Below, piece by piece: positions 1 to 64,000 of a stretch of DNA of 64,000 nucleotides. Under the pieces are notes generated by a model. The model had not been told where the DNA came from. It made no database searches and saw only the letters and a program-made list of their open reading frames with translations. The translations under genes were made by a program, and so were the position numbers. Location of the stretch: positions 18,173 through 82,172 of the forward strand of contig VBKI01000070.1 of NCBI GenBank assembly GCA_005879535.1, given 5' to 3'. The DNA is from Deltaproteobacteria bacterium. GTDB lineage: Bacteria; Myxococcota; Myxococcia; Myxococcales; 40CM-4-68-19. Numbering within the stretch: position 1 is the first letter of the stretch; each line of letters begins with the position of its first letter.

Positions 1-183
1 TTCTTTGCGCGGGTGGTGACGGAGCTGCACGAGGCGGGAATGTTCGATGAGCCCGCGCGCAGCGAATGCCTGGGCGGCAAGCTCGACTACCGGACGCGCG
101 CGACGGATCGCTGGGTGGGCGGCGTCCTGCTGAGCGGATCGTCCTGCTTCCGCCGCGACGGATCGCGCATCGTTCCGCCCTGA
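1..183 (+). CDS. 3' end of an unidentified protein-coding gene (partial, enters from the left edge)
   Basis: Frame 1 is open from base 1 to TGA at 181-183 (FFARVVTELHEAGMFDEPARSECLGGKLDYRTRATDRWVGGVLLSGSSCFRRDGSRIVPP*). Codon pattern resembles neighbouring genes. Absent from the ORF track because no start lies in the window. No family recognised. Confidence 0.4.
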   Translation, partial: FFARVVTELHEAGMFDEPARSECLGGKLDYRTRATDRWVGGVLLSGSSCFRRDGSRIVPP

Positions 184-192
184 AGCCCGGAG

Positions 193-804
193 TCAGCGGT
201 CGCGCGCGACGCGTTCCGCCGGACAAGGCGCGCCCGCGCCGGCCCAGGCCTTGAACGCGCGAACGAACTCGTCGTGGGAAACGGGCACCGGCTTCCGACC
301 ATATCCTGGCGACCAGCCCCATCGGGTCAGAGCATCGTCCGCCATGTGATGCGTGAGGCCGGCCATGTCGAGTCCGCCATTCTGCCGGCGATCCTTGAGC
401 TGCAGGCAGAGCTCGCGGGAGCTGCGCCCGGCGAACACCATCCTGTGCTCGGGCGGAGGCAGGCGCCATTCCGTCGAGACGCCCGGCGGCATGTGCGCGC
501 CGTAGCTGTCGGGCGGGTTCGCCTTCCCGTGGCAGGTGGAGCAGGCGAGGCCCACAGCTCCGCGGCCGGAAGGACCGCGCTGGACCGATTGCTGATGGAT
601 GTGTCTGTCGTCGCCCTGCGTGGGCTGATCCCCGTTGGGATGGCAATTCACGCAGCGCGGGCTCTGCAGCACGGCGCGGATCGTCTCGAACGACGCGATG
701 GGATCGCTGGCGGCAGAGGGCGCCCCGGACGCCGGGGCCGGGGCGGGTGCGTGCGAGCACGAGATCGCTGCGAAGCCGGCGATGTAGAAAATGGGCGCTC
801 TCAT
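193..804 (-). CDS. c-type cytochrome-like lipoprotein, probable third subunit of the adjacent molybdo-oxidoreductase
   Basis: 203-aa ORF. Lipobox-like N-terminus (FAAISC). Two CxxCH haem-binding motifs (CVNCH, CSTCH). Start lies 7 nt downstream of the large-subunit stop on the same strand. Confidence 0.75.
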   Translation of the reverse strand: MRAPIFYIAGFAAISCSHAPAPAPASGAPSAASDPIASFETIRAVLQSPRCVNCHPNGDQPTQGDDRHIHQQSVQRGPSGRGAVGLACSTCHGKANPPDSYGAHMPPGVSTEWRLPPPEHRMVFAGRSSRELCLQLKDRRQNGGLDMAGLTHHMADDALTRWGWSPGYGRKPVPVSHDEFVRAFKAWAGAGAPCPAERVARDR

Positions 805-811
805 CGACGAC

Positions 812-2953
812 TCACGCCAGCCGAAGCGGCAGCGATCGCAGCCGCTGCCGGGTCAGTGCGTACACCGCGTTGGCGACCGCCGCGGAGATCGGCGCCGCCG
901 CGGGCTCTCCGATGCCTCCCATCTTCGCGTCGCTCTCGAGGACCTGCACCGAGACGTCGGGCATCTCCGGCATGCGCAGGACGAGGTAATCGTGGAAATT
1001 GCTCTGCTCCACGCGGCCCGCCTTCAGCGTCACCTCGCTGTGCAGGACCGCCGCGAGCCCGAAGGCCATCGCGCCCTGGACCTGCGCCTCGATGCCCAGC
1101 GGATTGATGGCCGTCCCGCAATCCACCGCGCAGCTCACCTTGTGCACGTGGATCTCCTTGTCCTTGTCCACGGAGACTTCGGCCACCTGCGCGACGATGC
1201 TGCCGAACGACTCGTGGACGGCGAGCCCGCGCGCGCGACCCTTGGACGGCGGCGTCCCCCAGCCGGCCTTCTTCGCGGCCGCTTTCAAGGCGCGCAGGTG
1301 GCGAGGCTTGTCGGCGAGCAGCATGGAGCGGAATTCGAGCGGATCGCGTCCGGCGGCCCAGGCCAGCTCGTCGATCGCGCTCTCCATCGCGAAGGCGGTG
1401 TGCGTGTTCCCGACGGACCGCCACCAGAGGACAGGGACGGGCAGGCGCGGGGAGTGGACCACGACGCGGCGATCGCGGATGGCCTCGAGATACGGCGAGT
1501 CGACGACGCCCTCGACGGAGGTGGCGTCGATGCCGTTCTTCACCATGAACTGCTCGAACGGCGTTCCCGTGAGGATCGACTGGCCGACGATGCTGTGCCT
1601 CCAGCCGACCGGACGGCCCTGCGAATCCAGGCCGGCCTCGATGCGGTGGAGGAACAGCGGCCGGTAGTAGCCTCCCTGGATGTCGTCCTCGCGGGTCCAG
1701 ACGACCTTCACGGGGACCTTGGCCACCTTGGCGACGTGCACCGCCTCAGCGACGAAGTCCGAGGACGGCGTCGCACGCCGACCGAATCCGCCGCCGAGGA
1801 ACTGCGTATGGATCGAGACGTTCTGCTGCGGGATGCCCGCGATCTTCGCGGCCGTCATCTGATCCATGGTCTGGAACTGGGTGCCGGTCCAGATCTCGCA
1901 GCGGTCTCCCTCCAGCTTCACCGCGCAGTTCATCGGCTCCATGGTGGCGTGGGCGAGGTAGGGGACGTCGTACTCGGCGATGACCTTCTTCGCCGCGCCG
2001 GAGAGCGCGGCGTCCGCGTCGCCCTTTTCCGTGGCGACGGCGCCTTTCGTCTGCGCCTGCGCGCGGTAGTCCTCGAGCAGCTTCGCGCTGTCGAGCGACG
2101 CGCCGGGCCCGAGGTCCCAATCGACCTGGAGCGCGTCGCGGCCGAGCTTCGCGCTCCAGAAGTTGCTCGCGACCACCGCGACACCCGAGGGAACCTGGAC
2201 GACCTGTTCGACGCCCTTGACGGCGCGCGCCTTGGCCGGATCGAACGACTTGACGGTGCCGCCGAACACGGGCGAGCGCGCGACGAGCGCGGTCCGCAGC
2301 CCAGGGAAGCGGACGTCGATCCCGAACCCGGCCTTCCCGATGACCTTCTCCGGCGAATCGAGGCGACGCGTGGGCTTGCCGAGGATCTTCCAGTCCTTGC
2401 GATTCTTGAGCTTGAAGGACTGGGGCGGCGTCTGGCCCTGCGCGGCCACCGCAAGCTCGCCGTAGGAGAGCTTCTCCTTGCCGCGCAGCACGAACCCGTT
2501 CTCCGTGCGCAGCTTCTTCGCGTCCATCTTCCAGTTCGCGGCCGCGGCGCGTACGAGCATCGCCCTCGCCAGCGCGCCCGCCTGGCGGTAGCGGTCGAAC
2601 TCCGACGAGGTGCTTGTCGAGCCGCCGGTCATCTGCATCCCGAAGGCCGGATGCGCGTAGACCGGTGCGGCCGGAGCATGCTCGACGCGGATCTTCGACC
2701 AATCGCAGTCGAGCTCCTCGGCGACGAGCATGGCGAGGCTGGTCCAGATCCCCTGACCCATCTCGGAATGGGCGAGCAGCACCGTCACCGATCCGTCGGG
2801 AGCGACGCGCACGAACGCGTTGGGATCGGGCAATTGCTTCGCCGCCGCCTGCGGCACGGCCCCCAGCTTGCGCGGGACGTGGAAGGCGACGAACAGGCCA
2901 GCCCCGGACAGGAGCGACTTCTGCAGCAGCGCGCGCCTTGTCAGGTTGGTCAT
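812..2953 (-). CDS. molybdopterin-dependent oxidoreductase large subunit (xanthine dehydrogenase family, IorB / aldehyde oxidase beta-like)
   Basis: 713-aa ORF. Twin-arginine signal ([15 protein letters not shown]). Long similarity by eye to IorB-type Mo-binding subunits (GGGFGRR motif). ATGA overlap with the upstream 2Fe-2S gene. Confidence 0.9.
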
Positions 2954-3411
2954 CGCTCGGCCCTCCTCTTCGCAGCCGCGCGGTGCACCGCCTCGCGGAT
3001 GCGCTGGTACGTCCCGCAGCGGCAGATGTTGCCCGCCATCGCGACGTCGATCTCCTCGTCACTCGGATCCGGGTTCTGCGCCAGGAGCGCCGCCGCGGAC
3101 ATGATCTGCCCTGGCTGGCAATAGCCGCATTGCACCACGTCCTGATCCACCCAGGCCTTCTGCACGGGATGCGCGCCATCCGGCGAAAGTCCCTCGATGG
3201 TGGTCACCATGCGGTTGCCGACCGCCGAAACCGGCAGCACGCAGGACCGCACGGCCTGGCCTTCGAGGTGCACGGTACAGGCCCCGCACTGGGCCATCCC
3301 GCATCCGTACTTGGTTCCGGTGAGGCCGAGCACCTCTCGCAACACCCAGAGAAGAGGCATGTCGTCGGGCGCATCGACCTGGTGGGCCGTCCCGTTCACG
3401 TTCAGCTGCAT
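2950..3411 (-). CDS. (2Fe-2S)-binding small subunit (IorA/CoxS-like)
   Basis: Internal ATG at 3411 of the 2950..3645 ORF gives 153 aa starting MQLNVNG. Contains [11 protein letters not shown] and CGYCQPG...CRCGTY cluster motifs. The upstream ORF extension is Arg/Pro-rich junk. Confidence 0.9.
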
Positions 3412-3657
3412 CGCAAACCTCGCGGTGTGGTCGGAATCCGTTCGCTGCAGCGCGGGGATCCAAGGGAGTCCCCGGGCCGGAAGATGCGCCAACGGCGCGG
3501 GCGGTTCAATCCTCTTTTGTGGCGCCGTCGGGCGCCCGGCATCGCAGCGCCAGTCGACACTCATCGATGCAGCGGCTTGATCCGTCGTCCCCATCGGGAC
3601 CATGGACGGTCTGCCCTGACGCGACCCACGACGGCCGCCAGGCAAGGGAGAGGGAAC

Positions 3658-5652
3658 ATGCGCATTCGAGGAAGAATCACCGTAGTAGGACTGCTCGCTG
3701 CAGGCGCAACGGCGCTCGGCTGGGCCGTGTTGGCGCGCGCGTCGGGCGAGGATGGCATCGCGAAGCGGGCCGCGAGAGGACAGCTGAAGGCCGCCGTGCT
3801 GAAGATGAAGGTGCAGAAGGACGGCCAGGAGGTGACGGTGACGCGTACCCTGCCCTTCCTGTCCGCGGGCACGGTGGTCGCCGCCCAGCAGGCGCTGGGC
3901 ATCTCGGCTGGCGACGATCGGGAGGAGGCGGCCGACGCGGCCGGCACGGGACAGGACCTGCCCACCGCCGACCTCGGCTCAGGCCCCGGATCTCTCGGGT
4001 GCCCAGGCCGGGACAGCAACGGGAACAAGCGAGTCAACCAGGACTGCAGCTTCCGCCGCCAGGCGGAGGAGACGATCACCTTCAACCCGCTCGATCCCAA
4101 CGAACTGCTTGCGGGCCAGAACGACAGCCGGGTGGGATTCAACCAGTGCGGCATCGACTGGTCGACCGACAACGGCAAGCACTGGGGCGACCTGCTGCCG
4201 CCGTTCCGCCAGAAGCTGAACGAGCCGTTTAGCCAGGAGCCCACTGCCTCCGATCCCAACCGCCACACCATTGGCGGCGGTCCGGGAACGGAACATACGT
4301 ACGACGCCGCCAGCGACCCTGCGGTGGCGATCGACGCCTTCGGTCGCGGCTACTTCAGCTGCGTCGTCTTCGATATACTCAGCAACGCCAGCGCGCTGTT
4401 CGTCACCCAGTCGCCGCCGGGGGCGCACGGATCGTTCTTCTTCAACGTCACGTTCCGCCAGTGGATGGTCGCCGAGGACAACAACGGCCTCGTGTTCCAC
4501 GACAAGAACTTCATCGCAGCGGACCGGGATCCGAACGGCGTCAGCCCCAACAAGGGAAACGTGTACGTGACCTGGACCGTGTTCAGGTTCGACCAGAGCG
4601 GCAGCTATCAGCAGTCGCCAATCTTCGGATCGATGTCGACGGACGGCGGCCGCCACTTCTCTACTCCGGAGGACATCAGCGGCAGCTCGGATACGCTCTG
4701 CTTCTTCGGCAACTTCTTCGATCCGACGCTCGGTGAGCACAAGTGCGACTTCAACCAGGGTTCCGATCCGATCGTCCTCCCGAATGGCGATCTGGAAGTA
4801 ATCTTCAACAACGGGAACACGCCTGCCGGAAACCCGAACGGCCAGCAGCTCGGCGTGCACTGCCATCCAACCGGCAACTCGGCGACAGGGACCGCCCATC
4901 TCAATTGCGTGGAGCCGGCGAAGGTCGGCAACGACATCATCACCGGCGAGCCGCAATGCGACTTCGGGCGCGGGCCAGAGGAGTGCATCCCTGGGGCGTA
5001 TATCCGGACGAACGACTTCCCGCGGATCAGCCGGAATACCGAGAATGGCCATCTGTATGCGGTGTGGCAGGACTACCGGAACCAGGAGTACGATATCCAG
5101 CTTTCCATCTCGACGGACAGCGGGCTCACCTGGCACGAGGCGGGCACGGTGAACCCCGACCGCGGTCTCGATCACTACTTCCCGGCCGTAGACAAAGCGC
5201 TGACCGCAAATGGTTTCAACGACCGCGTCGGCGTCAGCTACTACCGGACCGAGCGCGTCCCGAACGAGAACACGACGCCGACAGGCGGATTCCTCACTTG
5301 CAATCCGAACCAGGGCGGCGATCCCACCGCCTGCAGCGCGGGAGTTGGCCTCGGCAATTCGGACTACGTGCTCGCTGGAGGCACCGGCGCGCAAACGCCA
5401 TATGACTTCAAGGTGGTCTCACCCGTCTTTGCTCCACCGGACGGCGCCCAGACGGGCTTCAATGGCGACTACAGCGGGCTGACGATCAACAAGGGAACCG
5501 ACGCACATCCCATCTGGTCCGATACGCGGAACGTCGACCCCTACGCGCCGGCGAACGGGGTGATTCACGACGAAGATATCTTCACCGACAACGTCGGCCT
5601 CCCGAACGGGCAGGCCAGGGTTACGCTCGGCGCCACCATAGGCCATCGGTAG
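3658..5652 (+). CDS. secreted BNR/Asp-box repeat (sialidase-fold-like) protein
   Basis: ATG at 3658 preceded by GGGAGAGGGA. Signal/TM segment [22 protein letters not shown]. Three Asp-box motifs ([24 protein letters not shown]). The first 348 codons of the 2614..5652 ORF are antisense junk. Confidence 0.8.
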
Positions 5653-5667
5653 CGATCACGTCCGCGG

Positions 5668-5699
5668 ACGGAGGGCGCCCGAGCGGCCCCCTCCGTTTC
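5668..5699 (+). terminator. candidate intrinsic terminator after the BNR gene
   Basis: acggaggg (5668-5675) pairs with ccctccgt (5689-5696), followed by TTT. Located 16 nt after the stop codon. The short T tract makes it weak. Confidence 0.4.
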
Positions 5700-5760
5700 G
5701 CCGCCTCCGCCGGTATCGAGATGCTATTCTCGGCCGACCTCTTTCCCGAGGCGACCGAGA

Positions 5761-7068
5761 ATGGCTGAGAACCTCGCAGAAACGATCCGCCGCAAGCAGA
5801 AGGAGCTGCTGTTCCCCAACGTCGGCACCTATTACGAGGAGGCGCTGCCGCTGGAGTCCGGCCGGGGAATGTTCGTCAAGGACGTGGAGGGGCGCGAGTA
5901 CCTCGACTTCTTCGCCGGCATCCTCACGGTCAGCGTCGGCCACTGCCATCCGGCGGTGACCGAGGCCGCCATCGCGCAGCAGCGCAAGCTGGTGCACGTC
6001 TCGACGCTCTATCCCACGGTGCCGCAGCTGCAGCTGGCCGAGAAGCTCGTGCAGCTGAAGCCGATGAAGGAGCAGGCGAAGGTCTTCTTCACCAACTCCG
6101 GCACCGAGGCGAACGAGACCGCCGTGGCGCTGGCGAAGGAGGCGACGGGACGTCACGAACTGGTCGTCCTCCGCCACAATTATGCGGGCCGCGGGACCTT
6201 GGCGCTGAGCATGATGGGCAACAAGCACTACCGGCCCCGCACGCAGAGCGAGGTGTCCGGCATCCGCTTCGCCCATGCGCCGTACTGCTATCGCTGCGAC
6301 TTCGGCCTGAAGTACCCCGATTGCGGCGTCGCCTGCGCAAAAGATCTCAAGTCCCTCATCGAGACCACGACCGACGGCGAGATCGCCGCCTTCATGGCGG
6401 AGCCGATCATGGGCGTCGGCGGATTCATCACGCCGCCGAAGGAGTACTTCGAGATCGCCGTGCCGATCGCGCGCAATGCGGGCGGCCTGTTCATCGCCGA
6501 CGAGGTGCAGACCGCGTGGGGCCGCACGGGCGGCAAGTGGTGGGGCGTCGAACAGTACGGCGTCGAGCCCGACATCCTCACCAGCGCCAAGGGCATGGCC
6601 AATGGGCAGCCGATCGGCTTGACGATGGCGAAAGCTGCGGTGGCCGACAAGGGCACGTTCGCGAACATCTCGACGTTCGGCGCCAGCCCGATCAGCATGG
6701 CGGCCGCTGGCGCGACCCTCAAGATCATCGAGGAGGAGAAGCTGCTCTTCAATGCGCAGATGATGGGCAAGGCGCTGCGGGAAGGGCTCGAGTCGCTGCA
6801 GCAGCGCTTCCAGGGCATCGGCGAGGTCCGCGGGATGGGGCTGATGCAGGCGATCGAGCTGGTGAAGGATCGCGGTACGAAGGAGCCCGACCCGCAGGGG
6901 ACGAACCGGCTGATGGAGGCGACGCGCAAGCGCGGTCTTCTGATCGGAAAAGGAGGCCTGTACGGGAACGCGCTGCGCATCGCGCCGCCGATGGTGGTCA
7001 ACAAAGGGCAGATCGACGACGCGATCCGGCTGCTCGGCGAGGCGCTCGGAGAGGCGTTGAAGCAATGA
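5761..7068 (+). CDS. class III (aspartate aminotransferase family) pyridoxal-phosphate aminotransferase
   Basis: 435-aa ORF with the typical class III layout (FFAGILTVSVGHCHP, FFTNSGTEANE, DEVQTAWGRTG, SAKGMANG). Confidence 0.9.
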   Translation: MAENLAETIRRKQKELLFPNVGTYYEEALPLESGRGMFVKDVEGREYLDFFAGILTVSVGHCHPAVTEAAIAQQRKLVHVSTLYPTVPQLQLAEKLVQLKPMKEQAKVFFTNSGTEANETAVALAKEATGRHELVVLRHNYAGRGTLALSMMGNKHYRPRTQSEVSGIRFAHAPYCYRCDFGLKYPDCGVACAKDLKSLIETTTDGEIAAFMAEPIMGVGGFITPPKEYFEIAVPIARNAGGLFIADEVQTAWGRTGGKWWGVEQYGVEPDILTSAKGMANGQPIGLTMAKAAVADKGTFANISTFGASPISMAAAGATLKIIEEEKLLFNAQMMGKALREGLESLQQRFQGIGEVRGMGLMQAIELVKDRGTKEPDPQGTNRLMEATRKRGLLIGKGGLYGNALRIAPPMVVNKGQIDDAIRLLGEALGEALKQ

Positions 7069-7535
7069 GAAGAGCGCTACTCGCCATCCTGCTCGTGGTC
7101 GCGTGCAAGCGTCAGGCTCGGCCGCCTTCGCTCGGCGAAGCCATCTCCGTCGAGCAGCCGGGAGGATCGGCGTCGCAGCTCTTCTCGCAGGGCAGCGAGA
7201 TCCCCACCAGCGCTACGGAGAGCTTCACCACCGCGAAGGACAACGAAAAGCGGCTGCTGGTGCATGTGCTGCGCGGCGCCGGACGGACGGCGGCGAACCT
7301 CAAGTCCGAGGCATGGTGGGAAGTGGACGGTGTGTCCCCGGCCCGGGCTGCGGAGCCGCGCGTCATGGTTACGTTCGAAGTGGATGCGCAGGGCCATCTC
7401 GCCCTCAGCGCGCGCGAGGATGACAGGCGGTTATCGGTGAAGAAGCTGGACGACCTTCCCAGTGTCAAGACGGCGCCCTCCCCCCTCGCGGAACCGGACG
7501 ACGACGAGGATCTGGAGGAAGATCCTCCCGAGTAG
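7065..7535 (+). CDS. lipoprotein resembling the Hsp70/DnaK substrate-binding beta-domain
   Basis: ATG at 7065 overlaps the aminotransferase TGA (ATGA). Lipobox LLVVAC. Residues about 45-120 (IPTSATESFTTAKDNEKRLLVHVLRG...VMVTFEVDAQGHLALSA) parallel DnaK ([26 protein letters not shown]...[17 protein letters not shown]). Acidic tail. Confidence 0.75.
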   Translation: MRRALLAILLVVACKRQARPPSLGEAISVEQPGGSASQLFSQGSEIPTSATESFTTAKDNEKRLLVHVLRGAGRTAANLKSEAWWEVDGVSPARAAEPRVMVTFEVDAQGHLALSAREDDRRLSVKKLDDLPSVKTAPSPLAEPDDDEDLEEDPPE

Positions 7536-7543
7536 GGCGCCGT

Positions 7544-8623
7544 ATGCCGAACCTGATTGCGCTGGCGATCCCGTTCTTCTTCCTGCTCATCGGCGTCGAG
7601 CTGTGGGCGGCAAAGCGCCGCGGGCTCAAGCTCTACCGGTTCGCGGACGTCGTCGCCGACCTCTCTTGCGGCATGACGCAGCAGATCCTGCTGGTCTTCG
7701 AAGTCGCCGTGATCACGGGCGGTTACGTCTGGTTGTACCAGCACCGCCTGTTCACCTTTCGCGAGGGCTCCCCTTGGCCGTGGGTGATCGCCTTCGTGGC
7801 GGTCGACCTCGTCTACTACTGGTGGCACCGCCTCTCGCACCGGGTGAACCTGCTCTGGGCGGTCCACGCCGTGCACCACCAGAGCGAGGATTACAACTTC
7901 GCCGTCGCCCTGCGGCAGGCCGTGCTCTCGGTCTGGACCATCTGGCCGCTGCACCTTCCCCTGGCGCTGATCGGCATCCCGCCGGCGACCTTCCTCGTCG
8001 TCGACTCGCTGAGCACCCTGTACCAGTTCTGGATCCATACCGAGCTGGTGGGAAGGCTCGGCTGGTACGAGTGGATCTTCAACACGCCGTCGCAGCATCG
8101 CGTGCACCACGCGATCAATCCCCGATACCTCGACCGCAACTACGCGGCGACGCTCTGCATCTGGGATCGCCTGTTCGGCACGTACGTCGAGGAGCGCGAG
8201 CAACCCGTCTACGGGCTGGTGAAGCCGCTCCGGAGCTTCGACCCGCTCAAGGCGCAGGTATACCATTTCCTCGAGATCGGCCGGCGAGCCCGGACGATGC
8301 GCGGGCTCGACCGCCTGCGTGCGCTCTTCCGGGGTCCCGAATGGGGCCATCCGCCCGCGCCGGAGATCACCCGCGCCGAGCAGCGGAAGCACGCGGCCGA
8401 GCTCACGGGACGTCAGTTGGCGTGGCTTGCCACGACGCTGGTGATCGGAATCGTCGCGACCTTCCTGCTGCTCTGGTTTCAGTTCTCGCTGCCGCTCTGG
8501 AAGCGGATCGCCGTCGCTGGCTTCGTCCTGGCGCTGATGGCGAGCTGGGGCCTTCTTCTCGATCGGCGTCTGATCTGGAGCAGGAGCGCGAGCGCGCCCA
8601 GCGCGGCGCCCGGTCCGGTCTGA
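7544..8623 (+). CDS. fatty acid hydroxylase / sterol desaturase family membrane protein
   Basis: 359 aa. Histidine boxes HRLSH, HAVHH, HRVHH. Several TM segments, including a C-terminal extension. Confidence 0.85.
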   Translation: MPNLIALAIPFFFLLIGVELWAAKRRGLKLYRFADVVADLSCGMTQQILLVFEVAVITGGYVWLYQHRLFTFREGSPWPWVIAFVAVDLVYYWWHRLSHRVNLLWAVHAVHHQSEDYNFAVALRQAVLSVWTIWPLHLPLALIGIPPATFLVVDSLSTLYQFWIHTELVGRLGWYEWIFNTPSQHRVHHAINPRYLDRNYAATLCIWDRLFGTYVEEREQPVYGLVKPLRSFDPLKAQVYHFLEIGRRARTMRGLDRLRALFRGPEWGHPPAPEITRAEQRKHAAELTGRQLAWLATTLVIGIVATFLLLWFQFSLPLWKRIAVAGFVLALMASWGLLLDRRLIWSRSASAPSAAPGPV

Positions 8624-9420
8624 GCCTGCGAGCAGCCGCAGCCCGAGGACGATTCCGGCGCAAGGCAGGTCACCGTGGGCTGTCCTTTCGGGTAGATGGC
8701 GCAGATGCCGGCGATGTCGTCCGTTCCCAGGCGACGTTTGCTCGTCTCCCCCGGCGGCGCATTGGCGTACATCGTCGCATTCGAGTCCAGCGAGTGATCG
8801 AGTCCCAGCGTGTGGCCGGCCTCGTGCGTGACCGTGTTCTGGACGTCGATGCAGCCCGTCCCGGACGCGGTCGGGCAAGGGAGGACGTCGACGACGCTGA
8901 AGGTGAATTTCGTTCCGGCGCTGGAGGGCGCGTCGTTCAGCTCGATGTCGGTGTCGAGGATCTGGCCGGTGAGACGGTTGGCGGTGGTGGTCGTGGTAGC
9001 GATGACGCTATCGCCGTGACTGTCATCCCAGCAGTCGTAGGCGTTCGAGCATCCGCCTTGGGTCAGGCAGGGGTCGTTGGCGGGAACGACGTCGCGGCAC
9101 GCGCGCGTCCGCCACAGCACCAGATTGTGGTTCGTGCTCCCCTGGAAGTAGCCGACGAGCCGGTTTTGCGCAGAGGTGGAGAGAGACTCCTCGGGGAACG
9201 CGAGATCGGTGCAGGAGACCGCCGCCCAGGTCGCGAGGCTGCTGCGAATGGCGGCGAAGGTGTCGGCGGTGGGCGCATCCGGGGTGCCCTGCGAGTCGAT
9301 CTGGAAGCCGTGGCCGCGGCTCTGCCACCACACACACAGGCCGGTGCCGTTCGTTTTCGTGCGCACCCATGCGCGCGCGGGCAAGGCGCAGAAGAGGAGA
9401 ACGACCGCGACACGCTTCAC
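8479..9420 (-). CDS. secreted matrixin-like (M10) zinc metalloprotease with MYXO-CTERM-type sorting tail
   Basis: Signal peptide. HEAGHTLGLDH zinc motif. C-terminal GCGCSQAQTGPGAALGALALLLQIRRRSRRR resembles the myxobacterial GCGC + TM + Arg-rich sorting signal. The ORF then runs about 22 codons further and overlaps the convergent gene. Confidence 0.85.
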   Translation of the reverse strand: MKRVAVVLLFCALPARAWVRTKTNGTGLCVWWQSRGHGFQIDSQGTPDAPTADTFAAIRSSLATWAAVSCTDLAFPEESLSTSAQNRLVGYFQGSTNHNLVLWRTRACRDVVPANDPCLTQGGCSNAYDCWDDSHGDSVIATTTTTANRLTGQILDTDIELNDAPSSAGTKFTFSVVDVLPCPTASGTGCIDVQNTVTHEAGHTLGLDHSLDSNATMYANAPPGETSKRRLGTDDIAGICAIYPKGQPTVTCLAPESSSGCGCSQAQTGPGAALGALALLLQIRRRSRRRPQLAISARTKPATAIRFQSGSEN

Positions 9421-9911
9421 CGCCGGGCGCTCCGCAGGACGCGGGCGCGCAGCTCGTCGAGCGAGAGATCGTCCTGTTCGGCGGGCGCACAGCGTAGACA
9501 GGTCAGCCCGTGCCGATCGCGCATGGCGCGCTTCGGCAGATCCGCCGGCGCTCCGACAGCGAACTTTCCCAGCGCCATGCCCTCGACGCCGTACGTTCCG
9601 GGCGCGCGTCGGTGCAGAAACACCACCACTTCCTCGCCGTCACGAAAGGCGGCGGCGCCCTGCACCGTCTGGGAGAGATCGCCGACTTCGCCGCCAGGCA
9701 CGAGGACAGTCACCTCCCCTGCCGGCGTGCCCTTCCATGCCTCGATGGAATGAAGGACGACGGCGGTGAAGATCTGTCCGCCCCCCTTCGTCCACGCGCT
9801 GGTCCGCCGGATCACGCGCCCGTACACGACCGCGTCCGCCGATGCGGTCAACGACTCGATGTCGAACGGTCCCTGGACCGTCGCAGCGATGAGCAGCGCG
9901 AGCAGCATCAA
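9417..9911 (-). CDS. hypothetical secreted protein
   Basis: 164-aa ORF with a hydrophobic N-terminus. 4-nt overlap with the downstream protease gene suggests co-translation. No family recognised. Confidence 0.6.
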   Translation of the reverse strand: MMLLALLIAATVQGPFDIESLTASADAVVYGRVIRRTSAWTKGGGQIFTAVVLHSIEAWKGTPAGEVTVLVPGGEVGDLSQTVQGAAAFRDGEEVVVFLHRRAPGTYGVEGMALGKFAVGAPADLPKRAMRDRHGLTCLRCAPAEQDDLSLDELRARVLRSARR

Positions 9912-9920
9912 GCGAGGGTA

Positions 9921-11612
9921 CTACGGAATCGCGCCGCCACCGTCGTTGCGAACGTCGCAGGCGGCGACGCGCCAGCGCGTGTCGGCGTCGATCTGTATCC
10001 CGCAGGCTTTTCCCCACAGCGTGTCGAAGAAGCCGGGACCGTGATCCTGGAAAGGCTCGCCGCCGAACTGCAACTTGTGTCCGCGCTGCTCCAGGGCTCG
10101 CGCAGTGGCGGCCTCCAGCCCGCTGGGCTCCACGCGGACGAGGTCGGGGTAGAGATTGTGGTGCAGGCGCGGCTGAGCGATGGCGCGATCGACCGGCATG
10201 CCGTCGTCGATCACGTGCACGATGGCCTGCACGACCGTGGTCGGAATCGACGCTCCGCCTGAAGAGCCGATGGCGAGCAGCAGCGCGCCGTCGGGAGCGA
10301 AGACGAACGTCGGCGCCATGGACGAGAGCGGCACCTTCCCCGGGCCCGGCGCGTTCTCCACGTCGCCTCGGACGCCGTACGCGTTGGGAACACCGGCGGC
10401 GACGGCGAAGTCGTCCATCTCGTCGTTGAGGAGGAAACCCGTCCCCTTGGGAACGACGCAGGAGCCGAAGGCGTCGTTCACGGTGGTGTTGAGCGCGACC
10501 GCATTTCCTTCTTCGTCCACGGCCGAGACATGGGTCGTTCCATGCTCCTGCTGGACCACGACCTGGGCCGTCGGCGTCGCCTGCTCGCCGATCTGCCGCG
10601 CGAGATCTCCGGCGAAGTCCTTGGCGACCATCCGCCGCACCCGCTCCTCGACACCAGGATTGAAGTCGGGGTCGCCCAGCCTCTGCCGCACGGCATAGAG
10701 CCGTTTCTCGGCCTCGATCATCGCGTGCAGGAAGCGGTCCGGCCGATAGCCTCCCGCCCTGGGCTGCTCGCGCTCGAGCACGTTGAGCAGCGCGGAGACG
10801 ATGAATCCGCCGCTCGAAGGCAGCGGCATGCTGACGATGCGGTAACCGCGATACGTCGACTCGATCGGCTGCCGCTCGCGAACCTGGACCCGCGACAGGT
10901 CGTCGGGCGCGAGCACTCCGCCGCGCGCGGCGAGGGTGTCGACGATGCTCTTCGCGATCCGTCCCTTGTAGAACGCGTCGGGACCCCGCTCTCCGATGGC
11001 GTGCAGGGTGCGCGCGAGATCCGGCTGGATGAGCTTGTCTCCGGGCTGCTTCGCCTCATATTCGCCGTCGTCTCCCCGGCGCAAGAAGATCCGCGCCGCC
11101 TCCGGATCGGCGGCGAGGCATTCCAGACGCCACTCGGAAGCGCGCACGAACTGGACGTTCACCTGGAACCCGCGGAGCGCGATCTGCTCGGCGGGGCTGA
11201 CGACCTGCGCGAGCGGTTTCTTTCCGAAGCGCTTGAGCAACTCGGCGTATCCCTTCACCGCTGCGGGAACGGCGACGCTGAGCGGGCCGGCGTTGGCGAG
11301 GTCCTGCCGCGCCTCTCCGTTCTGCACGTACATGTCCGGCCGCGCAGCGCGCGGGCCCACTTCGCGGAAGTCGAGCACGTGCACCTGTCTCGTCCGCGCC
11401 GTGTAGATCAGCGCGAATCCGCCCCCGCCGAGTCCCGAGCTCTGCGGCTCGACGACGCTGAGCGCGAAGGCCGCGGCGATGGCCGCGTCCGCCGCGTTGC
11501 CGCCGCGGCGCAGCATGGATGCGCCCGCCTCGGCGGCAAGCGGGTGGGCCGCGGCGACGGCGCCGCGGGGCGATACCGCGGGGAACGCGAGCAACAGCGC
11601 GAGCAGGAGCAT
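9921..11612 (-). CDS. ggt: gamma-glutamyltransferase
   Basis: 563 aa. Signal peptide. SGLGGGGF motif and the autoprocessing/catalytic Thr context (EHGTTHVSAVD). Confidence 0.9.
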   Translation of the reverse strand: MLLLALLLAFPAVSPRGAVAAAHPLAAEAGASMLRRGGNAADAAIAAAFALSVVEPQSSGLGGGGFALIYTARTRQVHVLDFREVGPRAARPDMYVQNGEARQDLANAGPLSVAVPAAVKGYAELLKRFGKKPLAQVVSPAEQIALRGFQVNVQFVRASEWRLECLAADPEAARIFLRRGDDGEYEAKQPGDKLIQPDLARTLHAIGERGPDAFYKGRIAKSIVDTLAARGGVLAPDDLSRVQVRERQPIESTYRGYRIVSMPLPSSGGFIVSALLNVLEREQPRAGGYRPDRFLHAMIEAEKRLYAVRQRLGDPDFNPGVEERVRRMVAKDFAGDLARQIGEQATPTAQVVVQQEHGTTHVSAVDEEGNAVALNTTVNDAFGSCVVPKGTGFLLNDEMDDFAVAAGVPNAYGVRGDVENAPGPGKVPLSSMAPTFVFAPDGALLLAIGSSGGASIPTTVVQAIVHVIDDGMPVDRAIAQPRLHHNLYPDLVRVEPSGLEAATARALEQRGHKLQFGGEPFQDHGPGFFDTLWGKACGIQIDADTRWRVAACDVRNDGGGAIP

Positions 11613-11650
11613 GGCGGCGCACTATAACTTCTGCTATCTCGGCTGCCCCC

Positions 11651-13027
11651 ATGGTTCGCGTCCGCTTCGCACCCTCGCCGACCGGGTACCTGCACATCGG
11701 CGGGGCGCGCACCGCCCTGTTCAACTGGCTGTGGGCGCGGAAGAACAAGGGCGTGTTCGTCCTGCGCGTGGAGGACACGGACCAGTCGCGCAGCACGCAG
11801 GAGAGCGAGCAGGCCATCATCGACGGGATGAAGTGGTTGGGCCTCGATTGGGACGAGGGTCCGATCGTGGGAGGCCCGCACGCGCCGTACTTCCAGATGC
11901 AGCGGCTCGCCACCTACGACAAGCACGCGGAAGACTTGATCGCGAAGGGCAAGGCGTACCGCTGCGACTGCACGAAGGAGGAGCTGGATCGGCTCCGCGA
12001 GCAGGCGGCGCGCGAGAAGCGGGGCTTCAAGTACCCGGGCACCTGCCGCGACAAGAATCTGCCGCGCGGGACGCCGGGCTCGGTGGTGCGGTTCCGCATG
12101 CCTGACGAGGGAGCCACGACGTTCACGGACCTGGTCAAGGGCGAGATCACCACCCAGCACAAGGAGCTGCAGGACGAGGTCATCCTCAGAGCCGACGGAG
12201 TGCCGCTCTACAACTTCGGCGCCGTGGTCGACGACATCGAGATGGAGATCAGCATGGTCGCCCGCGGCGACGACCACGTCGTGAACACGCCGCGGCAGAT
12301 CCTCATGTACCAGGCGCTGCGGTACCCGGTGCCGCAGTTCGCGCACCTGCCGATGATCCTCGGCGCCGACAAGCAGCGGCTCTCCAAGCGGCACGGCGCA
12401 GTCAACGTCCTGCAGTATCGCGACGATGGTTACCTGCCGGGCGCGCTGGTGAACTACCTCGCGCGCCTCGGCTGGTCGCACGGCGATCAGGAGATCTTCA
12501 CCATTCCCGAGCTGATCGAGAAGTTCGACTGGGAGCATGTGGGCGCCAACGCCGGGGTGTTCAACCCGCAGAAGCTGGAATGGCTGAACCAGCAGTGGAT
12601 CAAGATGACGCCAGCGGAGGAGATCGCGAAGCAGACCGGCGTCTCGGCGCAGTTCGCCGCCCTGATGCAGGAGCGGGCGCGGAACCTGAACGAGATCCGC
12701 GATGCCTGGCGCGCGTATATGACCGCGGAGCTTCCCGCATACGACGACAAGGCGGTGGCGAAACAGTTGACCCAGGAGGCCAGGCCATTGCTCGTCGAGG
12801 CGCGGACGCTGATCGACCGGACCTTCCCCCAGGGACCGCAGGCCATGGAGCACGCCTTTCGCGCCCTGGCCGAGCAGCGCGGCCTCGGCCTCGGCAAGGT
12901 CGCGCAACCGGTGCGCGTAGCGGTGACCGGGACCACCGTCAGCCCTCCGCTGTTCGAGACCATCGCGCTGCTCGGCAAGGAGCGGACGCTGCGGCGCATC
13001 GATGCCGCGCTGGAGAAGACCCGATGA
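11651..13027 (+). CDS. gltX: glutamate--tRNA ligase
   Basis: ATG at 11651 gives MVRVRFAPSPTGYLHIGGARTALFNW (HIGH motif) and KLSKR (KMSKS motif). The upstream 44 codons of the tracked ORF are Arg-rich junk. Confidence 0.92.
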   Translation: MVRVRFAPSPTGYLHIGGARTALFNWLWARKNKGVFVLRVEDTDQSRSTQESEQAIIDGMKWLGLDWDEGPIVGGPHAPYFQMQRLATYDKHAEDLIAKGKAYRCDCTKEELDRLREQAAREKRGFKYPGTCRDKNLPRGTPGSVVRFRMPDEGATTFTDLVKGEITTQHKELQDEVILRADGVPLYNFGAVVDDIEMEISMVARGDDHVVNTPRQILMYQALRYPVPQFAHLPMILGADKQRLSKRHGAVNVLQYRDDGYLPGALVNYLARLGWSHGDQEIFTIPELIEKFDWEHVGANAGVFNPQKLEWLNQQWIKMTPAEEIAKQTGVSAQFAALMQERARNLNEIRDAWRAYMTAELPAYDDKAVAKQLTQEARPLLVEARTLIDRTFPQGPQAMEHAFRALAEQRGLGLGKVAQPVRVAVTGTTVSPPLFETIALLGKERTLRRIDAALEKTR

Positions 13028-13383
13028 GAGTGGTGTTCGCGGTGCTGCTCGCCGCCACGGCGGCGGTTGCGGCAGAAGGGTTCAAGGCGCGCGGCTTCAT
13101 CCTTCCCGACGGGGCGGTGAAGATCGACGACGACCGGTACCGCCTGCCGCAGCCCTGGGACGAGGCGGTGAAGTTCTACCGGCGCGCATATCCGCCGGGG
13201 AAGTACACGAGACGAACGCTGCACAGCCAGACGGCAGTCCGCGCGATGCACATCGAGAACTCCGAGAAGGGCGAGTGGGAAGGCGTCAATCTGTACGAGG
13301 CCGGACGCGGTGAAGTGCGCGTGTACATCCTGCCGCCTGCGCAGGCGCCGCCGCAGCCGCCGGCGAAAGGCAAGTCGCCTTGA
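13024..13383 (+). CDS. hypothetical secreted protein translationally coupled to gltX
   Basis: ATG at 13024 overlaps the gltX TGA (ATGA). 119 aa with signal peptide MRVVFAVLLAATAAVAA. Pro-rich tail. Confidence 0.6.
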   Translation: MRVVFAVLLAATAAVAAEGFKARGFILPDGAVKIDDDRYRLPQPWDEAVKFYRRAYPPGKYTRRTLHSQTAVRAMHIENSEKGEWEGVNLYEAGRGEVRVYILPPAQAPPQPPAKGKSP

Positions 13384-13408
13384 CAGCGCGGGGGTGCTTT
13401 TGTAGTTA
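13380..13408 (+). promoter_or_regulatory. candidate sigma-70-type promoter for the tRNA pair
   Basis: Perfect TTGACA (13380-13385), 17-nt spacer, then TAGTTA (13403-13408). This lies 17 nt before the tRNA-Gln 5' end. The -10 element is weak. Confidence 0.35.
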
Positions 13409-13424
13409 GCGCGTCCCCGTTCGC

Positions 13425-13498
13425 TGGGGGATCGTCTAACGGCAGGACGTAGGACTCTGACTCCTACTATCCAGGTTCGAATCCTGGTCCCCCAACCA
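13425..13498 (+). tRNA. tRNA-Gln (anticodon CTG)
   Basis: Manual cloverleaf. Acceptor tggggga/tccccca. Anticodon stem tagga/tccta with loop ctCTGac. T arm ccagg-ttcgaat-cctgg. Encoded CCA. Confidence 0.9.
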
Positions 13499-13551
13499 TT
13501 GAGGGTGTAGTACCCTGTGGGTCAGAGTCGCGGGAGCGGCAAAGGAAAGGC

Positions 13552-13627
13552 GGCCCCATCGTCTAGCGGCCTAGGACGGAGGCCTCTCACGCCTCAAACA
13601 TGGGTTCGAATCCCGTTGGGGTCACCA
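13552..13627 (+). tRNA. tRNA-Glu (anticodon CTC)
   Basis: Manual cloverleaf. Acceptor ggcccca/tggggtc. Anticodon stem gaggc/gcctc with loop ctCTCac. T arm atggg-ttcgaat-cccgt. Encoded CCA. Confidence 0.9.
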
Positions 13628-13631
13628 ATTG

Positions 13632-13662
13632 GCCCGCCAGGGTGAGACTGGCGGGCTCTTTT
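13632..13662 (+). terminator. intrinsic terminator after the tRNA pair
   Basis: 9-bp stem gcccgccag / ctggcgggc with a 7-nt loop, followed by tcTTTT. Confidence 0.7.
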
Positions 13663-13712
13663 ACGTGGTACAGGCAAAGCCAGTAGCCGCCAAGCCTCCT
13701 GGCGCGCTGCGG

Positions 13713-14972
13713 CTACGCTGCCCGCGCCGGGCGGTCCGTCCGCATCCAGGTCTGCCCCTGGGCGCCCCGGCTGTATTTGACGAATCCCACCAGCAGCGCG
13801 GCATTCATCTCGACGAAATGAGCGGCCGCATCGGCGACGGCCCGCACGTGCCGCGGCGTCATCCCCAGGAGGCTGAGCGCGGCGAGCGCGTACGCGGTGC
13901 ACTGCGTGAGCAGGGCGAGCGAGTAGAAGGTGCCCGCCCGCGCCAGGAACAGGTTGGCGACGAAGGCCACCACCAGGGCGTGCGGCACGAACCAGCGGAG
14001 CACCTTGTGCGACCAGAGCGCAAACGCGGTGAACCCATGGCGCGGCGAGAGCAGGTCCCGATGCTGCGAGAGCGCCCGGAAGCCGCCCGCCGCGATGCGG
14101 ACACGCCGCCGGTACTCGCCGACGTGATCGGGAGCAGTCTCTTCGTGCGCGACCGCCTCGGGCTCGTAGGCCACCTTGGAGCCTGCCGCCAGGACCCGCA
14201 ACGCGGCGACGAAGTCGTCGACGACGGTCCCTGCCGGCAGCGGCGGAAAGAGATCCTTGCGGACGGCGTAGATTCCTCCGTTGGCCCCCATCACGCAGCC
14301 GCGCCGCGACTCGTACAGCTTGAGCAGGCTCTCGAGCTTCCAGTAGGCGCCTTCCGTGACAGGGGCGCCCGCCGGAGAGTGCAGCCGCAGCCGCCCGCAG
14401 ACCAGGCCCACCTCGTCGTCGCGCAATGGTTGTACGAGATGCCGGATGGCGTCGCGCTCGAACTCGGTATTCGCGTCCGTCATCACCAGGACGTCGCCCT
14501 TGGCGAGCGCCACCAGCCGGCTGAGGACTCCGGCCTTGCCGCAGCGCTCTGCGCGCGAGAGCTTCACCCCGCGCGCCCCGTACCGCTGGACGATGGCGTC
14601 GGTCTCGTCGGTCGAGGCGTCGGAGCCGATCAGGATCTCCAGCTTGTCCGGCGGATAGTCCTGGGCGAGCAGGTTCTCGACTCGCCGCGCGATGCAATCC
14701 TGCTCGTTGAAGGCCGCGATCAGGACGGAGACGCTGGGCAGGCCAATCTGGGCGGGCGGACGGCGACGCTCATTTCCGCCCAGGTACCCCCAGGCGCCGC
14801 GCGCCTGCGCGATCGCATCGAGCGCGACGAGTAGCAGCGGATAGATCACGTAGGTGTGCAGGACGCATCCGACTGCGACCCAGAACACGACGGCGAGCAT
14901 GCGCCAGTCCGCAGCAATCGCCGTGCCTCGGCGGCGGCGCCGCAGGCACGCGACTGCCCCGGATACCGACAC
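13713..14972 (-). CDS. family 2 glycosyltransferase (membrane-bound, processive-type)
   Basis: 419-aa ORF. VSVLIAAFNE, GSDASTDET, DANT and later QRRRW-like (YRRRVRIAAG) elements. N- and C-terminal TM segments. Start is GTG at 14972, or alternatively ATG at 14900. Confidence 0.85.
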   Translation of the reverse strand: MSVSGAVACLRRRRRGTAIAADWRMLAVVFWVAVGCVLHTYVIYPLLLVALDAIAQARGAWGYLGGNERRRPPAQIGLPSVSVLIAAFNEQDCIARRVENLLAQDYPPDKLEILIGSDASTDETDAIVQRYGARGVKLSRAERCGKAGVLSRLVALAKGDVLVMTDANTEFERDAIRHLVQPLRDDEVGLVCGRLRLHSPAGAPVTEGAYWKLESLLKLYESRRGCVMGANGGIYAVRKDLFPPLPAGTVVDDFVAALRVLAAGSKVAYEPEAVAHEETAPDHVGEYRRRVRIAAGGFRALSQHRDLLSPRHGFTAFALWSHKVLRWFVPHALVVAFVANLFLARAGTFYSLALLTQCTAYALAALSLLGMTPRHVRAVADAAAHFVEMNAALLVGFVKYSRGAQGQTWMRTDRPARAA

Positions 14973-14990
14973 ACTTCCCTGATGGGAACT

Positions 14991-16016
14991 TCAGTTCCCA
15001 CCCTGTGGCGGCCGATACCCAGCCTCAGGAGGAATCAGCGACAAGATACGTCGCGCGCGCTCGTGCTGCGGGTTGCGCCTCAGGACCCTCTCCAGGAGCT
15101 GCCGGGCGCCGGCGGGATCGCCGCGGTCGAGCGAGATGTCCGCGAGGTCCACGTCGGCACGGAGCAACCTCGGCTCGATCTGACGCGCTTCGGAGAGGCC
15201 CTGAACGGCCTTCTCGTGGGCGCGGTTTGCTTTCGCAGCCGCGGCCTTGGCGTACAACACCCAAGCATCGCGCGGCGCCGCGCGTTCGGCCTGATCGGCG
15301 TGCGCGACCGCCCGGTCCGCGGTTCCGGCAATCGCTTCAGCAAACGCCATCGCGCGGAGCGCGGCAACGTCGTCCTTGTCCTCCGCGAATGCCTGCCGCG
15401 CCGCCGCGGCGCCCTGTTGCAGCAGCCGCGCCGCCGCGCGGCCCTCCTCGTCCCGCTCGGGCGCGGGAACGCGCTCGTAGAGATCCTTGTGCGCCGCGGC
15501 CCGCAGCAGCAGCGAGAATGCCCGCTCCGCCTCCGGCAAGGCGCGACCAGGCGCGCTGCGCGCTGCTTCGGTGAACAGCCTGGTGGCGTCCTCGAGGCTC
15601 CGGGTATCGTCGAGGAACATCTTCTCTCGACCCTGCCGCACCTTCTCGTCGAGCTCGCGAACCCGCTCGCGGCGGTGCAGCGCGATTCCGGCGACGCTCG
15701 CGAGGGCAAGAATCCCGAGCAGCACCGGCCAGCGTGCGCGCGACGCGCGATCGGCGGCAACCGAAGTGATCGGCCCCGGCGCCTCTGGCTCCGCGACTCC
15801 GGTCTGCACGAGTGGAAGCTCCGGCGGGTCGACGGCGACGACGGCGGGCGCAACGGGCACATCGGGTGCCGGAGACGCGGCAGCCGCCTGCGGCGCCGCC
15901 ACCTCGAAGACGGCGTGGCAACGGCCGCACTCGACGCTGAACGGAGCTTCGGCAGCCGCAACCGCCCCCTCCTGGAGGGAAAAGACGGCGTGGCAGCGGC
16001 TGCACTCGATGACCAT
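14991..16016 (-). CDS. MJ0042-type zinc-ribbon / single-TM / TPR protein
   Basis: ATG at 16016, 2 nt after the aspartate kinase stop. MVIECSRCHAVF...VECGRCHAVFEV supplies two CxxC pairs. TM segment WPVLLGILALASVAGIAL. Ala-rich TPR-like C-terminal half. Confidence 0.75.
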   Translation of the reverse strand: MVIECSRCHAVFSLQEGAVAAAEAPFSVECGRCHAVFEVAAPQAAAASPAPDVPVAPAVVAVDPPELPLVQTGVAEPEAPGPITSVAADRASRARWPVLLGILALASVAGIALHRRERVRELDEKVRQGREKMFLDDTRSLEDATRLFTEAARSAPGRALPEAERAFSLLLRAAAHKDLYERVPAPERDEEGRAAARLLQQGAAAARQAFAEDKDDVAALRAMAFAEAIAGTADRAVAHADQAERAAPRDAWVLYAKAAAAKANRAHEKAVQGLSEARQIEPRLLRADVDLADISLDRGDPAGARQLLERVLRRNPQHERARRILSLIPPEAGYRPPQGGN

Positions 16017-16018
16017 GG

Positions 16019-17214
16019 TCAGCTCTTGGCGGTGTCGCTCTTGTCGAGCCCGAACGCGGTGTGTAGCGCCCGGACCGCCAGCTCGGCATACTTCTCGTCG
16101 ATCAGGCACGAGATCTTGATCTCCGAAGTGCTGATCACGCGGATGTTCACGCCCTCGTCCGCGAGCACCTGGAACATCTTGGCCGCGACGCCCGCGTGGT
16201 TGCGCATCCCGACGCCCACGATGCTCACTTTCGCGATGCCCTCCTCGTGCTCCACCTTCCCGGCGCCGATCTGCTTGCCGATCCTGCGGACCAGCTCGCT
16301 GGTCTTTTCCGCATCGAGGCGGCCGACGGTGAACGCCATGTCGGTGCGACCGTCTTCCTTGGCAGGCGTCTGGACGATGACGTCGACCACGACCCCCTGC
16401 TCGGCCAGGGAGCCGAACACCTTGGCCGCGATGCCCGGCTTGTCGGGGACGCTGCGGATCACGAACCGCGACTCGTCGCGCGTGAGCGCGATCCCGCTGA
16501 CCAGCACTTCCTCCATCGCTGCGTCCTCCTCGCAGACCAGGGTACCCGCCTCGTCGCCGAACGACGACTTCACCCAGAGTGGCACTTTGTACTTCATGGC
16601 GAACTCGACGCTGCGGATCTGCAGGACCTTCGGACGCGAGCGAGCTTGCGGGCCCGGTCGCAGACGCGCGGATCGGTGGTGTAGACCCCATCGACGTCGG
16701 TGTAGATCTCGCACGAGTCCGCCTTGAGGGCGGCGGCGAGCGCGACCGCGGTGGTATCCGATCCTCCGCGCCCGAGCGTGGTGATGTTCCCCTGCTCGTC
16801 GATGCCCTGGAAACCGGCCACGACGGCGATCTCCTTCTTGCGCAGGCTCTCGCGCAGCTTGACGTCGTCGATGCTGCGGATGCGCGCGTTGGCGAACGCC
16901 GAGTCGGTGAGGATCCGCACTTGATGCCCGAGGAAGCTGCGTGCCCTTCCCTTCATCTCCTGGATGGCGAGCGCGAGAAGGCCTACCGACACTTGCTCAC
17001 CCGTCGAGACCACCACGTCCTGCTCGCGCTGGCTGGGGCGCCTGGAGAATTCGCTCGTGAGCTTGAGCAGCCGGTTGGTCTCCCCGGCCATGGCGGACAC
17101 GACGACGACCACGTCGTGGCCGGCCTTCCGCGTCGCGATCGCCTTCCGCGCGACGTTGCGGATGCGATCGGCGTCTCCCACGGAGGTGCCGCCATACTTC
17201 TGAACGATGAGCAT
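16019..17214 (-). pseudogene. lysC: aspartate kinase, interrupted by an out-of-frame internal deletion (about 37 nt) at 16631-16632
   Basis: N-terminal ORF 16594..17214 ([13 protein letters not shown]...[22 protein letters not shown], then out of frame). C-terminal ORF 16019..16714 resumes at [20 protein letters not shown] and contains both ACT domains. The block expected between them in this family (SYEEMLELASLGA-like) is missing. Confidence 0.8.
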
Positions 17215-17290
17215 CTAGCGGAACATATCGTGGACCGGGCGCGGCCGGGTAAAGGAACCGCGGGCGCCCGCTCTGGTGTACAAGCGGCGC

Positions 17291-18832
17291 ATGCGCATCG
17301 TTCTCTCGGGCGAGAAACTGACACTCGAGGAAGTGGGCGCCGCGGCGCTCGGAGGGGCACGCGTCGAGATCGCGCCCAGGGCCCGGGACCGCGTGCGCGC
17401 CGCCCGGTCGCTCGTCGAGCGCATCGCCGCGGGCGATACCCCCACCTACGGCATCAATACCGGATTCGGGACGCTGGCGGAGGTGTCGATCCCGAAGAGC
17501 GACCTGCGCAAGCTGCAGCGCAACCTCATCCTGTCGCACGCGGCGGGCACCGGGTCACCCCTTCCGCTTCACGAGGTGCGCGCGCTGATGCTCCTGCGCG
17601 CGAACGTACTGTCCGGTGGGTATTCGGGCATAAGGGAAACCACGCTGGAGCTCCTGCTGGAGATGCTGCAGCGGGATGTCATCCCCGTCGTGCCCGAGAA
17701 GGGGTCCGTGGGCGCCAGCGGCGATCTCGCCCCGCTCGCGCACCTCGCGCTCGTGCTGATCGGCGAGGGAGAGGCCTTCTTCGGGGGGAACCGCCTCCCG
17801 GGCCGGGATGCGCTCGCGCGCGCCGGGCTCCAGCCGGTGGTGCTGGAAGCGAAGGAAGGTCTGGCGCTGGTGAACGGCACGCAGGCGATGCAGGCGGTCG
17901 GGACGCTGGCGCTGCTGGAAGCCGAGCGTTGCGCGCGGGTCGCCGACATCGCCGCCGCAATGACGGTGGAAGGCCTGATGGGGTCGCATCGGCCCTTCCT
18001 CGCCGCCATCCACCGGATCCGCGGCCACGAAGGCCAGACCCGGGTGGCGGCCGAACTGCGGGCTCTGCTCGCCGGCAGCGAGATCAACGCCGCGCACCAG
18101 GACGAGCAGTGCGACAAGGTGCAGGATCCCTACTCCCTGCGCTGCGCTCCCCAGGTGCACGGAGCCGCGCGCGACGCCCTCGCCTTCATCCGCCGGACGC
18201 TCGCGGTCGAGGCCAACGCCGCCACCGACAATCCCCTGGTATTCGCGGAGGATCTCGACGACGTCTCCGCCGGCACCATCGTCAGCGGTGGCAACTTCCA
18301 CGGTCAGCCGGTGGCACAGGCACTGGACCTGCTCGCGATCGCCTGCGCGCAGCTGCAGACCATCTCGGAGCGGCGCGTCGAGCAGCTCGTCAATCCCTCC
18401 CTCTCCGGTCTGCCACCGTTTCTCGCCCGCAACAGCGGGCTCAACTCCGGCTTCATGATTGCCCAGGTCACAGCAGCCGCGCTGGCAGCGGAGACCAAGG
18501 TGCTCGCGCATCCGGCGTGTGTAGACACCATTCCCTCGTCCGCGGGACGCGAGGATCACGTCAGCATGGGGATGACGGCGGCCGTCAAGGCCCGGACGGC
18601 GGTGGAGAATGCCCGCACCGGCCTCGCCATCGAGCTGCTGGTCGCGGCCCAGGCGCTCGATCTGCGCAAGCCCCTCCGGGCCGGGGCGGGAGCGGCGGCC
18701 GCGCACGAGCGGATCCGGAGCCGGGTGTCGCACATGGACGAAGACCGCGAGCTGCACAGGGACATCGCCGCGGTGCGGCAGATGATGCCGGAGATCGAGA
18801 GCGCCGCGAGGGCCGCGGCCGGATTGAACTAG
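17291..18832 (+). CDS. hutH: histidine ammonia-lyase
   Basis: Family-typical sequence with the MIO-forming [12 protein letters not shown] motif. ATG at 17291 is preferred. The tracked ORF starts at GTG 17276. Confidence 0.9.
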
Positions 18833-19026
18833 CCCGGCGCGGGGTCGCGCCGGCTGTCCCGCAGCGCCGCGGGGGTCCGCGCGCTGCCTCGGGGCTAGCC
18901 CGCCGCGGGGTCGCGCCGGCTGTCCCGCAGCGCCGCGGGGGTCCGCGCGCTGCCTCGGGACTAGCCCGGCGCGGGGTCGCGCCGGCTGTCCCGCAGCGCC
19001 GCGGGGGTCCGCGCGCTGCCTCGGGA
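18829..19026. repeat. 3 x 66 bp perfect-phase tandem direct repeat, each unit holding two GC-rich hairpins
   Basis: Units start at 18829, 18895 and 18961, each beginning ctagccc. The unit reads ggcgcggggtcgcgccggctgtcccgcagcgccgcgggggtccgcgcgctgcctcggg. Only 2 substitutions among the copies. Hairpins are ccggcgcg-gggt-cgcgccgg and gcagcgc-N11-gcgctgc. The repeat starts on the hutH stop codon. Confidence 0.9.
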
Positions 19027-19140
19027 CGTAAGAGCCGCACATCGTCCCACAAGCGGCTCCGTTCCCTCGGCGAAGAGCGCGCGACCACCGCGCACGGAAG
19101 CGGACTGCACCCGTTGCGCTCTGGTACCCTCGGGCTCCCC

Positions 19141-22100
19141 ATGGACTCGATCGTCACCGAGGAGCTTCCGGTTCCGGCCCCGCAGCGCGATCCGAGCGAC
19201 GAGGAGATCCAGGCTGCGAAGGACGCTCTGGCGCACCTGGAAAGCGAAGCGGCCGCCCTCGGCAACGTTCCCTCCGCTGCGCCCGTGCACCACGCCATGG
19301 GGCGAATCTTCCTCGAGCAGCTCGGAGACGCGAAGAGCGCTGCCGTCTGCTACCAGAACGCGTTCGATTTGAACCCGCGATACCGGCCCAACCTCGAGTC
19401 CGCTCGACGCCTCTTCGCCGCCGCCGGGCGGAAGGACAAGGCGCTCGCGCTCCATCACCGCGAAGAAGCGCTGCTGGACGACGACGGCGAACGCGCGGAA
19501 TCGCTGCGCGCACAGGCGTTGCTCCTTCGTGAGCTCGGCAGGGTGGAAGACGCGAAGAAACTGATCGACGGCGCGCTCCGCCTCGCGCCCGAGCATCCAG
19601 CCCTCCTGAAAGCGAGCGTCGAGGCCTCCGAGCGCGAGGGCGATCGGGCGCGCACCGCGACCCTCTTGATCCGTTCCGCGCGCGCCACGCGCGACCCCGT
19701 CTACAAAGCGCAGCACTTGCGGCGGGCGGTCTTGCTGCTCGACGCGCTGCGAGCGCAACCGGATGGTGCGTCCGGGGATATCACGCAGCTGCACGACGAG
19801 GTGGTCCACAAGCTGCACCAGGCGGATCCCAACGACGCCATCGGGTTCTTCGCGACGCTGTTGCGCGCACGTTCGAGCAACGACTGGGAGACGGTTCTCC
19901 GCCTCTGCCGGCAGCGGGCCGATCGGACCGCCGGCGCCGCCGACCGGGCGCTGGCAGCCGCCATCGCGGCGTACCGCCTGGGTCGAGTCTCCGAAGGCCT
20001 GGCGGAGGCCACCGCCGCGCTCGAGGACAACCGCCGCGACGGCGCGCTGCTCGCGCTGCGCAGCGAGCTCTCCGAGCAGCAGAAGTCGCCGGACCTCGCC
20101 GACGTGCTCCGCCAGCGCGCCGCGGGAAGCATCGAGGCGACCGAGCGCGCCCATCTCAAGATGCGCACGGCGCTGCTGCTGTCCGACCCGCTCGAGCAGG
20201 AGCAGCTCCTCTCCGAGGCGTTGGCCGACAACCCCGGAGACGCGGCGGCGATCGCGCTCCACGCGCGACTGGTCACGCAGCGCGATCCGGGCTCCGCCGC
20301 GGAACGGTTCATCGCGCTCGGCGAGGCGCTGGAAACGCATGCGCCCGACGAGGCGGCGGCGCACTATCTCGAGGCCGGGGTCTGGCACGAACGCGCCGGC
20401 GGGCGTGCAGAGGCCGCGGCACTCGCCCAGCGCGCGCTGAAGCTCGTGCCGAAGCACCTTCCCGCGCTCCGGCTTCTGACGCGCACGCTGCCCGGCCTGA
20501 TGGCGGGAGACCAGCTCGCCGACCTTCTCGAGCACGCCTCGGTCCAGCTTCCCCGCGCCATCGGCGCCGAGCTTCTCGCGCGCGCCGCAGCGCTGGTGAG
20601 CGAAGCCGAGCCGGAGCGGAGCATCGCTCTCGCCCGGCGGGCGGCCGAGATGGCCCGCGGCCTCGTCAGCCCACGAGGGCTGGAGACCTGGTGCACGTTC
20701 GCCTTCAAGCTGAGGGACTTCGCCCAGCTCTCGCAAGCGCTGGAAGCGCGCGCCGATTCCACCTCCGGCTCGGACGCCGCGGACCTGCTGGTCGAGGCGA
20801 GCGAGCTGGCCCGGGCCGCGGGCAACGACGTGCGATCCACCACGCTCTTGCGCAAGGCGCGCGGGGTCGATCCCGGCTCGTCCACGGCGCGCAACGCGCT
20901 GCTCGCCCTCAGCACGATCCCGAGCCGCGAGCGCATCGAGCTGCTGCAGGAAGAAGCGCGCCACACGGCGCCCGAGCGGGCGGCGGCGCTGCAGGCCGAG
21001 CGCGCCATGCTCCTCGAGGAGGAAGGACGCGTCGACGAGGCGGTGTACGCTTGCACCCAGGCGCTGACGCTCGCCGGGCTCGACCTCGCGGTGCTCCGGC
21101 GGCTCGTCCGGCTGCAGCTCCGCCGCGGCGATCACGCGGCGGCACTCGCGGCGCTGGTACACGTCGCCGAGACGGTCCCCGAGGGACATCCGCGGGCGGA
21201 GGCTTACGGGCGGGCGGCCGAGGCGGCGGAGTGGCGCGTCGGCGATCCGCTGCGCGCCATCGATCTCTACAAGGCAGCAACGCAGCAGCATCCGCAGGCC
21301 GCGTTCGCCTGGTCGCAGCTGGCGCGCCTTCTCGCCTGGACGGAAAAGCCGGCGGAGGCGGCTCTGGCCTGCGAGCACCTCGCCGCCGTTGCCCAACCGC
21401 TCTCCGAGCGCAACGAGGCGCGGCGCTGGGCAGCCTCCCTCTATGCGCACCGGGCCGGGCAGCCCGAGAAGGCGGCGTCGCTCCTGCGGGCGCTGCTCGC
21501 CGACGCGCCTGGAGACCTCGAGGCGGCCGCCGAGCTGCTCGGGTTGATCGCGCATGAAGCGACCGCCGCGGCCCGCAAGGAGCGCGTCGAGCTGCGCGGC
21601 CGGCTCGCCTCCAGATGCCAGGACCCGCGCGTTGCCGCTCTCTTGCGCGCGGAGTCCGGAGAGGACCGCCTGGCGGCCGGGGAGCGGGACCAGGGCATCG
21701 CTGAGTACCGGCGGGCGCTGGCGCTCAACCCCCAGGATCGGGTCGCGCTCGACGTGGTCGAGGACGTGCTGCGAGGCAGCGGACAGAAGTCCGTGCTCGC
21801 GGACCACCTCGCCTTCCGCTGCTCGTTCGCCGACGGAGACACGCGGGCCGCGCTCGCGCTGGAGCAGGCGCAGATCTTCGTCGAGCAAGGCCGGATGAAG
21901 GAGGCGGCGGCCGCCTACCGCCAGGCCCTGGCGAGCGAGCCGGCTTCCCTGGTCGCATTGAAGGGCGCGCGTCACATCGCCGGGCTTCTCGGCGACGAAG
22001 CCGAGGTGGCCCGCCTGCTCGCCAAGGAAGGTTCGGTCGCGAGCAACGCCGGAGCGATGGTCGAATCGGCGCTGCTCGCCGCCGACATGGGCCAGGACGA

Positions 22101-23793
22101 CGACGCCGTCGAGCGACTCGCGACCGTCCTGGAAGGAGATCCGGGAAACGCCGAAGTCGCGGCCAAGCTGCGCGCCGTCCTCGGCAACGATTCGGTCCGG
22201 GGGCTCGCGGGAATCCACGAGCGCATCGGCCATGCCCACGCCGACCCGAAGCTGGGCGCCCGCGCGTGGATCGAGGCAGGAAAGCTCGAGCTGCGCGAGC
22301 TCGCCGACGCTCCCGCGGCATTCTTCGCCGCCGGCAGGGCACTGGCACGCGATCCCGGCAATCCGGACGCGCTGGAGCTGCGCGCGGACGCGGGAGAGGC
22401 CGCGGGACGCGCCCGCGACGCCGCCGAGGCGCTGCGCAAGCGCATCGAGATCGCCGGCGAAGACCCACGCGCGCCGTCGTGGAGGCTGCGCCTCGGACGG
22501 CTCTACGCCGAGACCGGCGAGGCGCAAAAGGCCCTCTCCTTGCTCGGCTCGCTCGAGGGGATCGAGCCGGCGGTGCTGATGCACCTCGCCTCGGGAGCGC
22601 GGTCACTCCCCGCGCCCGACGCCGTGCGCCTCTATCGGCGGTTGCTCGATCTTTTTCCCGCCGCGACGGATCCCGGTCCGACCCAGGCGCAGCTCGCCGA
22701 GTGGAGCGAGGCCCTCGGGCGCCGGCTTCTCGCCGAAGGACAGCCGCAGGCGGCATTGCAGGCCTTCCGCCTCGCCTTGGTCCACGAGCCCGGCAACGTC
22801 GCCGCTCTCCGGCACGTAGCTGAGCTGGGCGGCTCGTCCGACGGCGTCGAGGCCCAGCTCGCGCTCTTCGAGGTCAATCCGTCCGTCGAGCCGATCCGCG
22901 CTCTGGGCAAGCTGTTCGAGGCGCAGTCGCGGCCCGACGGCTCATTCTGTGCGGCGGCCGTCCTCGCCGGGCTCGGAGCTGCGGAGCCCGAGGAGCGCAC
23001 TCGCCACGAGGCGAGCTCCAGCCGTCCGCCGCCGGTGGAATTGCCCCAGATCGCCGACGACGCCTCGGTTCGGGCCTCGAGCGACGCCGGAGCGGCGCGG
23101 GATCTCCTCGCGGCGGCCGCACCCGAGCTCGCCAGAGCGCTGGCCACGGACATGAGCGGCAGGCGGGGAGCGGTGGTCAAGGGCGACAACCCCGTGCGCC
23201 GGGTCGTGGCCGCCATTGCCCGCGCTCTGGGGATGACGGAGCCGGCCCTGTATCTCTCGCGCACGGAGCCCGGCGTCGTCGCGCCCGTCGCGGCGGAACC
23301 GCCGGGCATTCTCGTCGGCTCCGAAGTCCCCAAGCACTGGTCCCCTCGCCAGCAGCGGTTCCTCTACGCACGGGCGCTCGCGCACATCCGCCGCGGCACG
23401 CACGCGATCGCCCATCTCCCGGGCCCGGGCCTCGCCAGCCTCGTGGGCCAGATCGTGCGCATCGCCGCGCCGGTCGAAACGGATTTCTCCCATCTTCCTC
23501 CTGCGGATCCGGTGCTTGGCGAGCGGCTCGCGCCATACTTTGGTCAGGAGGCGCGCGAGACGCTCTCTTGGCTGGCGGCGAACGTCGCCGCGGAACCGGC
23601 GCCGGACTGGGACGCGCTCGCGCTCGGGATCCGTGAGAGCGCGGAGCGCGTCGCTCTCGCGATCTGCGGCGATCCGGCGCCCGCCATTTCCATCGTCTGC
23701 AGCGAGGTCCAGGGCGGGCTGGAGCGGCCGGAGGTCGCGCGCCTGGCGAGATTCGCCGTCAGCGAGGCGTATCTCGCGATCCGCGCGAAGTAG
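19141..23793 (+). CDS. 1550-aa cytoplasmic tetratricopeptide-repeat protein with a non-TPR C-terminal domain
   Basis: ATG at 19141 (MDSIVTEELP...), no signal peptide. Continuous Ala/Leu/Arg-rich TPR-like helical repeats. The last 330 aa or so are not TPR-like. The 854 upstream codons of the 2404-aa tracked ORF cross hutH and lysC and are artefactual. Confidence 0.85.
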   Translation: MDSIVTEELPVPAPQRDPSDEEIQAAKDALAHLESEAAALGNVPSAAPVHHAMGRIFLEQLGDAKSAAVCYQNAFDLNPRYRPNLESARRLFAAAGRKDKALALHHREEALLDDDGERAESLRAQALLLRELGRVEDAKKLIDGALRLAPEHPALLKASVEASEREGDRARTATLLIRSARATRDPVYKAQHLRRAVLLLDALRAQPDGASGDITQLHDEVVHKLHQADPNDAIGFFATLLRARSSNDWETVLRLCRQRADRTAGAADRALAAAIAAYRLGRVSEGLAEATAALEDNRRDGALLALRSELSEQQKSPDLADVLRQRAAGSIEATERAHLKMRTALLLSDPLEQEQLLSEALADNPGDAAAIALHARLVTQRDPGSAAERFIALGEALETHAPDEAAAHYLEAGVWHERAGGRAEAAALAQRALKLVPKHLPALRLLTRTLPGLMAGDQLADLLEHASVQLPRAIGAELLARAAALVSEAEPERSIALARRAAEMARGLVSPRGLETWCTFAFKLRDFAQLSQALEARADSTSGSDAADLLVEASELARAAGNDVRSTTLLRKARGVDPGSSTARNALLALSTIPSRERIELLQEEARHTAPERAAALQAERAMLLEEEGRVDEAVYACTQALTLAGLDLAVLRRLVRLQLRRGDHAAALAALVHVAETVPEGHPRAEAYGRAAEAAEWRVGDPLRAIDLYKAATQQHPQAAFAWSQLARLLAWTEKPAEAALACEHLAAVAQPLSERNEARRWAASLYAHRAGQPEKAASLLRALLADAPGDLEAAAELLGLIAHEATAAARKERVELRGRLASRCQDPRVAALLRAESGEDRLAAGERDQGIAEYRRALALNPQDRVALDVVEDVLRGSGQKSVLADHLAFRCSFADGDTRAALALEQAQIFVEQGRMKEAAAAYRQALASEPASLVALKGARHIAGLLGDEAEVARLLAKEGSVASNAGAMVESALLAADMGQDDDAVERLATVLEGDPGNAEVAAKLRAVLGNDSVRGLAGIHERIGHAHADPKLGARAWIEAGKLELRELADAPAAFFAAGRALARDPGNPDALELRADAGEAAGRARDAAEALRKRIEIAGEDPRAPSWRLRLGRLYAETGEAQKALSLLGSLEGIEPAVLMHLASGARSLPAPDAVRLYRRLLDLFPAATDPGPTQAQLAEWSEALGRRLLAEGQPQAALQAFRLALVHEPGNVAALRHVAELGGSSDGVEAQLALFEVNPSVEPIRALGKLFEAQSRPDGSFCAAAVLAGLGAAEPEERTRHEASSSRPPPVELPQIADDASVRASSDAGAARDLLAAAAPELARALATDMSGRRGAVVKGDNPVRRVVAAIARALGMTEPALYLSRTEPGVVAPVAAEPPGILVGSEVPKHWSPRQQRFLYARALAHIRRGTHAIAHLPGPGLASLVGQIVRIAAPVETDFSHLPPADPVLGERLAPYFGQEARETLSWLAANVAAEPAPDWDALALGIRESAERVALAICGDPAPAISIVCSEVQGGLERPEVARLARFAVSEAYLAIRAK

Positions 23794-23844
23794 CCGCTCC
23801 GCGCCGCAAGGCGCGCACTGCGGCCAGGTTTTGGACCCGTACTC

Positions 23845-24566
23845 TCACTCCTCGCGGACGATCACTCCGCCGGGCAGCCGCGACTTGAGGAACTCCGCCG
23901 CGGCGCGCACCTGCCCCTCATCGCGCGAATCGAACGTGACTTTGACGCGGTGGTCCGCGTCGTCGAAGCGCGGATAACTCCCGATCCCCACCGCTGGAAA
24001 GCGCGCGACCGTCGCATCGAGATGCTCCGCAAGCATCGCCTCCCCCACCGAGAAGTACAGCGCCCTGGAATGGATGGGCGAGACGCGGAAGCGGTCACGG
24101 ATCCGCATGAACCCTTCTCGCAAGAGCGACGGGACCCCGGGGAGGATGACGACGTTCTCCAGCGAGATCACCGGGAACACGTACCCCTCGTGGAATTCGA
24201 CGCGCGAACCCTGCGGCACCTCCGCGAGCCGGCGCAAGGCGGGCTTCAGCGGCTCGCCGAAGCGCGCGCGGAGCAGCTCCAGGGTCCGTTCGTCCAGCAC
24301 CACCGCGCGGCCGAAGGCCTGCGAGACGGCGGCGATGGTGACGTCGTCGTGCGTCGGGCCGATCCCCCCGCTGGTGAAGACCCACTGCGCCTGCGCGAGG
24401 CACCGCTTCAGGGCGTCGACGATCAGCGGCACCTCGTCGGGCACCGTCTCGACGCGGCGCAGGTCCACCCCGAGGGCGCGCAGCTCGCGGGCGAGGAACG
24501 GACCGTTCTCGTCCTGCACCTTCGCAGAGAGGATCTCGTTGCCGATCACGAGAATGGCGGCGGTGC

Positions 24567-24570
<4 letters not shown>
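23845..24570 (-). CDS. molybdopterin-binding (MoCF/CinA N-terminal-like) domain protein
   Basis: 241 aa. ILVIGNEILSAKVQDENG and TSGGIGPTHDDVT motifs typical of the CinA/MoaB fold. 4-nt overlap with the upstream regulator gene. Confidence 0.85.
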
Positions 24571-26122
<1,552 letters not shown>

Positions 26123-26126
<4 letters not shown>

Positions 26127-26752
26127 CCCAGCTGCTGTTGCAGCGCCGCGTTGCAGAGATCGGCGACCTCGGTCACCGATCGGGTTCCGTCGATGGACAC
26201 CACCGAGGCCAGGGTGCCGACCAGGCGCGAGTACTCGCGCTCGATGAGCCCGAGTTGCTGGGCGGTCTCGTACCGCTCGAGCTTCGCGCCGCGGCTCCGC
26301 ACCCGTTCGAGCGCCACATTCGCCGGCACGTAGAGAAAGAGGGTGAGGTCGGGCCGGCGCGCGAAGCGGTTCGCGTGGTTGATGAAGTCGTGCGAGACGC
26401 TGGCGCCCTGATACGCGAGCGAGGACAGCGTGTACCGATCGAGGATCACGTCCTCCCCGCGGGCGAGGCGCGGGTCGATCTGCGATCCGAGGTGGTCGAG
26501 CCTGTCGGCGGCGAAGAGCAGCGCCATCACCCTCTCGTCGACCACTCCCAGCTTTCCGTCCGCCTGCGTGGTGGCGGCGCGGCCGGCGAGGATCTGACGG
26601 ATCAGGAGCCCCACCGACCCTTCGCTGGGCTGGTGTGCGAGATAGACGGTTCTTCCCTGCTTCTGGAGTCGCTCCGAGAGAAGGCGCGCCTGCGTGGTGG
26701 TCCCGGCGCCGTCGAGACCCTCGAAGACGATGAAGCGGCCGGGAACCGTCAT
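26123..26752 (-). CDS. tmk: dTMP (thymidylate) kinase
   Basis: ATG at 26752 gives MTVPGRFIVFEGLDGAGTTTQ (P-loop) and a DRY motif. 209 aa. Confidence 0.9.
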
Positions 26753-27063
26753 GGATCGATCCCCAGGGCCAGACGAAGCTCGCGCAATCGCGCTTCCACC
26801 TGGACCTCGCGGCGGAGGCTGACGCGGCCCTCGCGATAGCGGCGCACCGCGTCCCAGAGCAGCACCAGGTCGAGGAGCACGAGAGGCCAGAAGAACAACG
26901 GCGGGATGCGGGAGTCCCAGAGGAGCTTTCCACAGACGCCGGCGAGCAGCGCCCAGCACAAGCCCTCGACCGCCGCCCGAAGGAACAGGTCGGCGGACCT
27001 TCGCTCGCGGGCGGCGACCGCCAGGATCGAAAGCTCCTGCTCCATGGCGGCCCGCTCGTGCAT
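26749..27063 (-). CDS. small hypothetical membrane protein
   Basis: ORF 26749..27099, with a TTG at 27099 and ATG options at 27063 or 27045. Two hydrophobic segments (GLCWALLAGVCGKLLW, PLFFWPLVLLDLVLLW). 4-nt overlap with the tmk start. Confidence 0.5.
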   Translation of the reverse strand: MHERAAMEQELSILAVAARERRSADLFLRAAVEGLCWALLAGVCGKLLWDSRIPPLFFWPLVLLDLVLLWDAVRRYREGRVSLRREVQVEARLRELRLALGIDP

Positions 27064-27099
27064 CGCGCGCGCTCTACTCCCCGCAGCCACGTCCGTCAA

Positions 27100-27546
27100 T
27101 CACAGCTCTTGCAGCGGGAATGGCACGCCGCAGTCACTGCAGCGGACGTCCTTCGCGACGCGGGCGAAACACGAGGGACAGGTCACCGTCTCGCCGGTGG
27201 CTACCCGGCGCACCTCCACAACAGGGGGAGCGAGGTAACGCGATTTGCGGCGACCGCAGGAGTCGCAGACCAGGCCGAGCGAGGCTGTCCCGCACCACGG
27301 ACACGTCGCCGTCTCCGGCGGCGCCGGCATCCGCTCACCGAAGTCGTCCAGGCGCGTATGTTCCATGTCGGGGATCGGTTCGGTCTGGACGGCCAGATCG
27401 GCCGGTGCCAACGCCGTCGGCTCCAGACCTTCGATCGGCGTCACGGGCTGGCCTGCGCGGGACGCGGCGGCGTGCAGCATACCGCCGCACGTCGCGCACT
27501 CCGGTAAGTCGTCGGGGTTCTCGGTTTCGCAGATCGGGCAGTGCAT
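27100..27546 (-). CDS. triple zinc-ribbon protein
   Basis: ATG at 27546 (MHCPICE...). Three CxxC...CxxC pairs (CPIC/CATC, CPWC/CDSC, CPSC/CSDC). No other domain recognised. Confidence 0.65.
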   Translation of the reverse strand: MHCPICETENPDDLPECATCGGMLHAAASRAGQPVTPIEGLEPTALAPADLAVQTEPIPDMEHTRLDDFGERMPAPPETATCPWCGTASLGLVCDSCGRRKSRYLAPPVVEVRRVATGETVTCPSCFARVAKDVRCSDCGVPFPLQEL

Positions 27547-27608
27547 CGCGCGCAACGTACCACCGCGATGCGCCCGCCAAGAAGACAAACCGATCAGCCC
27601 TGATGCCG

Positions 27609-28271
27609 TCAGTGCAGGCGCGAATCGCCGGTCAGAGGGACGAACCGGACGTGCATCAGGACCTTGCGATCGAAAGCTCCAGTCCCGGGGATCTTGCGCC
27701 AGAGCTGAAGCTCCTGGTGGTCTGGATCCGGCCCCACCGGGATCACCAGGCGTCCGCCCGGCGCGAGCTGCTCCAGCAATGGCCGGGGGACCACTTCGGG
27801 CGCGGCGGCGACGAGGATCGCATCGAAGGGCGCTGCCTCGGGCCAGCCGTTCGAGCCGTCTGCCACCCGGAACTCGACGTTCTCGTAGCCCAATTCCTTC
27901 AGGGTCCGTTGCCCGCGCCAGGAAAGCTCGGGGACGATCTCGATGGTCCGGACGATGCTCGCCAAGGGGAGGAGCTCGCAGAGGATCGCCGTCTGGTAGC
28001 CGCTGCCGGTGCCGACCTCGAGCACGCGCTCGTTTCCTTCGAGCTGAAGCGCTTCGGTCATCGCCGCGACGATGTAAGGCTGCGAGATGGTCTGGCCGTA
28101 CCCGATCTCGAGCGGGTGGTCCCCTTCCGAGAACAACTGGGCATCGTCGGGGACGAAGAACCGGCGCGGGACGCGGCCGAACGCGGCGAGCACGCGCGAG
28201 TCGCGGATTCCCTGCTCGATGAGCCGGCGCACGAGCGGTCCCTCGAGGGGCTGCGGGAGAAGGCCCTCCAT
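27609..28271 (-). CDS. pcm: protein-L-isoaspartate O-methyltransferase
   Basis: ATG at 28271. GQTISQPYIVA and LEVGTGSGYQTA SAM-binding motifs. 220 aa. Confidence 0.9.
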   Translation of the reverse strand: MEGLLPQPLEGPLVRRLIEQGIRDSRVLAAFGRVPRRFFVPDDAQLFSEGDHPLEIGYGQTISQPYIVAAMTEALQLEGNERVLEVGTGSGYQTAILCELLPLASIVRTIEIVPELSWRGQRTLKELGYENVEFRVADGSNGWPEAAPFDAILVAAAPEVVPRPLLEQLAPGGRLVIPVGPDPDHQELQLWRKIPGTGAFDRKVLMHVRFVPLTGDSRLH

Positions 28272-28281
28272 GCTCCCCAAC

Positions 28282-28683
28282 CTACCCCTCGTGAGGGAAG
28301 TGCGAAAGCCCGATGCGGTTTCCCTCGGGATCCCGGACGTAAAGAGACCAGCGCGTCCGGTGCACGATCGGGACTCCCAGCGAGGCGAGCTTCTGCTCCC
28401 AGGCCTTGCGCTCGCCGGGCACGATGCGCAGCGCCAACAGGTGCAGTCCACCGTGGGGGTCCCGGAACGGCGCGGCCGGACGTTCCGCCTCGCACGATTC
28501 CAGCGCCAGGAACTCCTCTCCCGCACCCACCGACAACCACACCGATCGTTCGCCGGGGCGGCCGTCTTCCCACGGCCACCGCCTCAGGACGCGAAGCCCG
28601 AGCGCCTCGACGTAGAAGCGCTCCGCGGCGGGAAGGTCTTTCACCTGGATGGCGAGATGGTGATGTCCGTGGACCTGCGGCAT
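28282..28683 (-). CDS. VOC (glyoxalase/bleomycin-resistance/dioxygenase) family protein
   Basis: ATG at 28683 (MPQVHGHHHLAIQVKDL...). 133 aa with typical VOC beta-alpha-beta-beta-beta signatures (HLAxxVxDL ... YVRDPEGNRIGL). Confidence 0.8.
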   Translation of the reverse strand: MPQVHGHHHLAIQVKDLPAAERFYVEALGLRVLRRWPWEDGRPGERSVWLSVGAGEEFLALESCEAERPAAPFRDPHGGLHLLALRIVPGERKAWEQKLASLGVPIVHRTRWSLYVRDPEGNRIGLSHFPHEG

Positions 28684-28708
28684 CGGGCCAGTATAAAGGA
28701 GCCCCGCC

Positions 28709-30625
28709 ATGCTTCCCCGCGAGCAGATTCGCAACATCGCCATCATCGCGCACGTCGACCACGGAAAGACGACCCTGGTGGACTTCCTCTTCCGCCAGAC
28801 CGGGACTTTCCGGGCCAACGAGCAGGTGCAGGAGCGGGCGATGGACTCGAACGATCTCGAGCGGGAGAAAGGCATCACCATCCTCGCCAAGAACACCGCG
28901 GTGAATTATCGCGGCGTGAAGATCAACATCGTCGATACGCCCGGACACGCGGACTTCGGCGGCGAAGTCGAGCGGGGCCTCCGGCTGGTCGACGGCGTGC
29001 TCCTCCTCGTCGACGCGGCCGAAGGTCCCCTTCCGCAGACGCGTTTCGTGCTCGGCAAGGCACTGGCGCTCGGGTTGCCGGCCGTGGTGGTGGTCAACAA
29101 GGTCGACCGGCAGGACGCTCGCGTTCCAGAGGTCCTCGACGCCATCTACTCGCTGTTCATCGACCTGGGCGCGAACGAGCACCAGATCGAGTTCCCCGTG
29201 ATCTACGCGGTCGCCCGCGCAGGGAGAGCGTCCCTCAGGTTGTCCAATTTCGACGACCTTCCCGCCGGCAAGGCCGCGGCGCCCGGGGCCGCTCCGCACC
29301 CGGGAGAGGAGCCGGGATCCCGTGCCCGTACGCTCGAGCCGCTGCTCGACGCCATCCTGGAGACCGTTCCGCCGCCGAAAAAAGCGGAGACCACGCACGA
29401 AAAGCTCCAGATGCTGGTGGCGAACCTCGACTACGACGATTACGTCGGCCGCCTCGCCATCGGGCGGCTGAGCAGCGGAAGCATCGAGGTGGGGCAGCAG
29501 ATCTCCGTCTGCCGCGCCGACGGCAGCACGCCGCGCGGCAAGGTCACCAAGATCTACGCGTTCGAAGGGTTGAAGAAGGTGGAAATTGCGGAGGCGGGTC
29601 CCGGGGAGATCATCTCGCTCGCGGGCCTCGAGGAGGTCTCCATCGGCGACACCATCGCCGACCCCGAGCACCCCATCCCGCTCGAGCGCATCCACGTCGA
29701 CGAGCCGACGATGTCGATGGTCTTCAAGGTGAACGACGGCCCGTTCGCGGGCCGGGAGGGCAAGTACGTCACCTCGCGGAACCTGCGGGAGCGCCTCCAG
29801 CGCGAGTCCTACCGGAACGTCTCCATCCGCGTCTTCGACACCGACTCCCCCGATGCCTTCAAGGTAATCGGGCGCGGCGAGCTGCAGCTCGCGGTGATCG
29901 TGGAGACCATTCGGCGCGAGGGATACGAGCTGACGGTCTCGAACCCGGAGCCGATCACCAAGGAAATCGGCGGCCAGGTGCACGAGCCGATGGAGCTGAT
30001 GGTGTGCGACGTCCCGCAGTCCGCGGTCGGCGTCGTCACCGAGCGCCTGGGACCGCGCAAGGGTCGGATGACGGAGATGCAGAGCATCGGCTCGGACCGC
30101 GTGCGCCTCAATTTCCGCGTGCCCGCGCGCGGGCTCGTCGGGTTCCGGAACGAGTTCCTCACCATCACCCGGGGCGAAGGAATCATGTCCTCGCAGTTCG
30201 ACGGGTACGAGCCCTGGCAGGGGAAGGTCCCCAAGCGCAGCAACGGCGCCATCGTCAGCGACCGCGAAGGCGAGACGGTGGCCTACGCGCTCTTCGACAT
30301 CCAGGAGCGCGGCGCGCTCTTCTACGGACCCGGCGTCCCCGTGTACGAAGGGATGATCTGCGGCGAGCACGCCCACCCGAACGATCTGGACGTCAACGTG
30401 ACCCGGGGGCGGAAGCTCACCAACGTCCGCGCTGCCGGCCGCGACGAGAACGTCATCCTCAGCCCGCCCCGCGAGATGTCGCTGGAGAAGGCGCTGGAGT
30501 GGATCAACGAGGACGAGCTGGTAGAGGTGACGCCGAAGAACGTGCGGCTGCGCAAGAAGGTGCTCTCGGCGGGCGACCGCTACCGGCTGGAGCGCGAGCG
30601 GAAGCGCGCGGACGGGCTCATCTGA
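28709..30625 (+). CDS. typA: translational GTPase TypA/BipA
   Basis: 638 aa. [18 protein letters not shown] and NKVD GTPase motifs. Full-length resemblance to BipA. Confidence 0.93.
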
Positions 30626-30663
30626 GCTGGATCGGGGCGACCGGGCAGAAGTGGAAGCTGTGG

Positions 30664-30933
30664 GTGTTCTGCGCCCTGATGCTGGTCACCGCCGGCTGCC
30701 TCTTCGCGCTCTTCGCGGCGATCGGGCGTGCGCCGGAGGAGACCGTGGTGGTGTTCGCGCTCGGCGTGGTCTTCATCGCCGCCGGGGCGTACCTGTGGTT
30801 GGCCCTCAGCATCCGCTGTCCGCGATGCCGGCGGCGGATCGGGTGGCTCGTGCTCGCGCACATGCACACCTCGGAGTGGCTGGTCCAGCTCTGGCGCGGC
30901 GAGGCGTGTCCCGCCTGCGGCGACAAGGGGTAA
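30664..30933 (+). CDS. small two-TM protein with a C-terminal zinc ribbon (start uncertain)
   Basis: Tail of the 28087..30933 ORF directly after typA. Two hydrophobic helices, then CPRC...CPAC. Candidate starts are GTG 30664 or ATG 30679. Confidence 0.4.
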   Translation: MFCALMLVTAGCLFALFAAIGRAPEETVVVFALGVVFIAAGAYLWLALSIRCPRCRRRIGWLVLAHMHTSEWLVQLWRGEACPACGDKG

Positions 30934-32172
30934 CTACTTGCCGGCCACGGTCGATCCCGGGCAGGCGGGGTTGGGCGCGACGCCCTCCTTCACCGCCGCG
31001 ATGCGCGGGTAGATGACCGGCGCGCTCCCGTCGGGCAGATTTTGCTGCACGACGAAGAGGTACTGCGCCTGGCCGCCGTATTGTTCGGGGAAGGCGAGGA
31101 AGCCGCCTGGAAGCAGCGACTCCATCTTCAGCTGCGTGATCGCGTTCCGGACCGTGGCGCGATCGGTGGTGCCGGCGCGATGGATCGCCTCCAGCGAGAC
31201 GCGCACCGCCTCGTATCCGAGCGCCTCGTACCAGTCGGCGGAGCGGTTGTACTTCTCGTTGAACTTCTTCACGAACTCGGCGGTCCGCGCGTTGTGCGCC
31301 ATCTCGTCGCTCCACCACACCGCCGACGTCACGTAGTCTGCCGCCGCCTTGAGCTGCTCGCGGGCTTCGCGCTCGGGGCCGCGCGCACCGTAGGAGATCA
31401 TCTTGTGGCAGAGGCCCATCTTCGCGTACTGGCCGTGCATGGTGATGTAGTCGGGGAGGTGGGCGTCGACGAGGACGACGTCGGCCTTGGCCCCCTTGAG
31501 CCGTTCGAGCGCAGGCTTGAAGTCCTTGGCGTTCAATTCGAACGACTCGTCCATCACGATGTTCCAGGCGCCGCGCCGGCGCGGCGTCTTGGCCGCGAAA
31601 TCCTTGATCGCCTCGGCGTACTCCTTGCCGTGGGAGGTCTTCTCCCAGATGACGGCGACGCGCGCGGGCGAAGGCAGCCGGCCCCGCTGCTGCTCCTCTT
31701 CGGCCCAGCGCATGAGCGCGTTTGCGAGCTGCTCGATGGGAGCCTGCAGGCCGAACAGGTGCTTGAAGCCGCGCTGGTACAGCGCCTTGCTCGCTCCGGT
31801 GGCCGCCACGTACGGAACCCGGAGCTTCTCGGAGACCGCGCTGCCCTTCTCCACCAGCGACGACCCGAACGTGCCGAGCATGACGTCGACGCCCTGGCCG
31901 GCCAGATCCTCGACGGCGCGCTCGTCGGCGGCGCCGTCGCTCTTGTCGTCCACCAGGACCAGCTTCACCGGGACGTGGGCGCCGGCGATGTCCACTCCGC
32001 CTTGCTGGTTCGCGAGCTCCACCGCGAGCTCGTAGCCGTCGCGCAGGCGGCCGCCGCTCTTGCTCTCGGCGCCGGTCAGCGGCAGCGCCGCTCCGAGCTT
32101 GATCTCTTTGGGTGGCGCGGCCTGAACGGCCGACGCGACGAGGAACGATGCGATCAGGGCGATGCGGTTCAT
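30934..32172 (-). CDS. ABC transporter substrate-binding protein (type 1 periplasmic binding fold, branched-chain amino acid LivK-like)
   Basis: ATG at 32172 with signal peptide MNRIALIASFLVASAVQA. LGAALPLTG ... typical LivK-family N-terminus. No permease or ATPase genes adjacent. Confidence 0.88.
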   Translation of the reverse strand: MNRIALIASFLVASAVQAAPPKEIKLGAALPLTGAESKSGGRLRDGYELAVELANQQGGVDIAGAHVPVKLVLVDDKSDGAADERAVEDLAGQGVDVMLGTFGSSLVEKGSAVSEKLRVPYVAATGASKALYQRGFKHLFGLQAPIEQLANALMRWAEEEQQRGRLPSPARVAVIWEKTSHGKEYAEAIKDFAAKTPRRRGAWNIVMDESFELNAKDFKPALERLKGAKADVVLVDAHLPDYITMHGQYAKMGLCHKMISYGARGPEREAREQLKAAADYVTSAVWWSDEMAHNARTAEFVKKFNEKYNRSADWYEALGYEAVRVSLEAIHRAGTTDRATVRNAITQLKMESLLPGGFLAFPEQYGGQAQYLFVVQQNLPDGSAPVIYPRIAAVKEGVAPNPACPGSTVAGK

Positions 32173-32269
32173 TGGGCCCCCCGGCCAGAAAGCGAGACGC
32201 TTCTCTCGTATGGCAACGCGCTGGGTCAGCGTCAAAGAAGCGGATCTGCGTGGAAGTGCGCCCCTGTAT

Positions 32270-33790
32270 TCAGGGCTGCTCGATCGCCGCGGAATCCAGC
32301 GCCGCGGCCGGAGGAGCGGTCTGCAGAAGCATGGCGACGGTAGGCGCCACCTGCGTCGCCCGGAACTGCGGATCGCGGCGAAGGCGGTATTGCGGCGACT
32401 GGACCATCAGGGGGACGAGGGCGTCGTCGTTCCAGGGCGTCCCATGGTCGGCGCCTTCGCTGCGGCGCTTCAACGTCCAGAGCGGCCGGAGGACGAGGAG
32501 GACATGCCCGCTGCGGCCGGGAAAGTACGCGTGGCGGATGAAGGCCTCCGCCCGCTCGATCTCGCTCGCCGGGACCGCCTTCCAGATCCCCGGCTCCCGC
32601 CGCAGGACGTCGAGAGCGACCTCGACCGCCCGCGGCGGAAACGGCGTCCGCAGCGTGAGCGCGTTCGCGTCGATGCTGGCAACCCACCCGTCGGAACGCT
32701 CGCCGACCGCTTCCGCCAGCGCCCGGTTCAGGCGCGGGGTCAGCTCGTCGAGCGCGACCGTGCCACCCTGGGTAACGCGCAGGCGCTTCTCCTCCACCTC
32801 GGTCGGATTGAGGCCGTGATCCGCGGTGAGCACCACCGACACTCGCGTCCCGAGGCGGGCGCGCAGCTCGCCGAGAAAGGTGGACAGCTCGTCGTGGACG
32901 CGGAGCACGGCGTCGATCCGCTCCCGCGAGAGCGTTCCGAACTGGTGTCCGACCGTATCGACCGCGGCCACAGCGACCGTGAGCAGATCGGCGGTGCCGT
33001 TCTCACCGAGCTTCAGCGCCCCGACGGCGGCGCGGGCGGTGCGCAAGGCGATGGTGGTGCTCGCGGGCGTATTGCGGATCGCGCGATAGAGCCGCGCGTC
33101 GAGGACGCCCTGACCGACGCGATGCGGGAACGAGGGACCGATGTCGTAGGCAGGCGCTGCCGGCGCAGGACCGGGATTGGGCAACAGCCGGGCGATCGCA
33201 TCGGGGTGCGACATCGTCCAGATCCAGTCCTTGTACGCCTCCGCCGGACGCCGAGGCAGCCATGCAGGCGGACCCGGGGCGTAGCAGGTGGTGGAGGCCA
33301 TCTCGCCGGCCTCCGCCTCCCACCAGAGCGCCACGTCCGCGGAGGGACCGCCGAGAAAGAGCGCGCTCCGGTCCTTCACGCTGATCGAGACGACGCGCGC
33401 CTTCCCGTCCGTATTGAGCTTGAGCGCATCGGCGACGGTCGGGGCGCGCAACGCGTTGGCGCTCTTTCCGACCTTCGATCCCCAGACCGGGCAGGCCGGA
33501 TCGTCGACGGCCTCCTGCTCGCGCGCGCCCAGCGGAAACCGGTTGCCGACGATGCCGTGCACCTCTGCATACGTGCCGGTTGCGAGCGTCGCGTGGCCCG
33601 GCGCCGTTTCGGTGACCGCGGTCTCGTAGCGCATGGGCGCAGCGCGGCCCAGACCGGCGAACCCCTTCGGACCCAACTCGGGCGAAAGCCAGAGCACGTC
33701 CTGGTACCGGAGCTGATCGACCACGACGAGAACCACCAGCCGGCCTTGCGGCGCCGCCGCGGCCGCCGCCAAAAGGAGCGAGGCAATCAT
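32270..33790 (-). CDS. alkaline phosphatase / nucleotide pyrophosphatase-phosphodiesterase family protein
   Basis: 506 aa. Signal peptide. VVVDQLRYQ, TETAPGHATLATG (catalytic Thr context) and DTVGHQFG, LTADHG metal-ligand motifs. Confidence 0.85.
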   Translation of the reverse strand: MIASLLLAAAAAAPQGRLVVLVVVDQLRYQDVLWLSPELGPKGFAGLGRAAPMRYETAVTETAPGHATLATGTYAEVHGIVGNRFPLGAREQEAVDDPACPVWGSKVGKSANALRAPTVADALKLNTDGKARVVSISVKDRSALFLGGPSADVALWWEAEAGEMASTTCYAPGPPAWLPRRPAEAYKDWIWTMSHPDAIARLLPNPGPAPAAPAYDIGPSFPHRVGQGVLDARLYRAIRNTPASTTIALRTARAAVGALKLGENGTADLLTVAVAAVDTVGHQFGTLSRERIDAVLRVHDELSTFLGELRARLGTRVSVVLTADHGLNPTEVEEKRLRVTQGGTVALDELTPRLNRALAEAVGERSDGWVASIDANALTLRTPFPPRAVEVALDVLRREPGIWKAVPASEIERAEAFIRHAYFPGRSGHVLLVLRPLWTLKRRSEGADHGTPWNDDALVPLMVQSPQYRLRRDPQFRATQVAPTVAMLLQTAPPAAALDSAAIEQP

Positions 33791-33846
33791 TTGAGGATGA
33801 CCGGGTCGGGCTTGATCGATTGTCGTCGGGCCTGCATTGTGCGCGC

Positions 33847-34686
33847 ATGTTCCAGGCTGGGCTGCTGAAAGACAAGACCTTCGTGGTGACGGGCGGCGGG
33901 ACGGGGCTCGGAGCGGAGATGGCGAAGCGCTTCGCCGGGCTCGGCGCCCACTCCGTCGTCCTCGGGCGGCGCAAGGAAAAGCTCGACGAGGTGGTGGCGC
34001 AGATCGAGCGCGCTGGCGGAAGGGCGAGCGCCCATTCCTGCGACGTGAGGGACTTCGCGGCGGTCCAGGAGGTGGCCTCGCGCGTCGGCCAGGTCGACGG
34101 ACTGGTGAACAACGCCGCGGGCAATTTCCTCGCAGCAGCCGAGGACCTGTCGGCGAACGGCTTCAAGGCGGTGGTCGACATCGTGCTCAACGGCACCTTC
34201 CACTGCACGAGCGCGTTCGGCCGGAGGATGATCGAATCCGGCAAGGGCGGCGCGATCCTGAACATCGTCACGACGTATGCGTGGACCGGATCGGCCTTCG
34301 TCCTGCCGTCCGCCTGCGCCAAGGCGGGAGTCCTCGCGCTGACGCGGTCGCTGGCGGTCGAGTGGGCCGCCTACCGGATCCGGGTCAACGCCATCGCTCC
34401 GGGACCGGTGCCGACGGAAGGTGCGTTCTCCCGGCTGATGCCCGACCCCAGCCTCGAGGAGATGGCCCGCAATCGCGTGCCGCTGAAGCGATTCGGCACG
34501 CCGCGCGAGATCGCCGATGCCGCCGTCTATCTGATGTCCGACGGCGCCGGCTACGTCACCGGCGACTGCCTGACCATCGACGGAGGCGAGTGGCTGCGGA
34601 ACGGCGGCGAGTTCAGCTACGCCACCGACTACGATCGCGAGAACCTCAAGCAGATGCTCAAGGCGATGCGTGGAAAGGCGAAGTAG
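33847..34686 (+). CDS. SDR family oxidoreductase (2,4-dienoyl-CoA reductase-like)
   Basis: ATG at 33847. TGGGTGLG cofactor motif, NNAAGNF, S...AKAG active-site variant typical of DECR-like SDRs. Confidence 0.9.
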   Translation: MFQAGLLKDKTFVVTGGGTGLGAEMAKRFAGLGAHSVVLGRRKEKLDEVVAQIERAGGRASAHSCDVRDFAAVQEVASRVGQVDGLVNNAAGNFLAAAEDLSANGFKAVVDIVLNGTFHCTSAFGRRMIESGKGGAILNIVTTYAWTGSAFVLPSACAKAGVLALTRSLAVEWAAYRIRVNAIAPGPVPTEGAFSRLMPDPSLEEMARNRVPLKRFGTPREIADAAVYLMSDGAGYVTGDCLTIDGGEWLRNGGEFSYATDYDRENLKQMLKAMRGKAK

Positions 34687-34695
34687 GGGGCGGCG

Positions 34696-35322
34696 TCAGA
34701 AGACGTAGCGGATGCGCGGCATCACCACCAGCGAAGGCATCCTGACGCCGTACCTGGCAAACGTCTCGCGGATCACCGCATCGATCCCGACGGCGAAGTG
34801 ATCGAGGCGGGTATCGTAATCCAGCGAGAATCCGCCGCCCGCATGCAGGCCGGGCACGTGGTCTGGCACGGAGCCGTTCCGCTGGACCGGTCCTGGCGAG
34901 AGGTCGGTGAATCCTCCGAGCACCTTCGCCGCCAGCATCGTCCGGGGAGCGATCGCGAAACCGTACGAGACCCCGACCTCCAGGAAGGTGGCGCCGAAGG
35001 AGTCGGCGCCCAGGCAGGAATCTCCCGTCGGGCTCAGCTGGTAGCAGGAAGAGCGCGCAGCGCCGAGCCCGAGCGAGGCGAAGACCGACGCGCGCGAGCC
35101 GAGGTCGCGCCCGAACGTCAACGCGAGGTACGGCTCGCCGCTCGAGAACGGCCGGGTACCGCCCATCGCCGTGAACACCCCTAGCGCGGCCTCGACGTAC
35201 GTTCCGCGGCGAGGCGCATCGTCGACGCCAGCGACGACCACCGTGTCGGGTGGCCGCGCCCCCGGGTCGGGTTGCGCCCAGGCGGCGGTGCCCAGCAGCA
35301 CGCCAATCAGGAAGGCCTTCAT
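34696..35322 (-). CDS. outer-membrane beta-barrel protein, GltH/NfsH-position member of the Glt/Nfs-like cluster
   Basis: Signal peptide MKAFLIGVLLGTAAWAQ. Alternating beta-strand pattern. Terminal ...RIRYVF aromatic residue. ATGA overlap with the upstream gene. Confidence 0.7.
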   Translation of the reverse strand: MKAFLIGVLLGTAAWAQPDPGARPPDTVVVAGVDDAPRRGTYVEAALGVFTAMGGTRPFSSGEPYLALTFGRDLGSRASVFASLGLGAARSSCYQLSPTGDSCLGADSFGATFLEVGVSYGFAIAPRTMLAAKVLGGFTDLSPGPVQRNGSVPDHVPGLHAGGGFSLDYDTRLDHFAVGIDAVIRETFARYGVRMPSLVVMPRIRYVF

Positions 35323-36797
35323 TGCGCGCTGCTCTTGAAGACGTAGGGATAGGTGACCTGCACCGTTCCGCCGCCCTGCGGAGCGGGGAACAGCCAGCGG
35401 CGTACGTGATTGATCATGCAGCTTTCCACGGGCTCGCTTCCCATCGTCGTCTGTTGGATGAGAGCCTCTCCGACGCGGCCGCTGCCCTCGATCATGAACA
35501 GCACCGTCACCTTCCCGTACAGCTCGGGCTTCTTCGAGAGCTCCTTCTCGTAGCAGTACTTGATCTCGTTGTAGTGCTTCTGGATCACGCGGTTGATCAC
35601 ATCGCGCGACAGGCCGCCGACGACGACCGTGCGGCCGGGCACGAACACCGTCTCGTCCTTCCCGCGCCCGCCGAGATCGACGTCGCCGTACCCGCCTCGA
35701 CCATGTCCGGAGCCCTTGGTGCCGAGGCCTCCGATGCCCAACGCCTGGCCGCCGCCACCTGCTCCGGTGCCGCGGGTGCCCAGACCGCCGACGCCATATG
35801 CATCGCCGACGCCCGCCCGGGCGCGCGTGCCGCCGAGCGAAGGATTGACGCCGGCGCCGAGCCCTCTCGGCCCGGGCAGGCCCGCGCCGCCACCACCCAC
35901 GGCTCCCATCTTCGAGAGAGCGGCGATGAGGCCGAGCTTCTTGATCTTCGACAGATCCCTCCTCTTCTTGTCCGGATCGCCACCGGGCTTCGAAGGCGCC
36001 GCTTCCTTCTTCTTCGGTTCCCGCTTGCCGAGCTTTCCTTCGGCGCCGGCGCTCTTGTCGCCCTCCTTGGCTCCGGACAGCTCCTTCGCCTTGGGCGGTT
36101 CGGACGCCTTCTCCGCCGGCTTCACCTGGTACTTCGCGAAGCGCTCCGGGTTCTGCACCAGGGCGTCGCGGTCGAGATCGACCCGCGGCATCGAGCTCAT
36201 CGCGCGGAGGAACGCGAGCAGCGCGAGGAGGGCGAACACCACGACGATCGCGAACGGCAGGTCGATCCGCTTCAGCGCGGGCGTTTCCTTCTGCCGCTCC
36301 GCGCGGACGTAGCGGGCGATCAACGTCAACGACGGCGTGAGCTGTGCGACGACCCGATCGTCGCCCGCGATGGCGTGCGCGTATCCGCGGAACGGCGCGT
36401 CGACGCGTCGGCCCTTCACCGCCAGAGGGAGGACCCTGCCGCCGCCGTGCACTTCCGCATGCAGCTCGTCGGGCAGCGTCACCACGTGCCCGTCCGGCGC
36501 GTGCTTCACCAGGTGGAAGTTCCTGGGGAGCGTCGATTCCGGCAGATCGAACAGGCGGCTGACGCTGAGATCCGCGCCATCGCCGACCTGTTCCAGCTCG
36601 ACCAACGTCGAGCCGCCCCAGACGATACCGACGAGCAGGACGCGGCCGCCGGGCCGTGGCCGCTCGTCGTCCGGAAGCTCGTCGAAGATCAGCAGCTGCG
36701 CCGCCGCCGCGTCCGAGACCCGGGAGGCGAGCGTCGGACGCGTCCCCTGCGCTCCCTCCACCTCCTCGACCTCCACCATGCGCTCGATCTGGGCCAT
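35319..36797 (-). CDS. bitopic inner-membrane protein with AgmX/PglI-type TonB-C-like domain (GltG/NfsG-like)
   Basis: ATG at 36797 with GGGAAG RBS. Cytoplasmic N-domain, TM LPFAIVVVFALLALLAFL, Lys/Glu/Pro-rich then Gly-rich linker. C-terminal segment is VINRVIQKHYNEIKYCYEKEL...VESCMINHVRRWLFPAPQGGGTVQVTYPYVF. Confidence 0.8.
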   Translation of the reverse strand: MAQIERMVEVEEVEGAQGTRPTLASRVSDAAAAQLLIFDELPDDERPRPGGRVLLVGIVWGGSTLVELEQVGDGADLSVSRLFDLPESTLPRNFHLVKHAPDGHVVTLPDELHAEVHGGGRVLPLAVKGRRVDAPFRGYAHAIAGDDRVVAQLTPSLTLIARYVRAERQKETPALKRIDLPFAIVVVFALLALLAFLRAMSSMPRVDLDRDALVQNPERFAKYQVKPAEKASEPPKAKELSGAKEGDKSAGAEGKLGKREPKKKEAAPSKPGGDPDKKRRDLSKIKKLGLIAALSKMGAVGGGGAGLPGPRGLGAGVNPSLGGTRARAGVGDAYGVGGLGTRGTGAGGGGQALGIGGLGTKGSGHGRGGYGDVDLGGRGKDETVFVPGRTVVVGGLSRDVINRVIQKHYNEIKYCYEKELSKKPELYGKVTVLFMIEGSGRVGEALIQQTTMGSEPVESCMINHVRRWLFPAPQGGGTVQVTYPYVFKSSAQ

Positions 36798-36808
36798 CTT
36801 CCCGCGTC

Positions 36809-37099
36809 CTACAGGTTGTCGGCGGACTTCTGCAGCTCGGGATTGAAGTTGTCGCGGAGACGGACCAGCGAGCGGAACCGCGTGCGGTTGCGATTGAGGA
36901 CGTAGCTGCCCTCCGGCCTCGTGAGCTCGCCCTCGACCGTCACGTCGTTGAAGTCGATGACGGTGCGCTTGCGGACCACGATCCGGTCGGCTTCCTGCAC
37001 GACCTTCGCGCGGGGCTTTTCCTCGGCGAGCGCCGGCAGCGCGAGCAGGACGATCAGGACGGTTCTCCTCACACTCACCTCCGCGGGGACGATTTGCAT
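36809..37099 (-). CDS. small exported/single-pass protein (GltF/NfsF position)
   Basis: ATG at 37099 (the tracked ORF starts at TTG 37117). Hydrophobic N-terminus RRTVLIVLLALPALA. Conserved-looking VIDFNDVTVEGELTRPEGSYV block. Assignment rests on position only. Confidence 0.55.
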   Translation of the reverse strand: MQIVPAEVSVRRTVLIVLLALPALAEEKPRAKVVQEADRIVVRKRTVIDFNDVTVEGELTRPEGSYVLNRNRTRFRSLVRLRDNFNPELQKSADNL

Positions 37100-37140
37100 C
37101 GCAGCGCGATCGGCCAACCGTCAGCCCGCTCGCCCGTCGT

Positions 37141-38364
37141 TCAACGGACAACCGAAGGGGCGTCTTCCGGGGGAAGGTCTTCCGGCGACGATCCGGGATC
37201 CGCGCCTTGTGGCAATTTCGACAGATCGAGGCTGGCGCCGGCAGCTTTCGCCGCAGTCCTCGCGACCGCAGGAGGCGCATTCCGCAGCCGGAGATCGATT
37301 GAGGCGAGCTGATTTTGCGCTTCCTTCAGACGGCTTGCCTTCGGCAGCCCCAGGTATTCCTTGAATCCAGAGAGTGCAGCGGGGAGGTCTCCCTCCGATT
37401 TGAGCGCCGTGGCCCTCCCGTACAGCGCGTCGTCCTGGCGCGGCGCGATGGCGAGCACCTTCTCGTATTCGGCGCGCGCCTCCCCAGGCCGGCGCAGGCC
37501 TTCCAATGCCCAGGCTCGACCGAGATGCGACTCCCAGCGCGCGGGATCCAGCTGGAGCGCCCTGGCGAACGCCTCTTCCGCCGCCGCGTAGTCGCGATAC
37601 CTCGTTGCGAGCGCCCCGAGGTTGATGAAGGCGGGGGCGAAGTCCGGATCGAGCTGAGCTGCCTCCTCGAAGAATGCGCGCGCGGCGGCCACGTCCTCGC
37701 GCTGCAGCGCCAGCAGCCCGAGGCTGTTCGGGATCCTGGCATCCTTCGGATCGAGCTTTCGCGCGTGGTCGAACGCCGCCTCGGCGAGGCGGACGTGTCC
37801 CTGGTCGCCTTCGATGGCGGCGAGATTGCGATACGCATCGGCATCGCGCGGATGTCGCTGCAGCACCTGGCGGAGCACCGCCGCGGCGTCCTCGAGCTGG
37901 CGCCGCCCGCGCAAAATGGTGGCAAGCGCGTTCAGCAGTCGGGGATCGGCCGGTTGTTTCAGCAAAGCCGCGCGCAGGACGGCCTCCGCGCGGTCCGGGG
38001 CACCAGCGAGCAGGCGAGAGAGGTTGACGGCCGCGCCGACATGTCCCGGATCGGCGGCCAGGGCGCGCGTGTACAGCTCCGCCGCCGCAGGCGCGTCGCC
38101 GAGCTGCTCCTCAACCCACGCGGAGTCGAAGAGCGCGCCTGGATGGTTGGGCTGCTTCGCGAGGAACGTCTCGAGGCGGGCCTCGGCTCCTTCCCAGTCC
38201 CGCCGGGTCATCAGCTCGCGGCCTTCCTTGTACAGGATCGTTGCCGGCAGCTCGAACAGGCGCTGCCGTTCCGCGGCCTTGATCTGCGCCGGGGTCGGCC
38301 GCTGTTGCGCGGGAGCGTGCGCGCAAGCGCAGGCAAGCAGCGCGATCGCCATGAACAGCCGCAT
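37141..38364 (-). CDS. TPR-repeat lipoprotein (GltE/AglT/NfsE-like)
   Basis: ATG at 38364 shares 1 nt with the upstream stop (TGATG). Lipobox ALLACAC. About 8 TPR units. Pro/Ala-rich tail. Confidence 0.8.
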   Translation of the reverse strand: MRLFMAIALLACACAHAPAQQRPTPAQIKAAERQRLFELPATILYKEGRELMTRRDWEGAEARLETFLAKQPNHPGALFDSAWVEEQLGDAPAAAELYTRALAADPGHVGAAVNLSRLLAGAPDRAEAVLRAALLKQPADPRLLNALATILRGRRQLEDAAAVLRQVLQRHPRDADAYRNLAAIEGDQGHVRLAEAAFDHARKLDPKDARIPNSLGLLALQREDVAAARAFFEEAAQLDPDFAPAFINLGALATRYRDYAAAEEAFARALQLDPARWESHLGRAWALEGLRRPGEARAEYEKVLAIAPRQDDALYGRATALKSEGDLPAALSGFKEYLGLPKASRLKEAQNQLASIDLRLRNAPPAVARTAAKAAGASLDLSKLPQGADPGSSPEDLPPEDAPSVVR

Positions 38365-41300
38365 CAGGGACCTCCCGTCAGCTCGGGCGCGACCGGGCGC
38401 GTCGGGGCGCTCTCGGCAAAACCTGGACGGTGCACGTCGCCGTACGCGTCCGGTTGGTACTCGCGCAGCAGATCCTGGGCCTTGACCACCCACTCCGAAT
38501 ACACGCCGGTGGTGCGCGAAATGGCGATCGCCTTGGCGAATGCCTCGACCGCCTTGTCCTCGAGCGGCAGGGCCTGCGATTCGAGCATGCTCCGGTAGAG
38601 CTCCTGTTGCTCCCGGTCGAGGCCGCGCGGCATCGGCGCATCGAGCAGGCCCTTGTTGAAGTTGCGGTACGCCTCGCCGATGCGCGCGAAGGCGGCCTCG
38701 CTCCAGCGCGGGCTGCCGACGGCGATCACCTCGCCGTATGCGGAGAGCAGCCGCGCGATGCGCGTGTTCTTCACCTTCAGCACGTAGACGAGGTCGGCCT
38801 GGCGGAGATAGCGGAAGTGGATGGCCATGAAGTCGCTGAACGACGGCTCGACGGCGAGGAAACAGGCATGCGCGGCCGCATCGATCAGCGGCGCCGCGGC
38901 CTTGTCCGCCTCGGCAAGCCGGGCATAGCGTTGCGGGACGTCCGCCAGGACTGTGGCGGCCTCCGGCGCTTTCAGCTCGCGCAGGGCCAGGCCCTGCTTG
39001 TAGCGCGCGAGGAGGAGCTGTCCGGCGGTGGCCGCCCCTGCCCATTCGCGGTGGAACGACGACCAGTGCTCGGCGGCGCGCCGGAAATCTTTCTGCCGCT
39101 CGAGGATGACGCCGACGTTGAACGCGATCTTCGCCGCGTCGGGCCGCGAACGGTACTGCTTCAGCCAGGTCTGCCAGTCGCGGAGCGCGCCGGCGTCGTC
39201 GCCGACGCCTTCGCGCCAGATCGCGGCATTGTAGAGCCAGTCCGCCGCCCTCGCATCCGAGGGCCAGCGCCGCTGCGCCTCCTCGTACCAGCGGACGGCG
39301 TCCGGAAACCGGCCGGCGCGCTCGCAGGCGTTGGCCAACGCGGGGATCGTCAGCTTGACGATGGCCGGATCCGCGCTGCTGTATTCGCGCACGAGCTGCT
39401 CGCCCGCGGCGATCTCGACGTCGAGCTCGTCTCCCTTGTCCGCGATCAAGAGCGCGTCGTAGAGCGCCTTCGGCGCGTACTCGCTCTTCGGATAGCGCGC
39501 CACGAAGGCGCGGAACTCGCTCGCGGCGAGGGCGAAGTCCTTCTTCTCCTCATAGAGCTGCATCGCGTACTTGAACCGCGCGCCCTCCGCCACGCGAGCC
39601 GTCTCGAGCTGGAACTTCGAGCCAGGCGGACAGAGCTGGCTGTCCCGGAGAAAGCGCTGGGCCAGATCGCTGAGGGCCTGCCACTCCTGCCTGGTATTCA
39701 GGATGTCCAGGGAGAGCTCCGCGGCCTTCTGCGACCAGCTGTCGGTGGGCCAGCGAAGGATGATCTCCCCGAAGCGCTTGGCCGCGTCGACGAAATGCCG
39801 GCGCTCGTAGAAGACGAACGCGGCCTTGTAGCGGATGACGATCTCGTCCTTGGCGCCAGAGGCCAGCCGCAGGTACCGATCGCAGGCGGCGATCAGCTTC
39901 TGCTCGTTCTCCGGAATCGGCTCCGGCTGGACGTCGCGCGTGACGGTCTCGAGCCGGAGCTTGCCGGCGCCGCGATCGACATGTCCTTTGTCCTTGCGCT
40001 CCTCGACCTTCGCCGCGTCGGCGAGCTCGCGCTTCTTCAGCTTGCCCTTGGCGATCGCCACCGCCTTCTCCAGGGCGAGGATGGCGTTGTACGCAGCGCG
40101 CTGCGCTTGCGACCCCTTGGGATCGGCTTCCACGACCTTCCCGTACTCCATGGCGGCGGCGTCCCACTCTTCGAGCGCGTAGAGGATCTCCGCGTAGTAG
40201 AAGCGCATCGACGCGGTGCTCTCGCTCTGCGGGAACGTGTCGAGGTATTGGCGGTAGATGTCGCGCGCCAGCCGGTAGGTGGCAGCGCTCTTCGTCTTGA
40301 TCGCTTCCTGGTGGTAGTCCTGCACCAGCTCGCGCAGCGACGCTTCCGCCAGATCGCGCGCTTCGGCCAAAGCTCCCTTCTCCGCGGTGTTCGCCTTGGC
40401 CCATCCGCTCTGCGGCCCGTAGTCTCCGACCAGCCGATTCATCTCCGTGACCACCTGATCGCGCCGGTTCAGCTTGTCGTAGGCGAGCAGGATCTTCTGC
40501 TGCCAGGCGGGCGCTTTCGCGTGGCCCGGGGCGCGCGCCTGCAGGATCCGGTACACGCGGATGGCCTGCTCGAATTTGCCGTCGTCGAAGTAGGTGGCCG
40601 CCAGCCGCTGGATGGCCTCCACGGAATCGGCGCCGGCCTTCTCCGCCAGATACGCGACGGCGCCGTCGATCGCGTCGACGTGGGCGTACGCAAGGACGAT
40701 GTCCTTGAGCGCTTCCTGGCGGAGCTGCACCCGGTCGCCACGGGCCTCGCCCTCCGAATAGGCGATCACTTCCTTGAACTTCGCGATGGCCGCTCCGTAC
40801 GCCCCGGCGTTGTAGTCGCACCAGGCGAGCTTGTAGAGCGCGAACGCGTACAGCTTCGGCAGGTGGAACGAGGCGGCCTTCTCGAAGGCCTCCCGCGCCC
40901 GGGGCAGATCGTTGGTGGCGAAGAAGTGCTCGCCGGTCTGAACCCAGGCGTCGGGGACGAAACGGCTCTTCGGGTACTGCGCGATCAGCGCGGAGTAGTA
41001 GGCGATTCCGCGATCCCTGTTGCCGCTCTCGTAGAGGTTGTGGCCCGCCACGAAGAGCACTTCGTCGCGGCGCTCGTACGCAGGGTACCGATCGAGCACC
41101 TCCTGGTAGAGGCCGATGGCCTCCCTGCGGTACCCGTCGCTGCGGCTCGTGTCGAGCTTCGGCTCCTCGCCCTCCCGCTTGTCCGCCCATTTCGCGACCG
41201 CGTCGTCGTGATCGCGGACTTCCTGAAGGCCTGCGTAGCGCGCCTTCTCCCACCAGAGCTCGGCGAGCTGGAAGTAGAGGTCGGCACGGCGATCCCCCTC

Positions 41301-41456
41301 CGGCATCCGCGGGATGATGACCTTCAGATCCTCGATCAGCTCGTCGCGCTTGCGATCGGCTTTGGCGTCGGCCTGGCGATCGTCCTGCAGCGCCGCGGGC
41401 GACGAGGCCGCCGGAGAGAGGGCAAGGAGGAGCGCTGCGAGCGCGCACAGCGTCAT
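38364..41456 (-). CDS. 1030-aa exported TPR protein (GltD/AgmU/NfsD-like)
   Basis: Signal-like N-terminus MTLCALAALLLALSPAAS. YbgF-like/TPR repeats throughout (FVPDAWVQTGEHFF, LYKLAWCDYN...). ATGA overlap with the upstream gene. Confidence 0.8.
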   Translation of the reverse strand: MTLCALAALLLALSPAASSPAALQDDRQADAKADRKRDELIEDLKVIIPRMPEGDRRADLYFQLAELWWEKARYAGLQEVRDHDDAVAKWADKREGEEPKLDTSRSDGYRREAIGLYQEVLDRYPAYERRDEVLFVAGHNLYESGNRDRGIAYYSALIAQYPKSRFVPDAWVQTGEHFFATNDLPRAREAFEKAASFHLPKLYAFALYKLAWCDYNAGAYGAAIAKFKEVIAYSEGEARGDRVQLRQEALKDIVLAYAHVDAIDGAVAYLAEKAGADSVEAIQRLAATYFDDGKFEQAIRVYRILQARAPGHAKAPAWQQKILLAYDKLNRRDQVVTEMNRLVGDYGPQSGWAKANTAEKGALAEARDLAEASLRELVQDYHQEAIKTKSAATYRLARDIYRQYLDTFPQSESTASMRFYYAEILYALEEWDAAAMEYGKVVEADPKGSQAQRAAYNAILALEKAVAIAKGKLKKRELADAAKVEERKDKGHVDRGAGKLRLETVTRDVQPEPIPENEQKLIAACDRYLRLASGAKDEIVIRYKAAFVFYERRHFVDAAKRFGEIILRWPTDSWSQKAAELSLDILNTRQEWQALSDLAQRFLRDSQLCPPGSKFQLETARVAEGARFKYAMQLYEEKKDFALAASEFRAFVARYPKSEYAPKALYDALLIADKGDELDVEIAAGEQLVREYSSADPAIVKLTIPALANACERAGRFPDAVRWYEEAQRRWPSDARAADWLYNAAIWREGVGDDAGALRDWQTWLKQYRSRPDAAKIAFNVGVILERQKDFRRAAEHWSSFHREWAGAATAGQLLLARYKQGLALRELKAPEAATVLADVPQRYARLAEADKAAAPLIDAAAHACFLAVEPSFSDFMAIHFRYLRQADLVYVLKVKNTRIARLLSAYGEVIAVGSPRWSEAAFARIGEAYRNFNKGLLDAPMPRGLDREQQELYRSMLESQALPLEDKAVEAFAKAIAISRTTGVYSEWVVKAQDLLREYQPDAYGDVHRPGFAESAPTRPVAPELTGGP

Positions 41457-42919
41457 TCGTCCCTCCCCGCCGGGCAGGCGTCCTTGACGGTGTAGCGGTA
41501 GAAGCCGATCTCGTCGGGCCAGTACTCGCCGTCGAACGGCCAGTACTCGTGTCCCTTGGGGGGAATCGCCGGCCGGAAGAGCCGCTGCGAGGCGAGCTGC
41601 GCGTCCGCGTCGAACCGCGTCTCCAGCATCTCCTTCTCGCCTTTGGTGGTCTCGAAGGCGATCAGCTCCCGGTCGCCCTGCAGCACGTCGATGAGGCGCA
41701 CCATGTCGGCGAGGCGGCCCTGGACGAACTTCCCGGCGAGCTGCGCGGAAAGCTCCTTCTGCGGGGCGATGGCGTCGAGCAGCTCGTCCTTCAGCGCCGA
41801 GCCGGCCAACCCCGGCTCGGCGCGGACGCGCGCCGCCTCGCGATCGAGTTGCTCGAGATAGGCGCGCATGGCGGACACGCGCTCGTTCTTCTGCAACTGA
41901 TGCTGCACCGCGGGTGGAAGGCGGGAATCGCCGGCGGACAGCATCCGCCAGTACTCGCCGAGCGGCAGGTCCGCCTGCAGGATGCTCTTCATCTGGTCGC
42001 GCATGGGCAGGTACTCGCGGTCGAACTGCGCGATCGTCGAGCGGACCTGCGGGTACAGGCAGCGCTGCTGGTAGAGGATCGCGGCCAGGTTCAGCGACTC
42101 GGGCACGAACTCGTCGCGCAGATGCGGCGAATGCAGGCTGTGCAGCTTGCCCAGCGCCGCGCCGGGATCGCCCTTCTGCAGATCCGCATAGGCTCCTTCG
42201 AACAGCGCCTCGTCCCAGTGCCGCGAGAAGCGCGGGAGCTTCTCGTACGCAGCGCTGGCCTCAGGGTAGCGATGCAGCCCGTAGAGCGTGCGCCCCAGGG
42301 CGATGAGGGAGAGCTCCCGGAGCTCACTGCCGGCGCGGGGAAGGGCCGCGAGAGCGCGGAATGTCTCTACCGCTTTCTCCGGGTCGGTCCGCTGCTGCAG
42401 CAAACCCGTCAGGTATCGGGCCTGGGGCGATGCCGCGCTCGAGTCGGGCACGAGGCGGACGAGGCGCGCCGCGTCTTCGTACCTCCCGGCGCGCCAGGCA
42501 AGGAGAGCGAGCGAGGTCCTGATCGCCGCCAGCCTCTCCGGTGCAACTCCATCGATACGGTCGCCGTAGATCTTCTCGAACAGGTTCGGCGCGACGACGT
42601 CGTCGCGAAGCTGCGACGCGGCGAGGGCTGCTCCGTCCACCGCCTTGAGCCAGTACGGGTGCGAAGGCCGGTCACGGACGATGGCGGCGTAGTGGAAGAA
42701 AGCGCCGAACTCGAGGCCGAGCCGCTCCAGCGACTGGGCGAGGAAGTACTCGGCCTGCGCGAGATCGGCCTCCGCCGTCGTGTCGAGCGCGCGGCGGAAA
42801 CCGATCGCCGCGCGCGCGTTGCGCCCTGCATTGAAATCCTGCATCGCGCTGCCCAGACCGGCGTCCTGGGCGGCAGCGGCCGCGGAAACGAGGAAGAGAA
42901 CGAGGGCGAGACGGCGCAT
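41453..42919 (-). CDS. periplasmic TPR-like protein (GltC/NfsC position)
   Basis: ATG at 42919 with signal peptide MRRLALVLFLVSAAAAAQD. Helical-repeat N-half, coiled-coil-like C-half. Confidence 0.75.
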   Translation of the reverse strand: MRRLALVLFLVSAAAAAQDAGLGSAMQDFNAGRNARAAIGFRRALDTTAEADLAQAEYFLAQSLERLGLEFGAFFHYAAIVRDRPSHPYWLKAVDGAALAASQLRDDVVAPNLFEKIYGDRIDGVAPERLAAIRTSLALLAWRAGRYEDAARLVRLVPDSSAASPQARYLTGLLQQRTDPEKAVETFRALAALPRAGSELRELSLIALGRTLYGLHRYPEASAAYEKLPRFSRHWDEALFEGAYADLQKGDPGAALGKLHSLHSPHLRDEFVPESLNLAAILYQQRCLYPQVRSTIAQFDREYLPMRDQMKSILQADLPLGEYWRMLSAGDSRLPPAVQHQLQKNERVSAMRAYLEQLDREAARVRAEPGLAGSALKDELLDAIAPQKELSAQLAGKFVQGRLADMVRLIDVLQGDRELIAFETTKGEKEMLETRFDADAQLASQRLFRPAIPPKGHEYWPFDGEYWPDEIGFYRYTVKDACPAGRDE

Positions 42920-42930
42920 GCGGGGCGTCC

Positions 42931-43767
42931 TCAGAAGAGCCAGCTCAGGCCGCCCTGGAAGGCGATGTTGTTGATCACGTCGGACGAAGGACGCGCGAGC
43001 AGGTCCTTCGCGGCGCCGGCGTTGAGCTGCGCCTGGGCACCCGGCGCTCCGAAGGCGCGCTCGTCGCATCCGGGAGACAGGCCGGTGGCGGTCTGGCCGT
43101 TCGCCTCGGCGGCCTCGATCCTGGCCGCCTCGTCGTGGTTGCAGCCGTTCACCTTCGAGACGTATCCGGAGTACGCAAAGTCCCTCACCTCGATGCGTAT
43201 CGTCAGCTGTTCGCTGAGGAAGACGCGGAGCCCGATGCCCAGCGACGCAATGGGGCGGAACCCGGTGTCGCCGAACGTGCGCCCGGTGACGGGGTCGGAC
43301 GAGGGCCGCAGCTGCACCCGTGTCTTCGCCGCGCCGAGCCCGCCGTTGAGGTACACCCCGAGCCGCAGGATCTTGCCGTCGAAGATGTTGAGCTTGCCGT
43401 AGACGGGCATCAGCTCGAGGCCGGCGAGAGCGGCGGCGCGAAGCAGGAACGCCTCGGCCGTTTCCGGCGCGACGCGCGCCTTGGTGAGCAGCTCTTCCGA
43501 GAGCGAGCTCTGCACCGAGATCGGGAAGTACCAGACGCCCAGCTGCGCGGCGAGGTTCTCGCGCAGGTGGTAGGCCAATTCCGCCGAGAGCCCGGCGTGC
43601 ACCGTGAATTTGGGATTGATCTGGGTATTGCCGAAGAACGACGCCTCCCAGCGGCCCGCCTCGGTGAAGGGACGCTGTTCCAGGACGTGGATGCGAACCG
43701 CATCCGGGTCGGTCTGTTGCGCCGCCGCCGCTCCGCAGATCAGGGATGCGATGAGGAACGTTCGCAT
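42931..43767 (-). CDS. outer-membrane beta-barrel protein (GltA/B / NfsA/B-like paralog 2)
   Basis: ATG at 43767 with signal peptide MRTFLIASLICGAAAAQQ. Shares blocks with the upstream paralog (GRWE, PVYGKLNIF vs PIYGKFNLA). Ends GGLSWLF. Confidence 0.75.
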   Translation of the reverse strand: MRTFLIASLICGAAAAQQTDPDAVRIHVLEQRPFTEAGRWEASFFGNTQINPKFTVHAGLSAELAYHLRENLAAQLGVWYFPISVQSSLSEELLTKARVAPETAEAFLLRAAALAGLELMPVYGKLNIFDGKILRLGVYLNGGLGAAKTRVQLRPSSDPVTGRTFGDTGFRPIASLGIGLRVFLSEQLTIRIEVRDFAYSGYVSKVNGCNHDEAARIEAAEANGQTATGLSPGCDERAFGAPGAQAQLNAGAAKDLLARPSSDVINNIAFQGGLSWLF

Positions 43768-43769
43768 GA

Positions 43770-44531
43770 TCAGAACAGGAACGAGACGCCGGCCCCGAAC
43801 GTCGCGACGTTTGCGAGGTAATGGCGGAGGGAACCGGTCGAAGGCTGCGTCAGGTCGTTGGCCGTCTTGTACGAGGAGCGGAAGAGATGGCTGCGGACCT
43901 CCGTCCGCAGGCTCCAGCGCTGGTTGAAGTAGAAGCGGAAGCCCGCGCCGAGGATGCCGACGGGATCGACGGAATCGCTCTGCTGGTAGCTCTGGCAGAC
44001 GCCGGTACCCGGATCGGCGCAGAGGTTGACGGACTCGCGATGGATTCGCGCGGCTCCGGCGCCCGCGAGCAGGTAAGCCTGGAAGTGCACCCGCAGCTCG
44101 GACGCGAGATTGAACTTGCCGTAGATCGGAGCGACGCGGGCGACCGCGAATGCGCCCCCGCGGAGCTGGTTGTCGTTCCTGAACTCGTCGCCGGTCTGCC
44201 CCTCGCTGCGCGGCCGCATGTCCGCCCGGACGTTGCGCGCCAGAGTGGAGAGCCCGGTCTGGTTGAGCAGCACCTCTCCCGCCAGGTCGAGCCATTCATT
44301 CGGGTGGTACGCGAGCGAGACCGTGCCGCCGAGCTGGTCGACCAGCGCCGTGTTCAGCGCGACGCCGAAGGAAGCGGCAGCTTCCCACCGTCCCGTCATC
44401 GGGTAGAGCTTGTGCTGCACTACGGTAGGAGCGCCGTCGGGGCCGTAGATCGATTCCTGCGCGCGCGCCGCGGGAGCGGCGATGACGCAGACGGCGGCGA
44501 GTAGCTCGAAAGGCAACAACCGGGCGCGCAT
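43770..44531 (-). CDS. outer-membrane beta-barrel protein (GltA/B / NfsA/B-like paralog 1), first gene of the cluster
   Basis: ATG at 44531 with signal peptide MRARLLPFELLAAVCVIAAPAARAQE. Ends AGVSFLF. The rest of the 1025-aa tracked ORF is antisense to the ATPase gene. Confidence 0.75.
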   Translation of the reverse strand: MRARLLPFELLAAVCVIAAPAARAQESIYGPDGAPTVVQHKLYPMTGRWEAAASFGVALNTALVDQLGGTVSLAYHPNEWLDLAGEVLLNQTGLSTLARNVRADMRPRSEGQTGDEFRNDNQLRGGAFAVARVAPIYGKFNLASELRVHFQAYLLAGAGAARIHRESVNLCADPGTGVCQSYQQSDSVDPVGILGAGFRFYFNQRWSLRTEVRSHLFRSSYKTANDLTQPSTGSLRHYLANVATFGAGVSFLF

Positions 44532-44717
44532 TCCTGGGTCTCCGCTTGGCGGTGGAAGCTGCTGCGCGCCCGTCCGCCCGGCAAGGTCGGGCGCCTGCCT
44601 GCCTGTCGCTTTCCGTCTTGCGTGCGGCGGACGGCGACGCCGGCGCACCTTCGCGCACTGCGGCGTACACCCTTGAAATTGTGGCCGCTTCGGAGTCGCG
44701 TGGTATCGATTTGACGC

Positions 44718-46904
44718 ATGGGGGGCTCTCAGAGCACCGGCGCTTCGGCGCCGGAAGCGCGCTTGCCCGACGCGAGCGTCGCGCCGCCGCCGCTTCTCGA
44801 CGGCATCGTCCGGGTGAAGGTTCCGGCGGACAAGATCCAGCCTTTCCTCACCCGCAGCGCGCTGTTCAAGAGCGCACCGAAGGACGTGATCACTCGCGTT
44901 TCCGGGCTGCTGCAGGGCCTCGAGTGTGCCGATGGCAGCGAGATCGTCACCGCAGGCAAGGTGAACGACGGGATCGGGATTCTCTATTCCGGCAAGGCGC
45001 AAGTGCTGTTGCCCTCGGCCGGCGGCGAATTGGCGCCCGTCGAGGACTTGCTGCCCGGCGACCACTTCGGCGAAGTGGGAGCGCTCCTCGGGAAGCCCAG
45101 CCCCTACTTCGTGATCGCGAGCGACTCGTCGCGCGTTCTCTGGCTGCCGTCCTCGGTCCTGCAGGGGATGATCGGCAACGTGCCGACGGTGGCGGAGGCG
45201 CTGGCGAAGCGGCTGACGGAACGGGTGGTGCTGTTCGCCGCGATGGAGAGACAGGGCGCGCCGGAGCTGATGACCGACATCGAGGCGCAGCTCCTCCAGA
45301 CGGTGGATCCTGCCGTTGAGGCGAGGCCGCTGCAGTCGATCGAGCCCGAGCCGGATCCGAGCGGGGTCGTCGCATTTGCCGAGCTGCGCGACTTCGATCT
45401 TTCGCCGTCCGTGCTCGCGACGGTGCCGACGAAGCTGATCCGCAGCTTCCGTCTCTTGCCGGTGAAGCTCGCCGGCAACGTCCTCACGGTCGCGATGGTG
45501 AACCCGCGCGACAACGCGGCGCTGGCCGAGCTCAGGCGAACGCTGCAGACGATGCAGATCGTGCCGGTCGCGATCGGGCTGGAGGACTTCAATTCCGCGT
45601 TGGTCCGGCTCAAGCTTCTCGACGATTCCGGGCCGAAGAAGTCCGGCGGTCCGCGCATCAACCCCGATTCCTTCCAGTTCGAGACCGTCGCCGAGCAAGA
45701 CCGCGCCGCCGACGCGCGCGCCGTGGGCGACGACGCGATCAGACTCGTCAACCGGATCATCGCCGCCGGCCTCGAGCGCGAGGCCAGCGACATCCACATC
45801 GAGCCGACCGCGCAGGGATTCCGCGTCCGCTTCCGCGCCAACGGCTTGCTGCAGGACTGGAGCGAGCCGATTCCGGCGACGACCTCGCTCAAGGGCGTGA
45901 CCGCGCGCATCAAGGTCCTCGCCGGGCTGGACATCACCGAGCGCCGGCTGCCGCAGGACGGCCGGATCGGCGTGACCACCGGCAAGCGCGAGATCGACCT
46001 CCGCGTCTCCACGCTTCCGGCGAACCGGGGCGAGAAGATCGCGCTGCGCATCCTCGAGGCGGCAGGGAGCACGCGGGCGCTGGAGCAGATCTTCTTGGAG
46101 CCGACGGTGCTGGCGGCGGCTCGCAAGGCGCTGAACCGGCCCTATGGCGGCATCGTCATCGCGGGCCCGACCGGATCGGGAAAGACGTCGTCGCTGTACG
46201 CGCTGCTCAACGAGCGCAAGGTCACCCGGCCTGACACCAACATCATCATGGTGGAGGATCCCATCGAGTACCGGCTGGCAGGCGTCACGCAGGTGCAGGT
46301 CAACGCCAATGCCGGCCTCGGGTTCCCCCAGGTCCTTCGCTCGATGCTGCGCCAGGACCCCGACGTCATCGTGGTCGGCGAGATGCGCGACGAGGACACC
46401 GCACGGATCGGTCTCGAGGCGGCGATGACCGGCCACCTGCTGCTCACCTCGTTGCATGCCAACCACGCCATCGCGGCCGTGCAGCGCCTGGAGAACCTCG
46501 GGACCGGCCGCGCACTGATCGCGCAGTCGATCCATCTCGTGCTGGTCCAGCGCCTGGTGCGCAAGCTCTGCTCCGCCTGCCGCAAGCTCGATCCGCCGGT
46601 GCCTGCGCTGCTCGAGTCCCTGGTCGCACGCAGGATCGTGGACAAGGGGCAGCAGACCCTGCCACGCGCGGTCGGCTGTGACGCCTGCGGCGGCACGGGT
46701 TACGTCGGACGCGCAGCCGTGGTCGAGGCCCTGCAGATCAACGACGCCGTTCGCGAGGCCATCGCCGCCGGACGGTCTCTGGCGGACGTGCACGACATCG
46801 CCACCGAGACGCGCGCCCTGACGCCGTTCATCGACTACGCCCGACACCTACTGCAGAAGCAGATCATCAGCGCCAGCGAAGTGCTGCTCTCGGTCGCGGA
46901 CTGA
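44718..46904 (+). CDS. GspE/PilB-family secretion ATPase with N-terminal cyclic-nucleotide-binding domain
   Basis: 728 aa. cNMP-binding-like region (FKSAPKDVI...GDHFGEVGALLGKPSPYFVIA). T2SSE_N-like domain (LIRSFRLLPVKLAGNVLTVAMVNP). Walker A GPTGSGKTSS. Asp/Walker B boxes (IIMVEDPIEY, VIVVGEMRD). His box LTSLHAN. Tetracysteine CSAC...CDACGGTGYVGR. Confidence 0.88.
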   Translation: MGGSQSTGASAPEARLPDASVAPPPLLDGIVRVKVPADKIQPFLTRSALFKSAPKDVITRVSGLLQGLECADGSEIVTAGKVNDGIGILYSGKAQVLLPSAGGELAPVEDLLPGDHFGEVGALLGKPSPYFVIASDSSRVLWLPSSVLQGMIGNVPTVAEALAKRLTERVVLFAAMERQGAPELMTDIEAQLLQTVDPAVEARPLQSIEPEPDPSGVVAFAELRDFDLSPSVLATVPTKLIRSFRLLPVKLAGNVLTVAMVNPRDNAALAELRRTLQTMQIVPVAIGLEDFNSALVRLKLLDDSGPKKSGGPRINPDSFQFETVAEQDRAADARAVGDDAIRLVNRIIAAGLEREASDIHIEPTAQGFRVRFRANGLLQDWSEPIPATTSLKGVTARIKVLAGLDITERRLPQDGRIGVTTGKREIDLRVSTLPANRGEKIALRILEAAGSTRALEQIFLEPTVLAAARKALNRPYGGIVIAGPTGSGKTSSLYALLNERKVTRPDTNIIMVEDPIEYRLAGVTQVQVNANAGLGFPQVLRSMLRQDPDVIVVGEMRDEDTARIGLEAAMTGHLLLTSLHANHAIAAVQRLENLGTGRALIAQSIHLVLVQRLVRKLCSACRKLDPPVPALLESLVARRIVDKGQQTLPRAVGCDACGGTGYVGRAAVVEALQINDAVREAIAAGRSLADVHDIATETRALTPFIDYARHLLQKQIISASEVLLSVAD

Positions 46905-47028
46905 GCCACTACCGCTCGCACGGCGAGCAGAACGGTCGCTCGACGCACAGCCGGCATGGTCCTTGTCGCTCTCACGGCGTACGCTCTATTCGTGATCTGG
47001 GAAGCTGTCCCAAAATGATGTGTGAGCC

Positions 47029-47643
47029 GTGACGAGCGGACTCGCCGGCGTCGACGGCTGCCGTAGTGGATGGGTCGTCGCGTGGGAAGGCGGCGTCCAG
47101 GTGCTTCCCACGTTTGCGTATGTTCTTTCCCGCCGCTTCGAGCTCGCGCTCATCGACGTCCCCATCGGCCTGCTCGAGGTCGGTTCCCGCCGATGCGACA
47201 CCGAGGCGCGTTCCTTGATCGGCGAGCGAAGGAGCTCCGTCTTTCCAGCGCCCTCCCGCAGCCTGCTTCGCTCGCGGCGGTACGCCGGGCAATGCTCCGT
47301 CCAGCTCTGGAACATCCTCGAAAAGATTCGTGAAGTGGATGCCTCCATGAAGCCAGCGCTGCAGCGCCGCGTCCGGGAGGCGCATCCGGAGGTCAGCTTC
47401 GCGCTGCTGAACGGCGGTCCGCTCCGTTATCCCAAGAAGCAGGCGGCGGGGGAAACAGAACGGCGGCTGCTGCTGCGCCCGGTCTTCGGCGAGGTGCCCA
47501 GGGTGCCGGGGACGGCGCGCGACGACGTACTCGACGCCTACGTTCTGCTCTGGTCGGCGCGCCGCGTTCTGCATGGGCAGGAACGCGTCCTCGGATCCGG
47601 CGAGCGCGACGGGCGCAGACTGAAGTGCGAGATCGTCGGCTGA
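47029..47643 (+). CDS. DUF429-like protein
   Basis: 204 aa, GTG start. GVDGCRSGWV ... IDVPIGL ... RRCDTEAR...SSVFPAPSR pattern recalled from the DUF429 family. Confidence 0.7.
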   Translation: MTSGLAGVDGCRSGWVVAWEGGVQVLPTFAYVLSRRFELALIDVPIGLLEVGSRRCDTEARSLIGERRSSVFPAPSRSLLRSRRYAGQCSVQLWNILEKIREVDASMKPALQRRVREAHPEVSFALLNGGPLRYPKKQAAGETERRLLLRPVFGEVPRVPGTARDDVLDAYVLLWSARRVLHGQERVLGSGERDGRRLKCEIVG

Positions 47644-47781
47644 GCGCGACCGAAAGGTACGCGGCGCAAACCGGATTATTCCCCTGTTCGAGATCCAGCA
47701 GCGCGACAGCTTGAGCTGCGGGCGAATGCGGTACCCTTGTGCGTCAACGTGTCTGAGCGCGTCGACGCGCGAGGAGATTGC

Positions 47782-48255
47782 ATGGCAGAAGAGAAACGCC
47801 CTGTAGCCATCGTCGCCGCGCCGCCCAGGACGAAGCCGACGGACTACCCGCAGCCCTTTGCATCGCGGATGAAGGGGCGGGTGAAGCGGCCGCTGGGGGA
47901 CTTGTTCGGGCTGAAGAATTTCGGCGTGAATCTGACGCGCCTAGCGCCGGGCGCGGTGTCGGCGCTGAGGCATTCGCATAGCAGGCAGGACGAGTTCGTG
48001 TACGTGTTGCAGGGGCATCCCACGCTGCGCACGGACGAAGGGAAGACGCGGCTGTCGCCGGGAATGTGCGCGGGGTTCAGGGCCGGGGACGGGAATGGGC
48101 ATCACCTCATCAACGAGACCACCGAGGAGATCGTGTACCTCGAGGCGGGCGATCGCACGCCGGGGGATGAAGGAAGCTATCCCGACGACGATCTCGAGGC
48201 GGTGCTCATCGAGGGCAGGTGGCAGTTCACGCACAAAGACGGAACGCCGTACTGA
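47782..48255 (+). CDS. cupin domain protein
   Basis: ATG at 47782 with GAGGAG RBS. HSHSRQDEFVYVLQG ... GNGHHLIN cupin motifs 1 and 2. Confidence 0.8.
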   Translation: MAEEKRPVAIVAAPPRTKPTDYPQPFASRMKGRVKRPLGDLFGLKNFGVNLTRLAPGAVSALRHSHSRQDEFVYVLQGHPTLRTDEGKTRLSPGMCAGFRAGDGNGHHLINETTEEIVYLEAGDRTPGDEGSYPDDDLEAVLIEGRWQFTHKDGTPY

Positions 48256-48267
48256 GCCCCGGGTCTG

Positions 48268-48918
48268 CTACTTCACCGCGGGGCGCACGATGACGACGGA
48301 CTTGTCGTGCCCCGGCACGCTGCCGCTGATCACCAGCAGGTTGTTCTCGGGAACCACGTCGACCACGGTGAGGTTCTGCACCGTCCGGCGATCGACTCCC
48401 ATGTGCCCGGGCATCCGCTTGCCCTTGAAGACGCGGCCCGGCGTCTTCCGCTGTCCGACGGCTCCCATGTGGCGGTGGTGCTCGTGGCTGGAGGCGGAGT
48501 CGCGCGCCGCGCCCTTCATGTGGTGGCGCTTCACCACCCCGGCAAAGCCAAAGCCGCGGGTGGTGCCTGTGACGTCGACCCGGTCGCCCTTCTTGAACAG
48601 GGCGACGGTGACCTGGGAGCCGACCGCGAAGTCGCCGAGATCCTTCTCCTCGACGCGGAACTCCTTGATCAGCCGATGCGGCTTCTGGCTCTTCTTCTTG
48701 AACTGGCCGAGGTACGGCTTCGTCTGCCGGCGCTCGGCCTTCTTTTCGTCGAGCTCGTCGAAGCCGAGTTGTAGGGCGGTGTAACCGTCGCGCTCCTGCG
48801 TGCGATGGCCGAAGACGAGATTCGGAGCGGCCTCCACCACCGTGACGGGGACCGCGCTGCCGTCGTCCGCGAACATGGTGGTCATGCCGATCTTCTTGCC
48901 GATGATGCCCTTCGACAT
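48268..48918 (-). CDS. rplC: 50S ribosomal protein L3
   Basis: 216 aa. GIIGKKIGMT N-terminus, VDVTGTTRGFGFAGVVKRH, GQRKTPGRVFKGKRMPGHMG, VIVRPAVK. No rpsJ or rplD flanking. Confidence 0.92.
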   Translation of the reverse strand: MSKGIIGKKIGMTTMFADDGSAVPVTVVEAAPNLVFGHRTQERDGYTALQLGFDELDEKKAERRQTKPYLGQFKKKSQKPHRLIKEFRVEEKDLGDFAVGSQVTVALFKKGDRVDVTGTTRGFGFAGVVKRHHMKGAARDSASSHEHHRHMGAVGQRKTPGRVFKGKRMPGHMGVDRRTVQNLTVVDVVPENNLLVISGSVPGHDKSVVIVRPAVK

Positions 48919-49145
48919 TGCGTTCTCCTCGCGTTTCCTACCGCGAACGTGCGCGCAGCATGCGGGGCAGAGGCTGCGGCGGCGGGCCGGAAAGCCGCGC
49001 CATGCGTAGGAGGTTGCGGTCCTGACGGTTCCCCGGTGCTTCGGGGGCCGCGGCTTCTAACACGCGGAACCTGGCGGATCAAGTTGGGCAAAGGCGTTCT
49101 CTCCCTTCCCCGCCGATCGACCAGGCCGCCGAGCGGTGCGCCTGG

Positions 49146-49161
49146 TGGCACGCCAGGTGCT
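49146..49161 (+). promoter_or_regulatory. candidate sigma-54 (-24/-12) promoter upstream of the lytic transglycosylase gene
   Basis: TGGCAC-gccag-GTGCT, versus consensus TGGCAC-N5-TTGCW (GG and GC correctly spaced, one mismatch). Lies 56 nt upstream of ATG 49217. Confidence 0.35.
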
Positions 49162-49216
49162 CCTGCGCCGTCCCGGCGGTGGGGAATTTAGGTTCCGGTT
49201 CCCCCGGGGGGACGGG

Positions 49217-50065
49217 ATGTCTGGGGCGGCGACGTGGGGGGCGGGAATCTCGGCTCCCGAAATCCGGGGGAGGGGGCCGGCTGGCCGTGCGCGTCGAGCC
49301 GCGGCCAGCCGGCGCCGTTCGCTGGCACTGCTCCTGGTCTTCGTCTGCGGCGCGAGCGCCGCGGGCGCCGCGCTGGGGCTGCTGAAGCAGCCCGACCCCG
49401 GCGACCAGGCGGCGAATTTCGCGTTCACCACGGCGGCGGCGCTGGAGACCGCGAGGCGGGCGGACGAGCGCGCGCGTCGGTCTGAGGCGGAGCTTGCCGC
49501 CGCCAGATCGCGGATCGAAGCGCTCTCCGCGGGCGAGCAGGAACTTTCCGACTTCCGGGAAGCCGAGCGCATCGGCGTCTCGCGCTGGATGAAGGACTCC
49601 ACCGCGCTCTGGGGCGACGAGCGCCGCCGGGTGATGGCGGCGATCATCCGCGAGTCGCGGCGGAACGGCCTCGATCCGGCGTTGGTTGCGGCGGTGATCC
49701 AGGTCGAGTCGCATTTCGACCCGGTCGCCGTATCCACGGTGGGCGCGCGGGGGCTCATGCAGCTGATGCCGCCGACGGCGCAGTGGCTGCTGCAGCGGGA
49801 TCCCTCGCCGCCGAAAATCCGCCCCACCCAGCTCTTCAATCCCGTTCTGAACATCGAGCTGGGAACCAGCTACCTCGCGCAACTGATGGGCCGGTTCGAC
49901 GGCGACCTCACCCGCGCCTTGATCGCGTACAACGCCGGGCCCGCCACCGCCCGCGCGCTGCAGCGCGGAAGCAAATCATGGCACCGCCTGCACGCCTATC
50001 CCAGGAACGTCCTTGCCACCTACAAGGCGCTCCTCACCGCTCCGCAGCAGGTCGCCGCCCGCTAG
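49217..50065 (+). CDS. lytic transglycosylase (SLT domain) with N-terminal membrane anchor
   Basis: ATG at 49217. TM segment LALLLVFVCGASAAGAALGLL. SLT motifs VIQVESHFDP, GARGLMQLMP, AYNAG. Confidence 0.85.
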   Translation: MSGAATWGAGISAPEIRGRGPAGRARRAAASRRRSLALLLVFVCGASAAGAALGLLKQPDPGDQAANFAFTTAAALETARRADERARRSEAELAAARSRIEALSAGEQELSDFREAERIGVSRWMKDSTALWGDERRRVMAAIIRESRRNGLDPALVAAVIQVESHFDPVAVSTVGARGLMQLMPPTAQWLLQRDPSPPKIRPTQLFNPVLNIELGTSYLAQLMGRFDGDLTRALIAYNAGPATARALQRGSKSWHRLHAYPRNVLATYKALLTAPQQVAAR

Positions 50066-50122
50066 GCCGAGGCTCGGCGATAATGCGTCCTGTGTCCAAC
50101 GTAGCCTCGACAGGAGGCTTAC

Positions 50123-50332
50123 ATGGACAAGAAGAACCTCGAAGGCGAATTGGATAAGGCCAAGGGCAAGATCAAGGAGACCGTCGGCGTCGCGACGGGC
50201 GACCGCGAGCTCGAGGGCGAAGGCAAGCTCGACAACCTGAAGGGCAAGGTCAAGGACGTCGCCGGCAACATCCGCGAAGGCATCAAGGAGAAGTTGGACG
50301 ACCTGGATCGCCCGAAAACCGACGAGAAGTAG
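50123..50332 (+). CDS. CsbD-family general stress protein
   Basis: 69 aa. GKIKETVG...GDRELEGEGKLDNLKGKVKD is a classic CsbD pattern. AGGAGG RBS. Confidence 0.85.
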   Translation: MDKKNLEGELDKAKGKIKETVGVATGDRELEGEGKLDNLKGKVKDVAGNIREGIKEKLDDLDRPKTDEK

Positions 50333-50342
50333 CCCGAAATCA

Positions 50343-50996
50343 TCAGGCCGCTGGCGGAAAGACGAGCCAGAGGCCACCCTCGCGTTCCTCGACCCGACCG
50401 CCGTAGAAGCCGAGGATGCGGGAAGCCAGCGCAAAGCCGAGGACGGCCCCGGTGGGATCCCCGCTGGGCCGGTCTTCGGGCTCCGGCGGAACGAGCGGGA
50501 TAGGCGCGCTCTCCGCGCGAATGTGCAGCGCGGGATTCGCTCCGTCCGCTCGCGCCGCGACCGACAGGCGGGGACCCAGCGAGCCTCGCGCCATGTGCTC
50601 CAGCGACGCTCGCACGGCGCGGCGGAGCATGTCGCTGTCTCCGGTGGTGCATGCGTTGCCCAGCTCGAGGACCCAGCCGTCCGTGGAAATTCCATCCTTC
50701 TCCGCCAGCGTGTGCAGGGCGGGCTCGACCAGGTCCTTGAGAGCGATCTTTTCCTGCTTCAAGTCGTAGCCGTGCTCGAGGAGGCGCTCGATGGTGAAGA
50801 AATCTTCAATGAGACGGCGCATGCGCCGCAGCGCCCGGAGCGAAACGTCGATCATCTTTTCCGCGCGCTCGCCGCCGCGATCGGCGGCGTCCATCCGCTT
50901 GAGCAGGTCGCAGGACCAGAGCGCCGTCGCGAGCGGGTTCTTGATTTCATGTGCGACGAACCCGAGGTACTTCCCGCGCTTTCCCGGCGGCGGCAT
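50343..50996 (-). CDS. sensor-less histidine kinase core with degenerate ATP-binding domain
   Basis: 217 aa. H-box FVAHEIKNPL directly at the N-terminus. The C-terminal half lacks clear N/G1/G2 boxes. Confidence 0.75.
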   Translation of the reverse strand: MPPPGKRGKYLGFVAHEIKNPLATALWSCDLLKRMDAADRGGERAEKMIDVSLRALRRMRRLIEDFFTIERLLEHGYDLKQEKIALKDLVEPALHTLAEKDGISTDGWVLELGNACTTGDSDMLRRAVRASLEHMARGSLGPRLSVAARADGANPALHIRAESAPIPLVPPEPEDRPSGDPTGAVLGFALASRILGFYGGRVEEREGGLWLVFPPAA

Positions 50997-51154
50997 CGGC
51001 CGAACCTAAGCGCCGGCACAAGAGTGCGCAAGCGGACGGCTGCTCAAGAGTTACAGGTCATGCAGCCGAGCGGGCATGGAGATCTTACAGGAAGCGGCTA
51101 CGTACATTCCACATCGTGGTGTCAAGTCCCTGTGAACCGCGGGCGTGCCTGACG

Positions 51155-51170
51155 TGGCATCCCGCTTGCT
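51155..51170 (+). promoter_or_regulatory. near-consensus sigma-54 (-24/-12) promoter upstream of the rpoH-like gene
   Basis: TGGCAT-cccgc-TTGCT, versus TGGCAC-N5-TTGCW (one mismatch). Lies 43 nt upstream of ATG 51213. Direct repeats TTACAGG at 51051-51057 and 51085-51091 could be part of an upstream activator site. Confidence 0.55.
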
Positions 51171-51212
51171 CATGGCAACCGGAGTCGTCGTTCCCAGCCC
51201 GGAGGAACCCGC

Positions 51213-52121
51213 ATGCAACCGTCCGCCCTTCCGTCGAGCACTGGCTCGCTCGCCATGTACCTGGCGGAAATCAACAAGTACCCGCTGCTCACGGTCGATG
51301 AAGAGCAGCGTCTCGCCAGGCTCTATGCGCGAAGCGGCGATCTGGACGCGGCCCACAAGCTGGTCACCTCGAACCTGCGCTTCGTGGTCAAGGTCGCGTA
51401 CGAATACCGCAGCTACGGCATCAAGATGGCCGACCTGATCCAGGAAGGAAACATCGGCCTGATGAAGGCGGTGCAGAAGTTCGACGCCGACAAGGGCATC
51501 CGCCTGATCTCCTACGCGGTGTGGTGGATCCGCGCCTTCATCCAGAACTACATCCTCAAGAGCTGGAGCCTGGTGAAGCTCGGGACCACGCAGGCGCAGC
51601 GGAAGCTGTTCTTCTCCCTGGCGCGCACGCGGCGCGAGCTGGAGAAGTTCGACGGCGTCACCGGCGACATGCAGAAGGCCAGCGAGGGCGCCATCGCCAA
51701 GAAGCTGAGGGTGAAGCCCGGCGAAGTCCTGGAGATGCAGCAGCGCATGGAAGGCCGTGACCTTTCGCTGGACGCGCCCATGGGCGAGGACGGCGGCTCC
51801 TCGCACGTCGACTTCGTCATGGACGGCGCCGACCTCCCCGACGCGGAGATCGCCGAGCAGGAAGAGCGCCACATCGTGCAGGAACGGGTGCTCGAGGCGC
51901 TGGGTCGGCTCGATCCGCGCGAGCGCTACATCATCGAGCAGCGGATCATGAACGACAAGCCGATGACCCTGAAGGAGCTCGGCGAACACTTCGGCTTCTC
52001 CCGCGAGCGCGCGCGGCAGCTGGAGATCAGGGCCAAGGCAAAGCTGGAGGCGGAGCTCGGCGAGTTGATGGACGAGCTGTTCCCGGACGAGGAGCGCGTC
52101 CCGGTCGCCGAGACGGCCTGA
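51213..52121 (+). CDS. rpoH: RpoH-like (sigma-32 family) RNA polymerase sigma factor
   Basis: 302 aa. Regions 2-4 are present. RpoH-box-like [38 protein letters not shown]. Confidence 0.88.
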
Positions 52122-52142
52122 TCAGATTCACAGCGCGAACGA

Positions 52143-52166
52143 GGGCCGCCGCCATGGCGGCCCTTT
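52143..52166 (+). terminator. candidate terminator after the rpoH-like gene
   Basis: gggccgcc (52143-52150) pairs with ggcggccc (52156-52163), followed by TTT. The short T tract makes it weak. Confidence 0.4.
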
Positions 52167-52197
52167 GCGCTTCGGGGCGGGATGGTACGCTCCGGCG

Positions 52198-53373
52198 ATG
52201 CGTCGGGTCGCCGGCCTGCCCGCGGTCTACTGGTGGCTGTGGATCGGGTACCTGCTTTCGTCTCTCGGCACCTTCGTCTTCCCGTTCCTCGCGCTGTACC
52301 TCTCTTCGCGCGGCATCGACGCCCGGCAGACCGGCCTGGTCCTCTCACTGCTCGGCGTGGGCGCCGTGCTCGCTGGGCCCATCGGCGGGCAGCTCGCCGA
52401 CCATGCGGGACGCAAGCCGGCCCTGCTCCTCGCCCTCGCCTTCTCCGCGGTCTCTGCGCTCTACCTCGGTTTCGTAAGGTCGCCTCTGGCCATCGCGCCG
52501 GGAGTCCTATCCTTCGGCCTCGGCGTCTCGATGGCGCGCCCCGCCATGCAGGCCATCGTCGCGGACGTGCTGCCGCCGGAGCTGCTTGGGCGCGCGTATG
52601 CGCTTCTGTATTGGGCGGCGAACGTCGGCATCGCCGTCTCCGCATGGATCGGCGGCGTACTTGCCGGACGGACCTGGCTCGGCCTCTTCGCGGGCGACGC
52701 GATCACCACGGTGCTGTTCGCGGCGCTCGTCGTGTTCCGGGTGCCGGAATCGCGTCCCACCCCGGCCTCCGAAGCGCGGGCCGTCGGTTGGAGCACGCTC
52801 GCGGGCGATCGGCCGTTTCTCGCCTTCCTCGCCACCCACTTCGCCTTCATGATCGTGTTCTGGCAATTCCAGTTCGCGCTTCCGCTCGCCGTGGTGCGCA
52901 GCGGCTTCGGGACGGAGGAGTACGGGCGCATGATGGCGCTGAACTGCGCGGCCGTGTTCGTCACGCAGCCCTTCACCGCGCGTTGGTTGCGCGCGATCGA
53001 CCGCGGCGTGCTGCTGGCGATTGCCTCGGTGTGGGTCGGCCTGGGATTCGGCGCGTACGCGCTCAGCTCCACCATGCCGCAGTACTACGCGGCCACGCTG
53101 ATCTGGACGATCGGCGACGTCGTTGGACTGCCGCTGGTGAGCGCGGTCGTGGCCTCGATGAGCCCGGTGGCCCTCCGCGGGCGATACCAGGGCGCGCAGA
53201 TGCTCGCGCAGGCGCTGGCCATGGTGGCAGCTCCGCTCGTCGCCGGCGCCGTGGTCGACGCGTGGGGACTGCGCGCGCTCTGGGCGGGGTGCGTCGTCGT
53301 GTGCTTTGTGGCGGGCGTCGCGCACGCCGTGCTGGGAGCGGCACGCCGGAGGCGCGCGGCGCTCGCCGCCTGA
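52198..53373 (+). CDS. MFS transporter
   Basis: ATG at 52198 (the tracked ORF starts at TTG 52165). About 12 hydrophobic helices. The GxLADxxGRK motif between TM2 and TM3 (GGQLADHAGRKP). Confidence 0.85.
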   Translation: MRRVAGLPAVYWWLWIGYLLSSLGTFVFPFLALYLSSRGIDARQTGLVLSLLGVGAVLAGPIGGQLADHAGRKPALLLALAFSAVSALYLGFVRSPLAIAPGVLSFGLGVSMARPAMQAIVADVLPPELLGRAYALLYWAANVGIAVSAWIGGVLAGRTWLGLFAGDAITTVLFAALVVFRVPESRPTPASEARAVGWSTLAGDRPFLAFLATHFAFMIVFWQFQFALPLAVVRSGFGTEEYGRMMALNCAAVFVTQPFTARWLRAIDRGVLLAIASVWVGLGFGAYALSSTMPQYYAATLIWTIGDVVGLPLVSAVVASMSPVALRGRYQGAQMLAQALAMVAAPLVAGAVVDAWGLRALWAGCVVVCFVAGVAHAVLGAARRRRAALAA

Positions 53374-53376
53374 CGA

Positions 53377-55663
<2,287 letters not shown>

Positions 55664-55850
55664 GTGTTTTCCTGAGGACGGCCTGATCCGTCCGGCGGCG
55701 CCCAATCTTCCCGGTGCGAGCCCCGTAGGCAACCCCCGGCCACATTCGATGCCAGGCGTTTGTCATCCGGTGCTCATGCGGGGCTCGACATCCCCGGCGC
55801 TCCGGCACCTCTGATGTGCTAGAAGCGCCCCTCCCAAGGAGGAGGTCAGC

Positions 55851-56693
55851 ATGGGTCTGCTCGAGGGCAAGATCGCGATCATCACCGGGTCGGGCGGCGG
55901 CATCGGCCGCGAGCACGCGCTGCTCTTCGCCCGCGAGGGCGCCAAGGTCGTGGTGAACGATCTCGGCAGCGATCGCCACGGCGGCGGCAAGGGTGCGGAG
56001 ATGGCGGACAAGGTGGTCGCCGAGATCAAGGGCAAGGGCGGAGACGCCGTAGCGAACTACGACAGCGTGGCCACGCGCGAAGGGGCTGACGGGCTCGTCT
56101 GGAGCGCGCTGAACAAGTTCGGCAGGCTCGACATCGTGGTGAACAACGCCGGGATCCTGCGCGACAAGACGCTCCTCAACATGAGCGAGCAGGACTTCGA
56201 CCTGGTGCTCGATGTGCACCTGCGCGGGACGTTCCTGGTCACGCAGGCGGCGGCGCGCGTGTTCAAGGTGCAGGGCAAGGGTGGGCGGATCGTGAACACG
56301 ACCTCGCTCTCCGGCCTGCTGGGCAACTTCGGTCAAGGGAACTACGCGTCGGCGAAGGGCGGGATCTATTCGCTCACGCGCACCGCATCGATGGAGTTCC
56401 AGCGGATGGGAGTCACCGTGAACGCGATCGCGCCCGTGGCGCTCACGCGGATGACGCAGGACCTCGCGATGTTCAAGGGCATGACGCCAGAACAGATCGG
56501 ACCGCAGTATGTCGCACCCGTGGCGGCGTTCCTCGCGAGCGACCTCGCGGCGGACATCACAGGCCTGATCGTGGGGGTGCAGGGGCCCAAGGTGTTCCTG
56601 TACAGGATGACGGAGACGGCGGGCGTCACGCGCGAGGGCGGCCCCTGGAGCCCGGCGGAGATCAAGGAGAGGTGGGCGGAGATCTCGCGGTAG
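55851..56693 (+). CDS. SDR family oxidoreductase (3-hydroxyacyl-CoA dehydrogenase / MFE-2 N-domain-like)
   Basis: 280 aa. TGSGGGIG, NNAGILRD, YASAKGG catalytic motif. Confidence 0.9.
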   Translation: MGLLEGKIAIITGSGGGIGREHALLFAREGAKVVVNDLGSDRHGGGKGAEMADKVVAEIKGKGGDAVANYDSVATREGADGLVWSALNKFGRLDIVVNNAGILRDKTLLNMSEQDFDLVLDVHLRGTFLVTQAAARVFKVQGKGGRIVNTTSLSGLLGNFGQGNYASAKGGIYSLTRTASMEFQRMGVTVNAIAPVALTRMTQDLAMFKGMTPEQIGPQYVAPVAAFLASDLAADITGLIVGVQGPKVFLYRMTETAGVTREGGPWSPAEIKERWAEISR

Positions 56694-56705
56694 CACCGAA
56701 GCGCA

Positions 56706-56733
56706 GCGAGGGTCTCCGGTTGGAGACCCTCGC
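56706..56733. terminator. perfect 12-bp stem hairpin between convergent genes (possible bidirectional terminator)
   Basis: gcgagggtctcc-ggtt-ggagaccctcgc. No flanking T tract. Confidence 0.5.
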
Positions 56734-56786
56734 TCAATCGCCCAGCCCCTACACCCGCTGGGCGGGCCCCGCCACCGCGGGGAAGC

Positions 56787-56966
56787 CTATGCCGGCACCG
56801 AGTAGTCGATGATGATCACTCCGCGCTCGGGCTGTTCGTCGTCCTCGTGGCGGTCGTTCTGGCGCTGGGGGGTCGGCTCCGGGATCGGCAGCTCGACGCG
56901 GGGCCGCTGGCTGTCATGCTCCCGCTCACGCTTCTTGATCTCTTCGATGATGAAAGCGTCGAGCAT
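56787..56966 (-). CDS. small acidic hypothetical protein
   Basis: ATG at 56966 gives MLDAFIIEEIKKREREHDSQRPRVELPIPE...ERGVIIIDYSVPA (59 aa). The tracked ORF extends to 57023. No family name recalled. Confidence 0.5.
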   Translation of the reverse strand: MLDAFIIEEIKKREREHDSQRPRVELPIPEPTPQRQNDRHEDDEQPERGVIIIDYSVPA

Positions 56967-57140
56967 TGGAGCACCTCCGGGGTCAACTACAGGATCGATG
57001 CAATCCTGGCACCATCGTTTCACCGCCCCCGCTTTCCGCCGCCCGTCCCCTTGCCTCCTGAGGGCCTGTCCGGCCTCCTTCTAGACTTGTAACAATCCAC
57101 CCTACCTCGGTCAACATACCCACTGTGGGTAACGCGCGCC

Positions 57141-57557
57141 TCAACGCGTTGTTTCACGGAGAGACTCCGCTCGGGTCTTGAAATTCGCGAGCATGTTGGG
57201 TAGGCCCCGCTCTGCGAGCGCCTTCTCGAGCGGGCCGGGAACCAGAGGGCCGAGATCGATCTCGATCGCGTACGTGGCGCGGGTGCCGCCGCGGTCCGTC
57301 GATTCCAGCGTCCATTCGATGCGCTCGAGAGACCGCGTGACGTGACGGAGCGTGAAATCGAACAATTTGAGCTTCACGTCGAGCCAGTACGTGACTTCGA
57401 CCGAATCGCCCAGGCCGCGGCCAACACGGACCGCTTTCACCTCGGGCACGAACTCCGGGTATCGGGCGTAGTCCTCCACCACGCGATGGAACGCGTCGGG
57501 CGTCACGTCGATCTCGATCGACCGGCTGACGCGAATCCTGTGCCCCCGCGAACCCAC
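57141..57557 (-). CDS. SRPBCC (START/polyketide cyclase-like) family protein, start uncertain
   Basis: Tail of ORF 57141..57860 downstream of the glpX stop. IEIDVTPDAFHRVVEDYARYPEFVPEV... is a typical SRPBCC N-terminus. Only GTG 57557 or TTG 57566 are available as starts. Confidence 0.65.
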   Translation of the reverse strand: MGSRGHRIRVSRSIEIDVTPDAFHRVVEDYARYPEFVPEVKAVRVGRGLGDSVEVTYWLDVKLKLFDFTLRHVTRSLERIEWTLESTDRGGTRATYAIEIDLGPLVPGPLEKALAERGLPNMLANFKTRAESLRETTR

Positions 57558-57639
57558 GATCGACAAAATATCCCCTGCGTCCAGTTTGACGCACCGCAGC
57601 CGTGGCTGCCATCGATTCGCGCCTCCGGTGCACCAGCGG

Positions 57640-58605
57640 CTATGCGTTGTAGTTCGGCTTGTGCTCGAAGGTGTGCCGCGACTGGATGTAGCGGATGGTG
57701 CGGCTCTTGGAGCGCATGACCACCGAGTGCGTCTCCGCTCCACCCTTGAAGAAACGGACGCCCTTGAGGAAGTCGCCGGAGGTGACGCCGGTCGCGGCGA
57801 AGACCACGTGTCCGCGCGCCATCTCTTCCAGCTCGAACACCTTCTTGACGTCCTTGACACCCATCTTCTGCGCGCGCTCGATCTCCTTGTCGTTGCGCGG
57901 CGCCAGGCGGCCCTGCATGTCGCCGCCCATGCAGCGGATGGCCGCCGCCGCGATCACGCCCTCCGGCGCGCCGCCGATCCCCATCAGGACATCGACGCCC
58001 GTCTCGGGAAAGCAGGTGGCGATGGCCGCGCTGACGTCGCCGTCGCCGATCAGCTTGATCCGGGCCCCGGTGGCACGGACTTCCGCGACCAGCTTCTCGT
58101 GCCGCGGCCGATTGAGGATGATCACCGTCAGGTCATCTACGTAGACACCCTTGCGGTCGGCGATGGCGCGCAGGTTCTGCGAGGGGCTCTTGTTCAAATC
58201 GATCGCTCCCTTCGCCGACGGCCCGACGGCGATCTTGTCCATGTACGTGTCGGGCGCGTTCAGCAGATTGCCCTTGTCCGACATGGCGATGACGCTGAGC
58301 GCGTTCGGTCCGCCGGTCGCGGTGATGGTGGTGCCCTCGAGCGGGTCGAGGGCGATGTCGACCTCCGGATCGGCGGAGTCGCCCTTTCCCACCTTCTCGC
58401 CGATGTACAGCATGGGAGCCTCGTCCCGCTCGCCCTCGCCGATCACGATGGTGCCTCGGATGTTGAGCTCGTTGAACGCCTTGCGCATCGCGTCCACGGC
58501 GGCCTGATCGGCGAGCTTCTCGTCGCCGCGGCCCATCACCCGAGCCGACGCCATCGCCGCGGCCTCCGTGAGGCGCACGGCCTCGAGCCCGATGTTCCTA
58601 TCCAT
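57640..58605 (-). CDS. glpX: class II fructose-1,6-bisphosphatase
   Basis: 321 aa. EAAAMASARVMGRGDEK, DIALDPLEGTT and GIGGAPEGV are GlpX hallmarks. Confidence 0.92.
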   Translation of the reverse strand: MDRNIGLEAVRLTEAAAMASARVMGRGDEKLADQAAVDAMRKAFNELNIRGTIVIGEGERDEAPMLYIGEKVGKGDSADPEVDIALDPLEGTTITATGGPNALSVIAMSDKGNLLNAPDTYMDKIAVGPSAKGAIDLNKSPSQNLRAIADRKGVYVDDLTVIILNRPRHEKLVAEVRATGARIKLIGDGDVSAAIATCFPETGVDVLMGIGGAPEGVIAAAAIRCMGGDMQGRLAPRNDKEIERAQKMGVKDVKKVFELEEMARGHVVFAATGVTSGDFLKGVRFFKGGAETHSVVMRSKSRTIRYIQSRHTFEHKPNYNA

Positions 58606-58999
58606 TCCTGTAGCCCTCCAGTTTCGACAGGAGCCAGTCCGGGGCGCGGGTCGGCTTCAGCTCCGGCCCCACGCAGACGTGGACGGTGTGTCCCAGCGTG
58701 ATCACGGCCTCATCCTGCTGGCGGTGCACCTTGTAGTCGAAGCGGATCTTCACCCTCGTGTGCGTCTCCGACAGGTGGATCTCGAGCACGTCGTCGTACT
58801 TCGCCGACTTCACGTACTGCACCGACGCCTCGAGGACCGGAAGGAGGATGCCGCGGCGCTCCACCTCGCCGTACGAGAGGCCGAGACCGCGGATGAAATG
58901 GCCGCGCGCTCCCTCGAAGAAGCGCAGGTAGTTGGCGTAGTAGACGACGCCCATCTGATCGGTGTCACCGTAGATGACGCGCACGCGGTAGGGTTCCAC
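58598..58999 (-). CDS. YbgC/4HBT-family acyl-CoA thioesterase
   Basis: GTG at 58999 gives (M)EPYRVRVIYGDTDQMGVVYYANYLRFFE, the hot-dog fold catalytic Asp context. 8-nt overlap with the glpX start. Confidence 0.8.
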   Translation of the reverse strand: MEPYRVRVIYGDTDQMGVVYYANYLRFFEGARGHFIRGLGLSYGEVERRGILLPVLEASVQYVKSAKYDDVLEIHLSETHTRVKIRFDYKVHRQQDEAVITLGHTVHVCVGPELKPTRAPDWLLSKLEGYRNG

Positions 59000-59012
59000 G
59001 TCGCGTCGTCTA

Positions 59013-59570
59013 TCACTGGCCGACGCGATACGCGACCAGCTGCAGCCGCGTTTGTTCCTGCTGCCGACCGTGCGCGTCGACGGTGCTGGTGACGAGCAGC
59101 ACCAGACCCACCTTCGGCGCGTAGGTCCATTCCGTGACGAACTTTCCCCCTTTCGCCAGCGGCTGCTCGTTGCGCACCAGCGCACATCGGGTGAAGGTCC
59201 CCGCCTCGGTGACGGTGCTCGCGTCCATGCTGACCACCTCGAACCGCTGAACCACCAGGTTCTCGACGGCGCTCCATTTCGCGCCGGTGGCGAGCGGCGT
59301 CCGAAGCAGGTAGCGGTCGGCGTCGCGGACACCGTCGCTCTCGTAGCGGAGACGCCCGCGGTGATCGTCGATGAACCAGGCGCCGTCGCGGCCGACGATC
59401 TGGATGGTCTCCCGCCGGTTGGATCCGTGGAAGGCGTAGGTCCAGGAGTTTCCGACGGCGAGCGGGTAATAGCGGGTGGCGTCCTCGCCGGATCCGGTAG
59501 ACGCCGGCGCTGCCTGCGGACCCGCCTTGCATGCGCAAAGAACGAGCGCGACCAGCGCGAGTTTTCTCAC
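59013..59570 (-). CDS. hypothetical lipoprotein
   Basis: 185 aa. MRKLALVALVLCAC lipobox. No family recognised. 4-nt overlap with the upstream gene. Confidence 0.65.
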   Translation of the reverse strand: MRKLALVALVLCACKAGPQAAPASTGSGEDATRYYPLAVGNSWTYAFHGSNRRETIQIVGRDGAWFIDDHRGRLRYESDGVRDADRYLLRTPLATGAKWSAVENLVVQRFEVVSMDASTVTEAGTFTRCALVRNEQPLAKGGKFVTEWTYAPKVGLVLLVTSTVDAHGRQQEQTRLQLVAYRVGQ

Positions 59571-60508
59571 GGGCGAGCCCGCCTGCGCTGCGAGAGCCGG
59601 GCGGCGTCCTCCTTCTTCCTCCGGACCAGGTCCTCGTAGGCGCCCCGCGCCGCCCGGCGCGTCTCCTCGTCGGACGCGCCGCTCTCCAGCGTGAAAAGGA
59701 AGGCCTCGGCCTCCGCGCCGCCGAGGCTGGCGATGGCGTACAGGATGGGACCGACGTCCTCGGCATGGCGGTGGCGCGTCATCTCGATGAGGGGCGTCAC
59801 CGCACGCCGGTCGCCGATCGCGATCAGGGCGCCGGCGGCCCGGCGAGCCACTTCCGGATTCGCGTCCTGTAGCCGGGCGATGAGCTGCGGCACCGCGGCG
59901 GGGCTCCGGCGGTCGGCGAGCACGCGAATGGCATAGTCGCGGACCCGCGCGTCGGCCGAGGAAAGATCCTTGAGCAGCGCGTCATCCGTCTTGCCCCGGG
60001 CGTCGAGCTGTGCCGCGAGACCGGTGACGGCGTCGCGCAGCGCCCCCTCCACCGCCGCGCTGAAGGCCGCGTGCCGGGCTCCCGGATCGAGGCTGTCGTC
60101 CGCGTTGGTGGGCACCCGGGCTCCACCCTCGGCCACCAACCGCTCGACGTCTCCTTGCGCTCCGGTCGACGTCATCTCCAACGTGACGGCCACGTCGGCG
60201 ACCTCGTGCTCGACGAAGGGCTTTGCGGGATCGTAAGCGGCGGGAGGAGCGAGCGTCCTCTGCGCCCGGTCGATGTCCAGCTGGATGCGCAGCGTCCCTC
60301 CGTCGCGGACGGCGAAGCGCCCGGTTCCCTCGAGCGCTGAGCGCAGCTGCTGGCGGAGCGTTTCCGAGGACTCGGCAATCTCCGGCTTCCCGGCAAGCGC
60401 CGCCTCGCTGATCGCCAGCGTGCCGATCGCGAGGGCGCGCCCCGACGACGACGGCTTGCAGGCAGTAGCCGCGATGGCGAGCGCAGCCAGGCTTTTCGCG
60501 CGATGCAT
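59567..60508 (-). CDS. HEAT-repeat lipoprotein
   Basis: ATG at 60508. Lipobox AIAATAC. C-terminal HEAT/PBS-lyase-like repeats (ARVRDYAIRVLADRRSPAAVPQLIARLQDANPEVARRAAGALIAIGDRRAV). Confidence 0.7.
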   Translation of the reverse strand: MHRAKSLAALAIAATACKPSSSGRALAIGTLAISEAALAGKPEIAESSETLRQQLRSALEGTGRFAVRDGGTLRIQLDIDRAQRTLAPPAAYDPAKPFVEHEVADVAVTLEMTSTGAQGDVERLVAEGGARVPTNADDSLDPGARHAAFSAAVEGALRDAVTGLAAQLDARGKTDDALLKDLSSADARVRDYAIRVLADRRSPAAVPQLIARLQDANPEVARRAAGALIAIGDRRAVTPLIEMTRHRHAEDVGPILYAIASLGGAEAEAFLFTLESGASDEETRRAARGAYEDLVRRKKEDAARLSQRRRARP

Positions 60509-60552
60509 CGGCCGGGTCTCCGCTCCGATGCTAAGGGCGCGCGCCCTCGCGG

Positions 60553-62256
60553 TCAAAAAGGGTCCGGCTTCTGGGGGTCGGACGCCGGGGTCTGCTCCGC
60601 CTCGCCCTCGTGCCGTTCATCCGCCGGCGCCTCCTCGCGGCGTTCGTCGCCCGCACGCTCCTCGGCCCGCTCCTCCACGGAAGCTTCCTCGCGGAGCGGT
60701 GTGGTCGATGAGACCACAGTCGGTCCGGGCGGCGGAGCGAAGCGCAGCGTGCCCGCAGGCTGTCCCCAGGCTTGCTCGGCGGCGTTGGTCGCGCGCGGGC
60801 GATCCTCGCGTCCGCGGCGGCGGCGCGCTTCGCGCGGCTCTTCTCCCTCGGCGGCCTGGACGACAGGTTCCGGCGGGACAACCTCGGGAGCAGTCTGCGC
60901 CTCCTCCGTGGGCGCTGGCTCGGCGGCGGGCGTCGCTTCCACCGAGATCTCGTGCGCTTCCGACGCAGCTGCCGCCGGCTCCTCGTGGACCCGGTCCTCG
61001 CGCTCGCGGCGGCCGGCGCGCTCTTCCCGCTGGCGCGAAAGGCCGGCGAAGAAGGCCTCGTCGAGATCCGGCACCTCGACGGTCTGGACCGTCACGCCCA
61101 CCCGGCAGGCGATCATCTCCTCCGGGAAGGCTTCGCCGACGTACAGCGCGACCGGCGCCTGCGCTGCCGCGCTCGCCTCGCTCCGGGCGTCGCGTCCCGC
61201 GTCTCCCGGAGCGAGCACGAGCCCCATCTGCGCGGAGTAGTGCGCCAGGTCCTTGCGCAGCTCCTGCACGTCGGCGCGTCCGATCTCCCTTCCGCCGCGC
61301 ACGAGCTTCACCGCCACGCGCAGGTCGGACACGCCGCGCCGCTGCCGGGCCAGATAGAGCGGTCCTTCCTTGCTGCGCTTGGCGACCCGCACGTCGCGCA
61401 TCCCCATCTTCTCCAGCAGCGCCGCGCAGAGGTTCTCGAACGCGCCCGTGTCCAGCTCCGCGACCCGGCGCCGCAGCGCGCGAACCACGGCGCGGCGAAC
61501 TTCCGCGCCGAGCTGCGCCGCCCCCATCGGCCTTGCGCCCCCGTGCGGCGCCCGCACCTCCTCCAGCAGCGCGGAAGCGGGCGGAAACTCGACCAGGGTC
61601 ACGCGGTCGCCGTCGACGATGAACGCGGGCTTGCGCCCCGCCTCGGTCCGTCGGCGGTTGTCCTCGAGCAGCGCGGCGACGAGCGAAGGAAGATCGCGCA
61701 CCAGCGCGTCGGAGAGCAGCTCCCTGCGCAGCAAGTCGGCCGCGAGCTCCGCCAGCGCCGAGCCGCTCTGGCGCTGCGCCAATGCCTCGAACACCACCTC
61801 GGCCGGCGGAGGAAACCGCCGCTGTCCCTTGCGGCCCTGATCCTGCCGCCGGCGCTCCGCTTCCACTTCCTCGTAGCCTTCTTCGTGCTCCGCCTGCAGC
61901 TCGGCGAGCCTGCGCCGCGCTTGGGCGTGAATGGCGCGAGGCTCGCGCTCGCGGGGCCGATAGAGCGCCTCGCCAGTCTCCGCCGGCTGCATCGGCGGCG
62001 GCACCGGCTCGACCTGCGCCTCCTGCGGCACGGACCACTCGATCAGCGCGAACGTGCCTTCAGGCAGGACGGCGACGACCTTGCGGTCGTCCTCGCGCTT
62101 CGCCATCGCCGCGAGCCGCTGTCCCATGGTGATCTCGGGATCCTGGCCCACGTGCGAGAGCAGGTTGTCGCGCAGGGCGACATCCGCGATTTCCTTGTAG
62201 TGGAGAGGCTTGCCGGTGCGGCGCAGGACCTCTACGGCCGCTTCGGTGAACGTCAT
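60553..62256 (-). CDS. HARE-HTH domain protein with Mrr-like restriction-endonuclease-fold domain and long charged tail
   Basis: 567 aa. N-terminus FTEAAVEVLRRTGKPLHYKEIADVAL is HARE-HTH-like. A second winged-helix-like region. FENLCAALLEKMGMRDVRV...YLAR...VAVKLVR...VQELRKD resembles the Mrr_cat core. The last 170 aa or so are Glu/Arg/Ala/Pro-rich. Confidence 0.75.
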   Translation of the reverse strand: MTFTEAAVEVLRRTGKPLHYKEIADVALRDNLLSHVGQDPEITMGQRLAAMAKREDDRKVVAVLPEGTFALIEWSVPQEAQVEPVPPPMQPAETGEALYRPREREPRAIHAQARRRLAELQAEHEEGYEEVEAERRRQDQGRKGQRRFPPPAEVVFEALAQRQSGSALAELAADLLRRELLSDALVRDLPSLVAALLEDNRRRTEAGRKPAFIVDGDRVTLVEFPPASALLEEVRAPHGGARPMGAAQLGAEVRRAVVRALRRRVAELDTGAFENLCAALLEKMGMRDVRVAKRSKEGPLYLARQRRGVSDLRVAVKLVRGGREIGRADVQELRKDLAHYSAQMGLVLAPGDAGRDARSEASAAAQAPVALYVGEAFPEEMIACRVGVTVQTVEVPDLDEAFFAGLSRQREERAGRREREDRVHEEPAAAASEAHEISVEATPAAEPAPTEEAQTAPEVVPPEPVVQAAEGEEPREARRRRGREDRPRATNAAEQAWGQPAGTLRFAPPPGPTVVSSTTPLREEASVEERAEERAGDERREEAPADERHEGEAEQTPASDPQKPDPF

Positions 62257-62327
62257 GTGACACTCCGCGGGAGTGCGGTCGGGACCAGGTGGAGGCTACC
62301 CTTCCGCCGCTCCGAAAAAGTTCAATT

Positions 62328-62356
62328 AGCCTATTGAGTTGCATTGGTGGTGTCAA
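62328..62356 (-). promoter_or_regulatory. candidate sigma-70-type promoter for the HARE-HTH operon
   Basis: On the minus strand: TTGACA (62356-62351), 17-nt spacer, then TAGGCT (62333-62328). Lies in the AT-richer divergent intergenic region about 70 nt upstream of ATG 62256. Confidence 0.35.
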
Positions 62357-62374
62357 CGAACTTAGCCTGCTTGG

Positions 62375-64000
62375 GTGATCCGGATTCGCCCCGGGCGCTC
62401 CTGGCGCCTCAACCCCGCGTACCTGGGCGAGCTGCGATCGCTCAGCGCCGCGCGCGCCAAGGCGTTCACCGGTGCGGAGATCGTCGACGTCCTGGGCATC
62501 GAGGTGGACGGCGTGGAGATCGCCGCCGGAGTCGGCGAGGCGCGCGTCCTGCAGGCCGTCGACGAGCTGGCACAGGCGCTGATCCGGATCGGCGAAGGGC
62601 AACCGGCGGCGCAGGCCACCATCGGGCCCGGACCGACGGAGCTGGTGCTGGAAGCGCGGGGCCACGACCTGCTGCTCACGCTCGTGACGCTGGCGCCGCC
62701 CGCGCGCATCCTCGCCTCCGGTCTGCTCGTCGACGCGCACAAGATGCGCACCGCAACGTTGCACGCCGCGCGCGGGCTGCTCCTCGATCTGCTCGCGATC
62801 AGTCCCGCGCTCTCGCGCGCGCGGCTGGCGCGAAGGTTGGGCGCGGAGTGCGCGCAGCTCGCGCGGCGCGCACAACCGCCGCCGCGGACCTGGCCGTCGC
62901 GGCCGGCGGAGCCGCAGACGCTGCTCAGCCATGTCCACCGCAAGCCGGAGAAGCTTTCCGTCCAGCTGCCGCCCGAGACCATGTCGCGCATGCGCTGCGC
63001 CACGGAGGTCCCGTTCGCGCCGCTGGCAGCTCACGTCGGCCGCGGATCGGTCACGCTCCTTCGCAGCGGAGCGCCGGGCCTCACCTGGGAAGGACCGGTG
63101 TTCCTGTTCCTGCGGAATCTACTGGGGGACACCGAACGGCTGGTCGAGGCGTGGGAAGGCGGCGAGCCCGCGTTCACCCTCCCCCTCGGCACGCATGAGC
63201 TTCGCTGGGACCTCACCTGCGACGAGGTGCGCGCGCAGGGCTGGAGGAAGCCGCTCAAGCTGCCGCCGCTGCGCTTCGCCAAGGTGGCCGCCGGAGCGGC
63301 GGAGCTGTACGCAGACGAGACCCTGCGCGCCGGCACCGACGAGCTCGCGGCGGACCTGCGCGACCGCGCCCAGGCGTTGTTGCGGCATTCCGCGGATCTG
63401 GAGAGCGGCGACCTGCGCCGTGCGCCCGCCGCAGTGATCGCGCCCCCTGCGCGCGAGGGGCGAGAGAAGAAACCGCCGCTCGCCCGCGGCCGGATCCGGC
63501 GCCTGGTGTATCGGGAGGTGTGGCGGAGGTCGCTCACCGGCGCTGCGCGCATGATGGCGCTCGATCAGGGACCCCTCGTCGTCGAGGGCGAGGGAGAGCT
63601 GGTCGGCATCGATCCGGCGGCGGGGAAGGAGCTCTGGCGGGTGCACGCCGCCAGCGGCGCTGTCCACCGCGGATCCGAGCTGTTCTATGCCGAGCCCGGC
63701 GACGCGCTGGTCCGGCTCGACGCCGAGTCCGGCGAGGTCCGCTGGAAGCGCCGCCTGCGCGGAGCGGCCCAGCCGGCGCGACTGTGGACGCTTCCCGAAG
63801 GAGTGCTCCGCGCGCTGCCCGGCGAAGGCATCGCGATGGTCGCGGACTCCGGCGCGCTGGCGTTCCGCACCCGGCTGCCCGGCGGCGCACCCGAGCATGT
63901 CGCGGTCGCGTCCGGAGTGGTGATCGCGGCCCTGTCTTCCGGGTCGCTTGCCGGCATCGATCCGGAGGGCGGAATCCTCTGGAAACGGCGGCTCCGCGCG
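62375..64000 (+). CDS. protein with C-terminal PQQ-like beta-propeller repeats (partial, runs off the right edge)
   Basis: This frame is open from the stop at 62363-62365 to base 64000 and is not in the ORF track. First in-frame start is GTG at 62375. The translation ends ...LVGIDPAAGKELWRV...LVRLDAESGEVRWKRRL...LAGIDPEGGILWKRRLRA, typical PQQ/BamB-like blades. Confidence 0.6.
   Translation, partial: MIRIRPGRSWRLNPAYLGELRSLSAARAKAFTGAEIVDVLGIEVDGVEIAAGVGEARVLQAVDELAQALIRIGEGQPAAQATIGPGPTELVLEARGHDLLLTLVTLAPPARILASGLLVDAHKMRTATLHAARGLLLDLLAISPALSRARLARRLGAECAQLARRAQPPPRTWPSRPAEPQTLLSHVHRKPEKLSVQLPPETMSRMRCATEVPFAPLAAHVGRGSVTLLRSGAPGLTWEGPVFLFLRNLLGDTERLVEAWEGGEPAFTLPLGTHELRWDLTCDEVRAQGWRKPLKLPPLRFAKVAAGAAELYADETLRAGTDELAADLRDRAQALLRHSADLESGDLRRAPAAVIAPPAREGREKKPPLARGRIRRLVYREVWRRSLTGAARMMALDQGPLVVEGEGELVGIDPAAGKELWRVHAASGAVHRGSELFYAEPGDALVRLDAESGEVRWKRRLRGAAQPARLWTLPEGVLRALPGEGIAMVADSGALAFRTRLPGGAPEHVAVASGVVIAALSSGSLAGIDPEGGILWKRRLRA

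Follow-up and report, generated by a model that had tools for sequence, protein, structure and literature searches.

An orphan PilB/GspE-class ATPase with a degenerate cyclic-nucleotide-binding-like domain in uncultured Myxococcota, encoded beside an Nfs-type Glt-like cluster

ATPases of the PilB/GspE type normally act as motors on a GspF/PilC platform that is encoded beside them, and a tetracysteine site is typical of the GspE/PilB assembly ATPases. In MshE-type members, a helical c-di-GMP-binding module is located N-terminal to the T2SSE_N (N1) domain. The c-di-GMP motif of this type is a tandem 24-residue element, RLGxx(L/V/I)(L/V/I)xxG(L/V/I)(L/V/I)xxxxLxxxLxxQ (PMC5013675), and a precedent exists for a PilB with a signalling role (PMC5544727). 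A different way of energising an envelope machine is found in the Glt/Nfs complexes, which run on proton-motive force via AglRQS and the TonB-like GltG/NfsG (PMC3169522, PMC3858216). The nfsA-H organisation has been described for Myxococcus xanthus (PMC3169522), where the cluster carries no motor genes and is driven by AglRQS from outside (PMC3169522; PMC3858216). The locus analysed here, part of a 64-kb window (the whole stretch of DNA under study), brings these two worlds next to each other, with a gene for a PilB/GspE-class ATPase transcribed divergently from an Nfs-type Glt-like cluster.

The ATPase gene (44718..46904, plus strand, ATG start) encodes a protein of 728 aa that is identical to the public-assembly gene call on the same contig (L090). 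The original prediction had proposed, from the letters alone, a fusion of three domains, and all three were recovered with Pfam scores above cut-off. They are, in order and all on the plus strand, a cNMP-binding-like domain of the CAP/PKA effector type at residues 71-152 (44928..45173; PF00027, 38.2 bits for a cut-off of 27.5), which confirms that the N-terminal region does match the cNMP model, a T2SSE_N/MshEN/GSPII (N1) alpha-beta domain at residues 219-299 (45372..45614; PF05157, 54.5 bits for 23.1) and a T2SSE ATPase core composed of N2 and CTD at residues 341-719 (45738..46874; PF00437, 362.3 bits for 24.9). The predicted completeness of the secretion-ATPase core was equally borne out. 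Searches of the translation located a Walker A GPTGSGKT at residues 483-490 (46164..46187, plus strand), an Asp box EDPIE at residue 513, a Walker B DPDVIVVGEMRD with the catalytic Glu at residue 547 and a His box TGHLLLTSLH at residue 571, all of them invariant across an alignment of 14 homologues. The same holds for the four cysteines (C618/C621/C654/C657) of the tetracysteine site CSAC...CDAC (46569..46688, plus strand), with CSAC at residue 618 and CDAC at residue 654; the N2 motif ERRLPQDGRI is also present. Judged on these sequence features, the 728-aa protein belongs to the T2SSE (PilB/GspE/PilT-VirB11-like) secretion ATPase superfamily, and the T2SSE_N/GSPII domain together with the tetracysteine zinc site places it in the assembly-type subclass, that of GspE/PilB and not of PilT.

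The comparison with the extension ATPases PilB from M. xanthus and MshE from Vibrio cholerae reveals the same arrangement of N1, N2 and a C-terminal ATPase domain, a common set of Walker A and B, Asp/His boxes and tetracysteine site, and a regulatory module placed N-terminally before the motor. With the T2SS ATPase GspE/EpsE, the protein shares the core, the N1 domain and the zinc site. GspE and PilB are its best-scoring curated models, with equal scores of 415 bits, but neither equivalog cut-off is reached (415.2 versus 630.25 bits for the NCBIfam GspE model TIGR02533; 415.1 versus 675.65 bits for the PilB model TIGR02538), and the protein further differs from GspE/EpsE by an extra N-terminal region of ~215 residues. 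In a neighbour-joining tree of the core, 27 family members were monophyletic on a long stem when compared with 67 generic ATPases and formed a clade separate from PilB/MshE. The family was found only in Myxococcota MAGs, all its members coming from uncultured organisms, and no description of a fusion between cNMP and T2SSE/GspE domains was found in the searchable literature. An AlphaFold2 model of the ATPase, built on a shallow alignment of 14 sequences (67-100% identity), was too poor for domain interfaces (mean pLDDT 45.9, pTM 0.27).

A second difference from the described systems concerns the genes that surround the ATPase. The 64-kb window contains no gene for GspF/PilC, secretin, PilM/PilN-GspL, pilin or TolQ/ExbB: the T2SSF, Secretin, MotA_ExbB/ExbD and pilin families are missing from its gene calls (Pfam, except for the gene at 24567-26126, which was compared with NCBIfam only), custom HMMs for T2SSF, secretin, PilN/GspL and PilM gave no match at E<=1 in its six-frame translation, and no prepilin motif occurs in the six frames. 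The orphan status that had been claimed for the 64 kb is thus upheld and extends to the whole family. In six-frame translations of 30 family loci (within 10 kb of the ATPase), none of the four custom HMMs had a match, whereas the T2SSF HMM found matches in 41 of the 58 generic PilB/GspE loci used as control, and the Pfam lists of neighbouring genes agree with this platform-less status. Unlike PilB/MshE, no family member has a PilC, PilM, PilN or pilin gene nearby, and unlike GspE/EpsE, no GspF, GspL or GspD gene lies near the ATPase. An assignment as GspE was rejected on its sub-threshold score and the lack of any GspF/GspL/GspD signal in the window or the 30 loci, and one as PilB on its own score, the lack of a T2SSF/PilM match in the same sequences and the lack of a prepilin motif in the window.

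These observations also bear on the view that the protein is a spare or alternative extension motor for a type IV pilus or T2SS-like machine encoded elsewhere in the genome, with the barrel as merely an extra regulatory input. The N1 domain, ERRLPQDGRI, the Walker motifs, the Asp/His boxes and the tetracysteine site are all kept, as a platform-coupled motor would show, GspE and PilB are the top curated models, and the family survey is made of contig fragments, so that a platform may be encoded elsewhere in the genome. We nevertheless regard a spare motor as rather unlikely given the contrast between none of the ~30 family loci and 41 of the 58 generic ones with a platform gene at most 10 kb away, the long stem branch of the family, the scores under both equivalog cut-offs and the fact that its recurrent operon partner is a kinase (see below) and not a pilus or secretion gene.

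The N-terminal barrel was examined for its ability to bind a cyclic nucleotide, since the original prediction had called the ATPase nucleotide-gated. By fold or homology class, the domain is a cyclic-nucleotide-binding domain (PF00027). Its best matches among solved structures are the cNMP-binding domains of PKA and PKG, and it aligns with the CNB-B domain of PKA RI (phmmer, E=8.7e-8). Like the cNMP domains of PKA regulatory subunits, CRP and FNR, it is homologous over ~110 residues (E=8.7e-8 for PKA RI-beta), consists of a beta-barrel followed by a long helix and keeps the FGE of the cassette. However, it is fused to a secretion-type ATPase and not to a kinase-inhibitor or DNA-binding module, and its phosphate-binding cassette FGEVGALLGKPSPYFVIA (residues 117-134; 45066..45119, plus strand) is degenerate when aligned to PKA RI FGEIALLLNRPRAATVVA. 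A functional cAMP/cGMP receptor would carry a cassette of the form F-G-E...P-R-[ST/A]-A with conserved Glu and Arg; this Arg, which makes contact with the cyclic phosphate, is known to be required in PKA/CAP. Inspection of these residues, which the original prediction had recommended, showed that Glu119 is present while the Arg-Ala pair is replaced by Ser128-Pro129 (PRAA to PSPY). Both substitutions are invariant in the 14 close homologues (67-100% identity alignment), other residues take this place elsewhere in the family, none of the aligned members covering the cassette region has an arginine at the cyclic-phosphate position and several distant members have also lost the Glu. A genuine cAMP/cGMP receptor that gates the ATPase would fit the PF00027 score above cut-off, the PKA/PKG domains as closest solved structures and the Gly-Glu retained in the window's clade, yet this family-wide loss of the arginine makes it very doubtful, and the barrel probably does not serve as a receptor for cAMP or cGMP.

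The alternative second messenger fares no better. The strict 24-residue c-di-GMP motif was found in none of 19 family ATPases versus 6 of 70 generic control ATPases, and a relaxed version in none of 25 versus 15 of 70. The identity of an MshE-type c-di-GMP receptor was rejected on this basis, and the family displays, N-terminal to N1, a CAP/PKA-like barrel with a degenerate cassette in place of the helical module of MshE. Since both the phosphate-binding Arg and the MshE-type motif are missing, gating by a nucleotide is left unsupported.

What the family does possess, in one of its branches, is a recurrent neighbour. A gene encoding a TPR+Pkinase protein lies directly downstream of the ATPase and on the same strand in 11 distant family loci whose flanks are otherwise unrelated (L011, L013, L015, L016, L017, L023, L083, L084, L085, L087 and L088), the gaps that were measured being 4-64 bp. 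Comparison of nine of these kinase partners showed them to be orthologous (39-73% identity), in five cases over almost the entire length. Myxobacterial genomes are very rich in Ser/Thr kinase genes, so that an occasional adjacency is more likely to arise by chance, but this leaves a repeated orthologous pairing unexplained. In this sister branch, the most plausible partner of the ATPase is the TPR-Ser/Thr kinase co-transcribed directly downstream, and this putative partnership suggests a kinase-linked signalling or assembly pathway for the ATPase family. The kinase is missing in eight other distant loci (L010, L012, L018-L021, L024 and L086), and tblastn with the nine kinase partners as queries found an orthologue neither in the window nor in L001-L009, the close loci. 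The kinase link of the window's ATPase is consequently extrapolated from the sister branch. The 1550-aa TPR protein encoded at 19141-23793, or any other gene of the window, was also considered as a kinase-less relative of the TPR-kinase, and tblastn gave no match.

In the window, the ATPase instead adjoins an eight-gene cluster (34696-44531, minus strand) which, by its content, its order A-H and its TonB-like G protein, is predicted to be an Nfs/Glt-type transducer cluster. It starts with two outer-membrane beta-barrels, gene A (253 aa; 43770..44531; TIGR04565 OMP_myx_plus, 93 bits for a cut-off of 60) and gene B (278 aa; 42931..43767; TIGR04565, 78 bits for 60). A frameshift in the GltA-like gene A was considered and rejected, its 253-aa ORF being continuous. 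Next come a GltC/NfsC-like protein (488 aa; 41453..42919; NF033756 gliding_GltC, 198 bits, below the cut-off of 450), a TPR protein with multiple TPR families and YbgF-like repeats that is placed in the GltD/NfsD position by position and architecture only (1030 aa; 38364..41456), a GltE/NfsE-like TPR protein with a signal peptide (407 aa; 37141..38364; NF033758 gliding_GltE, 74.7 bits, below 225) and a GltF/CglF-like protein (96 aa; 36809..37099; NF033764, 69.6 bits, below 90). The GltG/NfsG-like TonB-C-terminal protein (492 aa; 35319..36797; NF033760, 236 bits for a cut-off of 650) matches positions 238-649 of the model with its residues 83-491 and lacks the first ~237 GltG model positions, and its AgmX/PglI C-terminal domain scores 108 bits, above the cut-off of 40. 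A GltH/CglE-like protein (208 aa; 34696..35322; NF033755, 139.5 bits, above 70) ends the cluster. All gene lengths agree with the public gene calls. As in the M. xanthus nfsA-H (G3) sporulation cluster and Glt transducer, eight genes form one cluster in the order A-H, with no motor genes and no GltI, GltJ or GltK. Unlike there, no protein other than the two barrels and the GltH/CglE-like one reaches its curated cut-off, which suggests distant paralogy or orthology in an uncultured lineage, with a role that may lie in gliding, the spore coat or elsewhere. The original prediction had reasoned that the missing TolQR-like channel might call for another energiser. The absence in the window is confirmed, but no substitute is needed because the motor genes lie outside the nfs cluster, as aglRQS does in M. 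xanthus.

The divergent arrangement itself was correctly anticipated: the ATG of gene A is at 44531, the first intergenic base is 44532 and 186 bp (44532..44717) separate it from the ATPase start on the opposite strand. The idea of a shared control region stands for this geometry only, as an alignment of seven relatives displayed two separate conserved blocks, each close to a different one of the two genes, and no evident shared operator. In the same alignment, an extended -10-like GTGGTATCGAT (44700..44710, plus strand) is conserved 7 nt upstream of the ATPase ATG; this putative promoter element would imply a very short or absent leader. A consensus scan of 44400-47200 found neither a sigma-70 promoter nor a terminator, manual inspection upstream of the ATPase gave no match to the sigma-54 -24/-12 pattern, and Rfam had no match in 44300-47300.

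The original prediction had further suggested a functional tie between the ATPase and the Glt/Nfs-like complex, in its regulation, assembly or energisation, with co-regulation through the 186-bp region. The adjacency indeed recurs in all relatives that share at least 67% identity and have upstream sequence (the window, L001-L003, L005, L006, L008, L009 and L089), and in L009 the ATPase stays beside the operon despite two extra cluster genes, one of them CglD/MIDAS-adhesin-like, inserted between gene A and the ATPase. The proteins listed when homologues of the GltA-like barrel were sought all had at least 59% identity and came from the same clade, so that the view from the Glt side covers this clade only. 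However, the same relatives are equally collinear on the far side, downstream of the ATPase (rplC, SLT, CsbD, HisKA, rpoH-like, enolase and SDR), and because both flanks are collinear in the same genomes, the adjacency is not independent evidence of function. Nor does it extend further: no Glt-like gene was found within 10 kb in 21 ATPase loci at 44-61% identity, neither in L014 and L086 (58-61%) nor in the members at 44-51%. Membership in a Glt/Nfs machine would be signalled by a linkage that outlasts generally collinear genomes, which the ATPase does not display. Together with the separate, gene-proximal intergenic blocks, the proton-motive force that already drives the Glt/Nfs complexes (PMC3169522, PMC3858216) and the absence of the word 'ATPase' from PMC3169522, these results leave the functional tie unsupported and, in our opinion, improbable. 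The position of the ATPase beside the Nfs-type Glt-like operon looks like inherited local synteny and not like evidence of joint function. Regarding the neighbourhood survey proposed originally, the orthologues have no conserved glt/nfs linkage, yet they do not have GspF/PilC/pilin genes of their own either. A narrower variant, in which the ATPase was recruited in the window's clade to work with the Nfs-type Glt-like machine from the cytoplasmic side, for instance for assembly or regulation from the divergent promoter, seems a long shot; if true, it would link a PilB/GspE-type ATPase with a Glt-type transducer for the first time.

Taking these elements together, we tentatively favour a catalytically competent motor of the PilB/GspE class with a sensor-like front end, which would belong to a kinase-linked signalling or assembly pathway and would not be the motor of a co-encoded system. 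The protein would work as a hexamer of the PilB/GspE class, in which the barrel and N1 domains may serve as input and docking modules that control either ATP turnover or the way in which the hexamer engages a partner whose gene lies elsewhere. The family as a whole would act in such a kinase-linked pathway and not as a co-encoded pilus or secretion motor, while in the window's clade, where the kinase gene is not adjacent, the ATPase would sit beside the Glt-like operon by inherited synteny. A trans-acting, sensor-regulated ATPase is most likely.

To conclude, this work delineates a small, previously uncharacterised family of ATPases in uncultured myxobacteria. For Glt/Nfs biology, its message is mainly one of caution, as gene neighbourhood by itself does not justify placing an ATPase in these proton-driven machines. 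Compared with the platform-bound motors encoded beside their partners, the family departs in three ways: a degenerate CAP-like domain replaces the second-messenger module, a platform gene is never found nearby, and one branch is paired with a kinase. If this pattern reflects function, a motor fold would be used in signalling or in trans, in a phylum with complex surface behaviours.

The ORF at 44718-46904 (+) opens with ATG, encodes 728 aa and has a third-position G+C of 0.90, the value expected of a real gene in this genome (window G+C ~69%); a separate public annotation of this contig (L090) contains the same product. As proposed in the original prediction, the protein is a three-domain fusion, assigned by Pfam as cNMP_binding (residues 71-152; 38.2 bits, cut-off 27.5), MshEN/T2SSE_N (219-299; 54.5 bits) and T2SSE (341-719; 362 bits). 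The predicted secretion-ATPase core is indeed complete, with Walker A GPTGSGKT, the Asp box EDPIE, Walker B DPDVIVVGEMRD, the His box TGHLLLTSLH and the tetracysteine site CSAC...CDAC, all invariant across 14 homologues. Judged by these motifs, it is an intact assembly-type ATPase. The NCBIfam GspE and PilB models tie at 415 bits each, well under their equivalog cut-offs (630 and 676 bits, respectively).

The three-domain architecture is common to more than 120 database proteins with 67-100% identity, the named ones all coming from MAGs labelled Deltaproteobacteria or Myxococcales. Scanning a single genome from each species yielded 22 loci that match residues ~30-728 (44-80% identity), all in Myxococcota MAGs; the other matches were generic PilB/GspE proteins, aligned only from residue ~218 on. 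A distant member used as query recovered many more relatives, again exclusively from MAGs (Polyangiales, Kofleriaceae, Myxococcota), and residues 26-340, searched exhaustively without a profile, gave 18 representatives at E<=1e-30, with about twelve full-length clusters at the 50% identity level. This is a small family. Neighbour-joining on the ATPase core (distances only, no support values) places the 27 members in a single long-stemmed clade separate from 67 generic ATPases. The family is distinct and found only in Myxococcota MAGs, every member belonging to an uncultured organism. Its database names are generic or wrong (e.g. 'TadA'). We found the cNMP-like and T2SSE fusion described nowhere in the searchable literature, and neither cNMP domains nor orphan ATPases come up in a 2024 review of how PilB is regulated. 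The top-scoring non-family matches are PilB/GspE-like ATPases of a Fibrobacteria/Fibrobacterota MAG clade (loci L025, L032, L034, L038, L039, L040 and L063), which lies near the family's stem in the tree. No T2SSF match was found in these loci, and a cluster-2 ORF lies directly downstream in 4/4 of those checked; for L025 and L034, Pfam confirms it as a secretin carrying STN domains.

No T2SSF, secretin, pilin, MotA/ExbB or ExbD is present among the window gene calls (Pfam, with the sigma-54 activator covered by NCBIfam only). Custom HMMs for T2SSF, secretin, PilN/GspL and PilM, built from proteins in generic PilB/GspE loci and verified with Pfam, had no match in a six-frame translation of the window, where a prepilin-motif scan was equally empty. 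They had none either in the family loci (L001-L024, L083-L088), surveyed over 10 kb either side of each ATPase gene; precomputed Pfam lists of neighbours are consistent with this absence, and T2SSF is present in 41/58 generic loci fetched identically. The claim that the 64 kb hold no platform, pilin or secretin partner therefore stands, and orphan status is a family trait. An intact ATPase could still be a spare motor, driving a pilus or secretion machine whose genes lie elsewhere, a possible but rather unlikely role, as no platform gene lies nearby in any examined family member.

The minus-strand gene 5' of the ATPase gene starts at 44531, which confirms the 186-bp divergent spacing, and heads eight co-directional genes (34696-44531) encoding two OMP_myx_plus barrels, a GltC-like protein, a 1030-aa TPR protein, and GltE-like, GltF/CglF-like, GltG-like and GltH/CglE-like proteins. 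Myxococcus xanthus nfsA-H has the same organisation, a single cluster without GltI, GltJ, GltK or motor genes (PMC3169522). The lack of a TolQR-like channel had been taken to raise the speculative possibility that the ATPase is tied to the envelope complex, in regulation, assembly or energisation. In M. xanthus, AglRQS powers both Glt and Nfs via AglR-GltG and AglR-NfsG contacts and requires proton-motive force (PMC3858216), and aglRQS forms its own cluster (M1), distinct from those of glt and nfs (PMC3169522). Since the GltG-like protein retains its TonB-type C-terminal domain, the missing channel is expected and leaves no energetic gap needing an ATPase.

Comparison of all window proteins with the relative loci by tblastn splits these clearly, Glt-like genes being near the ATPase in one clade only. 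They lie upstream in relatives of at least 67% identity (L001-L003, L005, L006, L008, L009 and L089), which also share the downstream genes in the same order; gene order is generally preserved at this divergence, and the adjacency therefore carries no independent weight. No Glt-like genes occur within 10 kb of the ATPase in lower-identity members, namely L014 (58%; different genes upstream), L086 (61%; pyruvate-dehydrogenase and lipoate genes upstream) and the 44-51% members, and a reverse survey from Glt-like clusters reached the same clade only. Orthologues with platform genes of their own and no conserved glt linkage had been named as the outcome adverse to the original prediction: the former did not appear (no T2SSF in family loci), the latter did. 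No shared operator was seen in the 186-bp intergenic region, which contains two separately conserved blocks, one beside each gene. One of these blocks is GTGGTATCGAT (44700-44710), which lies 7 nt before the ATPase ATG and is kept in relatives at 70-77% identity; it resembles an extended -10 element, in which case the ATPase mRNA would be leaderless or nearly so. With linkage confined to collinear relatives, coupling of the ATPase to the Glt-like machine is improbable. In L009 (70% identity), two extra lipoprotein-like genes (508 and 541 aa; L009:6623-9771, -) separate the ATPase from gene A, the GltA-like barrel gene heading the cluster; both N-termini are hydrophobic and signal-peptide-like, and the first protein weakly resembles CglD and a Bdellovibrio MIDAS adhesin.

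The genes 3' of the ATPase are DUF429, cupin, rplC, SLT, CsbD, a HisKA fragment, an RpoH-like sigma factor, an MFS transporter, enolase and other housekeeping genes. The convergent rplC (48268-48918, -; L3_bact 244.5 bits, cut-off 142.9) is a stand-alone ribosomal protein L3 gene, surrounded by no further ribosomal-protein genes and kept in position in all close relatives. The intervening DUF429 and cupin pair (47029-48255, +) is restricted to the window's own contigs (L090, and L091, which ends inside the cupin gene); L004 has DUF429 and no detectable cupin, and other close relatives have rplC directly 3' of the ATPase. In three relatives, enolase and an SDR gene flank a PilZ-domain gene (L001:18373-19104, L002:19237-20088, L089:17994-18878); tblastn found no PilZ homologue in the window, which has an ORF with a CarboxypepD_reg-like domain in its place (54731-55513, -). 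An aspartate kinase gene (16019-17214, -) is apparently split into an AA_kinase ORF (16594-17214) with an odd Arg/Ser-rich tail and an ACT-domain ORF (16019-16597) overlapping it by 4 bp, which may reflect a frameshift or assembly error. Some 10-20 kb upstream of the Glt-like cluster lie genes for a 1550-aa all-TPR protein (19141-23793, +) and a sigma-54-dependent activator (24567-26126, -); L013 and L023 have homologues of the activator (40% identity) close to their ATPase genes, probably by coincidence.

The top solved-structure matches of the N-terminal domain are PKA RI cNMP-binding domains (E=8.7e-8), with FGEIALLLNRPRAATVVA opposite FGEVGALLGKPSPYFVIA. In PKA and CAP, an arginine binds the cyclic phosphate. 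The ATPase has Ser128-Pro129 where PKA has arginine-alanine; both residues are unchanged in 14 close homologues. Distant members carry different residues at position 128, none of them arginine, and several also lack the glutamate. The phosphate-binding cassette is thus degenerate in the aligned members. Unlike MshE-type N-termini, all tested members also lack the c-di-GMP motif (PMC5013675) in strict and relaxed form; it was detected among generic controls. The domain is thus CAP-like by descent and, judged by its sequence, neither a canonical cNMP nor a c-di-GMP receptor. The earlier label 'nucleotide-gated' is accordingly unsupported, and true cAMP/cGMP gating, although compatible with the other readings, is very improbable.

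A different association emerges in a sister branch, where the ATPase gene is paired with a TPR-kinase gene. In 11 distant loci (L011, L013, L015, L016, L017, L023, L083, L084, L085, L087 and L088), it is followed on the same strand, after 4-64 bp where measured or with an overlap, by a gene whose 770-1000-aa product has TPRs at its N-terminus and a Ser/Thr kinase domain at its C-terminus (two-gene modules at L011:9977-14541, L013:9974-15020, L017:10052-14481, L083:10001-14920, L084:10001-14612, L085:10001-14555, L087:10001-14897 and L088:2381-7490). The remaining flanking genes are unrelated between these loci. Nine kinase partners compared pairwise are orthologous (39-73% identity, 5/9 over nearly full length) and have diverged about as much as the ATPases. 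The window and close loci contain no TPR-kinase orthologue, eight other distant loci lack the gene, and we found no description of the module in the literature.

Taken as a whole, we tentatively favour, at somewhat less than even confidence, an ATPase that would form the usual hexamer, whose barrel and N1 domains may control its activity or docking, and whose partner would come from genes elsewhere, a kinase-linked pathway being the most plausible setting. The link to the Glt-like cluster that made the finding attractive is without support; the family and its kinase pairing deserve specialist attention.
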